Assembly (NCBI RefSeq): GCF_000142905.1
Contig: NW_013657612.1
Coordinates: 6,159 to 70,158 of the forward strand
Reading direction: 5' to 3'
Length of the DNA: 64,000 nucleotides
From: Thecamonas trahens ATCC 50062
Lineage: Eukaryota > Protista > Apusomonadida
The position numbers were made by a program, and so were the translations under genes. Below the pieces are notes generated by a model. The model had not been told where the DNA came from. It searched no databases and saw only the letters and a list, made by a program, of their open reading frames with translations. Positions 1-64,000 of the stretch are shown here, one piece after another (position 1 is the stretch's first letter; every line of letters starts with the position of its first letter).

Positions 1-116
1 GGGGGGGGGGGGGGGGGCACTTTATCAAAAAAGATCCACAAAGGCGGGGTCGGTCGGCTGTGATCAAGCCGTGTGGATCTACAGGCGCGCCCCGTGCATG
101 GAGTAGCGGTAAACAG

Positions 117-3100
117 CTACGGGTCGTAAAGGTCGTTCTGGGTGTGGAGCTGGCCGGCAAAGTTGGCGGCGTTGGGGAGAATGTAGTCCATCTCCGACTC
201 TGGGACACCGAACCACTGAGCAATGCCGTTCCAGAGCGACTCCCACGGGGTGGTGGGGAGGACGCGGCCCTTGTCGATGACCGAGGGGCCGTCATCGGTG
301 AACTGGTCGAGGTAGGTGCCGAGGATGCGCTGGCCGCGGACCTTGCCGCCGAGGATCATGGCGTTGCCGCCCCAGGCGTGGTCGGTACCCTGACCGTTGT
401 TCTTGAGGGTTCGGGCAAACTCCGAGGCGACGACGACGGTGACGTCGTCCCACAAGCCCTGAAGCTTCATCTCGTTCTCGAAGCGGCCGAGCGGCTTGTC
501 AAAGCCGTCGTAGAGCGAGTCGAGGTCGAACGAGTTGTGGGTGTCAAAACCGCCGACAGTGGCCCAGTAGATGCCACGCTCGGCGCCGTCGTCGCGGGCG
601 GCGACAATGAGCTCGGCCACGCGCTTGATGCGGCGGTTGTTCGACGACGACGAGTCGCTCCACGCCGGGTTGAGGAGCGAGACCGCGTTGATCTGCGCGT
701 TGAGCCGCTCGGTTGAGTTGACGGCCGAGTCGAGCTCATCGCCAAAGAGGTCGGTAAAGGGCGAGCGCGAGCGCTTGGAGAGCATCGTCTTGATAGCGTC
801 GCCAAGCTCGTTCCGCTCGTTGAGCCGCTCGATGGACGAGCCGGTGCCGACAATGTCGTACCGGACCGAGGTACCCGAGAGCGCACGGGTCGAGCCGCGG
901 ACCGACTGCATGACGACCTTGTAGGCGGCACCGGCGGCCGAGGTGAGGACCTCGCCGACGCGGCCGAGGAGGCCCGACGCCGAGACCGAGTCGGCGTCCA
1001 TGGTCCGCCCGTGGAGCTGCATCTGGTTGTGGGCAAAGAGCGAGACCGGGAGCTTGACCTGCTTCTTGGAGTACTGCTCCATAGTTGTCGGCTCGACGAG
1101 GGCGCCGATGTTGGCGAACCAGAGCCCGTCGCCGTTGTTGTAGATCCGCTGCAGCTCCGAGAGCGAGCGGTGCATGCCAAACTGGGTGCAAGGCTGCGGG
1201 TCGCCGCCGTTGTTGGAGATGGGGAGGAGGTCGCCGAGCGGGAGCGAGGCGTCGCCGCGGACGGTTTCGTACTCGGCGCGCACGCCCGCGTTGCAGGTGT
1301 GCGGCTCGAGGGCGGCGAACGAGTCCATGCCTCCGTCGAGGAAGACGTACACGATGGCCTTGAACGGGCGACCCTGCGAAGGCTGGTCCTCGGTCTCGAT
1401 GCGCGGCTCGTCGGCCTCATCGTCGACCGACGAGGTGTGGAACTCGGGCGAGGAGAGGATGGTCTTGACTGCGTGGCGTAAGGCTGTGTCGCGGTCGCTG
1501 GCGGCCTCGATGCGGTCAAACTCGGCGGCGACAATGTTGGCGGTCTTCATGCCGCGCATGAGGCGGCCACCGGTGAGGACCAGGCCAAGTTCGTCGATAA
1601 TGTCAGCAGTGCTGACCGACGCGAGGCGGGCGGCGGCGTTCTCAAAGTACATGAGCCGGCCGTCGGCCTGTGCAAACGGATCCGAGTTGCACGAGTAGGT
1701 GCGGAGGTAGGTGCCAAAGCCATCGTAGCAGTTGGTGAGCCCATTGTCGACGAGCGAGTGCAGGCCGTTGAGGAGCGCAATCATGATCGGCGGCGTGGCC
1801 AGCTGTGCGGCCGGCGCGTAGAGGCCGTGCGAGAGAAGGTCGCCGGCCGGCTGGTTCTCCGGTAGGTAAAGTTGAAGACCGTGGGTGACTGGAGCGGGCC
1901 GACCTCGATGACCGATGCGGTGATGATCTGCAGCTCGCGCGTCCGGGTTGTCTCGTACTCGAGAGCGCGGAGGACCTTGTGGATCGAGACAAACGGGTCG
2001 TTGACCATGCCAAACGAGGGGTCTGTCATGAGGACCGGCGCGCGGGCCTCGCGGTCGGTGAGAATGGCAAAGACGGCGGCGCCGAGGTCGCCATACTTGC
2101 CAGTAAAGGTGCGGACCGAGCCGTCGTCGGCAACGACGGTGCCGGTGCGGAAGGCGTGGACAACCGAGCGCATGTACCGCGGCGACGGGTTCGATGTCAC
2201 CATGTGCTGGATGAGCCGCCAGCAGATGAACGGTCCGGTCGAGTCGTGCTCGGCGAGTGACTCGAGGAGGGCGTCGACGTCGTCGTACGCGTTTTTGGCG
2301 TACATGTACTGCGAGGTCCACGTCCGCGAGGTGATGTCGCCAAAGCCGACAAAGCGCATAAACGTCGGTGGGTTGCGGAACGAGTATGCGTCGCCGTCGC
2401 CGAGGAAGACGGTTGAGAGGCGGTTGCGGACGTAGCGCGGGCGCCCGCCGGCGCGGCGCGGCGGCAGCGCAAAGATGGTCTGCATCGAGAGGGCGCCAGC
2501 GTCAGCAGCCGCCGTCCAAACGCGGACGCCCGACGAGGCAGCTGCGGCCGCGCACTCGGCGCTCACGCACTCGACGTACTCGCCGGTCGGGTAGAGGGTC
2601 GGTGCCGCAGAGCCGAGGAAGACCTTGGACGTGAGCTCGGCGAGCGTGGCGTTGACAAGCTCGGCTGTCGAGGCAAAAACCTGGGTCTCGACCACGCGGG
2701 TGGCGCAGATGCATGAGACGCCCTCGGCCGTGGTCTCGGGCGCGCAGCCAGCCGGGCACGAGCCGTCGGCGGCGGCGACAGGCACGTCAGAATTCCAGCG
2801 AACGCGGAAGACGTTGTTCGAGTTCTTCTGCAGCACGCGCTCGTTCGAAGGCACGATGGGGTCGACCAGGCCGACGCGGCCCGACTCGTAGACCTGGACC
2901 GAGACGGAGCACGGCTCGTGCGACCACTGTGGTGAGTAGTGGTGGCAGGTCCAAGTGTACCAGCCGTTGTCGGAGCGCGGGTCGCAGAGGCCGTAGCCGG
3001 CGGCGGCGCAGCGAGCCTCGGTAGTGGCGTAGTCAGTGTACTCGGCAATGTAGTTGCAGAGGCCCGGGATGTTGCGGATAGGGTCGGTGGTGTCCGACGC

Positions 3101-6100
3101 GTCGCAGCAAGTCGGCATGGCGGCCGGCGACGCGGGGTCGGCGCACACGCGGCGGTTGTTGAACGAGAGCGACTTGCCGTCGTTAAAGAGCGAGAGGCGA
3201 ACGCACGGGACGCCAAAGTGGCGGTAGTAGTTGGTGACGTTGCCGATGGGGTCAATAATCTTGACGGTGTTGACCGAACCAGCGTCGCACTCGACGCCTG
3301 AGCACGGAACCGAGGCAGGCAGCGCGACCATGGCCGGGAAGGTACAGGGCAGGCCCGGAGCGGCGCGGCCGCAAAGAGCCTCAAAGATGCCGGACGAGCC
3401 GTCCGACTTGGGCGTGAACTGCGCAATGCGGAACTCGTTGGAGTCATAGTTGGAGACGCCCGAGGAAGCGCCGATGTAATCGTAGCGGGCGCCCTGCATG
3501 AGCCACGGCCGAGCCGGGAGCTCGTCGCAGAGCGGGTAGGTGTCGCCGAGGTAGCCGCCGTTTGCGCCGAGCTCGAGCTTGGGCATGCGGTCGTGGTAGA
3601 CGGCGTTGATGCGCATGGGATCGACACCGGTGCGGCCGGACGGCAGGTCGATGACGTTGCGGCGGAAGTTGTAGCCCTCAAAGCCGGTCCAGATGCGGGC
3701 GTAGTCAACAATGTCCTCCTGGGTGTAGGTCGGGACTGGGAGGCCGGCGTCGTTGAGCACCTGGGTCCCGTCGTCATTGAGCTCGATGAGGCCAATGGAG
3801 AAGAGCTGCATGATCTCACGGGCGTAGTTCTCGTCGGGGAACGACTGGCGAGTGGCGTACGAGCGCGAGCCGGTGTACGTCAGATAGTCGCCCATGAAGC
3901 GGTTGAACGAGACTTCCTTGAGAATGTCAAAGAACGAGCCAAAGGCGTTGCGCGTAAAGGCATCGTAGTAGTGGAGGAAGCCCTCGGGCCTCTCGCGGTG
4001 GCCGGGCAGGGTGGCGGTGGAGATAACGAGGATGTTGGAGAGAGTAAAGGCGACGCGCTGGCGGAGCTGGTCCTCAGCCTTGTGCATGACGTTGTTGAGC
4101 ACGTTCTCGGTCGTGGTCTCCATGATCATGGGCGCGTCGAGCGAGCGCTCGGCAAAGCGGCGTTCGGGGTTGTCGTTAAAGGCGTAGTACATGTAGTGCT
4201 CGCCGAGGAGCGGGTTGTTGGCGACTTCATCGTACGAGCCGCAGGCGAGAGCGCCACCGAGCGGGGCGGCCGAGATAGCGCCGACGCGGAGGGCGAGGGC
4301 GATGGTTTGGAGCTGTGGCGAGAGGGCGGCAAACTGGATCGAGTCGCCAAAGCGGCCGACAACCGGCAGGTCGACGGCGTGGGCCTCCCACCGCGACATC
4401 GGATGCGAGGCCGGGTAGAAAATCTCGGCGCCGCCGTCGCGGGCGTAGCGCTCAATCGGGTTGGGATTGCCAGCCATGGCGGCGGCGCTGTTGCCCGGGT
4501 GGACGCCATTCCAGTGGGTGGCGTCGCGGACCGAGTACTCGTCGGGGTGGACATGCTGCCAGCAAAAGCCGTCCGCCGCGACGCGGGCGCCGATGGTGGC
4601 GGTGTCGGACGAGTCGCACGAGGCGCCCGGAACGAGAACAATGTCGCGGAGGAGCGGGTTGGCCTTGTCGCCGGTGGTGGTGAGCGCGTTGACGATGGTG
4701 GCCTTGGTGGTGGCGCCGATGCCGGGCGTCTCGCCGCACGAGCCGGCGGTGCCGACGTTGACCCAGCGCGAGCGCGAGCCGGCGCAGGGCGAGACGGCGT
4801 ACGCGCCCTCGAGGCGGAGGTTGCGCATCGAGTACACGATGCGGCGGTTGGCCGACTCGTCGAGGTACCACGTGCGGATCATAGTGGTGTTGAGGAAAAA
4901 GTTGACAGCGTCAAAGACCGGGAGGCCTGTGCCGCACTCGGGGCGGATGACGCACCCCGGAGCGTTCTGGTAGTTGATGGGCGCGAGCGGGCACTCGGTG
5001 GCGCCGGAAAAGACCGACGACGGCTGCTCGATGGTGTTGGTCACAAACTTGGCGCGCTTGTCGTGGCGGTAAAAGACGCCGTCACGGCGCATAAACGTGT
5101 TGCCGTCCGCGTCCTCGCCGACGGTGCAGCCGGGAGTGCGGTGGGTGACGACAAAGATGCCCGGCCGCGGGGTGACAACTGGCGACATGTCGACCTCGGC
5201 AGAGGTGACGGTCTGGAGCGCGGCGGCCGGGAGGCGGGCGCCGTTGTTGCCAAACTCGATGGCGGGGTTGTCGAGGGCGAGCGGGTTGGTAAAGGCCGAG
5301 TTGGACGAGCAGCGGGACCAGGTGGTGCCCCACGTTTCGAGGCGGACACGCTCGCCGACACCCTCGTTGATGCAGCGGACCATGTACGACGTCGAGGCCG
5401 GGAACGAGCCCGGGTGCGCCTCTCCGAACCACTCGGTGAGCTCGGCGCGAAGCGCGCCGTCGATGTAGAGCGAGAAGCGGCCGGGTGCGTCGCCGGTGGT
5501 CACATCAAGCCTCTTCTGCTCGTCACGGAAGGTAAAGACCGAGCGGTGCCAGCGCGAGCCGATGTCGCACGGAGTGGTCTCGTCGGCAGGCGCCGGTGCG
5601 CCCGGGTAGACGCGGGCGTTGGCGCGTTGGCGCATGTACGCGCGGACAGAGGTCCGCGGCTTGGCTTGCTGATCAAGGACCCAGGCGGCGGCGTCGTCGC
5701 CAAAGGTGGCGGCGACCGACTGGATCTCGCTCATCGACGCACCAAAGGTGCCCTGCGAGAGCAGGCGGGCGACGCGGCGCTGGGTCGACATGTCGACGAG
5801 CTGCGGCGGGACCGCCAGCGGGCGGGTCGTCACCTCGCCCGAGGAGAAGATCCGGCAGACGGCCGAGTCATCGCACACAACCTCGGTGGTCGGCCGGTCG
5901 TTGCGCGGCGTCGGCTCCCACGGGTTGCCGTCGTACGACCGCGCTACGGTGCAATTGCATCCGGGGTCTTCGGCGACGTGGACCTCGCCGGGCGGAGCCG
6001 GCGGCGGGAGCGCAAAGCCGCCGAGCGGCGGCGGCGGTGACGGGACAAGGTTGCCGGAGGCTCCGCCATCACTGTTGGCCGCAGCAAGCGGACCGTCCAG

Positions 6101-6613
6101 GAAGAGCCAGGCCACCGTCGCGCCTGCAGCCATCGCAAGGCAACAGAGAGTGATCGTCGTCGCCAGAATGGCGCGGCGCCTGGTGCAGCAGCTCTGCTTG
6201 AGTGCCTTTTCCATGCCGAGCGTGCCCAGCACGTCGTCGTCGTCGTCGGCGTACGAAAAGGTGTGGGTGTTGGTCCCGAGCGGGGCCATGGCAATCGCCG
6301 CGCCCGACGGCCGCGGCGGAGGCGCCGGCCGCGCCGCCGGCCGCGCAGGCAGCGCCGGCTTGGCCGGTCGCGCAGGCGGTGTCGGCTTGGTGGCAAACCG
6401 GTCGTTGGCATACGGATCGCCAGCGTAGTCGCCGTCGTTGCCGTAGCCGGCATCGTCGCCGTACCCTTGGTCGTCGCCGTAGTACGCATCGTCACCGTAG
6501 TACTCGCCATTGTTGTCGCCGTAGTACGCATCGTCACCGTAGTACTCGCCGTTGTCGTTGGCATTGTATCCATCATTTCCTTGGCCGTAGCCATGGTTGG
6601 AATCCCAAGCCAT
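117..6613 (-). CDS. Type II membrane-anchored DUF1800-DUF1501 fusion protein (~2165 aa; one -1 frame break at ~1868-1870)
   Basis: ORF 1781..6628 has DUF1800 motifs (RLLSQGTFG, DQLRQRVAFTLSNILVIS, PDENYAREIMQLFSIGL, TSNPSPRY, SPTVFNF). ORF 117..2321 continues with YLPENQPAG and then DUF1501 motifs (VYVFLDGGMDS, FGMH, FANIG, LFAHN, GGFDTH, SEFARTL..NG.GTDHAWGG). Adding one T to the TTT at 1868-1870 gives VFNFYLPENQP. ATG at 6613; TM helix at ~6098-6172. Confidence 0.88.
6460..6560 (-). repeat. 42-nt coding tandem repeat (NNGEYYGDDAYYGD-like, about 2 copies) in the N-terminal tail
   Basis: cgccgtagtacgcatcgtcaccgtagtactcgcc occurs twice, 42 nt apart. Confidence 0.8.
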
Positions 6614-6991
6614 CTGCACACCACACAACCCACCACAGAGTCACATAGTCGTTCTATGAGTTGTTGTTGTTGGCTGACATCATGCACCTTCTACTTTGTC
6701 ATACGCACGAACGAGTGTATGACATAGCGCTCAGAAGGGAGACGGGGTGGGGTGGGGAAGAGGGGAGGGAGCCGCGCCGCTAGGGGAGGGGGGGGAGGGG
6801 GAGGGTCGGGGGTTGGCGAACGTACGATGACGGACGGAGAGAGGAGAATGCACGTTGGTAGGAAAACTGGCAGGACAGCGGATGTGGCGGAGTTGGGCGA
6901 CCTGTTACCGGGACACAAGCTATCGTAGTATGCGTGGCCAGGGAGCAGGCAGACAGGGGGGTGGGAGGGGGGAGGGGGACTTTGTCGTCGT

Positions 6992-9192
6992 CTACACCAA
7001 GAGTACAAGTGAGGCGTCCATGCCGCTCTCGTCGAGATCAAACGGCGCAACGAGTGAGTCGTCAAAACCGTCGTCGGAGGGCGACGAGGCGATGCCGCCC
7101 GAGGCCGACAAGCGGTCGGGGGAGAAGACGAGACGGCGTCGGCGGCAGTGGTGGCAGCAAGCTCGAGCGCAGCGCTGAGGCGAACAAAACCGGAGCGGCG
7201 AAGAGCGTGGACAGTGGCGCGGCCGTCGCCGGAGAGCTCCGAGTCGCAGAGCAGGACATCGAGGAGAAGGATCATGCGGGCGTAGGCCGACTTGCAGCTG
7301 GCATGACCGAGGATCTCGTCGGCGGCGCCGCGCTTGCCAGCGGCGGTTGCCTCGGCGTACAGCACCGCGGCAACGGGATGGGCGACGCCGAGGCCGAGCT
7401 TGGCCTGCAGGGCCTTGGCAGCGGTGAGCGCGTCGCGGTAGCGGGCGCGGAGTGAGGCCGAGATCCACTGGCGCCGGTCGGGCGCAGGGTCAGCGCCGGC
7501 CGGGTCAACAGCCTTGAGGGCGCGGACACCACTTGCGTAGAACGAGAGCGCGAGGAGGTAGAGGCCGAGCGAGGAGGAGAGCATCGACTGCATGCGGTGG
7601 GCAAGTGCGAGCTCTTCGACGACCGCGCCGTAGCGGGCAAACATCTCGACGCCGGCGGCCGGTGTGGCCACGACTGCGGCCGAGTCGCCGGCCCACGGCG
7701 GACACCAGAGCTTGCCTGACGCCATCGAGCCGATCGCGGCGGCGGTGCGGAGAGCGGCAGCGGCGGTAGGCGACGGCTGAGCATCGGGAGCAGAAGGCGC
7801 AAAGTACTCGACCAGCGGACGATCCGGATAGACGTCGCGCACGGCAGCCGGGCCCGATGCCGCCAGCAGCGCCTCGTCGGCGTCGTCCGACGTCCCGCTC
7901 ACCGCTACCAGTTCCCACTCGTCAGAGAGTTCCCACTCGTCGTCGTTGGACGGGGCAGGCGGCGCGTTGCTGGACGATGTGAGCGGAGGCGCGGCGCCGG
8001 AAAGAGGGCGGAACGGGTCTGTGGAGAGCAAGGTCTTTTGCGCGGTGCCGCGGACCTCGTCGGCGTTGACACGGATTTGCTGGCGGGGAGCGGTGCCAGG
8101 CGGATGCGGCGAGCCGAGGTGCGACTCGGCCTGCATGCGGCGCTCCAGTTGATCGAGCACATCGTCACCGCCAACAGCAACGTCCGACGGGCCGGGCAGG
8201 ACGCCAATGTCGATGGCGGAGGCGGCGGCTTCGCCATCGCTGTCCAACAGGCCAGAGTCCGGCGGTCGGGCAAGGCCATCGTCGGCCTGCGGCTGCGGGG
8301 CCGGGACGGCCGAGATGGCGTCGTACGCAGCCATGTCCAGCCACGGCGAGGTGACGACACGGGCCATGGAGGCCCGTGCCTCTGGATCCTTGACAAGCAG
8401 GTAGTCGCGGAGGAGCTCCAGCAGGCCGTCGGAGACCCGGCCGGTGAGGCGCTCGTTCAGGCGGAGCGGCTCGTTGACGACCTTGGAGAAGAGAGCGACT
8501 TGGGTGCGGGCCGAGACCGGGACCTCGCCGACAGCCATCTGGAAGACGATGGCGCCGAGCGACCAGATGTCGGCCTTGTGTGAGTAGGCCTGATGATCGG
8601 CAAGCTCGGGCGACATGTACAGAGGAGTGCCGAGAAACGAGTTTGTCAGCGAGTCGTCGTTGAGCGTCCGAGAGAAGCCAAAGTCTGCGATCTTGATGCC
8701 GTAGTAGCCGATCTCGCCGCGGCGAGCGCCAGGGCGCGCCGGCGGCGAGGCGCTCGTGAGCAGGATGTTCTGTGGCTTGAGATCGCGATGAACAATGTCC
8801 AGCGAGTGCAGGTAGCGAAGACCGTCGACAATTTGCTGAGCAAACCAGCGGACTCGTGGCTCTGCAAAGCCCACGCCCTTGTACTTTGCCATCTCATCGG
8901 CCAGCTCGCCTCCGTCTGCCAGCTCGAGGAACATGTAGACCTTGCCGGCGCGCCTACGGAGATCAATGAGAGCAATCAGACATGGATGAGGATTGGCGGT
9001 GATGAGCTTGAGGACAGCAATTTCCGATTCCAAATTCCGTGCCGCCGTCGAACTCATCGACTTTATCGACAGCTTCTTCATGGCCACCAGCTCGCCCGTC
9101 TCCATGTGTCGCGCTCGGTAGACCTTGGCAAACTGACCCGAGCCGAGCTCATGAAGAACCTCATACGACCAGCAGATGTACCGCTTGCCCAT
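6992..9192 (-). CDS. ATG1: ATG1/ULK-family Ser/Thr kinase with C-terminal tandem-MIT (EAT)-like domain; probable -1 break at ~7118-7122
   Basis: Kinase motifs LGSGQFAKVY, VAMK, HRDLKPQNILL, KIADFGFSR, GTPLYMSPE, KADIWSLG. C-terminal helical region (LGLYLLAL..RARY..AADEILG..AYARMILLL) resembles the Atg1 EAT domain. ATG at 9192. As given, the ORF runs into low-complexity sequence to 6691; adding one C gives an acidic tail that stops at 6992. Confidence 0.82.
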
Positions 9193-9366
9193 ACTCTCCC
9201 GGGTGGACGAAAGTATGCGCTTGGTGTGTGGCTCCGGGAGGGGGGGGGGGGGAGGGGGGGTTGGCCGCCGAGAGCGATTGGGCTGCGAGGAGTGTTCCGT
9301 TTCGGTGTGAGAGGGGAAAGTGTGCCGTTTGTGGGTAGGGGTCATCGATGTGTTGTTGTGTGTGTG

Positions 9367-9394
9367 TTAGGGTTAGGGTTAGCGTTAGGGTTAG
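9367..9394 (+). repeat. Short interstitial telomere-like repeat TTAGGG TTAGGG TTAGCG TTAGGG TTAG
   Basis: Read directly from the sequence. Confidence 0.8.
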
Positions 9395-9449
9395 CTTTGG
9401 GGAAGGGCATCAGGCGCATCCTTGAGTAAGTTGGGCAGGTAGTGTGAAG

Positions 9450-9510
9450 TGTGATATGATGTGATGTGATGTTATGTGTGTAAGTATGTATGTATGTGTG
9501 TATGTATGTA

Positions 9511-9550
<40 letters not shown>
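9450..9550. repeat. Compound microsatellite (TGATG)n/(TATG)n/(TG)n
   Basis: Read directly from the sequence. Confidence 0.9.
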
Positions 9551-9554
<4 letters not shown>

Positions 9555-9912
9555 GTGTGCGTCAGCTTGAGAGTGTGAGGAGCATGTTCATCTGATTGCA
9601 TGTCTGAATTTGGATCTCTGATCTTTGTGCGTCCTCATCACCCTTTATCCCTCTCCCCCCCCTCTTCCTTTCCCTCCATCTTCTCCTTCTCGCCCCCTCC
9701 CCCCCTCCCCATCCTCCCCATCCCCGCACTATCCTCCCTCCCACCCACCCTCTCCGTGCTGTCTCCATAGCCCACTCTGACCAATCCCTGCCATGCCCTT
9801 GCTTCACATTAAGGTCAAAAATCGCGCCGACGAGCCATTCGGCCATTGGCCGCCAACGGCCACCGACCTCACTGGGCTGGGCTGGGCTGGGCGGACGGGC
9901 CAGAGAGCAGAC

Positions 9913-10908
9913 ATGGCCGGGCAGGGTGGACAGAGGTTTGGAGGCGATGATTTGCATGAAGAAGTAGCACGTATGCGTGCAAGAGGACGGGCTCGACGTC
10001 GCCGCAACATGGCGGCAGCCTCTAGCAGTGGTGACGGCCAGGAGGGCGTCGGCCACAACGTCGCCGACTCACACAACTCGCTTGGTGCGGCACGGCTTGC
10101 TCCTCACCAGACGAGCCGACTCGGTCACCGGTGGTCTGATGCTGCTCGGCAAGACGGAGTCGGGGGAAAATCCCATTCGCTGGAATTGCCGCTGCCAGAC
10201 GACGACAACTCGCTGGGAGGCAAGGTGGACCGGTCTGCTGGCCATGGTCAGCACGACGGGAGGAGCCTGCTGTCCGGCGCGGGCGATGGGGCACTCTCGA
10301 CGTCGGCCTTGGCGACACATGATGGCGGACAGATGCATGGCGGACGGAACGCGAGTCAGGGCCAGGACGAGAGCGGGAGGAGGAGGAGAGAGCTCTCGCC
10401 GGTGGTTCCGGCTCCGGTGCGGACCCATGACGAAGCGCTCTCTGTCGTCGACGCTGACGAGGTCGACGCCATCCTGGCCTCCATCCGGGCCAATCGCCGC
10501 CGGCGCAAGGAGGAGCACGACACGCTCTATGCGCGGCTGGAGAAGCACAAAGAGGCGCTGAAGCGGCAGCTGGCCGAGGCCCACGCCGCCGCCACCGACT
10601 TTCCGCCGCTCGCAGACTCGGCGTCGTTTGCAGAGCTGGCACCGGCTGCCACGCCACCGCGGTCCACGGGCCTTCCCGAGCCTCGTGCCGGTACTACAGC
10701 AACCGAGCCGGATGCGCCGGCACCGCTTGCCGACACCTCGCGCTTCTCAATGGCCTCGTTTAGCGAGCTCGGCTCATCGCGGGTGAGCCAAGACGAGTAT
10801 GTGCGCGAGCTGGAGGCCCGCCGCGCCGAGCGCAAGCGCATCCTGGCCCGCACGCTTCAGGCCGCCAGCGAGCCGGCGCCGGCGCCGGCGCCCGCAACTG
10901 GTGGCCAG
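9913..10908 (+). CDS. Hypothetical protein with coiled-coil segments, truncated by an assembly gap
   Basis: Open frame from the ATG at 9913 (MAGQGG; an upstream in-frame ATG is at 9793) to the N-gap. Codon usage looks coding, with heptad-like stretches (LYARLEKHKEALKRQLAEA, YVRELEARRAERKR). Confidence 0.55.
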
Positions 10909-11008
10909 NNNNNNNNNNNNNNNNNNNNNNNNNNNNNNNNNNNNNNNNNNNNNNNNNNNNNNNNNNNNNNNNNNNNNNNNNNNNNNNNNNNNNNNNNNNN
11001 NNNNNNNN
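10909..11008. other. Assembly gap (100 N)
   Basis: N run. Confidence 1.
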
Positions 11009-11040
11009 CCCCCCCCCCCTTCCCCCCCCTTCCCCCAGCC

Positions 11041-13719
11041 ATGGCTGCTTCTCTCGGCGGTTTCGTTCTCGCTGTCCCTTCGGGTGACACCCTTGTGATC
11101 TCGGCCAAGGTGCCCAAGGGCATCCCGCCGCGCAAGAAGATCAAGCTGTCCAACGTGACGGCGCCGCAGCTCGGCTGGCGCGACCGTGCCGACGAGCCGT
11201 TTGCCTGGAAGGCCCGCGAGGCGCTTCGGAGCAAGGCTGTGGGCAAGTCGGTCACGTTCCGCATCGACAACGACCCGGGCACCGGCCGCGCCTTTGGCGA
11301 GGTCTGGCTCGACGGCGAGCGGCTCTCCGAGTTTGTGGTCTCGTCCGGATACGGCAAGGTCCGCGACGTGCGCAAGGCCGAGGACGAGGACCACGTCAAC
11401 CTCAAGGCTGCCGAGCAGGCTGCGCAGTCGGCGCGCCGCGGCATGTGGACGACGGACGAGGCCGCCAAGGCCGCTGCCGTCCGCACTGTCGTCTCGCAGC
11501 GTGAGAACGACCACCTGGCACTCTTTGAGCGCATCGGCGGCAAGCCCGTCGACGCCATCGTTGAGTCGGTCCGCGACGGCTCCTCGCTCCGCCTCCTCCT
11601 CCTCCCGACCTTTGAGTCGGTCACGCTCCTCCTCTGCGGCGTCCGCACCCCGGGCTTCCACAAGGACAAGGAGTCGGGCGAGATGAAGGCCGACCCGTTT
11701 GCCGCCGAGGCTCAGTTCTTTGTCGAGGCCCGCATGCTCAACCGCCAGCTCCAGGTCGTCCTCGAGGTTCCTGACGAGCGCGGCAACTTTTTCGGCACCG
11801 TCCTCCACCCGCGCGGCAACATCGCCGTCGCCCTCCTCAAGGAGGGCCTCGGCAAGTACGTCGACTGGTCGGCAGCCCACGTCGACTACGCCGGCGACCT
11901 CCGTGCTGCCCAGGACGAGGCCCGCGGCAAGCGCCTCCGCCTCTGGGCCAACTGGACCCCGCCCAAGCGCTCCGTCGACGCCACCGCCAACGAGTTCACC
12001 GGCCGCGTCATGGAGGTCATGTCCGGCGACGCCCTCGTTGTCCTCAACACGGCCACCGGGACCGAGATGACCATCTTCCTCGCCTCGGTCCGCGCCCCGC
12101 GCTTCCGCCGCTCCGGCAAGTCCGAGCCGTTTGCCTATGAGGCCCGCGAGACGCTCCGCAAGCTCACTATTGGTAAGAACGCCAACGTTGTGCTCGAGTA
12201 TGTCCGCCAGCCCGCGCCCGACGCCGCCAACCAGAAGCCGCGCACCTTTGCCACCGTCACCGTCAACGGCAAGAACGTCGCCGCCCGCCTCATCAAGGAC
12301 GGCCTCGCCACCTGCGTCCGCCATCGCGACGACGACGAGCGCTCCCACCACTACGACGCCCTCATGGCCGCTGAGGTCGCCGCCAAGAAGGCCGGCCGTG
12401 GCCAGCACTCGACCACCAAGAAGGCCGGCGCCCCACACATCCGCGGCGATGCCTCTGGCGACGCCGCCAAGGGCCAGATCATCGTCGACTCGCTCAAGGG
12501 CCGCGGCTCGGTCGTCGGTGTCGTCGAGCACGTCCTCAACGGCGCCCGCTTCAAGATCTACCTCCCGTCCGAGGGCGTCGTCGTCCCCTTTGCCCTCGCC
12601 CACGTCCGCGCCCCGCGCCACGACTCGCGTGCCGAGAACGGTGGTGAGCCGTTTGGCCTCGAGTCGGCCCTCTTTGCCCGCCGCACCCTCCTCCACCGCG
12701 ACGTCAAGCTCGAGATCGAGACCTGCGACAAGCGCGGGACCACCATCGGTAACCTGTTCATCAACAAGAAGAACTTTGCCGTCTCGCTCCTCACCGACGG
12801 CCTCGCCTACATCTCGGGCCACCGCTGGGCCGAGCGCTCGCCGTACTACGAGTCGATGGCCGAGGTCGAGGCCGCCGCCAAGGCTGCCAAGCGCGGCTAC
12901 TGGGCCACCTACGTCGAGCCCAAGCCCGAGCTCCCGGCCGCCGGCGACGACGACGCAGACGACGCCGCCGCTTCGTCCAAGGGCCCCAAGTACTACGACG
13001 TCGTCCTCACCGAGATCATCGACGCCTGCAACTTTTACCTTCAGCTCACCGGCAAGGCCGCGGAGACTCTCGAGGCCTTTATGGCCGACTTTGCCGCCTA
13101 CCACGCCTCGTACGCTGGCCCGGGCTCCGAGGGCCTGCCCAAGAAGCTCAAGGCCGGCGTCTTTGTCGCCGCTAAGTTCTCACTCGACTCGTGCTGGTAC
13201 CGCGCCAAGATTGTCGAGAAGCACGACGACGAGACCGTCACCGTCCTCTTTGTCGACTACGGCAACTCGGAGCGCGTCGCCCTCGCCGACCTCCGCCCCA
13301 TCACCGACGCCCAGCTCGAGCTCGCCCCGCAAGCCCACAAGGCCTCCATGGCCCTCCTCCTCTCCGCCACCGACGAGGACCTCAAGGCCGAGGCCGACGA
13401 CCGCTTCAAGGGCGCATTCCTTGGCGCCACCCTCCGCGCCCGCGTCGAGTACAAGGAGCGCGGCTCGTCCGACTGGTTCGTCACCCTCTACCAGGCCGCG
13501 CCCGTCGACGCCGACGCCGCTGACGCAGAGCCCGAGTACGTCGACATTGCCGCCGACATGCTCCGCTCCGGCCTTGTGCGCGTCAACCGCAAGGCCGCCA
13601 CCAAGGGCCCAAAGAAGGCCCTCCTTGCCCGCCTCGCTCCCTTTGAGGAGGACGCCCAGGAGGACCGCCTCGGCATGTGGACCTACGGCATCATCGACTA
13701 CGACGAGGAGGACGCCTAG
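11041..13719 (+). CDS. SND1: Tudor staphylococcal nuclease (Tudor-SN/SND1)
   Basis: Four SNase repeats (SGDTL..DEPFAWKAREALR; VRDGSSLR..DPFAAEA; SGDAL..EPFAYEARE; VEHVLNGARF..EPFG), a Tudor domain with aromatic cage (KFSLDSCWYRA..FVDYGNSE) and SN5 ending GMWTYG. ATG in gccATG context after a poly-C tract. Confidence 0.96.
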   Translation: MAASLGGFVLAVPSGDTLVISAKVPKGIPPRKKIKLSNVTAPQLGWRDRADEPFAWKAREALRSKAVGKSVTFRIDNDPGTGRAFGEVWLDGERLSEFVVSSGYGKVRDVRKAEDEDHVNLKAAEQAAQSARRGMWTTDEAAKAAAVRTVVSQRENDHLALFERIGGKPVDAIVESVRDGSSLRLLLLPTFESVTLLLCGVRTPGFHKDKESGEMKADPFAAEAQFFVEARMLNRQLQVVLEVPDERGNFFGTVLHPRGNIAVALLKEGLGKYVDWSAAHVDYAGDLRAAQDEARGKRLRLWANWTPPKRSVDATANEFTGRVMEVMSGDALVVLNTATGTEMTIFLASVRAPRFRRSGKSEPFAYEARETLRKLTIGKNANVVLEYVRQPAPDAANQKPRTFATVTVNGKNVAARLIKDGLATCVRHRDDDERSHHYDALMAAEVAAKKAGRGQHSTTKKAGAPHIRGDASGDAAKGQIIVDSLKGRGSVVGVVEHVLNGARFKIYLPSEGVVVPFALAHVRAPRHDSRAENGGEPFGLESALFARRTLLHRDVKLEIETCDKRGTTIGNLFINKKNFAVSLLTDGLAYISGHRWAERSPYYESMAEVEAAAKAAKRGYWATYVEPKPELPAAGDDDADDAAASSKGPKYYDVVLTEIIDACNFYLQLTGKAAETLEAFMADFAAYHASYAGPGSEGLPKKLKAGVFVAAKFSLDSCWYRAKIVEKHDDETVTVLFVDYGNSERVALADLRPITDAQLELAPQAHKASMALLLSATDEDLKAEADDRFKGAFLGATLRARVEYKERGSSDWFVTLYQAAPVDADAADAEPEYVDIAADMLRSGLVRVNRKAATKGPKKALLARLAPFEEDAQEDRLGMWTYGIIDYDEEDA

Positions 13720-13829
13720 AGCGAGCCGGCCTGAACCGACTAGCCCCCTCCCCACTCCCCCCGCCCTCCAGCCATCACCGCCATGTGTCCATCATCATCA
13801 ATAACAACAACGACCCCGCCCCCTACCGT

Positions 13830-15797
13830 TTACCTCTGTCCCCTCACCGCCATACCGCCAGTCACCGTCCGGGCGTCGATGCCGGCGGACCGCAGGAGGC
13901 ACGTCGCGACGTGCGCCCGTCGCCCGACGGCACACACCACGCCCACAACCTGATCTCCAACACCAGCCAGCACGCCTGCCTCATCAGCAAGCACAGATCG
14001 GAGCTCGTGGAGCGGAACGTGGATGGCGCCGTTCAGCGGCGCGTCCACCACCTCATCGGCACCGCGGACGTCGAGAACGAGGTCGACGCCATCGGGCAGT
14101 GCTCCGCCCTCACCCCACCTCACCAGCGGATCGATGCCATCGAGGTCGTTGACCGCCACCATACCCACCATGTTGACAATGTCGCGGGCAGCGCCAAAGG
14201 CTGGGGCATACGCCAGCTCGAGATCGACGAGATCGTACACTGAGCCGCGCGCGTGCATGGCGGTGGCGATGACGTCGATGCGGCGCTCCACCCCGTGCTC
14301 GCCCACAGCCTGCGCCCCAAGAATCCGCCCGTCTGCCCTCGAGTACAGCAGCTTGAAGACAACCGTCTTGGCACCCGGGTAGTAGCCGACGTGGTGGCCG
14401 GCAACTACATAGGCTGCGGCATAGTCCATGCCAGCAGCGTCTAGCGCACGCGCCGACGCTCCAACACCGGCTGCCACAAAGCCGAACGCGCCACAGACCC
14501 AGGTGGCGAGCACGCCGCGCGAAAGCGGCGCCGATCCGGGCATGCGCGCGCCGGTCCTGACCGCCAACGTCGGCGCGGCGCGCCCGGCACCGACAATGGT
14601 GTCGGCCACAATCCGCCCAGCCCGGTTGGCCGGCCCGGCCAGCGCCAGCGACATCGGCCGACCGGTAACCCGGTCCGCGGTCTCCACCACATCGCCTACC
14701 GCAAACACCCGCGGATCCGAGGTCCGGAACGACGCGTCGACCGCAATGGCGCCACGCGCGCCGAGCGCAATGCCAGCGTCCCGGGCCAGACCCGACTCGG
14801 CCTTCACCCCCACCGCCACTACCACCAGATCGCACGGGTACGCCTCGTGACCGGCGGTCAGAATCTCCAGCGGATGGCCCGAGGTCCGGCTGCGGAAGCC
14901 GATGACGCCGTCACCGACCGCCACAAACAGCGCGTCGCCGCTCCCGCCCTCGATCCGTGTTTGCAGTGCATCCGCCATCTCACGGTCCATCGGCGGCATG
15001 ATCTGCGGCGCGTACTCGAGAAGCACCACGTCGACACCCGACGCAACTAGCGCGTCTGCAAGCTCGAGGCCGATAAAGCCGGCACCGACTATGCCGGTGC
15101 GGACTCTGCGAGAGCCGCCGATCGCCGCTTCGGCGCCCGCGATCCACTCCCGAATGACTCGCGCGTGCGGGATCGACCGCAGCGTAAACACTCCCGGCAG
15201 ATCCACGCCCGGCCACGGCGGGATCACTGCAGCCGCCCCCGTCGCCAGCACCAGGTAGTCGTACGTGAGCTCCTCCGTCACCAAGCTGCCGTCGGCGTCC
15301 AGTGTCTGGATTGCCACGCTCTGATCCTCGACGTTGACCCGCACAGCCTCGGTCTCCACCCTCACGTTGATGCCGAACCGATCGCGAAGGAGCTCGGGCG
15401 TCGCCACCCGCAGCGACGTCTCGTCCGGAATGATTTTGCCCACGTGGTACGGCAGGCCGCAGGTGGCAAACGAAATATATGGCCCTGCCGAGGAGTGTAG
15501 GAGTGAGGCAGTGAGTGATAAAATTTTTATACCGTCGCCTCCCCCACCACCGACCACCCGCACATCCTCTCGAAACTGCGTCAATGGGTCAGATTGGGAC
15601 GAGACTCCGCGCGCCCAACGTTTGCTACCGCCACCAAGCCGTAGCTACTGATGCGTACCCCTCTCGACCATGGTGATCTGCGCACCCTCGCACATCCTCC
15701 GCAAGCGGGTGGCGCACGATGCTCCGCCTGCCACGCCGCCTACGATGACCACACGCGGCGCCTTGAGCGCACAGCTGCTGGTTGTCTCATCCGCCAT
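13830..15797 (-). CDS. CoA-disulfide/persulfide reductase-rhodanese fusion (CoADR-RHD/Npsr-like); exons 15797-15659 and 15484-13830
   Basis: Exon 1 (absent from the ORF track) reads MADETTSSCALKAPRVVIVGGVAGGASCATRLRR..MVER and splices to GPYISFATCGLPY (redox Cys motif). Further motifs: LATGA, GAGFIGLE, AVGDV, LAGPANRAGR, YYPGA, LAYAPAF. Rhodanese domain: LDVR..GAIHVPL..CAVGRR. Confidence 0.93.
15485..15658 (-). other. Spliceosomal intron (174 nt, GTACGC...GGCAG, phase 1)
   Basis: Removing it gives G+GG=Gly and restores the conserved ERGPYISFAxCGLPY; exon-1 frame hits a stop inside it. Confidence 0.9.
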
Positions 15798-16220
15798 CAC
15801 GACGATCTATCAAGTCAAGTGGGAGCTCGCAATCTCGCGCCGCCGTCTTGCCATGCCTATCAACGTACGTGGTGCGTTTTCGTAGACGTTTTCTTTCTGG
15901 CTCCGCCCTCCCACGTATGCTCTTCCAGCTCCGCCTCTCTCGCCATCGATCTCCGAGCCCGACGACGAGGCCCGCTCCTACTCCATACTCCCCACAGAAC
16001 AGGAACTTGTGCAACCTGCTGGCCGACGTCTTTGACTCGGGGCGTTGTGTCCCGCAAGCGTTGCGCGCACCTCAAAGCTGCTTCGTCAGTGCAGCGCCAC
16101 GCAGAACTCGCCGCGGCCCACACGCATCGCGCAGCGGACGGTGAACATACTCTGCATCGCGTCAAGTCCACTATGGCACCTGACAAAGTACCCTGCGTTC
16201 TGTGCGTTTAGGAGATAGCA

Positions 16221-19200
16221 CTACGTCTCGTTGACGGTGAGAACCAGAGCGACGCCGCGAAGGATCCAGTGCCGGGCCGAGCCATCGCGAACAGGTAGGC
16301 TGACCGACATGACGTAGTTTGAAGAGAGACCGGTGGTGGAGAGCCGGCCCTTGCGGAGCGAGGTGCAGTAGACCGGGCAGTCGTAGCGGTTAGTGTGGGC
16401 CTTGGCCACCGCAGGCTTGACAACCGGCCGGAGCCAGAGCGACGGCATGCGTGAGGCGGCCTTGCCCGACTGCGACTCGGTGAGCACGTTGCCGACGTCG
16501 TCCCAGCGCGCGCCCTCGAGCCAGAGGCCGTGGACAACAACGCCCTCGTCGGGCGTGCCCATCGAGCCGTCGACGACGCGGACGTCAAACTCGAGCTCGT
16601 CGATGGCGTGCCCAGAGACCCGCACGTGGTGCTGAAGAACGCCCGAGAGGAAGCCCTGCGGAAAGGTGAACGCTGGGAGCCAGAACGAGCTCGGCGTCTT
16701 GCCCGACTCGAGCCAGTCGCGGAAGAACGCGACCCGCGCCGAAAGGTCGGCAAAGAAGCCGAAGAGCGGCAGCGTCGACGAGTACGGGCACGACTCGAGC
16801 CAGGCCTGCGGGACCCGGCCGTCGCGGAGCGCGATGAAGATGTCCTCCAGCTCGTCGTCAAACACGACCCGGCCCGAGACCGCATCCTGGACACGCACCA
16901 GCTTGGCCCGCACATCGCCCACAAACCGCGACAGTCGTGCAGCTTCCTGCGCGAGGACCACCGAGAGCGCCGGCACCCGGTTCTGTCCGGGCACCGAAAA
17001 CAGCGGCGAGTCGCGGTCGATGACAAGCTCGCTCGGAAGCCCACCCTCGAGCTCGGCCGCGATCTCCTTGACCACGTCCTGGTCCGACGGCGGCTTGGGC
17101 GAAGGGTCGGCTAGATCTTCGGCGTCATCGGCGTCGGCGTTTGGTGCCTCGGCACCCGCACCGCCCTCGGCCGGCGGCTTGGGCGAAGGGTCGTCGTCGC
17201 CGGCCACTTGTCGCGGCTGGACAGCAGCAATGTCTGCCAGCAGCCGCAACGACTCGGCGCGGGCGCGGGTGAGCACCGAGTTCTCGTGCAAGCCGACGGT
17301 CTCGGCGTCCTTGGCCGAGTCCCAGTGACTCTCCACGTGGGCCTTGACCGCCGCCAGCCGCGGCGCAGGCGACTTGGTGGAGAAGACCACCGACTCGATG
17401 AGGGTCTGCACCAGCCGCCGGTCGAGATCGTCGGTCACCCGCCCGCCAAGCACAATGTCGCCGAGGAGGTAGGTGAGTGCGTCGCGCGGGACAACGCCCG
17501 CCTCCTCGTCGAGGAACGACCGAACCACCTTGAACGCCGTCCGTAGATCAGGCGATGACCAGCCGTACGAGATGTTGAACCCAAGCGGGCCGTACTCCTT
17601 CCGCTCCAGCAGGATGGCGTAGACAGACGAGACGGCGTACGACAGGTTGCGCCAAGTCGGCGAGCCGCTGTCAAACTCTTCCTCGTCAAGCTCACCCAGC
17701 GCCGCGAGCAGGTTCGCCTTGATCCCGCGCGGCGGGTCAAACGTGATCTTGAGCGACGATTGGAGGACAGGCACAGGAAACGCGCCCGACGGCAGCGACG
17801 AGAGCCACAGCCGAAACCGCGGGTGGACCTCGATCTCACCCACCACCCCGCTGGCAAGTTCGTTGACAAGCCGCTCCAGCTCGGGCATCCACGAGCTTGC
17901 CAGATGGCAGTTCTGCAGGAACACCCACCCGCCGCTCTCGGCCGCGCGCGCAATGAGATCCTCGGCAATCGGGCCCTGACCCTTGCCTAGCGACAGGTCG
18001 TACAGCTCGTCCTCATCCCGCGCTCGGCTGCAAGCCGCATCAGCGCCGCTGATGGATCGGCGCCCGGCGTGAGGAGGAAGAGCACAGGCACCGCCGACGA
18101 CGACTCGTCCGCGACTTCCGACAGCGCAAACGCAGGCGCGCCAGCAAACTCGGCGCCGAGCGTCGACGAGACAAAGCTTGCCATGCCGCGCGCGAGCGCG
18201 TCCGGCCGGAACACGCGGAGTACAAGCAGCTTCTGGAATGCGTTGAGCGGCATACTGACAGGCACCGGCGCACGCATGGGATCCGGAGAATGCACAAACG
18301 ACTCCCACGCCGCAAGCTCGCCGGCCACTTGCTCCGAAAAGCCGGCAAAGTTCGCCACAGACTGCTCGAGCTCAGACACAAGCGCCCACATTTTGGCCGT
18401 CAGCCACGCCGGGACCAGCCCATTGGGCGCGCGCGGCATGGCAGGCAACTTGTCCATCTCGCGTGCTCCGGCCCGGAGCAGAAAGTTGAGCTCGTCGCCC
18501 CGGATTGCGCCCGCGTGCACAAGCACCTTGACCGCAATCAGCGACGAGAACAGGAGCTTGTGCTCAACAAACAGGCCACGCGAGACGTTGACAAAGACCG
18601 ATGACGTGATCGCACCCAGCAGCGCAGTGAGGCGAGTCTCCAGCGCCTGGGTCTCGCCCTCGCCACCCTCGGCGCCCTCGCCATCTGCAGGCGTCACCGT
18701 TGCCCGAATGGCAGCCAAGAACATGCGCTCCTTGAACAGCGAGAGCGCATAGTCGTACATCGACTCGACCTTGCTCAGGTCGACGAGGACAAAGAAGAGG
18801 ACGGCGCCACGGACGGCGACCGAGCGGTACTGGTCGCGGGCAAGCTCGACCTCCTTCTCGACCCGCTCCGACTCGATGACTCGCGCGGCGATCGAGGTTG
18901 CCGACGCCTTGGCCGCTTGCAGCGTGTTGACAAGGACCTCGTCCTCCAGCACGCCCTCGGCGTTGGCCAGCAGCCGCAGGATGTTGTTCTCGATATCTTC
19001 CAGCTCCGCCTTGTCGGCAGCGAGCGAGACAATAAGGTCGACTCGCTTCGCCTCCAGCTCCGGCGCCTCGAGCGAGACGACATCGCCGAGCAGCTGATCC
19101 TCAAGACCCGAGAGGGTGACCGTAAAGTTGATGAGCGCAACCTTGATGCACACTTCGGGCAGGTAGTGCGGGTTAGACAGCTTGGTCGTCATGTACAGAC

Positions 19201-22200
19201 GGAAGCCAGGATCGTAGTCAACCTCGGCATCGCCGACCTTGACAAGCACCCGCGGGCCCTGGTGGGTAAACTGCTTGAGGAGCAACGAGTCGAGCGCAGG
19301 ATCCAGTTCCTCGCCAACATCCTCAATGAGGACTGGTAGCCCTTGTCGGACCGCAGTCTCCAGAGACCGTAGCAGGTCCGGCTCGCCGAGCTTGACCACC
19401 ACCAGTCCCGACTCTTCCTCCATTGACCGCACCCACTTGTTCGCCTGGCCCTGCGGATCAATCATGAGCGGGAAGGCCCCGCTCAGTGTCGCCAGCACGG
19501 CATTCTGCGCCGAGAACTCGTCGGTCGGCAGACCCTGGAGGTTCCAGTTCCGGATCGTAACCGGCTTGGCGAGAATTGACGTTAGCGTGAGGTGCGCGTA
19601 TGACGCAGGCTCCTCGACAGTCGCCTCAACCTCGGAAGTCGCCTCGACGTCAGCGTCAGCGTCAACGCCGGCGTCAGCGTCAGCGTCAGCGTCAGCGTCG
19701 TCTCCGCCTTCGCTTCCACTCCCAGTCTTGGCACCCTCGCCTTCGGCCTCAGCATCCTGAGCCTCGGGCTCGACACCAGCCTCGACCGCGAGCCGAGGCG
19801 GCGCGCGGAGCTTGAGTCCCGACGCCCGGACAAAGCCGAGCCACTGGTCCCACAGCTTGGCGCGCCACTCTTGGGTGAACGGGCCAAAGTAGGCGAGGCC
19901 GGCTGATGCGAGAAAGACGTCACCGACGAGCGACGAGGCTTCCTCACGAACACGCTCAAGCGACTCCTCCCAACGGACGGCCTCACCGGCGAGCTCGTTG
20001 ACCAGCTTGCCGGCGCGCTCGAGCTTGACACGGGTCTCGCCCATGACGCGCTCGACCTCCTCCAGCTCGTTGAGCGTGGCTTGGTACTGGTCGCGCAGAG
20101 TGGCAAGCTCGTCCTCCACCTGGGCCAGCTTGGCCTGCTTCTCCTGCAGCTTGGCCATCATCTCGGCAAGCTTCTCCTGGGCGGCGTCACGGAGGACGCG
20201 CTTCGGCTCGACCTCGGCGTAGACCTTGACGTACTCGGAGACGGCCTTGACCCAGAGGACAAGGGTGGAGCAAGCCATGGAGCCCTTGGACTTGATGTAC
20301 TCTTCGTCAAACTCGGGGTCATTGAGATACTTTTTGAGGCGACCAAGAACAGCCGGCGGGAGGGTGGTCTTGTCGAGTTCGCGGAGCGAGCGCAGAAAGT
20401 GCGGCTCGCCGAGCAGCCGCTTGGCGTCGGGCCACGTCGGGTTGGTCGAGCCGAGAGTAATGAGGACGGCGTTCATGACCTTGATGACCGCCGGCGACGG
20501 GTTGGCGTACGACTTGACCTCGGAAATGTCGGCCGGGTTGAGCACCTCGAGCGCATCCTCGGCGGCATCCATCATGGGCTGGACCTTGGAGAGGTCGCGC
20601 TCGGCATCCTCAAAGGCCATCTTGGTCAGCAGCGTCTGCTCGTTGACCTCGACCTCTTCGGCGGCGACGCGGCGGCGGATGCCATCGGCCACCTCGGACT
20701 CCTGCGCCACCTTTTCCATGAGTGCCTGCGTGGCGGCAGCCTTCTCTTCGAGCTCGGGCTGCATCTGCTGAAGAGTGATCTGCATTTCAGCCACCAGCTC
20801 GTTGGTCTCGCGGAGCTTGGCCGTTCCGCCGGCAAACTTGGCCATGGCCGCACCGAGCTCAGCCTGCTGGCGCGCGAGCATGGCGCCGTACGTGTCGAGG
20901 AAGGCGAGGTACGATGCCGGTGTGACGTAGAAGCGGCGACCCATCTGGGCATAAAAGGCGTCTGCGGCGGCCTCGACCGAGGCGTGGACCGAGACGCAGA
21001 GCTTGGCAAGGGTGGCAGCAAGGCCCGGTGCGGCACCGACAACTGAGGCGGCCGCCGGCGTGAGGCGGTGCTGGCCGACCCGCTCGAGAGCAAAGCCGGA
21101 CCAGACGTCGACCCAGTCAATGGTGCAGCACGAGACAAGCGAGGGGAACATGAGGAGGCGGCGGCGGAACTGCTTGCCGATCGGCGACATGCAGAGGACG
21201 ACGTGAAGCTTCTCGCGGACTTGCTTGATGAAGTACTCGAAAATGCCTGCGCGGTCCTTCTCGGCAATGCGACCCTCGGAGACGGCAAAGGGCCGGACCT
21301 TGTTGATGACCGTCTCATATTCCTCGCCAACAAAGAGTGACGGGACTTCACCGGTGTTGAGCACACCGTTAATGTCCTCGAGGAAGGCCTCGTCCACAAT
21401 CTGGGTGTCGTTGAGGAGGAAGACCACGTTTTCGCGGGCAACGCCGGCGAGGGTGTACAGCTGGCGGAGATCCTCGCGAAAGTCGGAGCGTGCATACGAG
21501 CGAGTGAGCTTGATCTCAAAGACCTGGTACTCGGCCATGGCAGCTGCGAGGCGAGTGAGCGTCCGCTTGCCGGTACCAGAGACGCCGACAAGTAGAGCGT
21601 TCCCACGCGGCTGGCGGAGGATGCGCGCAATGCGCGAGACGTGGTCGATGGCGTCCTTGAAAAAGACGAGCTCGACCGAGGCCTCGCCCGAGTCCATGTT
21701 GGCGCGGTCGAGGTACTCTTCAAGCGTGCGGACAACCTTGGCCGAGCCGGCGCCGCCGGCGACGCCCTCATACACGCGCTCTTCGGGCGTGGCGCCGACG
21801 CGCATAAAGTCGCCAAACATAAGCGAGGCCACGGCGTTTGTCTCCCAGCGGAGGCCAAAGTGGCGGCGGATGAGGGCGACAACCAGGTCAAGGAAAGCAT
21901 CGCGGTCCTCGACACAAGTGAGGCGGTCGTGGAAAACGCGCATTGACTCGTGGGCCCAGAGTGAGACGAGCTCGGGTGCGTCGGCGAGATAGCCCGGCTT
22001 GGTCTGGAGCACACCCTGGACAACCTTGGACAGGTCGCGGAGGTTAAAGGTGTAGTGCGACTTGCTCGGGGTCGGCAGCATTTCTGCGCGGACCCGCGAG
22101 TAGAGCTCGACCGAGGCCTTGACAACCTTGGCAGCCGAGGCGGCGACCTCGGACGGGAACTGGCCCAGGAAGCCCGAGAGGATCGAGTGGAAGATGCGGA

Positions 22201-25200
22201 AGAGCGAGTCGACGTCTGTGGGCGGGACGTTGAGCATGAAAAAGTGCCGCTTGAAGCGCTCAGACATGGGGTTACGCCCGCCGCCGGGCGGTCCGCACGA
22301 GCCGACAAGTGTCACGTCCTCGACACGCTTCCAGAACAGCGCCGGGCGGTCGTACCACCCGCCGTAGTCGAGGTACTGGCGGAGGAGCTCGATGGCTGGC
22401 TGCGAGTCGGAGACCGGGTCGACAGCCGGCATGTTGATGTCGTCGACAAACAGGACGACGCGCTTGCCGTTCATGCCGCGGAGCACATCCTTGGCGCGGC
22501 GCTTCTCGAGCTTGTTCTCGATCATCAGCTGGGTCCGCTGCGACGAGGTCTGCGCCGAAAAGTTGATGGCGATTGTTTGCCACGAGGCGCCGATCCTGCC
22601 CATGCCCCCGTTGCCGCCCGAGGCGAGGGCAGCCGACGACGGGCCGGTCGCGAGGTTGACCATGGAGCCTCCGCCCGAGGCGAAAGAGCCCTGCTGGGCG
22701 CCGCCGGCAAGCTGGCGGAGCCAGTTCTGGACCACCACAGTCTTTCCGGTCCCGGTTGCGCCGTTGATGAGGACGTGACCGCGGAGGACTGACGAGCCCG
22801 AGGCGAGAGGGCCGGAGCCGCCCTGCGGGACAAGAGCGTTGAGGAGGAACTGCATGCACACGGTCTCGGCGGTGGGCACGAGCATCTGCCAGAACGGCAC
22901 CCCTGGGGTCCACGAGAACTCGGGGACGAGGTCGTCCCATGGGGCAAACGACTTGCGCTCCGGGTCGACAAAGTAGTGGTAGACGGTCTTGGTGCCTGGA
23001 ATGGCGGCAACGTCGGCAAAGGCCTCCTGGACAAAGGCGTCAAAGCCCTCACGCGAGCCAGCGGCGAGGTTGCCACCGAGGCCCCACACAAAGGCAAAAA
23101 CAAAGATGTCCTCGGCGAGCGAGACGGCGTCGGCAGAGTCGGCGTCGGGGTCAAAGCCGGCGTGCGGGGTGAGGAGGCCGGTGAGGAGCTTAACGACGCC
23201 AGCTACGAGCGAGGCGTCGCACGAGACAACCTCCTCGGTGCAGTATTGACGGATGTAGTCGAGACCAGGAGGAACGTGGGCAGCAAAGAGCTCGGCAAGG
23301 CGGTCCTTGACCTCCAGAGGAATGTGGGAGGTGGCCTGCGAGCGGAGCCAGGCGCGGACCGGCGGCTCCCAGCCGAGGTCAACAGGCTCAAGGTAGACCA
23401 TACCGCAGCGCGAGACGGTGGCGGGCGAGGCCTTGGCAAGGTTGAGGACCTCGAAGAGAAGGCGGATGGACGGGGTGAGGTTGATGCGAGCCGAGTTGGG
23501 CAAGCACAGGAGCTTGTTGTCGTCGAGCACGGTGTTCATGTTCTCGATCCACTTGGAGTCGACAGGCCCGTCGAAGACGACCCATTGCAGCTTGGGAGGA
23601 CTCGACTTGCCGCCCTGCGGGCTGTCGCTCGGTCCCGGAGCCGAGGCCTTGACGGCAGCTGAGACCATGTTGCCGATGAGGCCCGGGGTGTACTCGCGCG
23701 AGGTCAGGTCGACATGGCCGTAGAGCTCGTCCATGGTCACGGCCTTGGGGTTGAGCACGTACTTGGTGACACCGGTGTAGAGCGGCGAGGCTGACGAGGC
23801 GGGACGGGAGGCGAGATCATCAAGCGCGTCTGCGAGGACGTTGACGGCGACAGACTTGCCGCCGCCGGACTTGCCGACGACCATGACGCCGTGACGGACG
23901 CAGAGGGTCTCCCACAGCTGGCGGACCTTGACAATTTGCTTGTCGACGATCTCGAGGCCGCGGGCGAGGGCGGCCGACTCGACGGCAGAGACGAGGTCAC
24001 CAAAGTCCTCGTCGGGGAGCTCGAGGCCCGGGAACAGGTCTGCGAGGATGCCCTGGAAGAGCGGAAGGTCCTCGGCAAGGAACTTGGGCACGTTAGAGTC
24101 GCGGAGGGCGCGGATGAGGACAACGTCCTCGTCGAGCTGCGGGTTGCTCCGCTTGAGGGTACCGGCCATGACGAGGACGGATTTGATGGCGCGCATGCCA
24201 AAGTCGTAGTGGTCCTGCTGGGAGAGCTGCTCGGAGCAGAGGCGATAGAGCTGGGTCATCTTGCGGGAGAGGACGGTGGCCGACTCAAAGCCCTCTGCGT
24301 AGAGCACGATTTCGGCAATCATGGCGTAGTCCGGGATCATCATGGCGACTGGGCGGAAAAGGGCGGCGAGGTTATCGGGCAGCTCTGTCCGGCCGGTGTA
24401 CGACGGGTTCATGGTGATAAAGTAGGCGCAGCGATCGTTGAGCGAGATACGGCGGCCCTCAAATTCAAAGAGGCCGTCGGGCGAGGGCGCGACGCGGGCG
24501 CGCTGGATGGTGAGAATCTGGGTGGCGATGACGGAGAGGACCTCGACCTCAATGCGGTTAAACTCGTCAAAGCAACACCATGCGCCGGACTGGGCAAGGC
24601 CGGCAAAGTAGCGGCCCATCATGGCGACCTCGAGCGACTCTGAGCAGTTGAAGACAACACACTGGATGGCCAGCGCCTTGGCGAGGTCCTTGACGGTCTC
24701 GGTCTTGCCTGTGCCTGCCGGGCCTGCCGGCGAGCCACCCATGTTGAGCGCCATGGCGCCGGTGAGAGTGAGGTAGCAGCGGTCGGTGAGCGGTGTGATG
24801 ACGAGTCGCGGCGAGCAGCCGAGGTACTCGTAGCCGTACTCAAAGCGGGCGTTGGTTTGCTCCATGAACAGCTCCTCGGCCTCCGAGTCCCAGTAGTAGC
24901 GAAGCTGCTTCTTCCAGAGGAAGGCCGAGTCATCGGCGACCTTTGCCGCCCAGAGCGAGGAGACGATGTCGCGCGAGTGGACTTCGATGGTGAGGAGCGA
25001 GCCGAGAGCCTTGCGCTGGAGCTTGGTCAGCTCGCCCTGGACGAGGAGGGCGAGCGCGGAGAGCTGCTTGAACGACTTTTCCTTGAGCCGGTTGAGGGCG
25101 TTGCGGGTGTTGTCTGCACGGAGCGAGGCCTCGACCTCGCGAGCCCAGAGGACTTGCGAGATGGCGAGAACGAGCTGTGCACAATGGTCAAAGATCCACT

Positions 25201-28200
25201 GCTCGCGCGGCTTTGCGGCGGCAAGGTAGTCGGTGAGCGCGTCACGGCCGCGCTTCTTGAGCGACGAGCGCATGGCCTCCTCGACTTTTGAGAGCCACGA
25301 CTCGACGGCCTCGGAGCGGGTCTTGACGGAGCGGGTGAGGACAAGGCGCTCGCCCTCTGACGAGACGAGGGCGACAATGTCCATGGAGGAGCGGCCAGAG
25401 GGCTCGGGAGCGGAGAACTCGAGGGCAGCAACGTTGGAGAAGCACTTAAGGAGGTGCGGCTGGACAGCGGCTGGGTTCTTGGACTCTGCGAGAATTTCGA
25501 GGAGCTCGTCGTTGGACAGGAAATAGAAGCGCGGGAAGAAGGAGCGCTTGCCCTCGAGCTTGGACTCGAGCGAGGCTTGGACCTGCTCGAGAATGCGATT
25601 GTTTGCGCGGAGCTGCTCGAGCATGCCAGGCTCGAGGACGGCGTCGAGGCATCGCGGGCCGTCCTGGACGCGGCGCATGATGGCGTTCCACGAGCGGTGG
25701 ACTTCGCGAAACATCTTCTCCTCTTCGTACAGCTGCTTGACGATTTCCGAGTTGGAGAAAATGGTCTCAAAGTACATCCACTGGGCCTGGCAGACGAGCC
25801 AGGCTTCGAGCGTCTCCTTGAACAGGCGGAGGTTGCGGTCCCAGGCCTCGGCCTCGGGCTTGATGGGCCCGACGTAGCGCGAGCCGAGGACGGTAGAGAC
25901 AAGGATGAGCGAGTCCTCGAGGGCCTGAGCAATTTCCTCTGTGGAGCCGAGGATGTACATGTCGCGCGAGTCGCGGTAGCGGAGAACGATGAACTCTTCG
26001 TTGGCCCATGTGGACTGGACCTTCTCGAGCATCTCGGTGAGGTTGGCCTCGTTTGTGGCCTCGAGTGAGACTTGCTGGATACGGTCGGCAGCCTCGAGGA
26101 CGTCAAGCATGAGGAGCGAGCCGAGAGTAAAGTCGTCGCCGCGGGCAATGATGCGGGCCGAGCCGAGCTTCTCCTGGATGTCCTCCCAGTGGCGGAGCTG
26201 GAGCGCCGAGTTGCGGAGGTTGACGATGATGGGGACAAAGATCTGGAAGTCGTCGACGAGGTCGCGGAGCTTGGGCACCACCGGGTTCGGTGGGAGGCCG
26301 CGCTCGAGTTTCATGCAGACCTTGACAAAGTGTTGCACCTTTGACGCGAGGGCGGCGGCGTCGATCGAGTCGAACGGGGTCGAGCGCCATGTCTCTTGCA
26401 GCCCCTCCCACTCTGCAAACGAGGACCAGAGCATCTCCTTGAGAGCCAGGTCAGACATGGTCTCTTCGAGCTCCTCAAACTTGGAGACCGGGACCTTGAA
26501 AGTCTTCTGGAAGCGAATGTACTTGGATGCCTGCTCCTTGAGGGCCTTGATGCGTGCAGTGAGAGTGGAGACGTAGTCGATCATTTCGGCGACGCCCGAG
26601 GCGTCTGAGAGGACGCGCTCGTGCTGGGCGAGGTGCTTGACGTCGAGGATGAGGTTGCGCAGCTCGGCGATCTTCTTCTCGAGCTGGGTGGCAAAGACCT
26701 GGATGTTCTTCTCGCGCTCCTCCTCGGCAAAGGCGATTTTGGCCTTGAGGGACTGGACGAGCGGGGCAAGGGTGCGGAAAGAGGCATACTCTTCGAGGTT
26801 GTGGATCTCTGGGCGGTAGCCGACAATGACACCATACATGGCCTTGACGAGGTCCTCCTCGTCCTCGAGCTCGTCCTGCTCGACGGTGAGGGTCTCGAGG
26901 TAGGCAAGCTTCTCGACAAAGTGCTCGACCTTGGTGGGGACGGCGTCGAGGCGGGCGTGCGCGGCGTTGAGGCGGGTGAGGAGAGCCGAGTTGCGGTCCG
27001 AGGCGAGGCGCGGGAGAAGATCCTCCAGCACAGCGAGGCACTTGGCCGGCGAGGGCGCAAACGAAGCCTTGAGCGCGGACGAGTCGATCTGGATGATGCC
27101 GACGGAGGAGGAGACCGGCATGAGACCCATGAGCGACATCTGGGCGCGGTAGCGGGTCATGGAGGCAGCGAACCACTGGAGCGGCGGGCCACGGGCCTCG
27201 ACGAGCGAAATGTCCATGAGCTCTGCCGAGCGGTGGATGGTCCAGAACGGCTCAAAGACGGCGAGGTAGTCCGAGGCGGCGATGAACGACTTTGCGAGCG
27301 AGTCCTTGACGTGTGCGAGCAGGCGCTGGTACTTGGAGTCGCCCTCAAGGACTTCAAGGAGGACGGGCCCGTCACCAACTTCAGAGACGTCAAACTGCTC
27401 CGAGAGGGTGGGCGTGACGTAGCGGGCAAGGAACTCCTTGTTCTTGATCAGCTTGTGCTTTTCCATGTTGGAAAGAATGACGAGCTGGAAGTTGCGGATG
27501 ATAGAGTCGATGGCGTCGTGGAAGGTACCGCGATCAGGGGCAAAGGCCAGCTCCGAGTACTTGAGCTCGAGGGCGATGCGGAAGAGCGGCGGACGCGGAG
27601 CGGCGGTGGCCTGGGTCACCATGGACGAGGCAGCAGCCGTGAGGTCACTGGCAGCGGCGGTGGCGGCGGCAGCGTCGAGGAGCGACGAGCGCTCGTCAAA
27701 GGCACCGTTGATCTCCTGCGGATCGAGCGACGAGCCAGGCTCGACACCGGTACCACCGGCGACAGACGAGACAAGCTTGGCCATAGAGGCGATGCGAGCA
27801 CGGACGGCAGCCTGAGCACCGTCGTCGGGCATGACGGCCTGCAGCAGGTCCCACACGGTGTTGACCGCGAGCTGGTGGAGGGTGTCGATGATGAGGTAGT
27901 CGGCGAGCTTGATAAAGTTGGCCAGACGACGGCATTCGGTGCGCTTGGCAGCAAGGAACGTGTAAGACAGCGGGGCGACCGAGTCAGAGAGCGATGCGCG
28001 GCCGAGCGAGTCGCCGGGCGCCGGCCCGTCCGACGTCGACGAAGCTCCGAGGCGGGCGTCGAGCGAGGAGGCCTGGCCAGCAGAGGCATGCTGGGCACGG
28101 CCACCGGAGCGGCGCGACTGTTCCTCGTCAAATCCGGCACGCGAGAGCGCATACTCGCAGGCCTCGGCGACGGTGGCCTCGACGGCGGCGTTGAAGGTGG

Positions 28201-29458
28201 CCAGGCGTTCGAGGAGGTACTCGCGGTGTTCGTCCTGGAGCACGACAAACATCTCGAGAGTGAGGGTGGTGCCGGGCGCCATTCGGTGGAGGCGCTCCTG
28301 GGAGAGCTCATAGCAGAGCGAGCGGAGCTTGCGGAGCGCGTGGCCGAGGATGTCGTTGGCGATAAAGAGGTGCTGCGAGAGAATGGAGCGGCAGAGCGCC
28401 GACTTTTTGGACCAGACGTTGCCGCGCCACATGGTGTAGCTCTTCCACATGCGGTACTTGTCAAAGATGGGGATGCGCTTGATGCGCGAGTAGAGGAGGT
28501 ACTCGCGGAGCCACTGGACAAGAGGGACAAACTCGGCGACGCCCTCGACAAAGTGGGTCACGCCCGACGACGAGAGTGTAAAGTAGTCACTCGAGTCGAT
28601 GCCTGCGTGCGAGACAATGGCAACCTTGTACGGGTTGAACTCGGGCGAGCCCTTGCGGACCGGCTTGAGGTAGACAAACTCGAGCGAGTCGGGGTTCTTG
28701 AGCAAGTGCTCCACAAACCATAGCGGGTCCGACTTGTCCGCGTGCGGGAGTTCGTCACGGAGCTTGCGGAGGAGGAGCCCGGTCTCGGTTTGCTCCAGCA
28801 CAACGTCCGCGAGCGACTTGGCGCCACCCTCATCGCCTGCGGCACTCTCTCCAACACCCGTACCACCAGCAGCAGTTACAAGAGAGCGCTGCTGCGGCGG
28901 CGATGACGAGAGCGCCGTAGCCTTTGTGGGATCGGGTGCAAATGAGACCTTTGACCGCCGCGAGGGGATGAGCCCGACCGAGCCACCCGCCAACGACGAA
29001 GTCCGCTGACCGGAGCGATACGCCTCGACCCGCTCTGCGCGGAGAATAGGCAGTGTGGAGGCCGGCGGCTTGACGGCAACATTGTTGGCGGCAGCATCGG
29101 TTGCAGTCTTGACCGCAGTGTTGACGGCAGCGTTGGCGTTGGCGGTGGCGGTGGCGGTGGCAGTGGCGCCCTCGCGACGGGAGAGCTTCCGTGTTTCGTA
29201 AGCCGGCGGGCGAGGAGCGAGGGCCTGGGTCACCCGAGCCGAGGAGAGCAGAGGCGGGAGCGTAGCCGGGCGACGCGAGGTGGAGGAAGAGCTAGACACA
29301 GCAGGGATTGCAGGTGTGGCGGTGGTGGTGTTGGTAGAGGTGGTGGTGGGGCGGACATAGAGGCGCGAGGTCAGGAGTGCAGGGTCGATGGTCCGGACCT
29401 TGAGGCCTCTGCGCGACCGGTGGAGGCCTGTGGTACGGGGCGCACCACGTTGGTCCAT
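16221..29458 (-). CDS. DNAH6: Axonemal inner-arm dynein heavy chain, DNAH6-like (~4400 aa; one -1 break at ~18015)
   Basis: P-loops GPAGTGKT, GKSGGGKS, GATGTGKT, GVSGTGKR; FPRFYFLSNDELL, LAQSGAWCCFDEFNRI, YDFGMRA; stalk/MTBD; IDPQGQA; after the break LSLGKGQG, WVFLQNCHL, C-terminal HWILRGVAL. The N-terminal FVYL..NPY..YFTLS..GVTH..QW block is typical of the DNAH6/14 group. Likely ATG at 29458 (MDQRG). Confidence 0.9.
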
Positions 29459-29843
29459 ATGTGTGAGGGTGTGGGCGTTGTGGGGATGGGTGGGCGGAAG
29501 GGGTGTGGGGTGTGGGGGGTTGTGAGGGGTGGGAGAGGTGGTGTGTGGGGAGTGCTGTGTGGGAGGAGAGGGGGGAGGGGGGGGGGGGGGGGGGGAGTGC
29601 GAGGAGGCGGAGACAGCGGGTGTTTCAACGGCGCGCGGGAAGGAGAGTGGGGGGGTGGGTGGGGGGTGAGGGACAAAAATATTTTTAGGTTGAGACACGA
29701 CGCGGGAGGTGGGAGGGTGACCTTCCAATGCCAATGCAAAGGTCTGTCTTTGGCTCGCTGCAGCGGCCACCACGGCTGCAGCGGCTGCCACGGCTGTACG
29801 GCAAGACACCGCACGTGACTGAGGAGACGGACGGGTGTAAGGG

Positions 29844-30404
29844 ATGTCTGCGTCTGCACTGAGCAAGTTCGGGTGGGTGGAGAAGCGGGGCAAGGTGCGC
29901 AAGGCATGGAAGCGGCGGTGGTGCATGTTCCGGTCGGACGGGGCGCTGGTGTACTTCAAGACGAGCCAGGATGTGGCTGCGCCAGCATGGGCATCAGCAC
30001 GTGGAGCTATTGGTCTGACTGGAGCGAGTGTGAGTGCGGTGGAGGCGGACAAGGATGGCAAGCATGGTCTGGCTATTGCTGTCTCTTCATCAAAGCGCAT
30101 CTATGCTATTCGATGCTCATCCATGCCCGAGAGGGACTCGTGGCTAGCCGCCATCCAAGGCGCCATCGAGCTCGCTTCGGGGGCTGCCGATGGCGATGAC
30201 GCCGACGGAAGGGATCTAGCTCCGGATGCAGAGTCTCGATTGTACTCGCCGGTGGTTTTCGACTCGTCCGGCGTCCATCATCCCTCGCTCCCTGACGAGG
30301 CCTTTGATCCGCACGGAGCGCAGAAAGAGGCGGCAGCACGCGGGCGCGGCGACGATCCCGTGCTTGCCGACGACACCTGGGACGCCATCCTCGACATGGC
30401 GTAG
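29844..30404 (+). CDS. Small PH-domain protein
   Basis: KFGWVEKRGKVRKAWKRRWCMF..LVYFK..GAIGL..RIYAI..ERDSWLAAIQ is a canonical PH fold with a basic phosphoinositide-binding signature. Confidence 0.92.
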   Translation: MSASALSKFGWVEKRGKVRKAWKRRWCMFRSDGALVYFKTSQDVAAPAWASARGAIGLTGASVSAVEADKDGKHGLAIAVSSSKRIYAIRCSSMPERDSWLAAIQGAIELASGAADGDDADGRDLAPDAESRLYSPVVFDSSGVHHPSLPDEAFDPHGAQKEAAARGRGDDPVLADDTWDAILDMA

Positions 30405-30433
30405 CGCGCGCTTGGCAGGTAGCGGGTTTGGTT

Positions 30434-33400
30434 TTAGTTCGGGTGCGCCGCGGGGTCGGTGTTGCCGTCAGCGCCGCCGGCAAGGAAGCCCTCGAGGTGG
30501 CGCGAGTACGCCGGGTAACCCTGGCCGGCACTGCCGTTGTCGTGGCTCGGGCCCTCGCGGTTCTCGGCCGGCGACTGCGCAGCGGCAGCCTGGTCGTAAG
30601 CGGCGAGGAGCGAGAAGACGTCCTCGATAGCGACGCCAGCCGCGTTTGCGGCGTCGTTGTCGGGCGCCGGGGCCTGGGTCTGAGTCTGAGCAGAGGGCTG
30701 AGCCGGCGGGCTGGTCTGCCGCTGCTGGTGAGCGACGGCGGTGGCCTGTGCCTGGAGCTGGGTGCGGGTCGCCTCCTCGTCGGCGAGCTGGTCGGTGAGC
30801 GAGAGGGTGATGAGGTGGGTGAAGAGCATGTCCTTGAGATCCTTGAGCACATCCTCCTCAAAGACGGCAATGTCCATACCAGAGTACCGCGCGAGGATGT
30901 CCGAGAACGCGGCAAACTCGTTGGTGTCGACGGGCCGGTTGAGCTTGGTGTACTTGAACTCGGCAAAGAGGCCCTCGAGGATCTGGCGGACGACGTCGTT
31001 AAACTTGCCGCCCGACTCGGGCATGGCCGCCAGCGCCTTGAACAGATTGCCAAACTCGGTGAGGAGCGCGTCGTTGATGTAGACGTCGACGTGGTAGTTG
31101 GTGAGGATGTGGTTCATCGTGGCCTCCATCGACGAGGTTGTCGACTCGTCGTCGCCGTCGCCGTCGCCGTCGCCACCGTCGTTGTCGCCCTCGGCGGGAG
31201 TCTGAGCTTCCTGCTCGACAGCTTCGTCCGCGGCCTCCTCGCCCGCAAACTCGCCGAGGTCCAGCCCAAGGGCGGCCGGGTCGATCCCGGCCGAGCGCGC
31301 CATGTCGACGATGGCCTGCTGCTGGGCAAGGAGGTCTGCGCGGCGGGCCTCGAGGGCGGCCTTGCGCGACTGGTGGTACTCGAGCTCGGCGCGGGCGGCG
31401 GCAAGCTCGTCCTCCATGGCGCGGGCCTGCGAGGTCGACGCCGTCGCCGAGTCGGCAGCCGAGAGCTCACCGGTGGCGTCGGGGCGCTGGGTCGGCGGCT
31501 CGGGCGTGATCGAGACGTGACGCTCTGCACGGGTCGCCTCGTAAAACCGGGCGTCTTCGGGCGACTCGCCCTCGTCCTCGGATGCGAGCGAAGGCTCGTC
31601 GTCGTTGACCGACTCGGCGTAGTCGTAGGCTGCAGCGGCGGGAGCAGCGGCGGCGGCGACGGGAGCAGCGGCGACGGGCCGCGAGGTCACCACCGCGCGT
31701 GGCGTGGTCGGCGAGTCGACAGCAAACTTGTTCGGCGAGTCCTGGACCGACTGAATAAAGTAGTTGATCTGGTCGAGGGCATGCATCTCCTCCATGATCT
31801 TGTTGCGAATGACAGTGGTGGTCGGGTCGTCGTCGACGGTGGCGGTGCCGCCGGCAGCCAGCGGAGCGTCAAAGGTGACGGTCCGCGGCGGACGCTCCTT
31901 CTTGGCCGGCGGCGGGGCCTTCTTGAGCTTGCGGGCTCGCTTGCGTGCGGTGCGGGTCTCGGCGGACCGCTCGCGGAGCTCATCATCGTCGGTCGGGTGC
32001 CGCTTGGCGCCGACCTTGGGCGCGTGCTCGTCGAGGTACGCGGCCTCGGCGGTGACATCGTGCAGGAGGCGGTCGAGCGAGGCGAGGACTCGGACCCGAA
32101 GGAGCGGCGTGTCAAACTGCGCGAGCAGGGTAAAGAGCTGCGAGACGTAGCTCGGGTCGTCTTCGACGCGGACAATAAACTGCACGGCAGCCTCGTAGAC
32201 GGCCGAGTCGAGGCCGACTGAGGCCACCGACGACGCGCCATCGTCGCCATCGTCATGGCCGCCACTGTAGCTTCCGGCGCGCGCGAGCTCGGCGTTGAGC
32301 GTTGCGAGCAGGTCGGCAGTTCCGGCAGGGTGTGCCGAGTCGAGCGAGAGCACGTCTGGGGCCGCGGCGCCGGAGGGAACGCCGCTGGCGCGGGCGTCGG
32401 ACCCATGCCCGGCCTCTGACTCGGACTCTTGCGAGTCGCTAAAGTAGCGGACAAAGTCCTTAAAGAACGCCTTTTGCTCGGCGCGCGACGAGAGCGACTT
32501 GGCGTACGAGACGGCAAGCTGCAGGTCCTGCAACTTGATGTTCGAGGCATACAGCTCGTCCTCAAGGAAGCGGGTTGAAAGCGAGTCGGCCTCGGAGACC
32601 GAACCGTCTTCGCCGGCAGCGTACGCGCCAAACACGTTGTCGCCCGACACGGCGGCAATGTCGTCGCGAGTTGCGCCGAGCATGTCGTACAGGCCGCCGA
32701 TGCGGGCCTGGAGCGCCTCCATCTCGGCAGCCTGGGCCTCAAAGGCCGGGCCCGGCACCGGCGCGTGCGCCTGCTGAGCGGAGCGCGACGGCGAGTGCGA
32801 TGCAGCGCGTGCGGGGCGCGGGGCTTCGGCCGGCGACGAGGCCGACGCCGACGCGGCAAACGAGGCCGAGAGCGCCTGCGGGGGCGTGGCCTTGCGTTGC
32901 TGCGTGTACTGAGACTGGAGCTGCGACCACTGGGCGGCGAGCTGGTCGAGGATGTTGACCGAGTTGCCGCCAGCGCTCGACTCGCGCTGGACGGTGGCAA
33001 GCAGGTTGTAGATGCCGTCTTCGTCAAGCTCTTCACGCGAGGCCTCGCGGCGCGGCGCAGGGGCCGCCGCCGCCGTCACTGGCGCGGTGCTCGCCTTGGC
33101 CGGCGACGCCTGCTGGTTCACCAGCTGCTCCTGCAGCCAGCGGAGGTTGAGCAAGTGGGCTTTGCGGAGCTCGGCGAGGTCTTCGACTGGCATGTTGGCG
33201 GCGTCCTCGGCCGTGAGTGGCTGCGAGGAGCTGCGGGCGAGCGGCGGGGCCTGCGACGAGGCGCGCGGCTTGGCCGGCGAGAAGATGTCGCGGCGGACGG
33301 CGGCGGACGGCGGCGGGGCCGAGGCCTGGCGCGGAGCCTTGGCCGGCGACGGTGAGGCCTGGCGCTGCTCGGCGGCGGCGGTTGCAGCGCGAAGCTCCTG

Positions 33401-34456
33401 CTGCGCGGCAATCTGCATGTCGCGCATGGCCTCGAGCTGCTGCTTCTCGGCCATCAGCGCCATGTACTGCTCATACAGCGCGTTGGCATCCTCGGGCTCG
33501 GCGTCGTCGTCGAACTCGGCGTCGTCGCCCTGCGCCTGCACCTGCGACTGCAGGGCGGCGAGGTAGGCAGCACCGGCATCGGCACCAGCGGATGCCCCAG
33601 CCTCGGCCTCAGCCTCGACCTCGGCTGCCGCCTCGATCGACGGCACAAGCGTCTCCAGGTAGTTGGCGACGAGTGAAATGGTCTGCTCGTCCTTGTTCGA
33701 CTCGAGCAGCGACTGGAGCTGAGTAAGGTTGTTGCGGTGCTCTTGGAGCTGAGCCAGCTGGCTCTCCAGCGCATCCAACTCGCTTCGCTGCATCGACGAC
33801 TGCTCGCCAAGCGCAGACATATGCGCCACCATAGCCTCGAGGCCCTCGAGGTCATCGGCTGTCGTGCCTGTGGCGCACCGCAGCAGGATCGAGCGAGACG
33901 CAGTGAGAGAGGCGAGAGAGCGAGAGAGCGAGATAGCGAGAGAGCGAGAGTGTGAGAGAGCACACGCGCGGAAAGTTGCATGGTGGTAGCAGTGGTGGTG
34001 GTGGTGGTGGCGGTGGTGGTGGTGGTGGTGGTGGTGGTGGCCGAGTGCGACATTTTTCGAAAGACGGGCGAAGGGCACAAGGCGACATGGCGGGAGGAGG
34101 GGAGGGGTTAGTTGGTGGAGGGGCGTGGGGGGGGGGGTAATGGGGGGAATGAATGGAGGGGGGAAGGGGATGAGGATGTGGGTATGGGGATGGAGAAGAA
34201 CATTCGCACCTTGGAGTACGGCAGAGGGCGTGTTGTAAGCGCTACCAGGGCCAGTACGTCCGGCTGACCGTGGCGGGCTGTGTCGGCCTTGCGGGGTGTG
34301 GTACGAGGTCATTGGGGTAGATTCCAAGGTCATGCTGTGCGTACCTCCGGCGGCTGGACGACTCGCCTGCTGCCGACCAGGCGCAGATCCAGGTGGCGTT
34401 GCCACCATCTGAGAGATGCGCGGCGCTTGCGGCGTAAAGAACGTCCCCTGGCTCAT
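30434..34456 (-). CDS. PCM1: PCM1-like coiled-coil protein with PCM1 C-terminal domain; intron 33868-34209; 5' end uncertain
   Basis: Several coiled coils plus two blocks that match the PCM1_C pattern as I recall it: VYEAAVQFIVRVEDDPSYVSQLFTLLAQFDTPLLRVRVLASLDRLL and ILARYSGMDIAVFEEDVLKDLKDMLFTHLITLSLTDQL. Confidence 0.68.
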   Translation of the reverse strand: MSQGTFFTPQAPRISQMVATPPGSAPGRQQASRPAAGGTHSMTLESTPMTSYHTPQGRHSPPRSAGRTGPGSAYNTPSAVLQGANVLLHPHTHILIPFPPPFIPPITPPPTPLHQLTPPLLPPCRLVPFARLSKNVALGHHHHHHHHHRHHHHHHCYHHATFRACALSHSRSLAISLSRSLASLTASRSILLRCATGTTADDLEGLEAMVAHMSALGEQSSMQRSELDALESQLAQLQEHRNNLTQLQSLLESNKDEQTISLVANYLETLVPSIEAAAEVEAEAEAGASAGADAGAAYLAALQSQVQAQGDDAEFDDDAEPEDANALYEQYMALMAEKQQLEAMRDMQIAAQQELRAATAAAEQRQASPSPAKAPRQASAPPPSAAVRRDIFSPAKPRASSQAPPLARSSSQPLTAEDAANMPVEDLAELRKAHLLNLRWLQEQLVNQQASPAKASTAPVTAAAAPAPRREASREELDEDGIYNLLATVQRESSAGGNSVNILDQLAAQWSQLQSQYTQQRKATPPQALSASFAASASASSPAEAPRPARAASHSPSRSAQQAHAPVPGPAFEAQAAEMEALQARIGGLYDMLGATRDDIAAVSGDNVFGAYAAGEDGSVSEADSLSTRFLEDELYASNIKLQDLQLAVSYAKSLSSRAEQKAFFKDFVRYFSDSQESESEAGHGSDARASGVPSGAAAPDVLSLDSAHPAGTADLLATLNAELARAGSYSGGHDDGDDGASSVASVGLDSAVYEAAVQFIVRVEDDPSYVSQLFTLLAQFDTPLLRVRVLASLDRLLHDVTAEAAYLDEHAPKVGAKRHPTDDDELRERSAETRTARKRARKLKKAPPPAKKERPPRTVTFDAPLAAGGTATVDDDPTTTVIRNKIMEEMHALDQINYFIQSVQDSPNKFAVDSPTTPRAVVTSRPVAAAPVAAAAAPAAAAYDYAESVNDDEPSLASEDEGESPEDARFYEATRAERHVSITPEPPTQRPDATGELSAADSATASTSQARAMEDELAAARAELEYHQSRKAALEARRADLLAQQQAIVDMARSAGIDPAALGLDLGEFAGEEAADEAVEQEAQTPAEGDNDGGDGDGDGDDESTTSSMEATMNHILTNYHVDVYINDALLTEFGNLFKALAAMPESGGKFNDVVRQILEGLFAEFKYTKLNRPVDTNEFAAFSDILARYSGMDIAVFEEDVLKDLKDMLFTHLITLSLTDQLADEEATRTQLQAQATAVAHQQRQTSPPAQPSAQTQTQAPAPDNDAANAAGVAIEDVFSLLAAYDQAAAAQSPAENREGPSHDNGSAGQGYPAYSRHLEGFLAGGADGNTDPAAHPN
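33868..34209 (-). other. Predicted in-frame, stop-free intron (342 nt, GTGCGA...CACAG) containing (CAC)n and (CT)n repeats
   Basis: GT donor after CAAG and a CAG acceptor; the interior is microsatellite/low-complexity with non-coding composition; splicing keeps the frame (LQG|TTADD). Confidence 0.75.
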
Positions 34457-34750
34457 GATGGGAGAGGAGTGGTGCCGTCGCCCTTTGCCTCCTCCTCGCT
34501 GTCTCCCGGCCGGGCGCCAACCGAGTCAGGACCGGCCCGGCGGGCACAGGCATCACTGATGACGGCCTGAAACGTGTTGATCTAGATGGAAGTTACTGAC
34601 CACCTCCAGTAATCATCTCCCTATGCCGCGTAATGTGCACATCCGGTCTCTATCTCGCCAGCTGTGTGGCTGCAGAGCAAGGCCAAGTCGCACGCCCATC
34701 ACCATGATGTGTCGTCTTGTGATTGTACCTTTGTTTGTTTGTATTTGTCA

Positions 34751-35047
34751 TCGTTCATTCGTTCGTTCAGCATCATCGTTTATTCGTTCGTTCAATATTG
34801 TCGTTCGTTCAGCATCATCGTTCATTCGTTCGTTCAGTATCATAGTTCGTTCGTTCGTTCAATATCATCGCTCATTCGTTCGTTCGTTCGTTCGTTCTTT
34901 CATTCGTTCGTTCGTTCTTTCATTCGTTCGTTCGTTCGTTCGTTCAGCATCATCGCTCATTCGTTCGTTCAGTATCATCGCTCATTCGTTCGTTCGTTCG
35001 TTCGTTCGTTCGTTCGTTCGTTCGTTCGTTCGTTCGTTCGTTCGTTC
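34751..35047. repeat. (TTCG)n microsatellite interrupted by AGCATCATCG-type units
   Basis: Read directly; lies between the divergent PCM1-like and RPL12 genes. Confidence 0.95.
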
Positions 35048-35699
35048 AATGCCAATCACTCGTTGGTTTACTCAATCACTTCTTGAGCAATAATCGTCGT
35101 ATTCTTGGACATCCCACTTCCTAACGCGTACGTAGCAAATCATACAAATTCAGCAGGGACGAAATCCCTCTGCCCACCCACCCTCTCCCACCGAGAGCAT
35201 GCCACACTTCCAACCACAAAGAACTCCCTACGTGTGTAGATACAGTCATGCTCAACACTGTCATCTACTTTGTTTTCCTGGAAACACACACATGTTCTCT
35301 ATAGCCCCTTGGAAAGTAGCCACCAACCCCCCCCTTCCTCGGTCTCCCCGACTGCTGTCATCACACACTTCCAAACCCTTCCTCCACCCCCTCCCCTACC
35401 CACCCCGCCCCACCCCCTCTACACCCTCTACCCACCTCCACCCTCTCCACCCCCCAGTACCACCCCCACTGCCACCCCCATCCCTCCACCCTCCACCCTC
35501 CACCCTCCACCCCACCCCACCCCCCACCCCCACCACTGTGTGTTTGTCGGTGTCATTTGATTGATTGTTTTCACCATCCACCCCCCCCCCCCCCCCCCCC
35601 CCCACCACACACATACTCACACAGAACACAGTCGTTTAGGTGCACCCGTCAAAAAAGGTCGTTTGAACCCTTCATCCATCCACACCTCATTTGAGCAAC

Positions 35700-36182
35700 A
35701 TGGCTTCTGCTGATCCCATTGAGATTTGCCTGCGCGTTACCGGCGGTGAGGTCGGTGCTGCTGCTGCCCTGGCCCCCAAGGTCGGTCCCCTCGGTCTGTC
35801 GCCCAAGCGCGTCGGTGAGGACATCGCCAAGGCCACCGGCGACTGGAAGGGTCTCCGCGTCACCGTCAAGCTGACCGTCATCAACCGCAAGGCCACCGTG
35901 TCTGTTGTTCCGTCGGCTGCCGCCCTTATCATCCGCGCCCTCGACGAGCCGATCCGTGACCGCAAGAAGGAGGAGATCAAGCACGATGGTGACCTCTCGC
36001 TCGATGCCATCATGGACATTGCCCGCCAGATGCGCCACCGCTCGCTCGCCCGCCAGTTCTCCGGCACTGTCAAGGAGATCCTCGGCACCGCCGTCTCTGT
36101 CGGCTGCACCGTTGACGGTGAGGACCCGCGTGACATCCAGGCCGCCATCGACTCTGGCGAGATCGAGATCCCCGAGGAGTAA
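35700..36182 (+). CDS. RPL12: 60S ribosomal protein L12 (uL11)
   Basis: [77 protein letters not shown]; strong codon bias; ATG at 35700. Confidence 0.98.
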
Positions 36183-36319
36183 GCTCCGGCTAGTGTCGGC
36201 GGTTGCCGCTCGCCTGTCGGCCCCGTCCAGGCGTTTGACTACGACTGCGCTCGGGTGTCCGGCTCGATGATGTAAACAGTTGGCATATTCTCAGTTTAGG
36301 TTGCACAGCATGGGCGCGA

Positions 36320-39300
36320 TCACTGCCGCCGCGAGCGCGAGGTGCGGCGAGCGGGTGTGGAGCTCTTCGCGCGCTTGGATGCGCGCGGGTTGGCGGCTGT
36401 GGCGCCAGTCGCGGAACGCTTGCGCTTGCCGGGTGTGGGCGGTGCCGCGTCGAGCTCGATAAAGTACTTTGCGGCGTCGACGTTATTCTTGGAGCAGAGG
36501 AGATCGACAAAGTACGACTTGGAGACGAGCGGGATGCCGGCGTCAACGAGGCTGTAGAGGTGCGGGATGAGGTCGGGCGACTTGGTGGCGACGTCGGGAG
36601 CGACGATGGCGATCGAGGCAGCGCTGCGGGTGCGGGCTGAGACCGGGGTCGTGACAGCGAGGACCGAGCCGCCGCCGGCCTCGATGACCGAGCGCGGGAG
36701 GCAACCGCCGAGAATGATGACCGACATGCCAACAAACGGGCCGGGCTCGCCGTCCTGGCGATGCTTGCGCCAGTATGCCGGCGCGCCGCGCCAGATGCCT
36801 GAGGCGCGGACGACGGCGTTGCCGGCGTACTCGTAGTCGACAAAGTCGGTGAGGAGCTCTCCGGCGGAAACCGAGGCGGCAATGTACGACGGCTTGATCA
36901 TCCACACACCGGCAGCAAGGCCGGAGAGGAACTTGGCGGTAGTGGCGATCTTGGGCAGGACAATGTGGGTGGCTGTTGCGTCGTAGTCATGGGTCGGCGG
37001 AATGACCGACGCGCCGAGCGCGGTGAGCTTGTTTGCCTGCGCCTGTTGCTCATCCGACGTGCCGCAGAGCAGAAAGCGCAGTTTGCACGCCGGGTCGACG
37101 ACACCGACGCCTTGCGCTCCAGTAGCGACGGCGCGCGCTTGGCGTCGAGCGACGGCAGGGTGGAGAATGATGGAGGCGGCGGGTTGGTTGATGGCGAGGC
37201 GGCTCCTTCGGCCTTGGAGGATGCTTCGGTCTCCTCGCTCTTGGCGGGTGTCGCTTTCTTGGCCTTGGCGACCGCTGCAGCCTCCTTGGCCTTGGCGGCC
37301 GCTGCAGCCTCTTTCTTGGCCTTGGCGGCGGCTTCTTTCTTGGCCTTGGCGGCCGCTGCAGCCTCTTTCTTGGCCTTGGCGGCGGCTTCTTTCTTGGCCT
37401 TGGCGGCCGCTGCAGCCTCTTTCTTGGCCTTGGCGGCGGCTTCTTTCTTGGCCTTAGAGTCCGCTGCAGCCTCCTCCTTGGCCTTTGCGGCAGCCTCCTT
37501 CTTGGCCTTTGTGGCCGCTGCAGCCTCCTGCTTGGCCTTGGCAGCCGCTGCAGCCTCCTGCTTGGCCTTTGCGGCAGCCTCCTTCTTGGCCTTGGCAGCC
37601 GCTGCAGCCTCGGCGTCCTCCTTGGCCTTGGCAGCCGCTGCAGCCTCGGCCTCCTCCTTGGCCTTGACAGCCGCTGCAGCTTCGGCCTCCTCCTTGGCCT
37701 TGGCAGCCGCTGCAGCCTCGGCCTCCTCCTTGGCCTTGGCAGCCGCTGCAGCCTCGGCCTCCTCCTTGGCCTTGGCAGCCGCTGCAGCCTCGGCCTCCTC
37801 CTTGGCCTTGGCAGCCGCTGCAGCCTCTTCGTCAATCTCAGAGGCCGCTTCGCCACCCTCCTTTCTCTTTGCCACGACAGCCTCGGCAGCAAGCGCACCA
37901 GAAACAGTTCTGGTAGCAGCGCGCTGGTCGGCGCTAACCGGCCCGCTTGACGTCGGCTCGGTCGTCGAGTAGCCAGATGCCAGTGTCGGGTACGGGGCGA
38001 GTGAGAGCGCCGCGCGGACAGATGGCGGGCCCGTCGAGGCGGTGCCGTCAGCGGCCACATCCATTGGCTCCGGCATTGGCTCCGGCACCTCGGGCACAGC
38101 CGCGTCTGGATCCTCGTTCTCGACTTGCGACGAAAAGTTGCTAATGGTCTTTCGCTCAATGTCGTCAAGCACGCTCTGGTCGAGCGTCGTATACGGCGCC
38201 GTGTCGACGAGCGTCCAGCTAGAAAAGACCTTCTCGATCCAAAAGTGCGAGACGACTGTGACGCCCCAGCTGACGGCCGACGTGTACTTTTCGCCCACAG
38301 GCTCAGCCGCAATGAGATGCGTGTGGTCCGCCGAGAGCTCCGACGTGTACTTCGCCCCGATCGCCACGATCATGTCGCGGACGTCCTTGCGCAGGTCGCC
38401 GGCGTACCGTGTGATGGCAATCCGCAGATTGCCAGCGTTGGGAATGGCGTCGTGTGAGACAACAGGATAGTACAGCGGCTTAAGTGTGGGCGGCAGCATC
38501 TGCCATACCTGCGAGCAGTCGTGGACCCAGAACTTGGTCACAATCGTCAGGCCGTCCGCCACCGCGCGCTGGTACTCGGGTGACGACTGAGCCACACAGA
38601 GCAGGTGCGTTGCAGACGGCGAGTACTCGGCAAGCACCCGGGCACCCATCGTCTCCAGTGACTCGGCGTACGACGCACGCTCGGCCTCGTCGTCCTCTGT
38701 AAGGCAAAACGTCGTCCCCGCAAGCAGGAGCGTCACGTCGGAGAACGTCGAGTCGACCGAAAACAACGACGACGCCTGCGTTCCAGACTTGCCTGTCGAC
38801 TGCGGTGTGAGCGTCATCGACGACGCCAGCTGCGACTGGATCATCCGCGCTAGCGAGAGCTTCTGCGAGTCGAGCAGCTCTGCCAGCGACGCCGCCACCA
38901 CGTACCCGTGCAGCGGGAGAAGCGTGTGCGCCGCCACAGAGTCCAGCAGCCACTCAACCATCAGCATCGGTATGCCGTTCTCCTTGGCAAACTTGTACTT
39001 GGCACCCATCGGCCGGTGGATGAGCAGCACCTGCGTGTCCGCCGTCAGCATCCCATCGTATTGCCCGCCAAGCGCCTCTATCAGCTTGACCAGTCCCTGC
39101 CGCACTTTGCGTGGAACCTGCGAGGTGCAAAACTGGATGTTGTTCAGCATCAGCGCCAGCGACTGATTCGTCCCAGCCACCGTCGCGCCCTTGGCCACCT
39201 CGTTCTGCAGCGAGATCAGGAGCTCGCCCGCAGCAGCAGCATGATAGCTCGAGACTTTCAAATAGCGGTCGACCGAAGCAGCTTGACCCAGCGGTGGAAG

Positions 39301-39561
39301 CGATCCCGAGCGAACTGCCTCGATGACCCATGACGGCGAGACGAGCGCAATCGAGTCTTTGAGTGCCTGCGGAACAGAGTATGACTTGTCACTGGCTACC
39401 ACATGGCTAACTGAAGGCGAGAGTGTTGCCGCCCACTCGCCGCCGCCCAGCACCACATACGCCCGGACAAGCTGGCTCACCGCCAGCGCATCGTCATTGC
39501 CAGGCCCAGCATGGCAGTGGAAGGTAAGTCCTTCAAACACATCCCGTCGGCCAGAGCTCAT
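36320..39561 (-). CDS. Six-BRCT DNA-damage scaffold (PTIP/PAXIP1, Brc1/Rtt107, plant BCP1-like); one -1 break at ~37130
   Basis: BRCT1-4 (VSPSWVIEAV; GGQY..GAKYKFA..VEWLLDS; THLLC..PLYYP; GAKYT..THLIAAEPVGEKY..WGVTVVSHFWIE), then an Ala/Lys/Glu repeat linker. The shifted frame gives RFLLCG..THIVLPKIATTAKFLSGLAAGVWMIKPSYI..DYEY..APAYWRK..GPFVGM..VIEAGGG (tandem BRCT pair). Confidence 0.85.
37255..37830 (-). repeat. Coding tandem repeat AAAAAKAKEEAE / AAAKAKKE (36-, 30- and 24-nt units)
   Basis: Repeated ttggccttggcagccgctgcagcc units. Confidence 0.95.
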
Positions 39562-39625
39562 CTCCTTGCCAGAGGGAGAGGGAGTGTGTGAGGGGGGGGG
39601 TGGGGGGGGGGGTTGGGGGGGGGGG

Positions 39626-39632
<7 letters not shown>

Positions 39633-39660
<28 letters not shown>
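39633..39660. repeat. (GA)n microsatellite next to G-tracts and the gap
   Basis: Read directly; a second (GA)n is at ~40049-40077. Confidence 0.9.
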
Positions 39661-39662
<2 letters not shown>

Positions 39663-39663
39663 T

Positions 39664-39763
39664 NNNNNNNNNNNNNNNNNNNNNNNNNNNNNNNNNNNNN
39701 NNNNNNNNNNNNNNNNNNNNNNNNNNNNNNNNNNNNNNNNNNNNNNNNNNNNNNNNNNNNNNN
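39664..39763. other. Assembly gap (100 N)
   Basis: N run. Confidence 1.
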
Positions 39764-40045
39764 AACGCGACATCCTCTGACCCCTTTAGAACGAGCCTAG
39801 TTACAGTAGCGCAAACAAATGCACGCCAAAGACAGGGAAGTTGTATAGCGCAAGGGAAGGCCGCCTGGCAAGTTGTGTGCTGGGCAAGGATGACGCAGCG
39901 CGCAGCCTGAAGCGGAGACTCCGCCCCCTAGTACCGGGGCAGGCAGGTTCTTACCAATCATCGCCGCCCGAGAATTCCTCTTCAGGACACAGGGCGATGA
40001 GATTGATGAAGCCCCCAACTACGTGGGGGTTGGTTTCGGGGGGGG

Positions 40046-40079
<34 letters not shown>

Positions 40080-40786
40080 GGTCAGCTCGTCGCAGTCCTG
40101 GTCGCCCCCACCCTGTCGTGTCTCGTCCGACACAGGACCGACCGACCGTCTCCCCTTCTACGACCTAAACTCGTCAGCATTTCGCAATCAAGCCAGATTC
40201 GGTAAGGGACGTTTTCCCCGCACAGACTTGAAGTTGGGTTAATTAAAGGGGCGGCCGCCTCGCCTTTGCACTCATCTATCACCACTCCTATGCTTCCTAC
40301 TTTCTCCATCCTATCATCTCCCTTTACATTTCCGTCCGTCATCTACAGTTTCATGTCTCTCCTGTCCTTCTTGTCTTTGCCATCGTACCGCCACGTGCAA
40401 CGTAGGCGAGAAAAAAACAAGTCTGCCTCTTGTTCGAAGGGACCATGACCAGGGCTGTCTTGATGGGTTGTGTGAGGGTAGTAGAGCAGAGAGAAACAAA
40501 ACTGTGTGATTGTAAGTGTAAGCATGTTAGTATAGAAGGTAGATCAGGGTTTGGTGGATGCGGTAGAAGTGGTATTGAGGGGGGGGAGGCGCGGGGTTAG
40601 GGGTTGGTCTCCGCCATCACCAAAAAAGATCATCCGCATTCTCGCTCCGCTTCCGGCGTGTGTTCAGTGCGGTGGATACTCGTGGCACGCTACCCCCCCC
40701 CCCCCACCCCCGCTCAGCCACGACCGTACCACCACCACAGCTAAACCCACGCCTCTCTCGTTCTCTCTCCAAGTCTTCGAGTCGCC

Positions 40787-43700
40787 ATGGGGACCACCAT
40801 GTCGAGTATGGAAGCCGAGGCTGTGGAACGCGTCCTTGCTACAGTGCCTGACCTTGCCCATGTGGCTGACCCCTTGGCCGTCCTCAGCATTCCGTCGAAT
40901 GGTATTCTCCCGTCTAACATGAGCCCGGACTTGATGCTGGCCTCTGCTGGTAGTGATTCGTTCCGAGTGAGTGCAAAGCGATTGGAGCAAGAGCAGAAAG
41001 AGATGGCAGTGCTGGATCAGGTGGCAGCTCTCTCTCGGGATGCTCCTCCGCAACTACTTGCTCGGCTCCGTGCTCTGCTCACGGGCCTCACGGCGGTCAC
41101 CATTGCCGAAGACGGCTTTGTCGCCATTGCTGCTCATCGCGAAGCGCTCGGCCTGGCCATCGCCTCCGCCATTGCCTCGGTGTTCAAGTCTTCAGCCGAT
41201 GCAGAGGCATCGACAGCCTCTCTGCCGGATCCGGACGACTCGCTTCGCCCCGAAGGTGGTGATGCCGGAGGCATGTCCGGGCTTATGGCTGGCATGCTGC
41301 CGCAGGCCGGTGCCTCGGCCGCGGATACCCTGGTCATGACCGGCCTCCGGACGCTCCTGCTAATCTCGTCGTCGGTCGCAACATCCTCGCCCGGCCTCCT
41401 TGCTGCGCTCCTCGCCGAGTTTTCCGCCACCCTGGCCGCGCTGCCCGACTTTTCGCTTCTCTCGCCGCGCATCCCGCGCAAGCAAGCGTTTGATTTGCAG
41501 GCGTCGGGCGTGACCCTGCCCGCCGCCATGGTGACCACGCTCCATGCTTGGCTCGCCACTCTTCCCAGTGATCTGGCCACTGCTGCGCTCGGCCTCCGTG
41601 CCTCGCTCGTAGTCCACCGCGGTGAGCTTCCATCGGTCCTTGCCCTCGCCCGAGAGCTCTATTTTACCGACGGCGACGTGCCTGTCGCCGCGCTTGCGCC
41701 AGCCCTTGCAACCGTTACCCGCTATGCGCCGCGCCGCCGACTGCCAATTCCGGTTGTCACTGCGAGCGCACCGAAGCCGCTCGAGTTTTCAGTCGAGTCG
41801 CACCCGCCTTTGCGGGACGATGGTCCGAAATTCTCGCCCGTGCTCGCCATGGCGGCCGACGGCGCTGTCTTTTGCCACTCTCCCAATGGCCTCTTCCGCT
41901 TTGCTGCTGGCCAGACCGGTGAGCCGAGCCACGCGGCCACATCAGCCGACGATGTCGTCTCGTCCAAGTGTGATGTCATTGTTGTCGGCGGCCTTGTCCT
42001 GCTTTACCCGGTCGACAGTCGCGGGCTTGCTCCGGTCCTTGCCGCCCACCCCCAGCTGTACTCGACGCTGGACGCCAGCTTGCCACCGACCTTTGTCGCC
42101 TATTCGGCAGCCAACCTGAGCCTAGTCGGCTCCGTCTGCGCCGACGGCGGCGGCTCGATCGCCACCGCCAACTTTGCCGACTACCCCATGTGGGCACCGG
42201 CCGAGCTCCGCGCCGCTCGTCTCGCCGATGCTGGCATGACCGCCTCCAGTCCGTTCACCGATGGGTCGAGCATCTGGTTTATTGCCTCAACTGCCGCACC
42301 CGAGCTCACGGCCGCCATGCGGGCCAAGCATGCTGGTACCATCAACGCCATGTACTTGCCGGCCGCGCGGTTCGAGGCTCTCCGCTTCGGCCTCGGACCC
42401 GATGCTCCGCTCCCTGCCGTCACGGTTCTCCACAAGCCAGTCTCGAGCGTCGGCCACGAGCTCTTTGCCCGCTACGACTACACCTCGAGCCGTAGGGTGT
42501 ACATCGATCCGAGCCTCCGCATTGCTGCGCCTGGTAAGCTCACAAAGTGGTCGATCTCTTCAGGCGGGCGTGGTCCGCTCATCCTCCAAGTCTACCGCCC
42601 GCGCGGCAGCAACACCTTTGAGCTTATTGGGCAGAACGTGTTCTACGCCGCCGGCTGCGGAAAAGCCGAGTACAATGTTGCCGACATTGACGTCATCGAT
42701 GTGGCCGCCGGCGATGTGCTCGGCGTCTATCACCTGGTCGATGAGCGTGGTATCGCGCTCATCAACGGCGCATCGAGTCCAGCCATCCCTGTGTTGCAGC
42801 CACCCGAGGGCGGCCTAGAGGTTGGCGGTGTTTACACCTCGTCGACCACAGATGCAATCAAGTTCTGCCTCCGGGCGACAGTCGAACCGAGCCGGACCAG
42901 CGAGCTGGCACCCGAGTCTCCCGAGTGCTGCCTTTCCTGGCGGCCAGCGCTTCTGAGCTCTACAAGCTTCTTTGCTGCCACCAATGGCGAGACGCTCGTT
43001 GTTGTCGCCGACGACAGCGCCCGAGGCCAGGCTGTCATCAACCCGCGGGTTGCGCGTGTGGTCTTCGAGTTTGCCCTCAGTTCCGGTGCGCTCGTCGAGG
43101 CCTATGGTCTAACAGACAACCAGATCCAGAGAAGCATTGCCCGGCTGGGCTTTGCCCCTCTCAACGGCGGCCTCTGGCTGCAGCCGCAGACGGACGCGGC
43201 CGATGCGACAGCCCTGGCTGTCATTGCTCCGACCGGTCCTGCTGGCTCCTCGCTCGTGCCGGACATCGAGCCTGCTGCGACCGTCGCTGCTGCCCTCGGC
43301 CCGCCGGCGTCTTGGGCGTCTGGCCCTGCCATAGCTGCAGGCCTTGTGGGCCATCTTGCGCGGATTGCCGAGAGTCAGGACGGAAGTGGCACCGCTGCGC
43401 CGCTGGGCATTCTGGTCTCGTTTGAGGCTATCGACGAGCTGACCAAGCTGGCGTCGGCAGCTGTGGCCAAGCTCGCCGTCACTCCGTGCGACAAGTCGAG
43501 TCAGACCATCCTCACTTCGGCGCTCCGCATCATGCTCACCAACGTGAAGGCGGGCGGATGGCAGACACTGCCGCAGGCCGGCCCAGCGCTCACGGCGGTC
43601 CACGCCGCGCGGGCGCTGGTCACCAGCTTGCTCTCAGAGACGGGGCTCGAGTCGGTCCCGGAGCTCTTTGCAACCGTATGCAGTCTTGTAATGCGCATGC

Positions 43701-46700
43701 TTGAGGCAGGCATGAACGGCCTCTACTCGCGCGCGGATCAGGTCGACTTGCTGGCGCTCTGCGTCCAGGCGCTTATCGGTGTTGAGTCGCTGAGCTCGAG
43801 CAGGGCTGCGTTTGGGCGGTCGATGGCGCGTCTATTCCACGATCCACGGGTCGTGGCCCGGCTGTGCCTCAGCGGCACCAAGACACTCGACGTGCTCCCG
43901 GCAATGGATGCTATCCAACACATGCTGGATGACCTGCTCGCGCGCGAAATGGCCACTGGGCTGGACCGGAGTGGTGCGAAGCTACGCGCTGCGCTCCAAT
44001 GTGTGGTTTTTAGCGCCGCGCGCGTGGCGTCAGCAAACCGCGATGCGCTCCTTGCGTTCATCCACGGTCACGTCGGGCAGATGGTGGACCATGTGGCGCA
44101 GTGCGTCGACGGCGCGGTGGACGCGCTGGTCGATGGCGACGAGGCTGCCATCCTCGAGCAGCTCAAGACCAAGACCGAGATGGTGGTCGACGTTCTGCCG
44201 ATGCTGACTCCGCTGCTCGGCAGCGCCGACTTTGTCGGGCCGACGTTTGCCGACGGAGGCGTGCTGAAGAGTTTGGTTGGCCTCCGCGAGCGCGTACTCA
44301 AGCTCGAGGCCGCAGCTGAGAGTGTGGCTGCTGCCAAGGGCGCCGAGGGCAGCTGGATGAGCACGACTGAGGTGACAATGGAGCAGGTGGTCGAGACTGC
44401 ACACCCATACTCCAACGACATGGACGAGTACCAGAGCGTGTGCTTGCCCGGCGCGACGCTGCTGCAGCTCCATTTTGACTCGCGGTGCTCGTCCGAGTCG
44501 TCCTGCGACTATCTGCGGTTGTACGCCGCCGACCGGGAGACGCCACTGCTCAACGAGCGGCGGTTCGAGGGCTCAGAGGGGAGCTGGCCGACGACGCCTG
44601 TGGTTGTGCCTGGCCCGCTGGTGTACTTTAGATTTGTGAGCGACTCGTCACACGTTCAGTGGGGCTACAGGGTCAAGGTAGTGGGCAAGGTCAACGTGCC
44701 TTGCATCAACACGCCGTGGCTTGTCGAGCTCGAAGAGAGCCTGTGTGCGGCGCTTGCCCGTGGCGCCGGGTCACTGTTTGTTGGCGCGCCTGTGGCCAGG
44801 GCCGAGAGCTCGGTCGCGACGTGGCTCAACTCGCACCTCCTCCGGGGTGGGTTGGAAACGTCGATGCCGCGCGGCGTTGCAGAAGCGCGGGCCCAGCTAC
44901 GTGCCGTTGCAGATGGCCAGGTTGCGGTCGACGCGGTTGTGACCGAGGAGGCTGCCCTCGTCCAGATGCTTTCGTCGCTGCCGGGAAGCGCGCGGCGAGA
45001 GGCGGTGGAAGCGTGGGCGCAGCCGGACGGCAACTTGCTTGCTGGGGTCGAGACGCTGGTGGCAGCTGCCAAGGGGAGCGTCTCGCGTGGCCACGCGTAC
45101 ATGGCGCTCAAGGAGAGCGACGAGCTCGCGGAACTTGAGCGGACCGTCTTTGCAGTCCTCGTCAGGCACCACGGACTCGAGGGGCTGGCGCTGCGGTACA
45201 TCCGGTCGCTTCCAACTGGCGGTGAAGCGAGCGCTCGGGCTGGCGAAGAGTCGACGCTCAAGCGGCGCAAGCGGCCGGCGGCGTTGTCGGTCACTGTTTC
45301 AAGCAGCGGAGACGCAGTTCCGCCCGAGCTTGTGGCGGTGTGGAAGCGAGCTCTTGGGGTGCGGCGGTGGGCGACGTTCGAGTCACGCGACTCGCCCGAG
45401 CTCGTGGCTATGGTCACCAGCAAGGCGCGGTTCCTGCTCGGCCTGGTGCCGACGGCTGCACGACAGGCCTTGCCCAAGTTTTCGCTCGGCGACTTGGCTG
45501 AGGCACAGGGCTCGCTCCGCGACCTGTTTGCGACGTGGAAGACGCGCCGTGGGCGCGAGCCCGGCTCGGCGCAAACGCCCAAGATTCCGAAGCATCCACG
45601 GTTGGCGTCGAACGCGTCGGATGAGCTCGAGGTGGAGCTGTCGTCGGTGCCGGAGACCGACGCGCGAACGGCCGCGTCGCTCTCGGCGGACATCTCGCTC
45701 TTCCTCAAGTCGGACAGTGTCGAGCTTGACGCGGTCCTGGATGGGATGGTGGCGCGTTGTGCCCGCGCCGAGGGCCGTGCCGACGCGCTGCAGCTCTTCC
45801 ATCAGCTGCTGGTGACGACCGACGTGCGCGGGAGCGGGCCGATTCTGTTTGCACTTGGGCTTGCGCTGCGGGCGCGGGCGCCGACAGAGGGCCGCACCTT
45901 GCACCACTACCTCGACCACGTCGAGGGCGCCCACGTCGAGTGTGCCATCCGCATCGCCACCACCTTTGAGGCCGTCCTCGTGGAGACGGTGCGGGTGTGG
46001 CGCGAGTCACGCGACGATCAGCCAGCGCTGCGCAAGATGGTGGCCGAGTTGTGGAACCAGCAGTTCCGCAAGGCGGACGTCAAGCTTGTAGCGTCATCGG
46101 GCATGCTTGAGGCGGCGTGGGAGCGGACCAAGTTTGCGCGTGGGGCGGCGGCGACCGACGGCGATGCTTGCCGGCTCGACGAGGTGTACACCGCGCTGTA
46201 CCGTGCGCTCGCTGCGACGGCGCTTGTCCAGCACAACGGCGAGAGTGACAGTGACGAGGCTGAAGTCGTCATCGGCGGCGGCGGCGGCGGCGGCGAGGGC
46301 AGGGCTGCAGGGCTCCCCCTCATGACACCGCACGTGTCGACGTTGCCTCTTGCCACTCGGGATGCGCAGGTGATACAGAGCGCGACTGGCGAGCTCATTT
46401 TTGCGTCGATGAAGCAAGCGATGACAAACAGCAATGCGGAGGTGATGGATGGCATGCTGAAAGTGGCGGCGAGCCTTGGTGCTTCGCCGCTGGTTGCTGA
46501 AACGTTTGCTTCTCCGAGCACAGTGACGCTGCTCCTGGAGTGGGCTAATGCCGAGACAATCAGCCTGACAACACGGCAGGGCCTTGTGCGGCTGGCGGCG
46601 CGGAGCTTGCGGTTCGCGCCGCAGTCGCCTGCAGCAGCCCGCGACTCGGGTGAGGCGTTTGACGCGGCGGTGGCGCGGCGTGGAGTGCTCGATGAGGTGC

Positions 46701-49700
46701 TGGCGCGGGTGAGTGCCCATGTGGTCGGCAAGAAGCCGACGAGTGTGCCGAGTACAGCCGCGGTGACGGTGTCGAACTCGGACACAACGCGGATCGTGCT
46801 TCTTCATGAGCTTGTGGGCTTTGTGCAGGCTGCGCTCGAGGCTGGAGCGTGGCGGCGGTTGGCGCTCGAGATGGTGACAAGCGCGCTGGCGACAGCCCCG
46901 GCCGCTATCGACGCCTCCAGCGAGACGCCGGAGGAGGTTGAGGCGGTGTGGCGGCCTGTGCTGGCAGCAGTGTACATGGCCGGTGGCCTGCGTCCGGCAG
47001 TGATGGTCGGTGCTGTGGTCGAGGTTTCCGGCGACGAGGCGAAGCGCGACGGACTAGTGGTTGGCGTCGACAGCGCGACGTCGCTGGCATGGTCAGACAA
47101 GCGGGCGTCGACGACGGCCGAGGTGGTGCATACGATCTCGCGTGATGGTGGGTTTGAGCCGAGCGCCTCGTCGGTGGCGCTCACTAGCCTCGAGCCAATG
47201 GCAGAGCTGGGGCATTCACTGCTTTCACCTGACGACGCCGCAGGTCCGCTGGCTGCACTCGTGGTTGCGAGTGAGGATGTGGACGACGTGTCGGTAGCCT
47301 GGTTTGTGCGCGAGGCAAAGGCCGCGGCGCTGGTGGCGCTGGGGCGGATGATGGCAGTTTGTGGAAGCGGGAGCGACAGCTCCTGCGTCGAGAGCACGCT
47401 TGTCGAAGCGGTGGTGGCGCTTGCCGGGCGCCACGTCCCACTGTCGAGCCTCCGACACCCGTACGACATCGAAGGGTACCGCCGGCTGCTGGCGCAACAC
47501 AACACAGGGCCTGAAGACGGCATGGGCGTGAGCCTATCGGGGACAAAGAGTGCCACGGCGTTGATGGAGGAGATGCCGTTTGCCGGTGTCTATTTCGATT
47601 GGGAGCTCGACGTCTTGTCGGACGACGAGAGCGAGGACGAGACCGGCAACGGTGACAGCGGCGGTGGCGATGGCACGGTCGATGCCGATGACGTCGAGCT
47701 CGACCTCACCGAGTACTGGCTTGAATGTCATGCGCGGAGAGCGAGCTGGCGCGGTAAGGTTCCTGTCTACCGACTGGATGTGGGCAACGAGGTGGCATTT
47801 GCGGCGATCTCAGACCGGAGCCAGTTGGTGGCGAGCGAGCCGCTGGATCCGGTCTCAGTTGACGGTGACGGCCAGGTCACAGTGGAAGAATTTGCTAATG
47901 CCGAGGCTCTCTCCGGCAACCTTGTGTTTGTTGCCGCTGGCGGCGATGGCTGGCCGAGTGGGGCGCTGGTACAAGTGCTGGCGCAGGCTGCCGCCACCGG
48001 GTGTATCGGCGCGGTGGTGCAACTCCCAGGCGCGCCGGCCACAGTCAAGAATGGCGCACTGACAGTCGACCAGGTGATGGCGAGCGAACGCGCAGTCAGT
48101 GGCACCGAGGCTGCGACCGCGCTGGATGCGCTGGCAAAGTCGGCTATGGCATGTGCTGCCGTCTTTGGTGAGCATGGCGACTTTGTCTCGCGTGGGCTTG
48201 GGGTGCTTATCGGCAAGCCGGATGATGCAGGTGCGAAAAGCTCTGGCGAATCTGACGGCGCGGGTTGCGAACACCATCAACTGTTGCGGCAGTTTGTGGC
48301 TGACGACGTGTCGAGCTCGGATGGGGCAGCCGCGGCTGTAGTGCTTCCAGGCGAGGTGGCGGCTGCGGCGCTCGCGAGCCAAGAGCTGGCGGACGAAGCC
48401 AGCGACGGCGAGTTTGTGAGTGTGGACCTCGATGCGCTGACAGCGAGCATGGCTGTGAAGGACAAGTCTGCGAGTGGTTGGCCCAAGCCGAGCGATGTGG
48501 ACGTGTGCGCAATGGAGACGCAGCTCCAGGAGGCGTTGTGCATTCTCTCTGCGCGACGGGTGCTGACCGAGATGCTCAAGAGTGGCACGCTCAGTGCTGA
48601 GATGTATGCGCTGCTGCCACCTTTGGTTCAGGCGGTGAGCGTGACTCTGCGAGCAGGGGTCAAGACGGAGCTGTCGACGCTTGCGGAGCCGGTGGTGATG
48701 GCGATGGTCAATGAGTGTGACCAGAAGCAGGCAGTCTTGGCTGCACTGGAGCAGGCGGCGCTGGGGTCTCTGGCGATGGTGGCGCGGCCGTGGCTGGCGA
48801 ACGGCCCGGGCGGGCGGCACGCAGCGTTGTGCTCACAGGAACAACGACGGAAGTGGTGACGCTTCCGGTGGCGGACAGCAGCGCGGGCGGGTGTCGAGTG
48901 GTTCGGTTTGGGCCACAGACGGTCATTCCGCCAGGGCTCGCCATCTCGATCGTAGTTGACGGAGTGTCAAGCGGCACGGTGGACCCACAGGCGATGGTGC
49001 CTGTGCTCGTTGCCGGCCACACGTTCACTGTTTCGAGCGTGATCATGCCGGGCAGCGAGGAGAAAAAGAAGGGGAAGCAGTTGTTTGCCAGGCTCGATCT
49101 CCAGATTGCTGCGACGGAGAGCAGCTCGGTGGAGAAGGTAGCGCAGGCTGGCGGGAGTGTGGAGCTTGCGGCATGGCTGCTGCGAGTGCTCGCGACGACC
49201 GAGGGCTACTCTGTGACGCCAGAAGTTGTGCGCGAGGCTGGGCGTGCGCTGCAAGCAAGCCGTGGAGGCCGGCGGCTGCGTGTGACGGAGCTTGTGCGTG
49301 ATTTGGTGCGACAGCGTGGTGAGCTCGATGGTGTGGCGCGTGCTGGGCTACAGTGGCTTGTCGACGGGCTGCGGGCCAAGGTGCGGAGCGACAAGCCGAA
49401 GAGGAGCGGCCTTGTGGCACAGGAGCTGCAAGCTCTGTTTGACGTTTATCTCGCTGTGGTGAGTGCTAGCAACGGGGCTGATGCGCCAGGAGCCGAGGCA
49501 GAGCGCAGCGCGGGCACGAGCGCGAGCGCGAGCGTGAGTGGGTCGGGCCAGAACAAGGGCAAGGAAGAGGTGGAGGACGATGTGGGAGGCAGACTCTCGC
49601 TACTTGCGCTTGAGGAGGATGGCGGCAAGATGACGCCGGACGTGGAGCCGCCGAGTCTCGCAGCGCAGTACACGTCGCATGCGATCCGCGAAGGGCCGCT

Positions 49701-52691
49701 TGACGACGAGCCACGGGTGTACCAGACGTGGATGGAGAGCCGCGGCGATGGGACGTTCCACTGTACAAGGTCGTTTGGGACAGTGCGCGGCGATGTTGTG
49801 GTGCACTCGGGAGCGTGGCAGTACGAGGTGACTGCCGAGTCTGTGAGCGAGCTCATGATTGGGTGGGCAACGCCGGAGTTTTTCAGCGAGACGAGTCACG
49901 ACGGATGCGGCGACAACGTACATGGGTGGTCGTGGGACCCGAGCTATCGTCAGCGGTGGCACAATGGGAACTACTCGACGTGGCCAGAGACGTCACCGAC
50001 GTTGTCGCAGGGAAGCGTGATCGGAGTGATGGTGGACATGGAGGCGGGGACGACGCGGTACAGCGTGAATGGAAACGAGGTCGGCGAGCCGTACAACGAT
50101 GTGTCGGCAACAAGCCTGATTGCTGCAGTGTCGCTCTCATCGGGCGGGTCTGTGCGAGTCAACTTTGGCACGCAGCCGTTTGTGTATCCGGAGCCTGGCT
50201 ACCTCCCGCTAGCGGTGGGTGCCGAGTCGAGCGTGATGGCGACCGCTGCGGTGAGCAAGGGCGACGGTCAGGCAAACCCCAAGGCAGAGGCGAAGGCGGA
50301 GATGTACGTGGCGGGTCTGGAGCAGACAGATGCGGCGCTGCGGAGCGTGCTCGCGTCTCGCGATCTGCCTGAGCGGGTGTACACTTCTGCTCTACAGCAG
50401 TACCGCAAGCGTGTGGCCAGAGTCGGGCCGCGCAGTCTGGCAGTTGTGGGACGATGCGGGGAGACGCGCAGTCGAGCAAGGCGACGCGAAGCGTGTTTTC
50501 CGGTGCAGCGAAGCGAGGCAAGGCGACGACTGTGGTTGGCGACCGTGTTGTTGTGGCGGGTACGCTCGCGCACGACGCTGCATCGTTCGAGACGGCACCG
50601 TGGATGTCTGTGATGGGCGTGAGCGGGACGGTCTACTCCATCGGATCTGTCGAGGCACCGAGCCAGGCGTTTGTGTACGTGGTCGACGAGGCTGTGACGC
50701 AGAGCGAGGAGCTTGCGGCTCTTGCGGCTCAGCTTATTGTGCCGGCCGACTCGGACGCGTTTGGCAAGCTTGCGGCGGGAGACGCGGCGGTACGTGCGGA
50801 CGAACGCAATGTGTGCGAGCCTGTGGCGATGCTCAAGCCGAGCGACGGCATGTCGCGGATGGAGAGCGTAATGCGAACGTTTGGTGGCGAGTGCATGGGC
50901 GAGGCGACGGCGTTTGCCGTCCGGGCGCACACGTCGCGGCTTTTGTCTATGGACGAGGTGAATGAGTCGGACGAGGCGCGTGCGAGCATGATTGTGGGCC
51001 GCAGCGTGATTGTCATTGTGCAAGGAAGCGATACGGGCCCGAGCCTGGAAGCATGCCATGTAGCGGTAAGCGGGTTTGGGCTGATGGAGGCGTCGGCCGG
51101 GCTGCATCCTGCGAGCGGTGTGACATGGAACAACTCGCAGTGGAGCAGCGAGCAGGACCGCGAGCTGCTTGAGTATGCGGAAGCGCAGGCGCGAGTCCTA
51201 GGCAGGCCGCTGAACGCGGAGCTATGGGTAGGCGCGCTGGGTAACGCGCCGCCGATGCGGTACCCTTCGCTTCGTGGGGTGAGCATGGATGCGCTGCGTG
51301 CGCGGTTTGTGGTTCTTGCGGCGATCAACGAGCTTGCGGCAGACTTTCTGCCGCTTGTGGATCTGAGCCGGAGCGACGACGCGGGCTCTGTGGCAGCGAT
51401 GGTGTGCGCCGGGCGCGGGGTACTGATGCGGATGATCAAGTCGCCGCAGATGTCTGCCGTGCTAGAGGCGACGACAGGCGAGTCCAAAGGGTCACGCGAG
51501 ATCAAGATCAACCGGCTGAAGGCGACGCAGGCGCGCGAGGCTGTGGAAAGCGGAGCACTGAGCGCGTCGGAGCGTGCGGCGAGGTGCATGGTGGGCCAGG
51601 CAGCGGAGCTGGTGGTGACGTGGCCGGCGGCTGCGCTGCGGTCTCGAAGCGACCAGCTGTGGAAGATCAAGTTCCTCAACGAGGGCTCTGTGGACGCTGG
51701 TGGGCCGTACCGAGAGATGTTCTCCAACTGGTCGGCAGAGCTGATGACGGCCGGGCTTGTGGATGTGCTCATTCCGTCGCCCAACATGGTGCACGGACTC
51801 GGCGAGACCCGTGATGCATGGGTTGTGCGGCCGGGCGCGACCGGGGTCCGTGACCAGGTTGTGATGCGGTTTGTGGGTCGGCTGATGGGAGTGGCAGTGC
51901 GGACGTCGGAGACGCTGGACCTCGCGCTGTGCTCGCTGGTGTGGAAGGCAGTTGTTGGCGAGGCACGCGACATTAGCGACCTGGCGATGGTGGACACCAT
52001 GGCTGCGCAGGCACTGGCGTATGTGGAGCGGATCGATGAAGAGGGCGTGGACGCGAGCTGCTTCACGGACATCATCGACGAGATGTTTGAGGCGACGCTG
52101 TCTGACGGGACGCGTGTGGAGGTTCTGCCGGGCGGCAGTAGCGAGCCGGTGACGTTTGAGCGACGGCACGAGTGGGTGCGGCTGGTGCGGGAGGCGCGGC
52201 TGGCCGAGGCAGACGCGGCAATGACAGGGCTCCTCTTTGGGCTCCACGAGATTGTGCCTGCGCCTGCGCTTGCTCTGCTCACGTGGCGCGAGGCCGAACA
52301 GATGGTGTGTGGGTCGCCGGTTGTGGACCTGGAGGTGCTCCGCGCGGCAACGCAGTACGAGAAGAACATCCGCGAAGACGCGCTGGTGGTGACGTACCTG
52401 TGGCGGGCGCTCGGTGAGTTTGAACAGGACGACCTCAAGCTGTACCTCAAGTTTGTGTGTGGGCGGACGCGGCTAGGGGCGACCGGGACGGCTGGCCTCA
52501 GCTTTAAGATCGACGCGCACACCAGCGCGAGCGACCCCAACACGGCCATGGTCCAGTCGCACTCCTGCTTCTCGACCATCGACCTCCCGCTCATGACCGA
52601 CGATAGTGAGGCCGGGTACCTCGGCTTCAAGCAGCGTCTGCTGTTTGCCATCCGTAACTGCGCATCAGTGGACACTGACTTTGTGGTGTAG
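40787..52691 (+). CDS. Giant HECT E3 ubiquitin ligase (CUB-like, SPRY, HERC/HECTD4-type HECT; ~3970 aa; -1 breaks at ~48813 and ~50425)
   Basis: Three overlapping ORFs (40787-48859, 48790-50613, 50454-52691). Motifs: MGTTMS N-terminus; ETAHPY..FDSRCSSESSCDYLRLY..FVSD..WGY (CUB-like); SGAWQYEVT..MIGWAT..GSVIGVMVD..VNFG..PF (SPRY); FLNEGSVDAGGPYRE..FVCGRTRL..SHSCF..AIRNCASVDTD (HECT with catalytic Cys). Confidence 0.88.
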
Positions 52692-53112
52692 ACAAGAGCA
52701 TCGCTATAAAATAAAGCACGCCCAGCCCGTGCATGGCCCCCATCCGTGCCGCAGCAAACGCAGTGCCCCGCACAGGGCTGCTGAGTTGCCGCCGATGATC
52801 GGCGTCCTGCTTGTCGTGCTGAACAAGGGTCAGTGCTTGAGGCGGACTATATGAGCGTGGTGGATCCATCGCGACGGATTGAAAGTTGTGTATTTTCAGA
52901 GATCGCTCTTTTTCTTGAGAGTGAAACTGCCGACTACGCATGCATGCCGTACAGACGCCATATTTGCATGGCACTTGTTTCAATGAGTTGCTTACACCAG
53001 CAGCTACCTATCAACACACTCATCATGATGCTGCTTGTTCTCTACCAGAAATCGTTCTCCCCTATCGCCACTGTGGCAGCCATGGCAAATCGGCCACGGG
53101 CCGCACCATATC

Positions 53113-53605
53113 GCCGTGTCACCACATCGGCTCGTCCCCGTGTCACTACATCTCGCCGTGTCACCACATCGGCTCGTCCCCGTGTCACCACATCTCGCCG
53201 TGTCACCACATCGGCTCGTCCCCGTGTCACCACATCTCGCCGTGTCACCACATCGGCTCGTCCCCGTGTCACCACATCTCGCCGTGTCACCACATCGTCT
53301 CGTCCCCGTGTCACTACATCTCGCCGTGTCACCACATCGGCTCGTCCCCGTGTCACCACATCTCGCCGTGTCACCACATCGGCTCGTCCCCGTGTCACCA
53401 CATCTCGCCGTGTCACCACATCGTCTCGTCCCCGTGTCACTACATCTCGCCGTGTCACCACATCGGCTCGTCCCCGTGTCACCACATCTCGCCGTGTCAC
53501 CACATCGGCTCGTCCCCGTGTCACCACATCTCGCCGTGTCACCACATCGTCTCGTCCCCGTGTCACCACATCTCGCCGTGTCACCACATCGTCTCGTCGC
53601 CGTGT
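53113..53605. repeat. 42-nt minisatellite (~11.5 copies; core CGTGTCACCACATC alternating with 10- and 4-nt linkers)
   Basis: cgtgtcaccacatcggctcgtccc + cgtgtcaccacatctcgc repeated; variant bases recur every 126 nt. Confidence 0.97.
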
Positions 53606-53648
53606 CGCGATTTGCGACTTGCGACTTGCGACACACACAGCACTCGGC

Positions 53649-55028
53649 ATGACGGAGGCTAAGCCCGAGGCAGGCATTGGCGGGCGGGTGGTGGGACTGA
53701 GCGAGAGCACGGCGAGTATATGGACCGAGGCGGGGAGTGTGAGCTCGACGGGCGTGGGCGTGGGCGTGGGCGAGGACGGGCTCGTGGCGGGCAAGCAGGC
53801 AACGACGGAAAGACGGCGACGGCGACGGCGGCGCGGAGGCGGCGGTGGTGGCGGTGGCGGTGGCGGTGGTGGACGGCGGACAAGCAAGCGATGGCAAAGA
53901 CGGCGGCGGGCGAATTCGATCATTTCCGAGTGTTCGGACGGAGGAGTGGCGAGCCAGCAGACTCGGGCGGTGGATGCCGAGTTGGGGCATTTGCGGGCGT
54001 CGCGGGCACTGCAGAGGCGACGGATCTTGTGGCCGGTGGGCCCGACGGGCCGGCATGCGCGTGGGCGGTTTGCTGAGGTCAAGCTGCTGGCGACGGTTGA
54101 TCGGAGCGGTCGTCGACGGATACACGGCCGGGAGGAGTTTGATCGGCTGGAGGCTGTCGAGGCCGAGGTGGCGGCCATGGCAGAAGCGGAGGCGGCTGCG
54201 AAGTTGCAGGCGCAGGCCGAGACCGGCTCCGGGCTGGGACGGTGGTCGTTGTCGTCGTCGTTGTCAGGCTCAAGCTCAGGGCCGGAGCCGGGGTCAGAGT
54301 CGGAGCTGGGCTCAGGATCGGGCGAGGCGCGTCCGGCAATGCGGCGGAAGCGGATGCTGTTTACTTCGGTGAGAGCGCTGGTGGTGTGCCAGCAGTACGA
54401 GGACATAGCGTGGCTGGCTGGCGCGATTGAGGCCGGAGGCGAGAGTGAGCGACCTGTGCGGATCCAGACGATGGAGGCGCTGGCGCGGGCAAAGAACGTG
54501 CATGGGCGACTGCCGGCGTATCTGCGGTGGACGCGGCCGGCGCTGCGGTACGCAAACCGGCCGCGGCTGGCGCTCGACGATTACTGGGACGCGGTCGACG
54601 GCGATGACCTGACTGCAGCGCGGCGGTGGCCGGAGCTACTGCCGCATAAGCTGATGGCGGCATATTCGCGGCGGCGCGGCGGCGGGTCGCGGACCGAGTC
54701 TGCCTCTGACTCGGGTTCACCGGCGGGGATTCAGATCGGCGTCCCGGCACTGCGGACTGCGGCGTCGATGCGGTCGCTGCTGTCGTCGGCGTCGTCGTCA
54801 GACTCACTTTCGGACAGCCACACATCGTCGGCAGCGTCGCCGCCGCCACACATGCTCCGGTCGCGGTCGACATCGCCGCTACTCATGCCGTCGGACTCGT
54901 TCATCCACCCGATGGCTGTGTCGTGGTCGCGGACGGGTCCGTCGCTCTCGATCTCGCTCTCGGACATTGGCTGTTCAAGCGAGTCGTCGAGCGAGGGCGG
55001 CGCTGCGGCACGGGAGGCGTTACTTTAG
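53649..55028 (+). CDS. Hypothetical Ser/Arg-rich protein (start uncertain; the frame stays open upstream through the minisatellite)
   Basis: Open frame with a globular-looking core (LFTSVRALVVCQQYEDIAWL..LPAYLRW..DDYWDAV); ATG at 53649. Confidence 0.5.
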   Translation: MTEAKPEAGIGGRVVGLSESTASIWTEAGSVSSTGVGVGVGEDGLVAGKQATTERRRRRRRRGGGGGGGGGGGGGRRTSKRWQRRRRANSIISECSDGGVASQQTRAVDAELGHLRASRALQRRRILWPVGPTGRHARGRFAEVKLLATVDRSGRRRIHGREEFDRLEAVEAEVAAMAEAEAAAKLQAQAETGSGLGRWSLSSSLSGSSSGPEPGSESELGSGSGEARPAMRRKRMLFTSVRALVVCQQYEDIAWLAGAIEAGGESERPVRIQTMEALARAKNVHGRLPAYLRWTRPALRYANRPRLALDDYWDAVDGDDLTAARRWPELLPHKLMAAYSRRRGGGSRTESASDSGSPAGIQIGVPALRTAASMRSLLSSASSSDSLSDSHTSSAASPPPHMLRSRSTSPLLMPSDSFIHPMAVSWSRTGPSLSISLSDIGCSSESSSEGGAAAREALL

Positions 55029-55964
55029 ATCAAAGAGGTAGTAGATGACCTGAACTGTGAGGACGATGAGCGGGTTCCACACGACGAGGGCGCGGATGGC
55101 GGAGAGGAGATTGCCCCAGAAGATGGACTGCGACTCCCACGGGTTGCGGAACATGGCCTTGAGGTTGACCTTCTCGGTGCAGAACGGGCAGGTGTCCTTC
55201 TTGCCGATGATGGTCCAGCCGCGGATACAGAACTCGTGAAAGGCGTGCTTGCAGTCGAGCTCGCACACCTTTTCGGTCTCATCAAAGCGGTCGAGGCCGT
55301 CGCCACAGATGGCGCAGACGTCGGGATTGAAGCGGCGTGATGCGAGGCCGTCGTCCTTACCGGTCTTGATGCCCATGGAGACAGCCATGGACGAGGTGGC
55401 GAGCTCTGCCGCATCGCGAGAGAGAACGCCATAGTAAAGGCCATAGAAGAGCATGAGGGAGCCGTAGTAGGCGAGCGAGTGCGAGTCTGAGAGGAGGTGT
55501 GTGACGCCAAAGAACTCTGCCATGACGAGGATGTAGCCGATGACGCCGATGGCGTAGAAGAGGCGATAAAAGGCAGAGAACCATGTGTAGACGAGGCGAG
55601 GAGTGCGTTGATGGAGAGGCTTGCGCGATGCCTTGAAGCCGAGCCATGCGGTGACGACGGTAAAGGTGATCCAGACGACGAGCATGCGACCGTAGCCGTG
55701 ATAGAGCGAGAGGATGGCCGGGAAGAGCCAGAGACCCAGGAGAGAGACCATATGGTAGGAGCGGGCATGGCGCGACTTCCAGAGATGCAGACCGATCTGT
55801 GCCCCGATCATGGCGGCGACAAGGATGAAGAACATGGCAGAGTGCATGGACTCGTGGCCCGCATGGGTCACGGCCTCACGGGCCTCCTCCTCGCTCATGC
55901 CCTGCGCCACAGCCGCTGCTATGGCTGCCGTCATGTTGGTGCCCGGCGGCGGTGGGGTGGCCAT
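55020..55964 (-). CDS. RNF121: RNF121/RNF175-family multipass-membrane RING-H2 E3 ligase
   Basis: GHESMH..WKSRHARSY..LGLWLFP..TPRLVYTWF..LFYGLYYGVLSRD..CAICG..CKHAFHEFCIRGWTIIGKKDTCPFCTEKV..NPWE..LVVWNP; ATG at 55964. Confidence 0.95.
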   Translation of the reverse strand: MATPPPPGTNMTAAIAAAVAQGMSEEEAREAVTHAGHESMHSAMFFILVAAMIGAQIGLHLWKSRHARSYHMVSLLGLWLFPAILSLYHGYGRMLVVWITFTVVTAWLGFKASRKPLHQRTPRLVYTWFSAFYRLFYAIGVIGYILVMAEFFGVTHLLSDSHSLAYYGSLMLFYGLYYGVLSRDAAELATSSMAVSMGIKTGKDDGLASRRFNPDVCAICGDGLDRFDETEKVCELDCKHAFHEFCIRGWTIIGKKDTCPFCTEKVNLKAMFRNPWESQSIFWGNLLSAIRALVVWNPLIVLTVQVIYYLFDLK

Positions 55965-56237
55965 GGCGGTAGCGGTGGTGGTGGTGGTGGTGGTGGTGGT
56001 AGTAGTGGTGGTGGTGGTGTGTGTGGTGTGTGTGGTGTGTGATGGTGGTGCTGGTGGGGGCAGGGAAGGGGGTGGGGGTGGGGGTGGGAGGGGAGGGGTG
56101 CCGTCCGACGTGGCGGGTGGTGGGCGGGGAGGGAGTGGCGGTGGCTGGCGGCGAATGGCGCGGTGGCTGTGTTTGGGAGGGGGGGGTGGTGGTGGCAGTC
56201 GTGGTGAATGGCGCGAGTGGCTGTGTTGGGCGGGGGG

Positions 56238-56378
56238 NNNNNNNNNNNNNNNNNNNNNNNNNNNNNNNNNNNNNNNNNNNNNNNNNNNNNNNNNNNNNNN
56301 NNNNNNNNNNNNNNNNNNNNNNNNNNNNNNNNNNNNNNNNNNNNNNNNNNNNNNNNNNNNNNNNNNNNNNNNNNNNNN
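56238..56378. other. Assembly gap (141 N)
   Basis: N run. Confidence 1.
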
Positions 56379-56420
56379 ACCCCATCGCCACGACACACCA
56401 CCGCACCCGACGAGCTCTCC

Positions 56421-58461
56421 ATGAGCGACGACTACAGCGACGAGTCTGGAGTGGTAGTATCGTTGGAGGACATTGTTGCCGGAGCCCTTGCCCGCCAAGA
56501 CGCCGCCTTTGCTGCCGAGCGTGCCCAGTGGGAGACGGCGCTCACCACGGCGCTCGGCCGCAACCTCCCGCACACCACCTCGGGCGAGCCCGACTGGGCT
56601 GCTCTCGCCTATCTCATCCCCGCACCACACCCCTTTCCCTCTCCACACACCACACCTCTCGCCACACATCCCGATCCCTCGCCGCATCCCGATCCCTCGC
56701 CGCATCCCGATCCCTCGCCGCATCCCGATCCCTCGCCGCATCCCGATCCCTCGCCGCATCCCGATCCCTCGCTGCATCCCGATCCCTCGCTGCATCCCGA
56801 TCCCTCGCCGCATCCCGCCCGCCCTCGCCCCGCACGCAGCGCCGCCACGAAAGAGAGCTACAAGCTGAGCTCCATCGTCAGTCGGCAGCCCGCTCGGCTG
56901 CCTCCCGCTCAGAGTCCACTCCTGCTCGATCACTTCCTGATCAGAGCGATGACACAAGTGCGCCTGGCCTCCATGATACACCCGAGCCTGGGAGACGAGG
57001 GCAGCATGTCCAGCCGCCATCACGCGCGTTGCCTCGACACGACTGTGCTCGGTGTGGAGAGGCGGCGGCTCAGGCGGCGGCCGACGGGTTCATCATCTCT
57101 CAGCTCGAGGCTGTGCTCGTCAAGCAGCGGGTCCGGTTCATGGCCCAGCACGATGCGCTCGTCTCTGACATGCTGTGGCTCAAGGCAGGCACTGACGCCG
57201 CCGATGCCAACGCCGGAGAACTGGCGCTGCCCGACGCCCAGCAGAGGGCCCTCGCCGCGCTGCACAACCAGATCGCCTTTCTTCGCTCGGCCAACGCCGA
57301 GCTCGAGGCCCAATCGAGCTCGCCCATGCGCAGTGCTTTCCTCAGCCGCACAGCCGCACTCCCCACAGCCTCGCCGTCATCACCCGCCGCCGTCGCGGCC
57401 GCCGCGCTCAAAGCCCAGGCCGAGTGGGCCGACGAGTGGGAGACCGAGCGCGGCCTCTATCTCGCCCACATCGACGAGCTCACCGCAGACAACCGCGATC
57501 TGCTTGCCGCCGTCTCGGAGCTCCAGTCAGCACTCAACATTGTCCACGACACTCCACCAAGCCCCCACGTTCGCCACACTCTCCGGCCCGAGCGCGCGCC
57601 GCCGTCGCCGCCGCTGCCGCCATCATCTCGCCGTCGTATGCTCCGCGGTTCCCGGCACAGACGCCGGACAAGCGGGTCTCGGCTCGCACTGCAGCCCTCG
57701 AGCGCAAGGTCGCCATCCTCCAGCGCTCGCTCGAGGATGCCCGCGCCGCCGCCGCCCACCAGATGACCGATCTCACCGCTGTCTACGAGGACTCGCTCGC
57801 CCTCCACAAGACGGCATCCGCCGCCGCCCTCGAGGCTGCCGACGACGCCGCAGCCGCCCACGAGCGAGAGGCCGCCCTTGAGGTCGAGGGTCTCCTCGCC
57901 CACATCAACACCCTCGAGGAGCAACTCGCCGAGGAGCGCGCACGCTCGCAGCGCTCTGCCGTCGCCGCAGACCCGCCTCCACAGCACTCTGCACACCCTC
58001 TGCCCGATCCGAGCCGCGTCCGCGAGATGATGATGCACCTCCGCGCCCGCGCCCGCGAGATCCGCCGTCTGCAGAACGCACTCGCCGCAGCACGGAGCGA
58101 CAAGGACTCGGCGCTTGCCGCCGCTGCCGCCAAGCATGACCGCATGCGCGCTGCTGCCGATGCCGAGGCAGCCGCATGGGCGGAAGCCCGCCAGGCCCTT
58201 CTCGCCGAGCTCGCCCTCGTCCGCGAGCGCGAGGCTCGCCTCAAGCGCGACCTCCGCGCCGCAGAAGACAAGCATCGTGAGCTCCTCACCTCGCCCGCCC
58301 GACTCACTCGCTCGCCCTCTATCGACATCCGCGCCACCGTCGAAAAGTTCTCCAAGCAAGCCGAGGAGTGGCGCTCCAAGTACCTCGAGCTGGCCCTCTC
58401 CATCGACCCCGCCGCCCTCTCCAGCCACGCCTCGATCTCGGCCTCAGCAACAACCGAGTAG
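56421..58461 (+). CDS. Hypothetical coiled-coil protein; probable short intron 56958-57013 and a -1 break at ~57590
   Basis: ATG at 56421 (MSDDYSDE). The coding-like frame switches twice. The first switch is explained by a 56-nt GTGCGC...CCAG intron, the second needs one extra base. Long heptad-rich helices run to the TAG at 58461. Confidence 0.6.
56667..56816 (+). repeat. 18-nt tandem repeat CATCCCGATCCCTCGCCG x8 (HPDPSP)
   Basis: Read directly. Confidence 0.95.
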
Positions 58462-58716
58462 CCCCCTCCACACCTACCATCCGGCGCCATCGCCACACCA
58501 TCAGTACCGTACTGATGATGTGTAGTACATCCCAAAAAATCTGGCTCATGCCCTTCCCCGTCCGCCCGTCCCCGGCAACACTGCTCTCGCTCCGCCGCCT
58601 GCCTCTCCGCGACACATGCTCCCCACCAGAACACGACTCCCGCCGGTATGGGCTTCAGGCGACGCTGCCCTGACTCGCTCACAGCTAATCTGCACCCGCC
58701 ACTCGGGCAAGTGCTC

Positions 58717-59671
58717 ATGCATGCATATCAATACTACCATCACCTCTCGGACAAGGTCAAACACTAGCCGTTCCCGCAATCCGTATCATACCGCCGTTCA
58801 GGCGCCAGACGGCCTCGACTCGCAAAATTTGAACAACGCTCAACTGCGGACCCTCGTGGCCACCATTCTCCAACCGACTCTCTCGCCGCCGTTTCGCGCT
58901 CATCTGGAAACTGGCGAGCTCGATGACGTTATCGACGACATAATGAGCCTTTGTGAGGTTGCGGCGGTGGCTGCGCATGATGGATGTGAGTTTCCGGATG
59001 ACGTCGTCAACGAGAGCAAGGCTATGGCGGCCGTCGCGGATCACCTCGCTTCCCTCGTCCTCGCCCGCCCCTTCAATCTCGCCTATCGCAAGGCGCTGAG
59101 AGTAGCCGGCGCTGGCAAGGAGAACAGCGCTCCTCCGGCCATGGTCTCGTCGCGCCGTTCGGCCAAGAACGTCTCGCTCGTGGGCCTCGCTCGCGACTCT
59201 TCCGCCCGCTCTGATCGCTCCGCCACCACCGCTGTTGCTGCGACTGCCGCCGCCGCTGCTGTGACCGGCTCGCTTGCGCCGCCATCGTGTACTCTCCGCG
59301 GCCTCCCGCACATTGTCAAGCCGCGAATCAAGCGGGATCGCCCGCGGGACATCGACTTGGACGAGACCAGCTACTACACTTGCCTGGAGAAGTTTGTCAC
59401 TCTCATGGCTGTCAGGAGGTTCGACAAAGCGTCCCACCCCGCGCTTCACGCACTCATCGCCGACCTCTTCCACTCGCACCTTTACGCCGCTCGCCACCAC
59501 GCCATCGTCGAAGACGGCGTAGCCCGGCTCAGGCTCGACGAGCGACCGGTCGCTGCCTCACGCCGCATCCGGCTCTCTGCCCACACCACCACCCGCGCAC
59601 TCGCTACCAAGCTCCCGTCGTCGCACGATCGCATGGCCGCGCTCCTCGCCGCCCAGGCCCGTCTCCGCTGA
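58717..59671 (+). CDS. Hypothetical protein (start uncertain)
   Basis: Open frame with protein-like helical segments (ELDDVIDDIMSLCEV; YYTCLEKFVTLM); no family recognised. Confidence 0.5.
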
Positions 59672-59683
59672 CCGCTGTCCGCG

Positions 59684-62600
59684 TTACACCACCGCCGCCA
59701 GGCAATCCTTGAACACCTTGGGCAGCCTCGCTGTGTCGAGCACCACAAAGGCCTTGGTCCGGTCCACCTCTTCCAGCAGCCGCTCGGCGTCGTCAGGCGA
59801 GGCGATGAACATGGCAAACACGTTGACGTCGGCTGCAGAGTTGAGGACCCGCGCAAGGACCCGCGAGGAGATACCGTACGCCGCCACGTTGGCGTCAGAC
59901 ACCACAAAGGTAAAGTGGTCATCGCCGTCACGCGCGCTCGCAAGCTCGATGCCCAGCGCTGCAGACGCGAGCGTGTTGTCGCCCGACATGGCAAACGACG
60001 CGTTCCAGTACATTGTCCGCACCACACTAAGCTTCTCGTCCAGCGTCGTCGGCGGCGCACCAAACGCCACCAGCGGAATGTGCGGCGACTCACCGTCGTG
60101 CCCAATCATGGCATACTCGTACTTGGCCTCAAAACCTGCAAACGCCTCCATCAACATCACCGCCGTCGCCACAAGCCGGTCCAGCCGCCGATCCGCCCCG
60201 TTAAAGTGGCCCATCGACGACGAGAGGTCCAGCACAAACACAAAGACCTTGGGCTTGGTCTGGAACAGGCCTGCCTCGTCCGCAACCCCGCGCCGCTTGT
60301 ACACCGCGGCCTCGCCGGCGACAGAGTCCACAAGCTTGGCCTCGTCGAGCTCGCCAAATACCTGGCCCTTGAGCCACACACGCTCCTTCTCCTTCGCCTC
60401 GGCGCCGGCGAGCACCACTCGCAGCTGCGCGATCTCACTCGCGACCGCAGAGTATAGGTCCGAGTACGCCGCCTCGTCAAACCCGACGTTGTTGGCCTCG
60501 TCTGGGACCTCCTTCGGCACCGCACCCGCTGCCGCTTCACGCGCGCTTGCCACCACACTCGCCACCTCTTCGTCGCTCATCTCAGCCAGGTTTGCCAGCG
60601 AGCCGCCGCGCGGGTGTGCGTTGCTACCGGTCCGCGCCTCGACCCGCGCACGGATCTTTGCCTCCAGCCCTGCACTTCCGCTTGCCTCTTCACCGCGGAT
60701 GTTGAACAGCATGTCCAGTAGCGGGGTCACCGAGCTGCCCGGTCCACCCGAGCTCGACGAGCCCGAACTCGACGAGCGCGACCCTCCGCCCGAACCGCCC
60801 GAACCACCGGAGCCACCAGAGCCACCGGAGCCGCCCGAGCCCTCTCCACCCGAGCCGCCGTCTCCAGCCCCGCCCTGACCGCCACCACCGCTTCCGCCCC
60901 GCTCTCCATTCCCGCCCCTACTGCCGCCCCCGCCGTCGTCGTCGAACCCGCCCGGCATCCCGCCAAAGTCGGCAGCCCGATCTGCTGCGGCCACACCCCG
61001 CACAAATCGCACAATCCGGACGTGGCCGTCGGCCTGGACCACCGCCACCAGATCGCCCTCGAGTGGCGCAACAGCCACTATACCCGCTAGTGCTGCTGAC
61101 GGCCGTGGGCCGCTAGCGCCACCGCCTCTACCGGCGCCCAGCGTCGAGAACCGCCGCTTCAGCCGCGTCTCCACCGTCAGTTGCGCCACCCGTCCCCGGG
61201 CCAGCTCGATCCACTCGAGCCCAAGCACGTCCGGCGTTGCTGACGCCACAAGCAGTGCTGGCCCACCGGCAGAGGAAGACCAGACCGGAGCGTACGCCCG
61301 CGACTCGCGGCTTGCCCGCGGCCGCGACAGCTCGTTCGCCTCGCTCCGCGGCCAGCCGACCATCCGGCGGCCGCCCACCACTGCAGCGTGGACCTGCGCG
61401 TCGCTGACGACCACCTCGCGCGAGGACGGCACGCCGCTGCACGCGCCGAACCACTTCCCATCGTCCAGCGGCGGACGAAGGCCACCGATGCCATTGTGGA
61501 AGACCCCCGGGTTGTACTGCATCTTGGCGCTTGTCCAAACCACCTTGCGCACCCCGACGAGTTGGCCGCGCGTCCCGATTTCGGCCTCCACCTTAGCTTC
61601 CCACCACATCCGGCGCTGCGAGTCGGCCGCACCGATGACCACCCGCACAGTTCCGGAGCCCGTCGTGGTGGCGGCCAAAAGCGCAAGCGCAGACAGGCTG
61701 CTGCCACCAGGCACCGCCAACCATGCCACACCTGCTGCACTCGTCGAAGAAGTCGAGAACCCGGCCGCAAGGCCTAGCACACTTCCGCCGTCCTCGTACA
61801 GCAGCACAAGACCACATGTACCCAGGAGCCCACCCCATAGCGTCAGTGTCGGCACGCGCTCGCGAGCTGGTGGCTTGACCGAGTACACCGTCACATCACC
61901 ACTTGCCAGCGCCACCGCCAGCACCAGCTCCCGACCGGCGTCCCACACCAGCGCCATGTCGCCAGACGGAGCGAGCGCGAGCGACGGGCTTCGCGCCCGG
62001 GACACCTCGCGCGAGTCATGGACCGCCTTGCCAAGGTCGATGCTGCGGACGACGAGGCCACCAGGAACAAGGGTATACACCACAAGCCGGAACGGCTCAT
62101 TTGTGAGAACCACAACAGTGCCGCGTCCGTCGCTCGCTCCATCGACGATGTGCGATGCGCCAGGCACACCGCTGTCGCCTCGCGCGTCGGCATCCAGCGG
62201 ATCGTACGGATCGACATACCAGTCGCAGAGCGCCTCGGCAAAGGCCGAGCCGCCGACGGTCGTTCGCCGGCGGGCAAGCGAGCGGCTTCCATCGCCGCCC
62301 ACCGTGCTGACTTTGAACGGCCTGTACCGGAACGACATCTGGGCCCGGGCCGCCGGGACCGGGCCGGCCACATGCTCCTCCACCGTACCCGACATGCTCA
62401 CCAGCAGGACCGGCGGCGGGAGTTCAACAACGCTGCCTGCGCCCGATGCCGAGCCCGGGTCGCCGTCGGCGTTGCGGGCGGCAAGGACTGAGTCGATGGG
62501 CACGCCCGAGCGGAAGAGCACCTCGACCACATTGTCCATCAGTAGCGGATCGGCAGCGTCAAAGGCAAGCACGTTGTCAAGCACCTCACCTACATCGTCG

Positions 62601-64000
62601 CGAGGATACGCCTGCAAGTGCTTGACGACATTGACCAGCTCGCGGGTCGAGTACGGATACGAGAGCAGGCCGGCGTCGACGAGCTCACGGAGCTCGCAGA
62701 ACGCGACCGAGAGCGCAGTGAGAAGGTCGCGCGGGACGGCTGGACCGTAGGCGGCAAGCAGCGCAACCTCCGACTCGGTATCGGGATTGTCAACAACATG
62801 GACAGCAAAGACATCGCCCATGACCGCGAAGAAGTCGTTACCGAGGAACGGAAAGCCGGGCCGGTTGGCGAGGGCGATGACTCGAAAGTCGGGCGAAATG
62901 TGGATCGCACCCGGCGGCGCAGTACCAGCGGCAGATGGCGCCACAAAGATCCGTCCATCGGCGAGCTCAATGACGCCATCTTGCAGAAGCGCCTTGAGGA
63001 CACACACCACCTGGGTCGGCGCCTTGTCGGCCTCGTCGATGACAAGCACCGCGCCGGAGATCATGGCTTTGACCAGCGGCGAGTCATCGTACGAGAGCAC
63101 GCCACCGGTGAGGACCGGGGTGACGGTAAGGCCCGCGACAGTTGTGTCGCGGTGAAGCTGGATGTACTGTCGCTCGCGGTTCATCAGCTGCAGCAGCCGG
63201 TCGGCCAGCTTGTTCTTGCCAGTCCCCTGGTTGCCGATGAGCAGCATGTGCTCGCCGAGGGCAAAGTCCTCCAGCATGTCCTCCAGCAGCAGCATGTGTC
63301 GTGGAATGTCGTAGAACTCGATCGACGGAACCAGCGCAGGTGACGCCGGTGTCCAGAGCGAGATCGAAGCGCGCCCGATGGTGAGCATGTCACCATGGAT
63401 CTCCGCTGCTGGTGCAGACAATAGTTGCTGTGTTGCGGCACTTGGTGGCTCAAGACCGCCCGCTTCGATCACCTCATCGACAAGCTTGGCCTGCTCGGCA
63501 GGCATGAACCGAACTAGCAGAGTCGAGTAGAGAGCAGGGACCAGTCGTTTCGGCGCGACTTGTGCCTTGTGCACCAGCCGTGCCGTCTGTCGCAGCGAGA
63601 GAACGACGTCGAGTGGAATCGATGCGTCGGCGGCAACGGCAGCGAGGCCGTCGGCCACACGGGCAAGAGCGTCCAGGGCCAGACTGCTCCTCGCCCGTGC
63701 GAGCATCTCTGCTCGCGACACAGACGTGGCCGCAGGCAGGATGGTATGAAAGTGGAACGAAGCTAGGGCAAAGCCGTCGAGCCATCCACCCGTCTCAGCT
63801 CGCGGCGCGCCTGGAGGCGCGTTGGCAGCGGCCTCGACTGGCGGGACAGCCAGCGCCACAAGCGCAAAGCTGTCAGCGATGGGGACGACGCCGGCAGAAG
63901 CCTCGAGCTCATCGAGACGCAGGCCGGCTTCGTCGGCGAGGGCGAGTGCGCGGGCGCGGGCCACAAACTTGCGGCCTGACGGCATGACAAGCTCGCGGTG
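59684..64000 (-). CDS. VWA8: VWA8 (AAA+ ATPase with C-terminal VWA domain), 5'-partial
   Basis: FALGEHMLLIGNQGTGKNKLADRLLQL..YIQLHRDTTV..LVIDEADKAP..LANRPGFPFLGNDFF..YPYSTRELV; Gly-rich linker; EAKEKERVWLK..GELD; VWA DLSSSM..GDNT..SDAN. Confidence 0.95.
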   Translation of the reverse strand, partial: HRELVMPSGRKFVARARALALADEAGLRLDELEASAGVVPIADSFALVALAVPPVEAAANAPPGAPRAETGGWLDGFALASFHFHTILPAATSVSRAEMLARARSSLALDALARVADGLAAVAADASIPLDVVLSLRQTARLVHKAQVAPKRLVPALYSTLLVRFMPAEQAKLVDEVIEAGGLEPPSAATQQLLSAPAAEIHGDMLTIGRASISLWTPASPALVPSIEFYDIPRHMLLLEDMLEDFALGEHMLLIGNQGTGKNKLADRLLQLMNRERQYIQLHRDTTVAGLTVTPVLTGGVLSYDDSPLVKAMISGAVLVIDEADKAPTQVVCVLKALLQDGVIELADGRIFVAPSAAGTAPPGAIHISPDFRVIALANRPGFPFLGNDFFAVMGDVFAVHVVDNPDTESEVALLAAYGPAVPRDLLTALSVAFCELRELVDAGLLSYPYSTRELVNVVKHLQAYPRDDVGEVLDNVLAFDAADPLLMDNVVEVLFRSGVPIDSVLAARNADGDPGSASGAGSVVELPPPVLLVSMSGTVEEHVAGPVPAARAQMSFRYRPFKVSTVGGDGSRSLARRRTTVGGSAFAEALCDWYVDPYDPLDADARGDSGVPGASHIVDGASDGRGTVVVLTNEPFRLVVYTLVPGGLVVRSIDLGKAVHDSREVSRARSPSLALAPSGDMALVWDAGRELVLAVALASGDVTVYSVKPPARERVPTLTLWGGLLGTCGLVLLYEDGGSVLGLAAGFSTSSTSAAGVAWLAVPGGSSLSALALLAATTTGSGTVRVVIGAADSQRRMWWEAKVEAEIGTRGQLVGVRKVVWTSAKMQYNPGVFHNGIGGLRPPLDDGKWFGACSGVPSSREVVVSDAQVHAAVVGGRRMVGWPRSEANELSRPRASRESRAYAPVWSSSAGGPALLVASATPDVLGLEWIELARGRVAQLTVETRLKRRFSTLGAGRGGGASGPRPSAALAGIVAVAPLEGDLVAVVQADGHVRIVRFVRGVAAADRAADFGGMPGGFDDDGGGGSRGGNGERGGSGGGGQGGAGDGGSGGEGSGGSGGSGGSGGSGGSGGGSRSSSSGSSSSGGPGSSVTPLLDMLFNIRGEEASGSAGLEAKIRARVEARTGSNAHPRGGSLANLAEMSDEEVASVVASAREAAAGAVPKEVPDEANNVGFDEAAYSDLYSAVASEIAQLRVVLAGAEAKEKERVWLKGQVFGELDEAKLVDSVAGEAAVYKRRGVADEAGLFQTKPKVFVFVLDLSSSMGHFNGADRRLDRLVATAVMLMEAFAGFEAKYEYAMIGHDGESPHIPLVAFGAPPTTLDEKLSVVRTMYWNASFAMSGDNTLASAALGIELASARDGDDHFTFVVSDANVAAYGISSRVLARVLNSAADVNVFAMFIASPDDAERLLEEVDRTKAFVVLDTARLPKVFKDCLAAVV

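What the first reader, a model, noticed from the sequence alone, without database searches (positions are those of the whole stretch)
30780..32220. Candidate PCM1 (centriolar satellite scaffold) in a non-animal flagellate
Seen: a ~1200-aa acidic multi-coiled-coil protein with two C-terminal helical blocks. From memory of human PCM1, block 1 (VYEAAVQFIVRVEDDPSYVSQLFTLLAQFDTPLLRVRVLASL) parallels IYSEVATLISQNESRPHFLIELFHELQLLNTDYLRQRALYAL, and block 2 (LARYSGMDIAVFEEDVLKDLKDMLFTHL) parallels LAKFAGRKLKDCGEDLLVEISEVLFNEL, in the same order. Known: PCM1 and centriolar satellites are usually described as animal/holozoan features. Inference: if the host is an apusomonad-type protist, the satellite scaffold predates opisthokonts, and satellite-like granules may service its flagellar apparatus.
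Basis: partly seen in the sequence, partly recalled or inferred. Interest (0 to 1): 0.8.

Follow-up and report, generated by a model that had tools for sequence, protein, structure and literature searches.

The report
Divergent PCM1 homologue in an apusomonad
The gene is very probably a highly diverged relative of PCM1, the scaffold of the granules that surround animal centrioles, found here in Thecamonas, a flagellate just outside the animal-fungal group, which would move the origin of this scaffold back by one branch of the eukaryote tree.

Summary
A minus-strand gene (window 30434-34456) is 100% identical to the uncharacterized AMSG_11024 of Thecamonas trahens. It encodes an acidic (pI 4.5), helical, low-complexity protein of about 1,200 aa that contains both quoted blocks.

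Neither the protein nor any trimmed piece matches Pfam PCM1_C, even at E<=10.

Homology is nevertheless supported through intermediates.
- A profile search of 1.84 billion proteins found only four hits: the protein itself, a marine-metagenome orthologue, P0003 (E 9e-8) and P0004 (E 2e-5).
- P0003 matches PCM1_C positions 7-44 at block 1 (26.9 bits; cut-off 27.4). It also shares an identical 17-residue stretch with the published Monosiga brevicollis PCM1 orthologue, so I take it to be a choanoflagellate PCM1.
- P0004's gene has a block-2 exon that matches PCM1_C positions 276-318 (E 3e-4).
- Searched back against the Thecamonas genome, both find only this gene.
It also shows a third motif (YDY-A/S-E) in the same order.

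Block 2 on its own is weakly supported (hhalign P 3e-4).

PCM1 is already known across opisthokonts, including chytrids, so this is a one-node extension and not a leap from animals. Granule formation is inferred, not shown.

The parts
30434..34456 (-). Whole gene: ATG at 34456, stop at 30434-30436. It equals AMSG_11024 of Thecamonas trahens ATCC 50062.
   Evidence: ORF list and translation; 100% identity to P0001.
33868..34344 (-). In-frame, stop-free GT..AG intron of 477 nt, with CAC/His-coding and CT-rich repeats. An alternative in-frame donor lies at 34209.
   Evidence: The P0001 alignment lacks ORF residues 38-196; splice sites read.
33635..33850 (-). N-terminal conserved helical, heptad-like segment (P0001 residues about 44-115). 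It is the candidate self-association coiled coil.
   Evidence: Strongly conserved with the marine orthologue P0005 (compared); crude heptad scan.
32639..32740 (-). Conserved helix 'EAQAAEMEALQ'.
   Evidence: Invariant between Thecamonas and P0002; weak look-alike in L005 at 8903-8950.
32441..32572 (-). 'LED' motif (LEDELYASNIKLQDL...FFKDFVRYF). This is the best-conserved element and lies upstream of the Pfam PCM1_C model.
   Evidence: P0004 hits it at E 1.9e-5 library-wide and E 5.2e-8 genome-wide, as the only hit. hhalign gives P 1.7e-11. By eye, it is also present in the M. brevicollis PCM1 orthologue.
32057..32224 (-). Block 1, which corresponds to PCM1_C positions about 7-44.
   Evidence: It aligns to P0003 residues 375-420. 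That stretch of P0003/L006 matches PCM1_C positions 7-44 at 26.4-26.9 bits.
31613..31627 (-). YDYAE motif, followed by an acidic/Ser-rich run.
   Evidence: Invariant in P0002 and present in an L004/L006 exon. Also present between blocks 1 and 2 in published animal PCM1s.
31265..31456 (-). Long conserved helix (coiled-coil candidate) ending in the conserved 'IVDMAR.AGIDPAALG'.
   Evidence: Invariant run shared with P0002; AlphaFold helix with pLDDT 85-90.
30785..31144 (-). Block-2 helical domain. Its core (30809-30907) corresponds to PCM1_C positions about 276-318.
   Evidence: hhalign against the L005/L006 block-2 exons gives P 3.4e-4 and aligns block 2 to block 2. The top alignment of both exons falls here. 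The L005 exon matches PCM1_C positions 276-318 at E 2.8e-4. AlphaFold pLDDT is 74-90.
30437..30784 (-). Low-complexity Q/A/P-rich C-terminal tail with one short conserved 'ED...LL' patch. No counterpart of the C-terminal half of PCM1_C was detected.
   Evidence: Alignment with P0002; pLDDT below 50; no Pfam match.

Best explanation
The gene encodes the Thecamonas member of the PCM1 family. It appears single-copy, and I read it as the orthologue. It is so diverged that the Pfam PCM1_C model no longer detects it.

Anatomy, in order:
- an N-terminal conserved coiled coil;
- long acidic and Ala/Ser/Pro/Gln-rich disordered linkers;
- a C-terminal series of helical elements in a fixed order: LED motif, block 1, YDYAE, a long helix, and the block-2 domain.

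Block 1, YDYAE and block 2 occur in the same order in recognised PCM1 proteins.

By analogy with PCM1, the coiled coils would multimerise the protein into non-membranous cytoplasmic granules. The C-terminal helical modules would bind and concentrate basal-body and flagellar client proteins. These could include their nascent chains, if the translation-site model of satellites is right.

What is shown: homology of the LED motif plus block 1. What is probable: homology of block 2. What is inferred: multimerisation, granule formation and client binding.
For: **Forward search.** A profile of the Thecamonas C-terminal half plus its marine orthologue was run against 1.84e9 representative proteins. 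It returned only four proteins at E<=1e-3: the two query sequences, P0003 (E 9.4e-8) and P0004 (E 1.9e-5).

**P0003 is a PCM1.** P0003/L006 matches Pfam PCM1_C positions 7-44 exactly at block 1 (E 2.6e-6 to 3.5e-6; 26.4-26.9 bits against a cut-off of 27.4). It also contains the 17-mer FLPGRISPRSGSVSMAP. That 17-mer is identical in the published M. brevicollis PCM1 orthologue JGI33155 (PMC4046923 Dataset S1). PMC12094185 lists the same gene as the PCM1 orthologue.

**P0004's gene carries block 2.** Further downstream on L005, this gene has an exon that I first picked out by its similarity to Thecamonas block 2. That exon then matched PCM1_C positions 276-318 (E 2.8e-4).

**Profile-profile comparison.** The apusomonad profile against L006 (LED plus block 1) gives P 1.4e-11 (97% probability). 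Against the L005 LED exon it gives P 1.7e-11. The best alignment of both block-2 exons falls on Thecamonas block 2. A focused block-2 comparison gives P 3.4e-4.

**Reciprocal search.** P0003 (LED plus block 1) and P0004 were each searched against the whole 28.7-Mb Thecamonas genome in six frames. They hit only this gene (E 7.9e-5 and 1.6e-4, with the next hit at 0.65; and E 5.2e-8).

**By eye, against published PCM1s.** Block 1, a YDY[A/S/M]E motif and the block-2 signature L-x-[KR]-[FYH]-x-G...L[FY] occur in the same order in animals, in M. brevicollis and in chytrids.
Against: - There is no direct Pfam PCM1_C match at E<=10 for the whole protein, for halves or for tightly trimmed blocks. The same is true of the marine orthologue. 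A six-frame search of the genome with PF15717 also found nothing.
- No named PCM1 reached E<=1e-3 in the large search.
- Neither intermediate reaches Pfam's gathering score.
- Block 2 is weak. The L005+L006 block-2 profile does not recover this locus genome-wide and scores only 1.9 bits in the window.
- The C-terminal half of PCM1_C (positions about 320-628) has no detectable counterpart.
- The comparison with published PCM1 sequences was by eye only.
- The partner inventory is mixed. A FOP_dimer gene is present, but no clear ADIP/SSX2IP, MIB_HERC2 or CCDC66 match was found.
- Nothing tests localisation or function.
Confidence: 0.8

Rival explanations
1. The protein is homologous to PCM1 only in its C-terminal helical modules and has a different cellular role. 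It might, for example, be a fixed structural component of the apusomonad flagellar root or basal-body apparatus, or a general condensate or mRNA-granule scaffold, with no satellite-like granules.
For: - Only about 300 of roughly 1,200 residues are demonstrably related to PCM1.
- The N-terminal coiled-coil region shows no detectable similarity to anything outside apusomonad-like sequences.
- The C-terminal half of PCM1_C is missing.
- Several typical satellite partners were not found.
- Even in Drosophila, PCM1 (Combover) foci are not concentrated near centrosomes (PMC12094185).
Against: - The overall build matches PCM1: N-terminal coiled coils, acidic disordered linkers and C-terminal conserved helices.
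- The gene is single-copy.
- In opisthokonts, retention of PCM1 tracks retention of centrioles and cilia (PMC12094185), and Thecamonas is flagellated.
Confidence: 0.15
2. It is a lineage-specific acidic coiled-coil protein with no evolutionary relation to PCM1. On this reading, the resemblances are chance matches between amphipathic helices.
For: - There is no direct Pfam match.
- Both intermediates are below Pfam's gathering score.
- Block 2 is not significant in HMM searches.
- Helical, low-complexity proteins produce many spurious weak hits.
Against: - The hits to P0003 and P0004 have library-wide E-values of 9e-8 and 2e-5, and nothing else reached 1e-3 among 1.84e9 proteins.
- hhalign gives P about 1e-11.
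- The reciprocal hits are unique.
- P0003 is tied to a published PCM1 orthologue by an identical 17-mer.
- Three to five motifs occur in the same order in all lineages.
Confidence: 0.05

Closest known systems
PCM1 (pericentriolar material 1; Pfam PF15717 PCM1_C), including Drosophila Combover and the choanoflagellate and chytrid orthologues reported by Kuhn et al. 2014 and Pachinger et al. 2025
   Same: - It is an acidic, largely helical and disordered scaffold-type protein with N-terminal coiled coils.
- Block 1 corresponds to PCM1_C positions 7-44.
- A YDY[A/S]E motif is followed by an acidic/Ser-rich run.
- A helix follows, then a block-2 domain that corresponds to PCM1_C positions about 276-318. 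Block 2 carries the signature L-x-[KR]-[FYH]-x-G...L[FY].
- All of these occur in the same order as in PCM1.
- The gene is single-copy and sits in a flagellated organism.
   Different: - It is about 1,200 aa long, against about 2,000 aa in vertebrates.
- It is too diverged for the Pfam model.
- No counterpart was found of the C-terminal half of PCM1_C, or of the LIR-containing tail of vertebrates.
- The spacing between blocks 1 and 2 is about 400 aa, filled with low-complexity sequence.
- The host lies outside Opisthokonta, where no PCM1 has been reported in the literature I could search.
Metagenomic orthologue P0002/P0005 (Tara Oceans marine metagenome, locus L001)
   Same: It is 48-55% identical over the whole conserved part. 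All elements are conserved: the N-terminal coiled coil, the EAQAAEMEALQ helix, the LED motif, block 1, YDYAE, the long helix and block 2.
   Different: Its low-complexity linkers are shorter. Its organism is unknown; I presume a marine apusomonad-like flagellate. Like the Thecamonas protein, it has no Pfam match.
P0003 (L004/L006; presumed choanoflagellate PCM1) and the compact gene on L005 (an unidentified AT-rich eukaryote)
   Same: The LED motif, block 1, YDYAE (in L006) and block 2 occur in the same order.
   Different: They are close enough to animal PCM1 for sub-threshold Pfam PCM1_C matches. Their block 2 carries 'ILYDEMIFN', where Thecamonas has 'MLFTHLITL'.

Membership tests
PCM1 (Pfam PF15717, PCM1_C) | A direct match to the PCM1_C profile at or above the gathering score of 27.4 bits | tested here: not met
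   No PCM1_C hit at E<=10 for the whole ORF, the C-terminal half, 100-150-aa pieces or 55-61-aa trimmed blocks. The same holds for the marine orthologue. The six-frame genome search with PF15717 was empty.
PCM1 (Pfam PF15717, PCM1_C) | Significant sequence similarity to an accepted PCM1 orthologue over the start of the C-terminal conserved region (block 1, PCM1_C positions 7-44) | tested here: met
   The apusomonad profile hits P0003 at E 9.4e-8 among 1.84e9 proteins, and hhalign gives P 1.4e-11. P0003/L006 block 1 scores 26.4-26.9 bits against PCM1_C positions 7-44. P0003 shares an identical 17-mer with the published M. brevicollis PCM1 orthologue. The link is transitive, not direct.
PCM1 (Pfam PF15717, PCM1_C) | The second conserved helical block (PCM1_C positions about 276-318; human LAKFAGRKLKDCGEDLL...LFNEL) | tested here: inconclusive
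   The focused hhalign comparison gives P 3.4e-4 at 38% probability. The top alignment of both intermediate exons lands on block 2 (P 0.015 and 0.026). HMM searches fail. The L005 exon matches PCM1_C positions 276-318 at E 2.8e-4. By eye, the L-x-[KR]-[FYH]-x-G signature is shared with the human, Hydra and B. dendrobatidis sequences.
PCM1 (Pfam PF15717, PCM1_C) | Conserved elements in the same order: block 1, then YDY[A/S]E plus an acidic run, then a helix, then block 2 | tested here: met
   The order in L005/L006 comes. The order in published PCM1s was read from PMC4046923 Dataset S1. The comparison with the published sequences is by eye.
PCM1 (Pfam PF15717, PCM1_C) | Reciprocal best hit (orthology criterion used by Pachinger et al. 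2025) | tested here: met
   Forward: the only hits outside the apusomonad-like pair are P0003 and P0004. Backward: both hit only this gene in the Thecamonas genome. This was done with intermediates, not with human PCM1, which was not available by reference.
PCM1 (Pfam PF15717, PCM1_C) | The C-terminal half of PCM1_C (positions about 320-628) and the vertebrate LIR-containing tail | tested here: inconclusive
   Only about 125 low-complexity residues follow block 2. They have no Pfam match and pLDDT below 50. One short 'ED...LL' patch is conserved with P0002. The aromatic residue in Thecamonas 'FSLL' is not conserved in P0002.
PCM1 (Pfam PF15717, PCM1_C) | N-terminal coiled coils that mediate self-association | tested here: inconclusive
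   Heptad-like segments lie at P0001 residues 45-98 and 414-447 by a crude scan. They are conserved with P0005. No sequence similarity to the PCM1 N-terminus was detected.
Centriolar satellite scaffold (functional class) | Forms non-membranous granules that contain centrosomal or ciliary proteins near centrioles or basal bodies | not testable with these tools
   Needs localisation and interaction experiments in Thecamonas.

The most novel reading that the evidence does not exclude
The PCM1-type satellite scaffold predates Opisthokonta. It would have been present at least in the common ancestor of apusomonads and opisthokonts (Obazoa). Its core would be a conserved series of elements: LED motif, block 1, YDYAE, a helix and block 2. 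In Thecamonas it would still build cytoplasmic granules that service the flagellar apparatus. The newly defined LED motif, which lies upstream of the Pfam model, would then be a handle for finding PCM1 in still more distant flagellates.
Probability: 0.45. Interest if true: 0.65.

Novelty: new member of a known kind. Interest (0 to 1): 0.5.

Why it matters
PCM1 was long treated as a vertebrate invention. [quoted passage not shown] A PCM1 homologue in an apusomonad would place its origin before the opisthokont ancestor.

The finding also gives:
- a free-living, genome-sequenced flagellate in which the ancestral role of satellites (transport, proteostasis or local translation) could be examined without an animal-type centrosome;
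- conserved motifs outside the Pfam model that should improve detection of this fast-evolving family.

The step is incremental, by one node of the tree. It rests on remote homology established through intermediates.

Tried and rejected
- **Direct Pfam scans.** The whole protein, halves and trimmed blocks gave no PCM1_C hit. PF15717 against the genome found nothing, and its control genomes are prokaryotes, so that blank is uninformative.
- **Word-indexed protein searches (three).** I used the Thecamonas C-terminal region, P0003, and a four-row alignment. They found only the protein itself and P0002.
- **ESM Atlas.** Two searches gave no usable hit.
- **PDB.** The sequence and profile searches returned only His-tag or noise hits. 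Foldseek with the AlphaFold model found nothing at E<=2, and no PCM1 structure turned up in these searches.
- **Metagenome scan.** It returned only a longer contig of the P0003 organism.
- **Identifying the organisms of L005 and L001 through neighbouring genes.** The clusters carry no names.
- **Partner inventory.** ADIP gave only coiled-coil noise. MIB_HERC2 and CCDC66 gave no match. FOP_dimer is present. I judge this too insensitive to weigh.
- **MAFFT with short exons in a long alignment.** It misaligned them, so the blocks were handled separately.
- **A conserved LIR in the tail.** I rejected this, because the aromatic position is not conserved in P0002.
Full report
**What is there**

The window is GC-rich eukaryotic DNA. 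On the minus strand a stop-free frame runs from the ATG at 34456 to the stop at 30434-30436. A word-indexed protein search identified it as the uncharacterized protein AMSG_11024 of Thecamonas trahens ATCC 50062 (P0001, 1,181 aa, 100% identity). Thecamonas is an apusomonad. From established phylogeny, apusomonads are the sister group of Opisthokonta.

The NCBI model removes an in-frame, stop-free GT..AG intron at 33868-34344. An alternative in-frame donor lies at 34209.

Both quoted blocks are present, at ORF residues 753 and 1188. The protein is acidic, with pI 4.46. It is rich in Ala, Ser, Pro and Gln.

**The direct test fails**

Pfam hmmscan at E<=10 reports no PCM1_C (PF15717) match for any of the following:
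- the whole ORF;
- the C-terminal 641 residues;
- 100-150-residue pieces;
- 55-61-residue pieces cut tightly around each block.

The same is true of the marine orthologue. A six-frame search of the genome with PF15717 was empty too.

**Relatives**

The word search found one orthologue, P0002/P0005. It comes from a Tara Oceans marine metagenome and is 48-55% identical. Aligning it with Thecamonas defines the conserved elements in order:
1. an N-terminal coiled coil;
2. an 'EAQAAEMEALQ' helix;
3. a very well conserved element that I call the LED motif (LEDELYASNIKLQDL...FFKDFV.YF);
4. block 1;
5. YDYAE;
6. a long helix ending in IVDMAR.AGIDPAALG;
7. a roughly 120-residue helical domain that contains block 2.

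A profile of this alignment was scored by HMMER against 1.84 billion representative proteins. Only four proteins reached E<=1e-3:
- the two query sequences;
- P0003, a 462-aa product from a JGI metagenome (E 9.4e-8, covering the LED motif plus block 1);
- P0004, a 52-aa exon product from a Logan contig (E 1.9e-5, covering the LED motif).

No named PCM1 was reached.

**The two hits are PCM1-like genes**

P0003 matches Pfam PCM1_C positions 7-44 exactly at its block 1. The score is 26.4 bits at E 3.5e-6 against a cut-off of 27.4. The longer contig L006 scores 26.9 bits.

On P0004's contig (L005), a tblastn search with the apusomonad proteins pointed to a downstream exon that resembles block 2. 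When that exon was then scanned, it matched PCM1_C positions 276-318 at E 2.8e-4 and 20.2 bits.

L006 is the same organism as P0003 and was found by the metagenome scan. It also carries a YDYAE exon and a block-2 exon that is nearly identical in its core to that of L005.

The spliced genes on L004/L006 and L005 were searched exon by exon, by reference.

**Strength of the links to Thecamonas**

Profile-profile comparison (hhalign) of the full-length apusomonad alignment against single exons gave the following:

| Target | P-value | Probability | Region of P0001 aligned |
|---|---|---|---|
| L006, LED plus block 1 | 1.4e-11 | 97% | not stated |
| L005, LED exon | 1.7e-11 | not stated | not stated |
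| L005, block-2 exon | 0.015 | not stated | 1016-1057 |
| L006, block-2 exon | 0.026 | not stated | 1024-1065 |

For both block-2 exons this was the best-scoring alignment anywhere along the 1,181 columns, and it falls on Thecamonas block 2. A focused comparison of the block-2 domains gave P 3.4e-4 at 38% probability.

Plain HMM searches with the L005+L006 block-2 profile did not recover the locus. So the LED motif and block 1 are securely homologous, while block 2 is probable and rests partly on position and order.

In the reverse direction, P0003 (LED plus block 1) and P0004 were searched against the whole 28.7-Mb genome in six frames. They hit only this gene. P0003 gave E 7.9e-5 and 1.6e-4, with the next hit at 0.65. 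P0004 gave E 5.2e-8 as the sole hit.

**Anchoring to accepted PCM1 proteins**

Kuhn et al. 2014 (PMC4046923) deposited a PCM1 alignment that could be read here. It shows the following:
- Animal PCM1s carry a YDY[A/S/M/I]E motif between blocks 1 and 2, for example in Hydra, Capitella, amphioxus and sea urchin. This matches the Thecamonas YDYAE in both position and the acidic/Ser context that follows.
- The Monosiga brevicollis orthologue (JGI33155) is the gene that Pachinger et al. 2025 also list as the PCM1 orthologue. It contains FLPGRISPRSGSVSMAP, a 17-mer that is identical in P0003. I therefore take P0003 to be a choanoflagellate PCM1. The same Monosiga protein has a recognisable second half of the LED motif (...FASML....ADFFAMFF.RF) and block 1.
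- The chytrid orthologues have block 1 (for example ..IYR.AA..IS.H...PYFLL..F). B. dendrobatidis also has a block 2 with the same L-x-[KR]-[FYH]-x-G...L[FY] signature as the human protein, L005, L006, P0002 and Thecamonas.

No computed alignment or profile comparison with them was made, and the comparison is by eye. That step is listed as the decisive computation.

**Structure**

An AlphaFold model of ORF residues 620-1340 was built from a four-row alignment. Its mean pLDDT is 53, and it consists of helix plus disorder. The confident parts are:
- the LED helices;
- the long helix at ORF residues 1001-1055 (pLDDT 85-90);
- the block-2 domain at ORF residues 1105-1248 (pLDDT 74-90).

Foldseek against the PDB found nothing. 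The PDB sequence and profile searches found no PCM1 chain.

**Mechanism**

What is shown is a single-copy gene whose C-terminal helical elements are homologous to those of PCM1 and occur in the same order.

What is inferred from knowledge of PCM1:
- the N-terminal coiled coils multimerise the protein;
- the long acidic disordered linkers favour condensate-like granules;
- the C-terminal modules dock clients.

In animals these granules concentrate centrosomal and ciliary proteins. They have recently been proposed as sites of translation of those proteins (PMC12094185). Whether Thecamonas forms such granules is untested.

A quick partner check was mixed and insensitive. A FOP_dimer gene is present, but there was no clear ADIP, MIB_HERC2 or CCDC66 match.

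**What is known, and novelty**

[quoted passage not shown] Pachinger et al. found orthologues across opisthokonts, including choanoflagellates and ciliated fungi, and they searched only opisthokonts. Thecamonas is in neither data set. Full-text searches for PCM1 together with Thecamonas or apusomonads found nothing relevant.

This is therefore a new, very divergent member of a known family, in the sister lineage of opisthokonts. It is a one-node extension and not a jump from animals to protists.

**Verdict**

- Homology to PCM1: about 0.8.
- Conservation of the satellite-scaffold function: about 0.45.
- Interest: 0.5.

Noticed in passing
window 17987-30100 (-): The gene immediately downstream on the same strand is a 4,037-aa dynein heavy chain (DHC_N2, AAA_6/7/8/9 and the MT stalk, with E down to 1e-151). 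The adjacency to a PCM1-like gene is probably a coincidence.
   Followed up: partly
window 33868-34344 (-): The in-frame, stop-free intron contains (CAC)n, which would read as poly-His, and CT-rich repeats. A second in-frame donor lies at 34209, so either splice form, or intron retention, would keep the reading frame.
   Followed up: partly
L004 18-1406 and L006 (JGI metagenomes 3300007520 and Ga0105053): P0003 shares the identical 17-mer FLPGRISPRSGSVSMAP with the published Monosiga brevicollis PCM1 orthologue, although the flanks differ. This may be a conserved Ser/Pro-rich regulatory (phosphorylation?) motif of choanoflagellate PCM1. The apusomonad proteins have a loosely similar conserved 'DIFSP..R.SS' stretch.
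   Followed up: no
L005 8300-12300 (+) (Logan SRR10663366, 37% GC): A compact, intron-rich PCM1-like gene in an unidentified AT-rich eukaryote. It has the LED exon, a block-1-like exon and a block-2 exon within about 1.2 kb. Its block 2 ('ILYDEMIFN') is nearly identical to that of the presumed choanoflagellate. Neighbouring genes include a Ras-family GTPase.
   Followed up: partly
L001 (ENA ERZ908037, Tara Oceans), gene 774-3005: A marine metagenome contig (63% GC) encodes the only close orthologue (P0002; the longer form P0005 is 993 aa). This indicates an uncultured apusomonad-like flagellate with the same gene. A PH-domain gene lies downstream.
   Followed up: partly
G000:C15:91495-91674 (+): A FOP_dimer (FOP/FOPNL-type) domain above the Pfam cut-off (30.9 bits) is present in the Thecamonas genome. 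FOPNL is a satellite and distal-centriole protein in animals.
   Followed up: no
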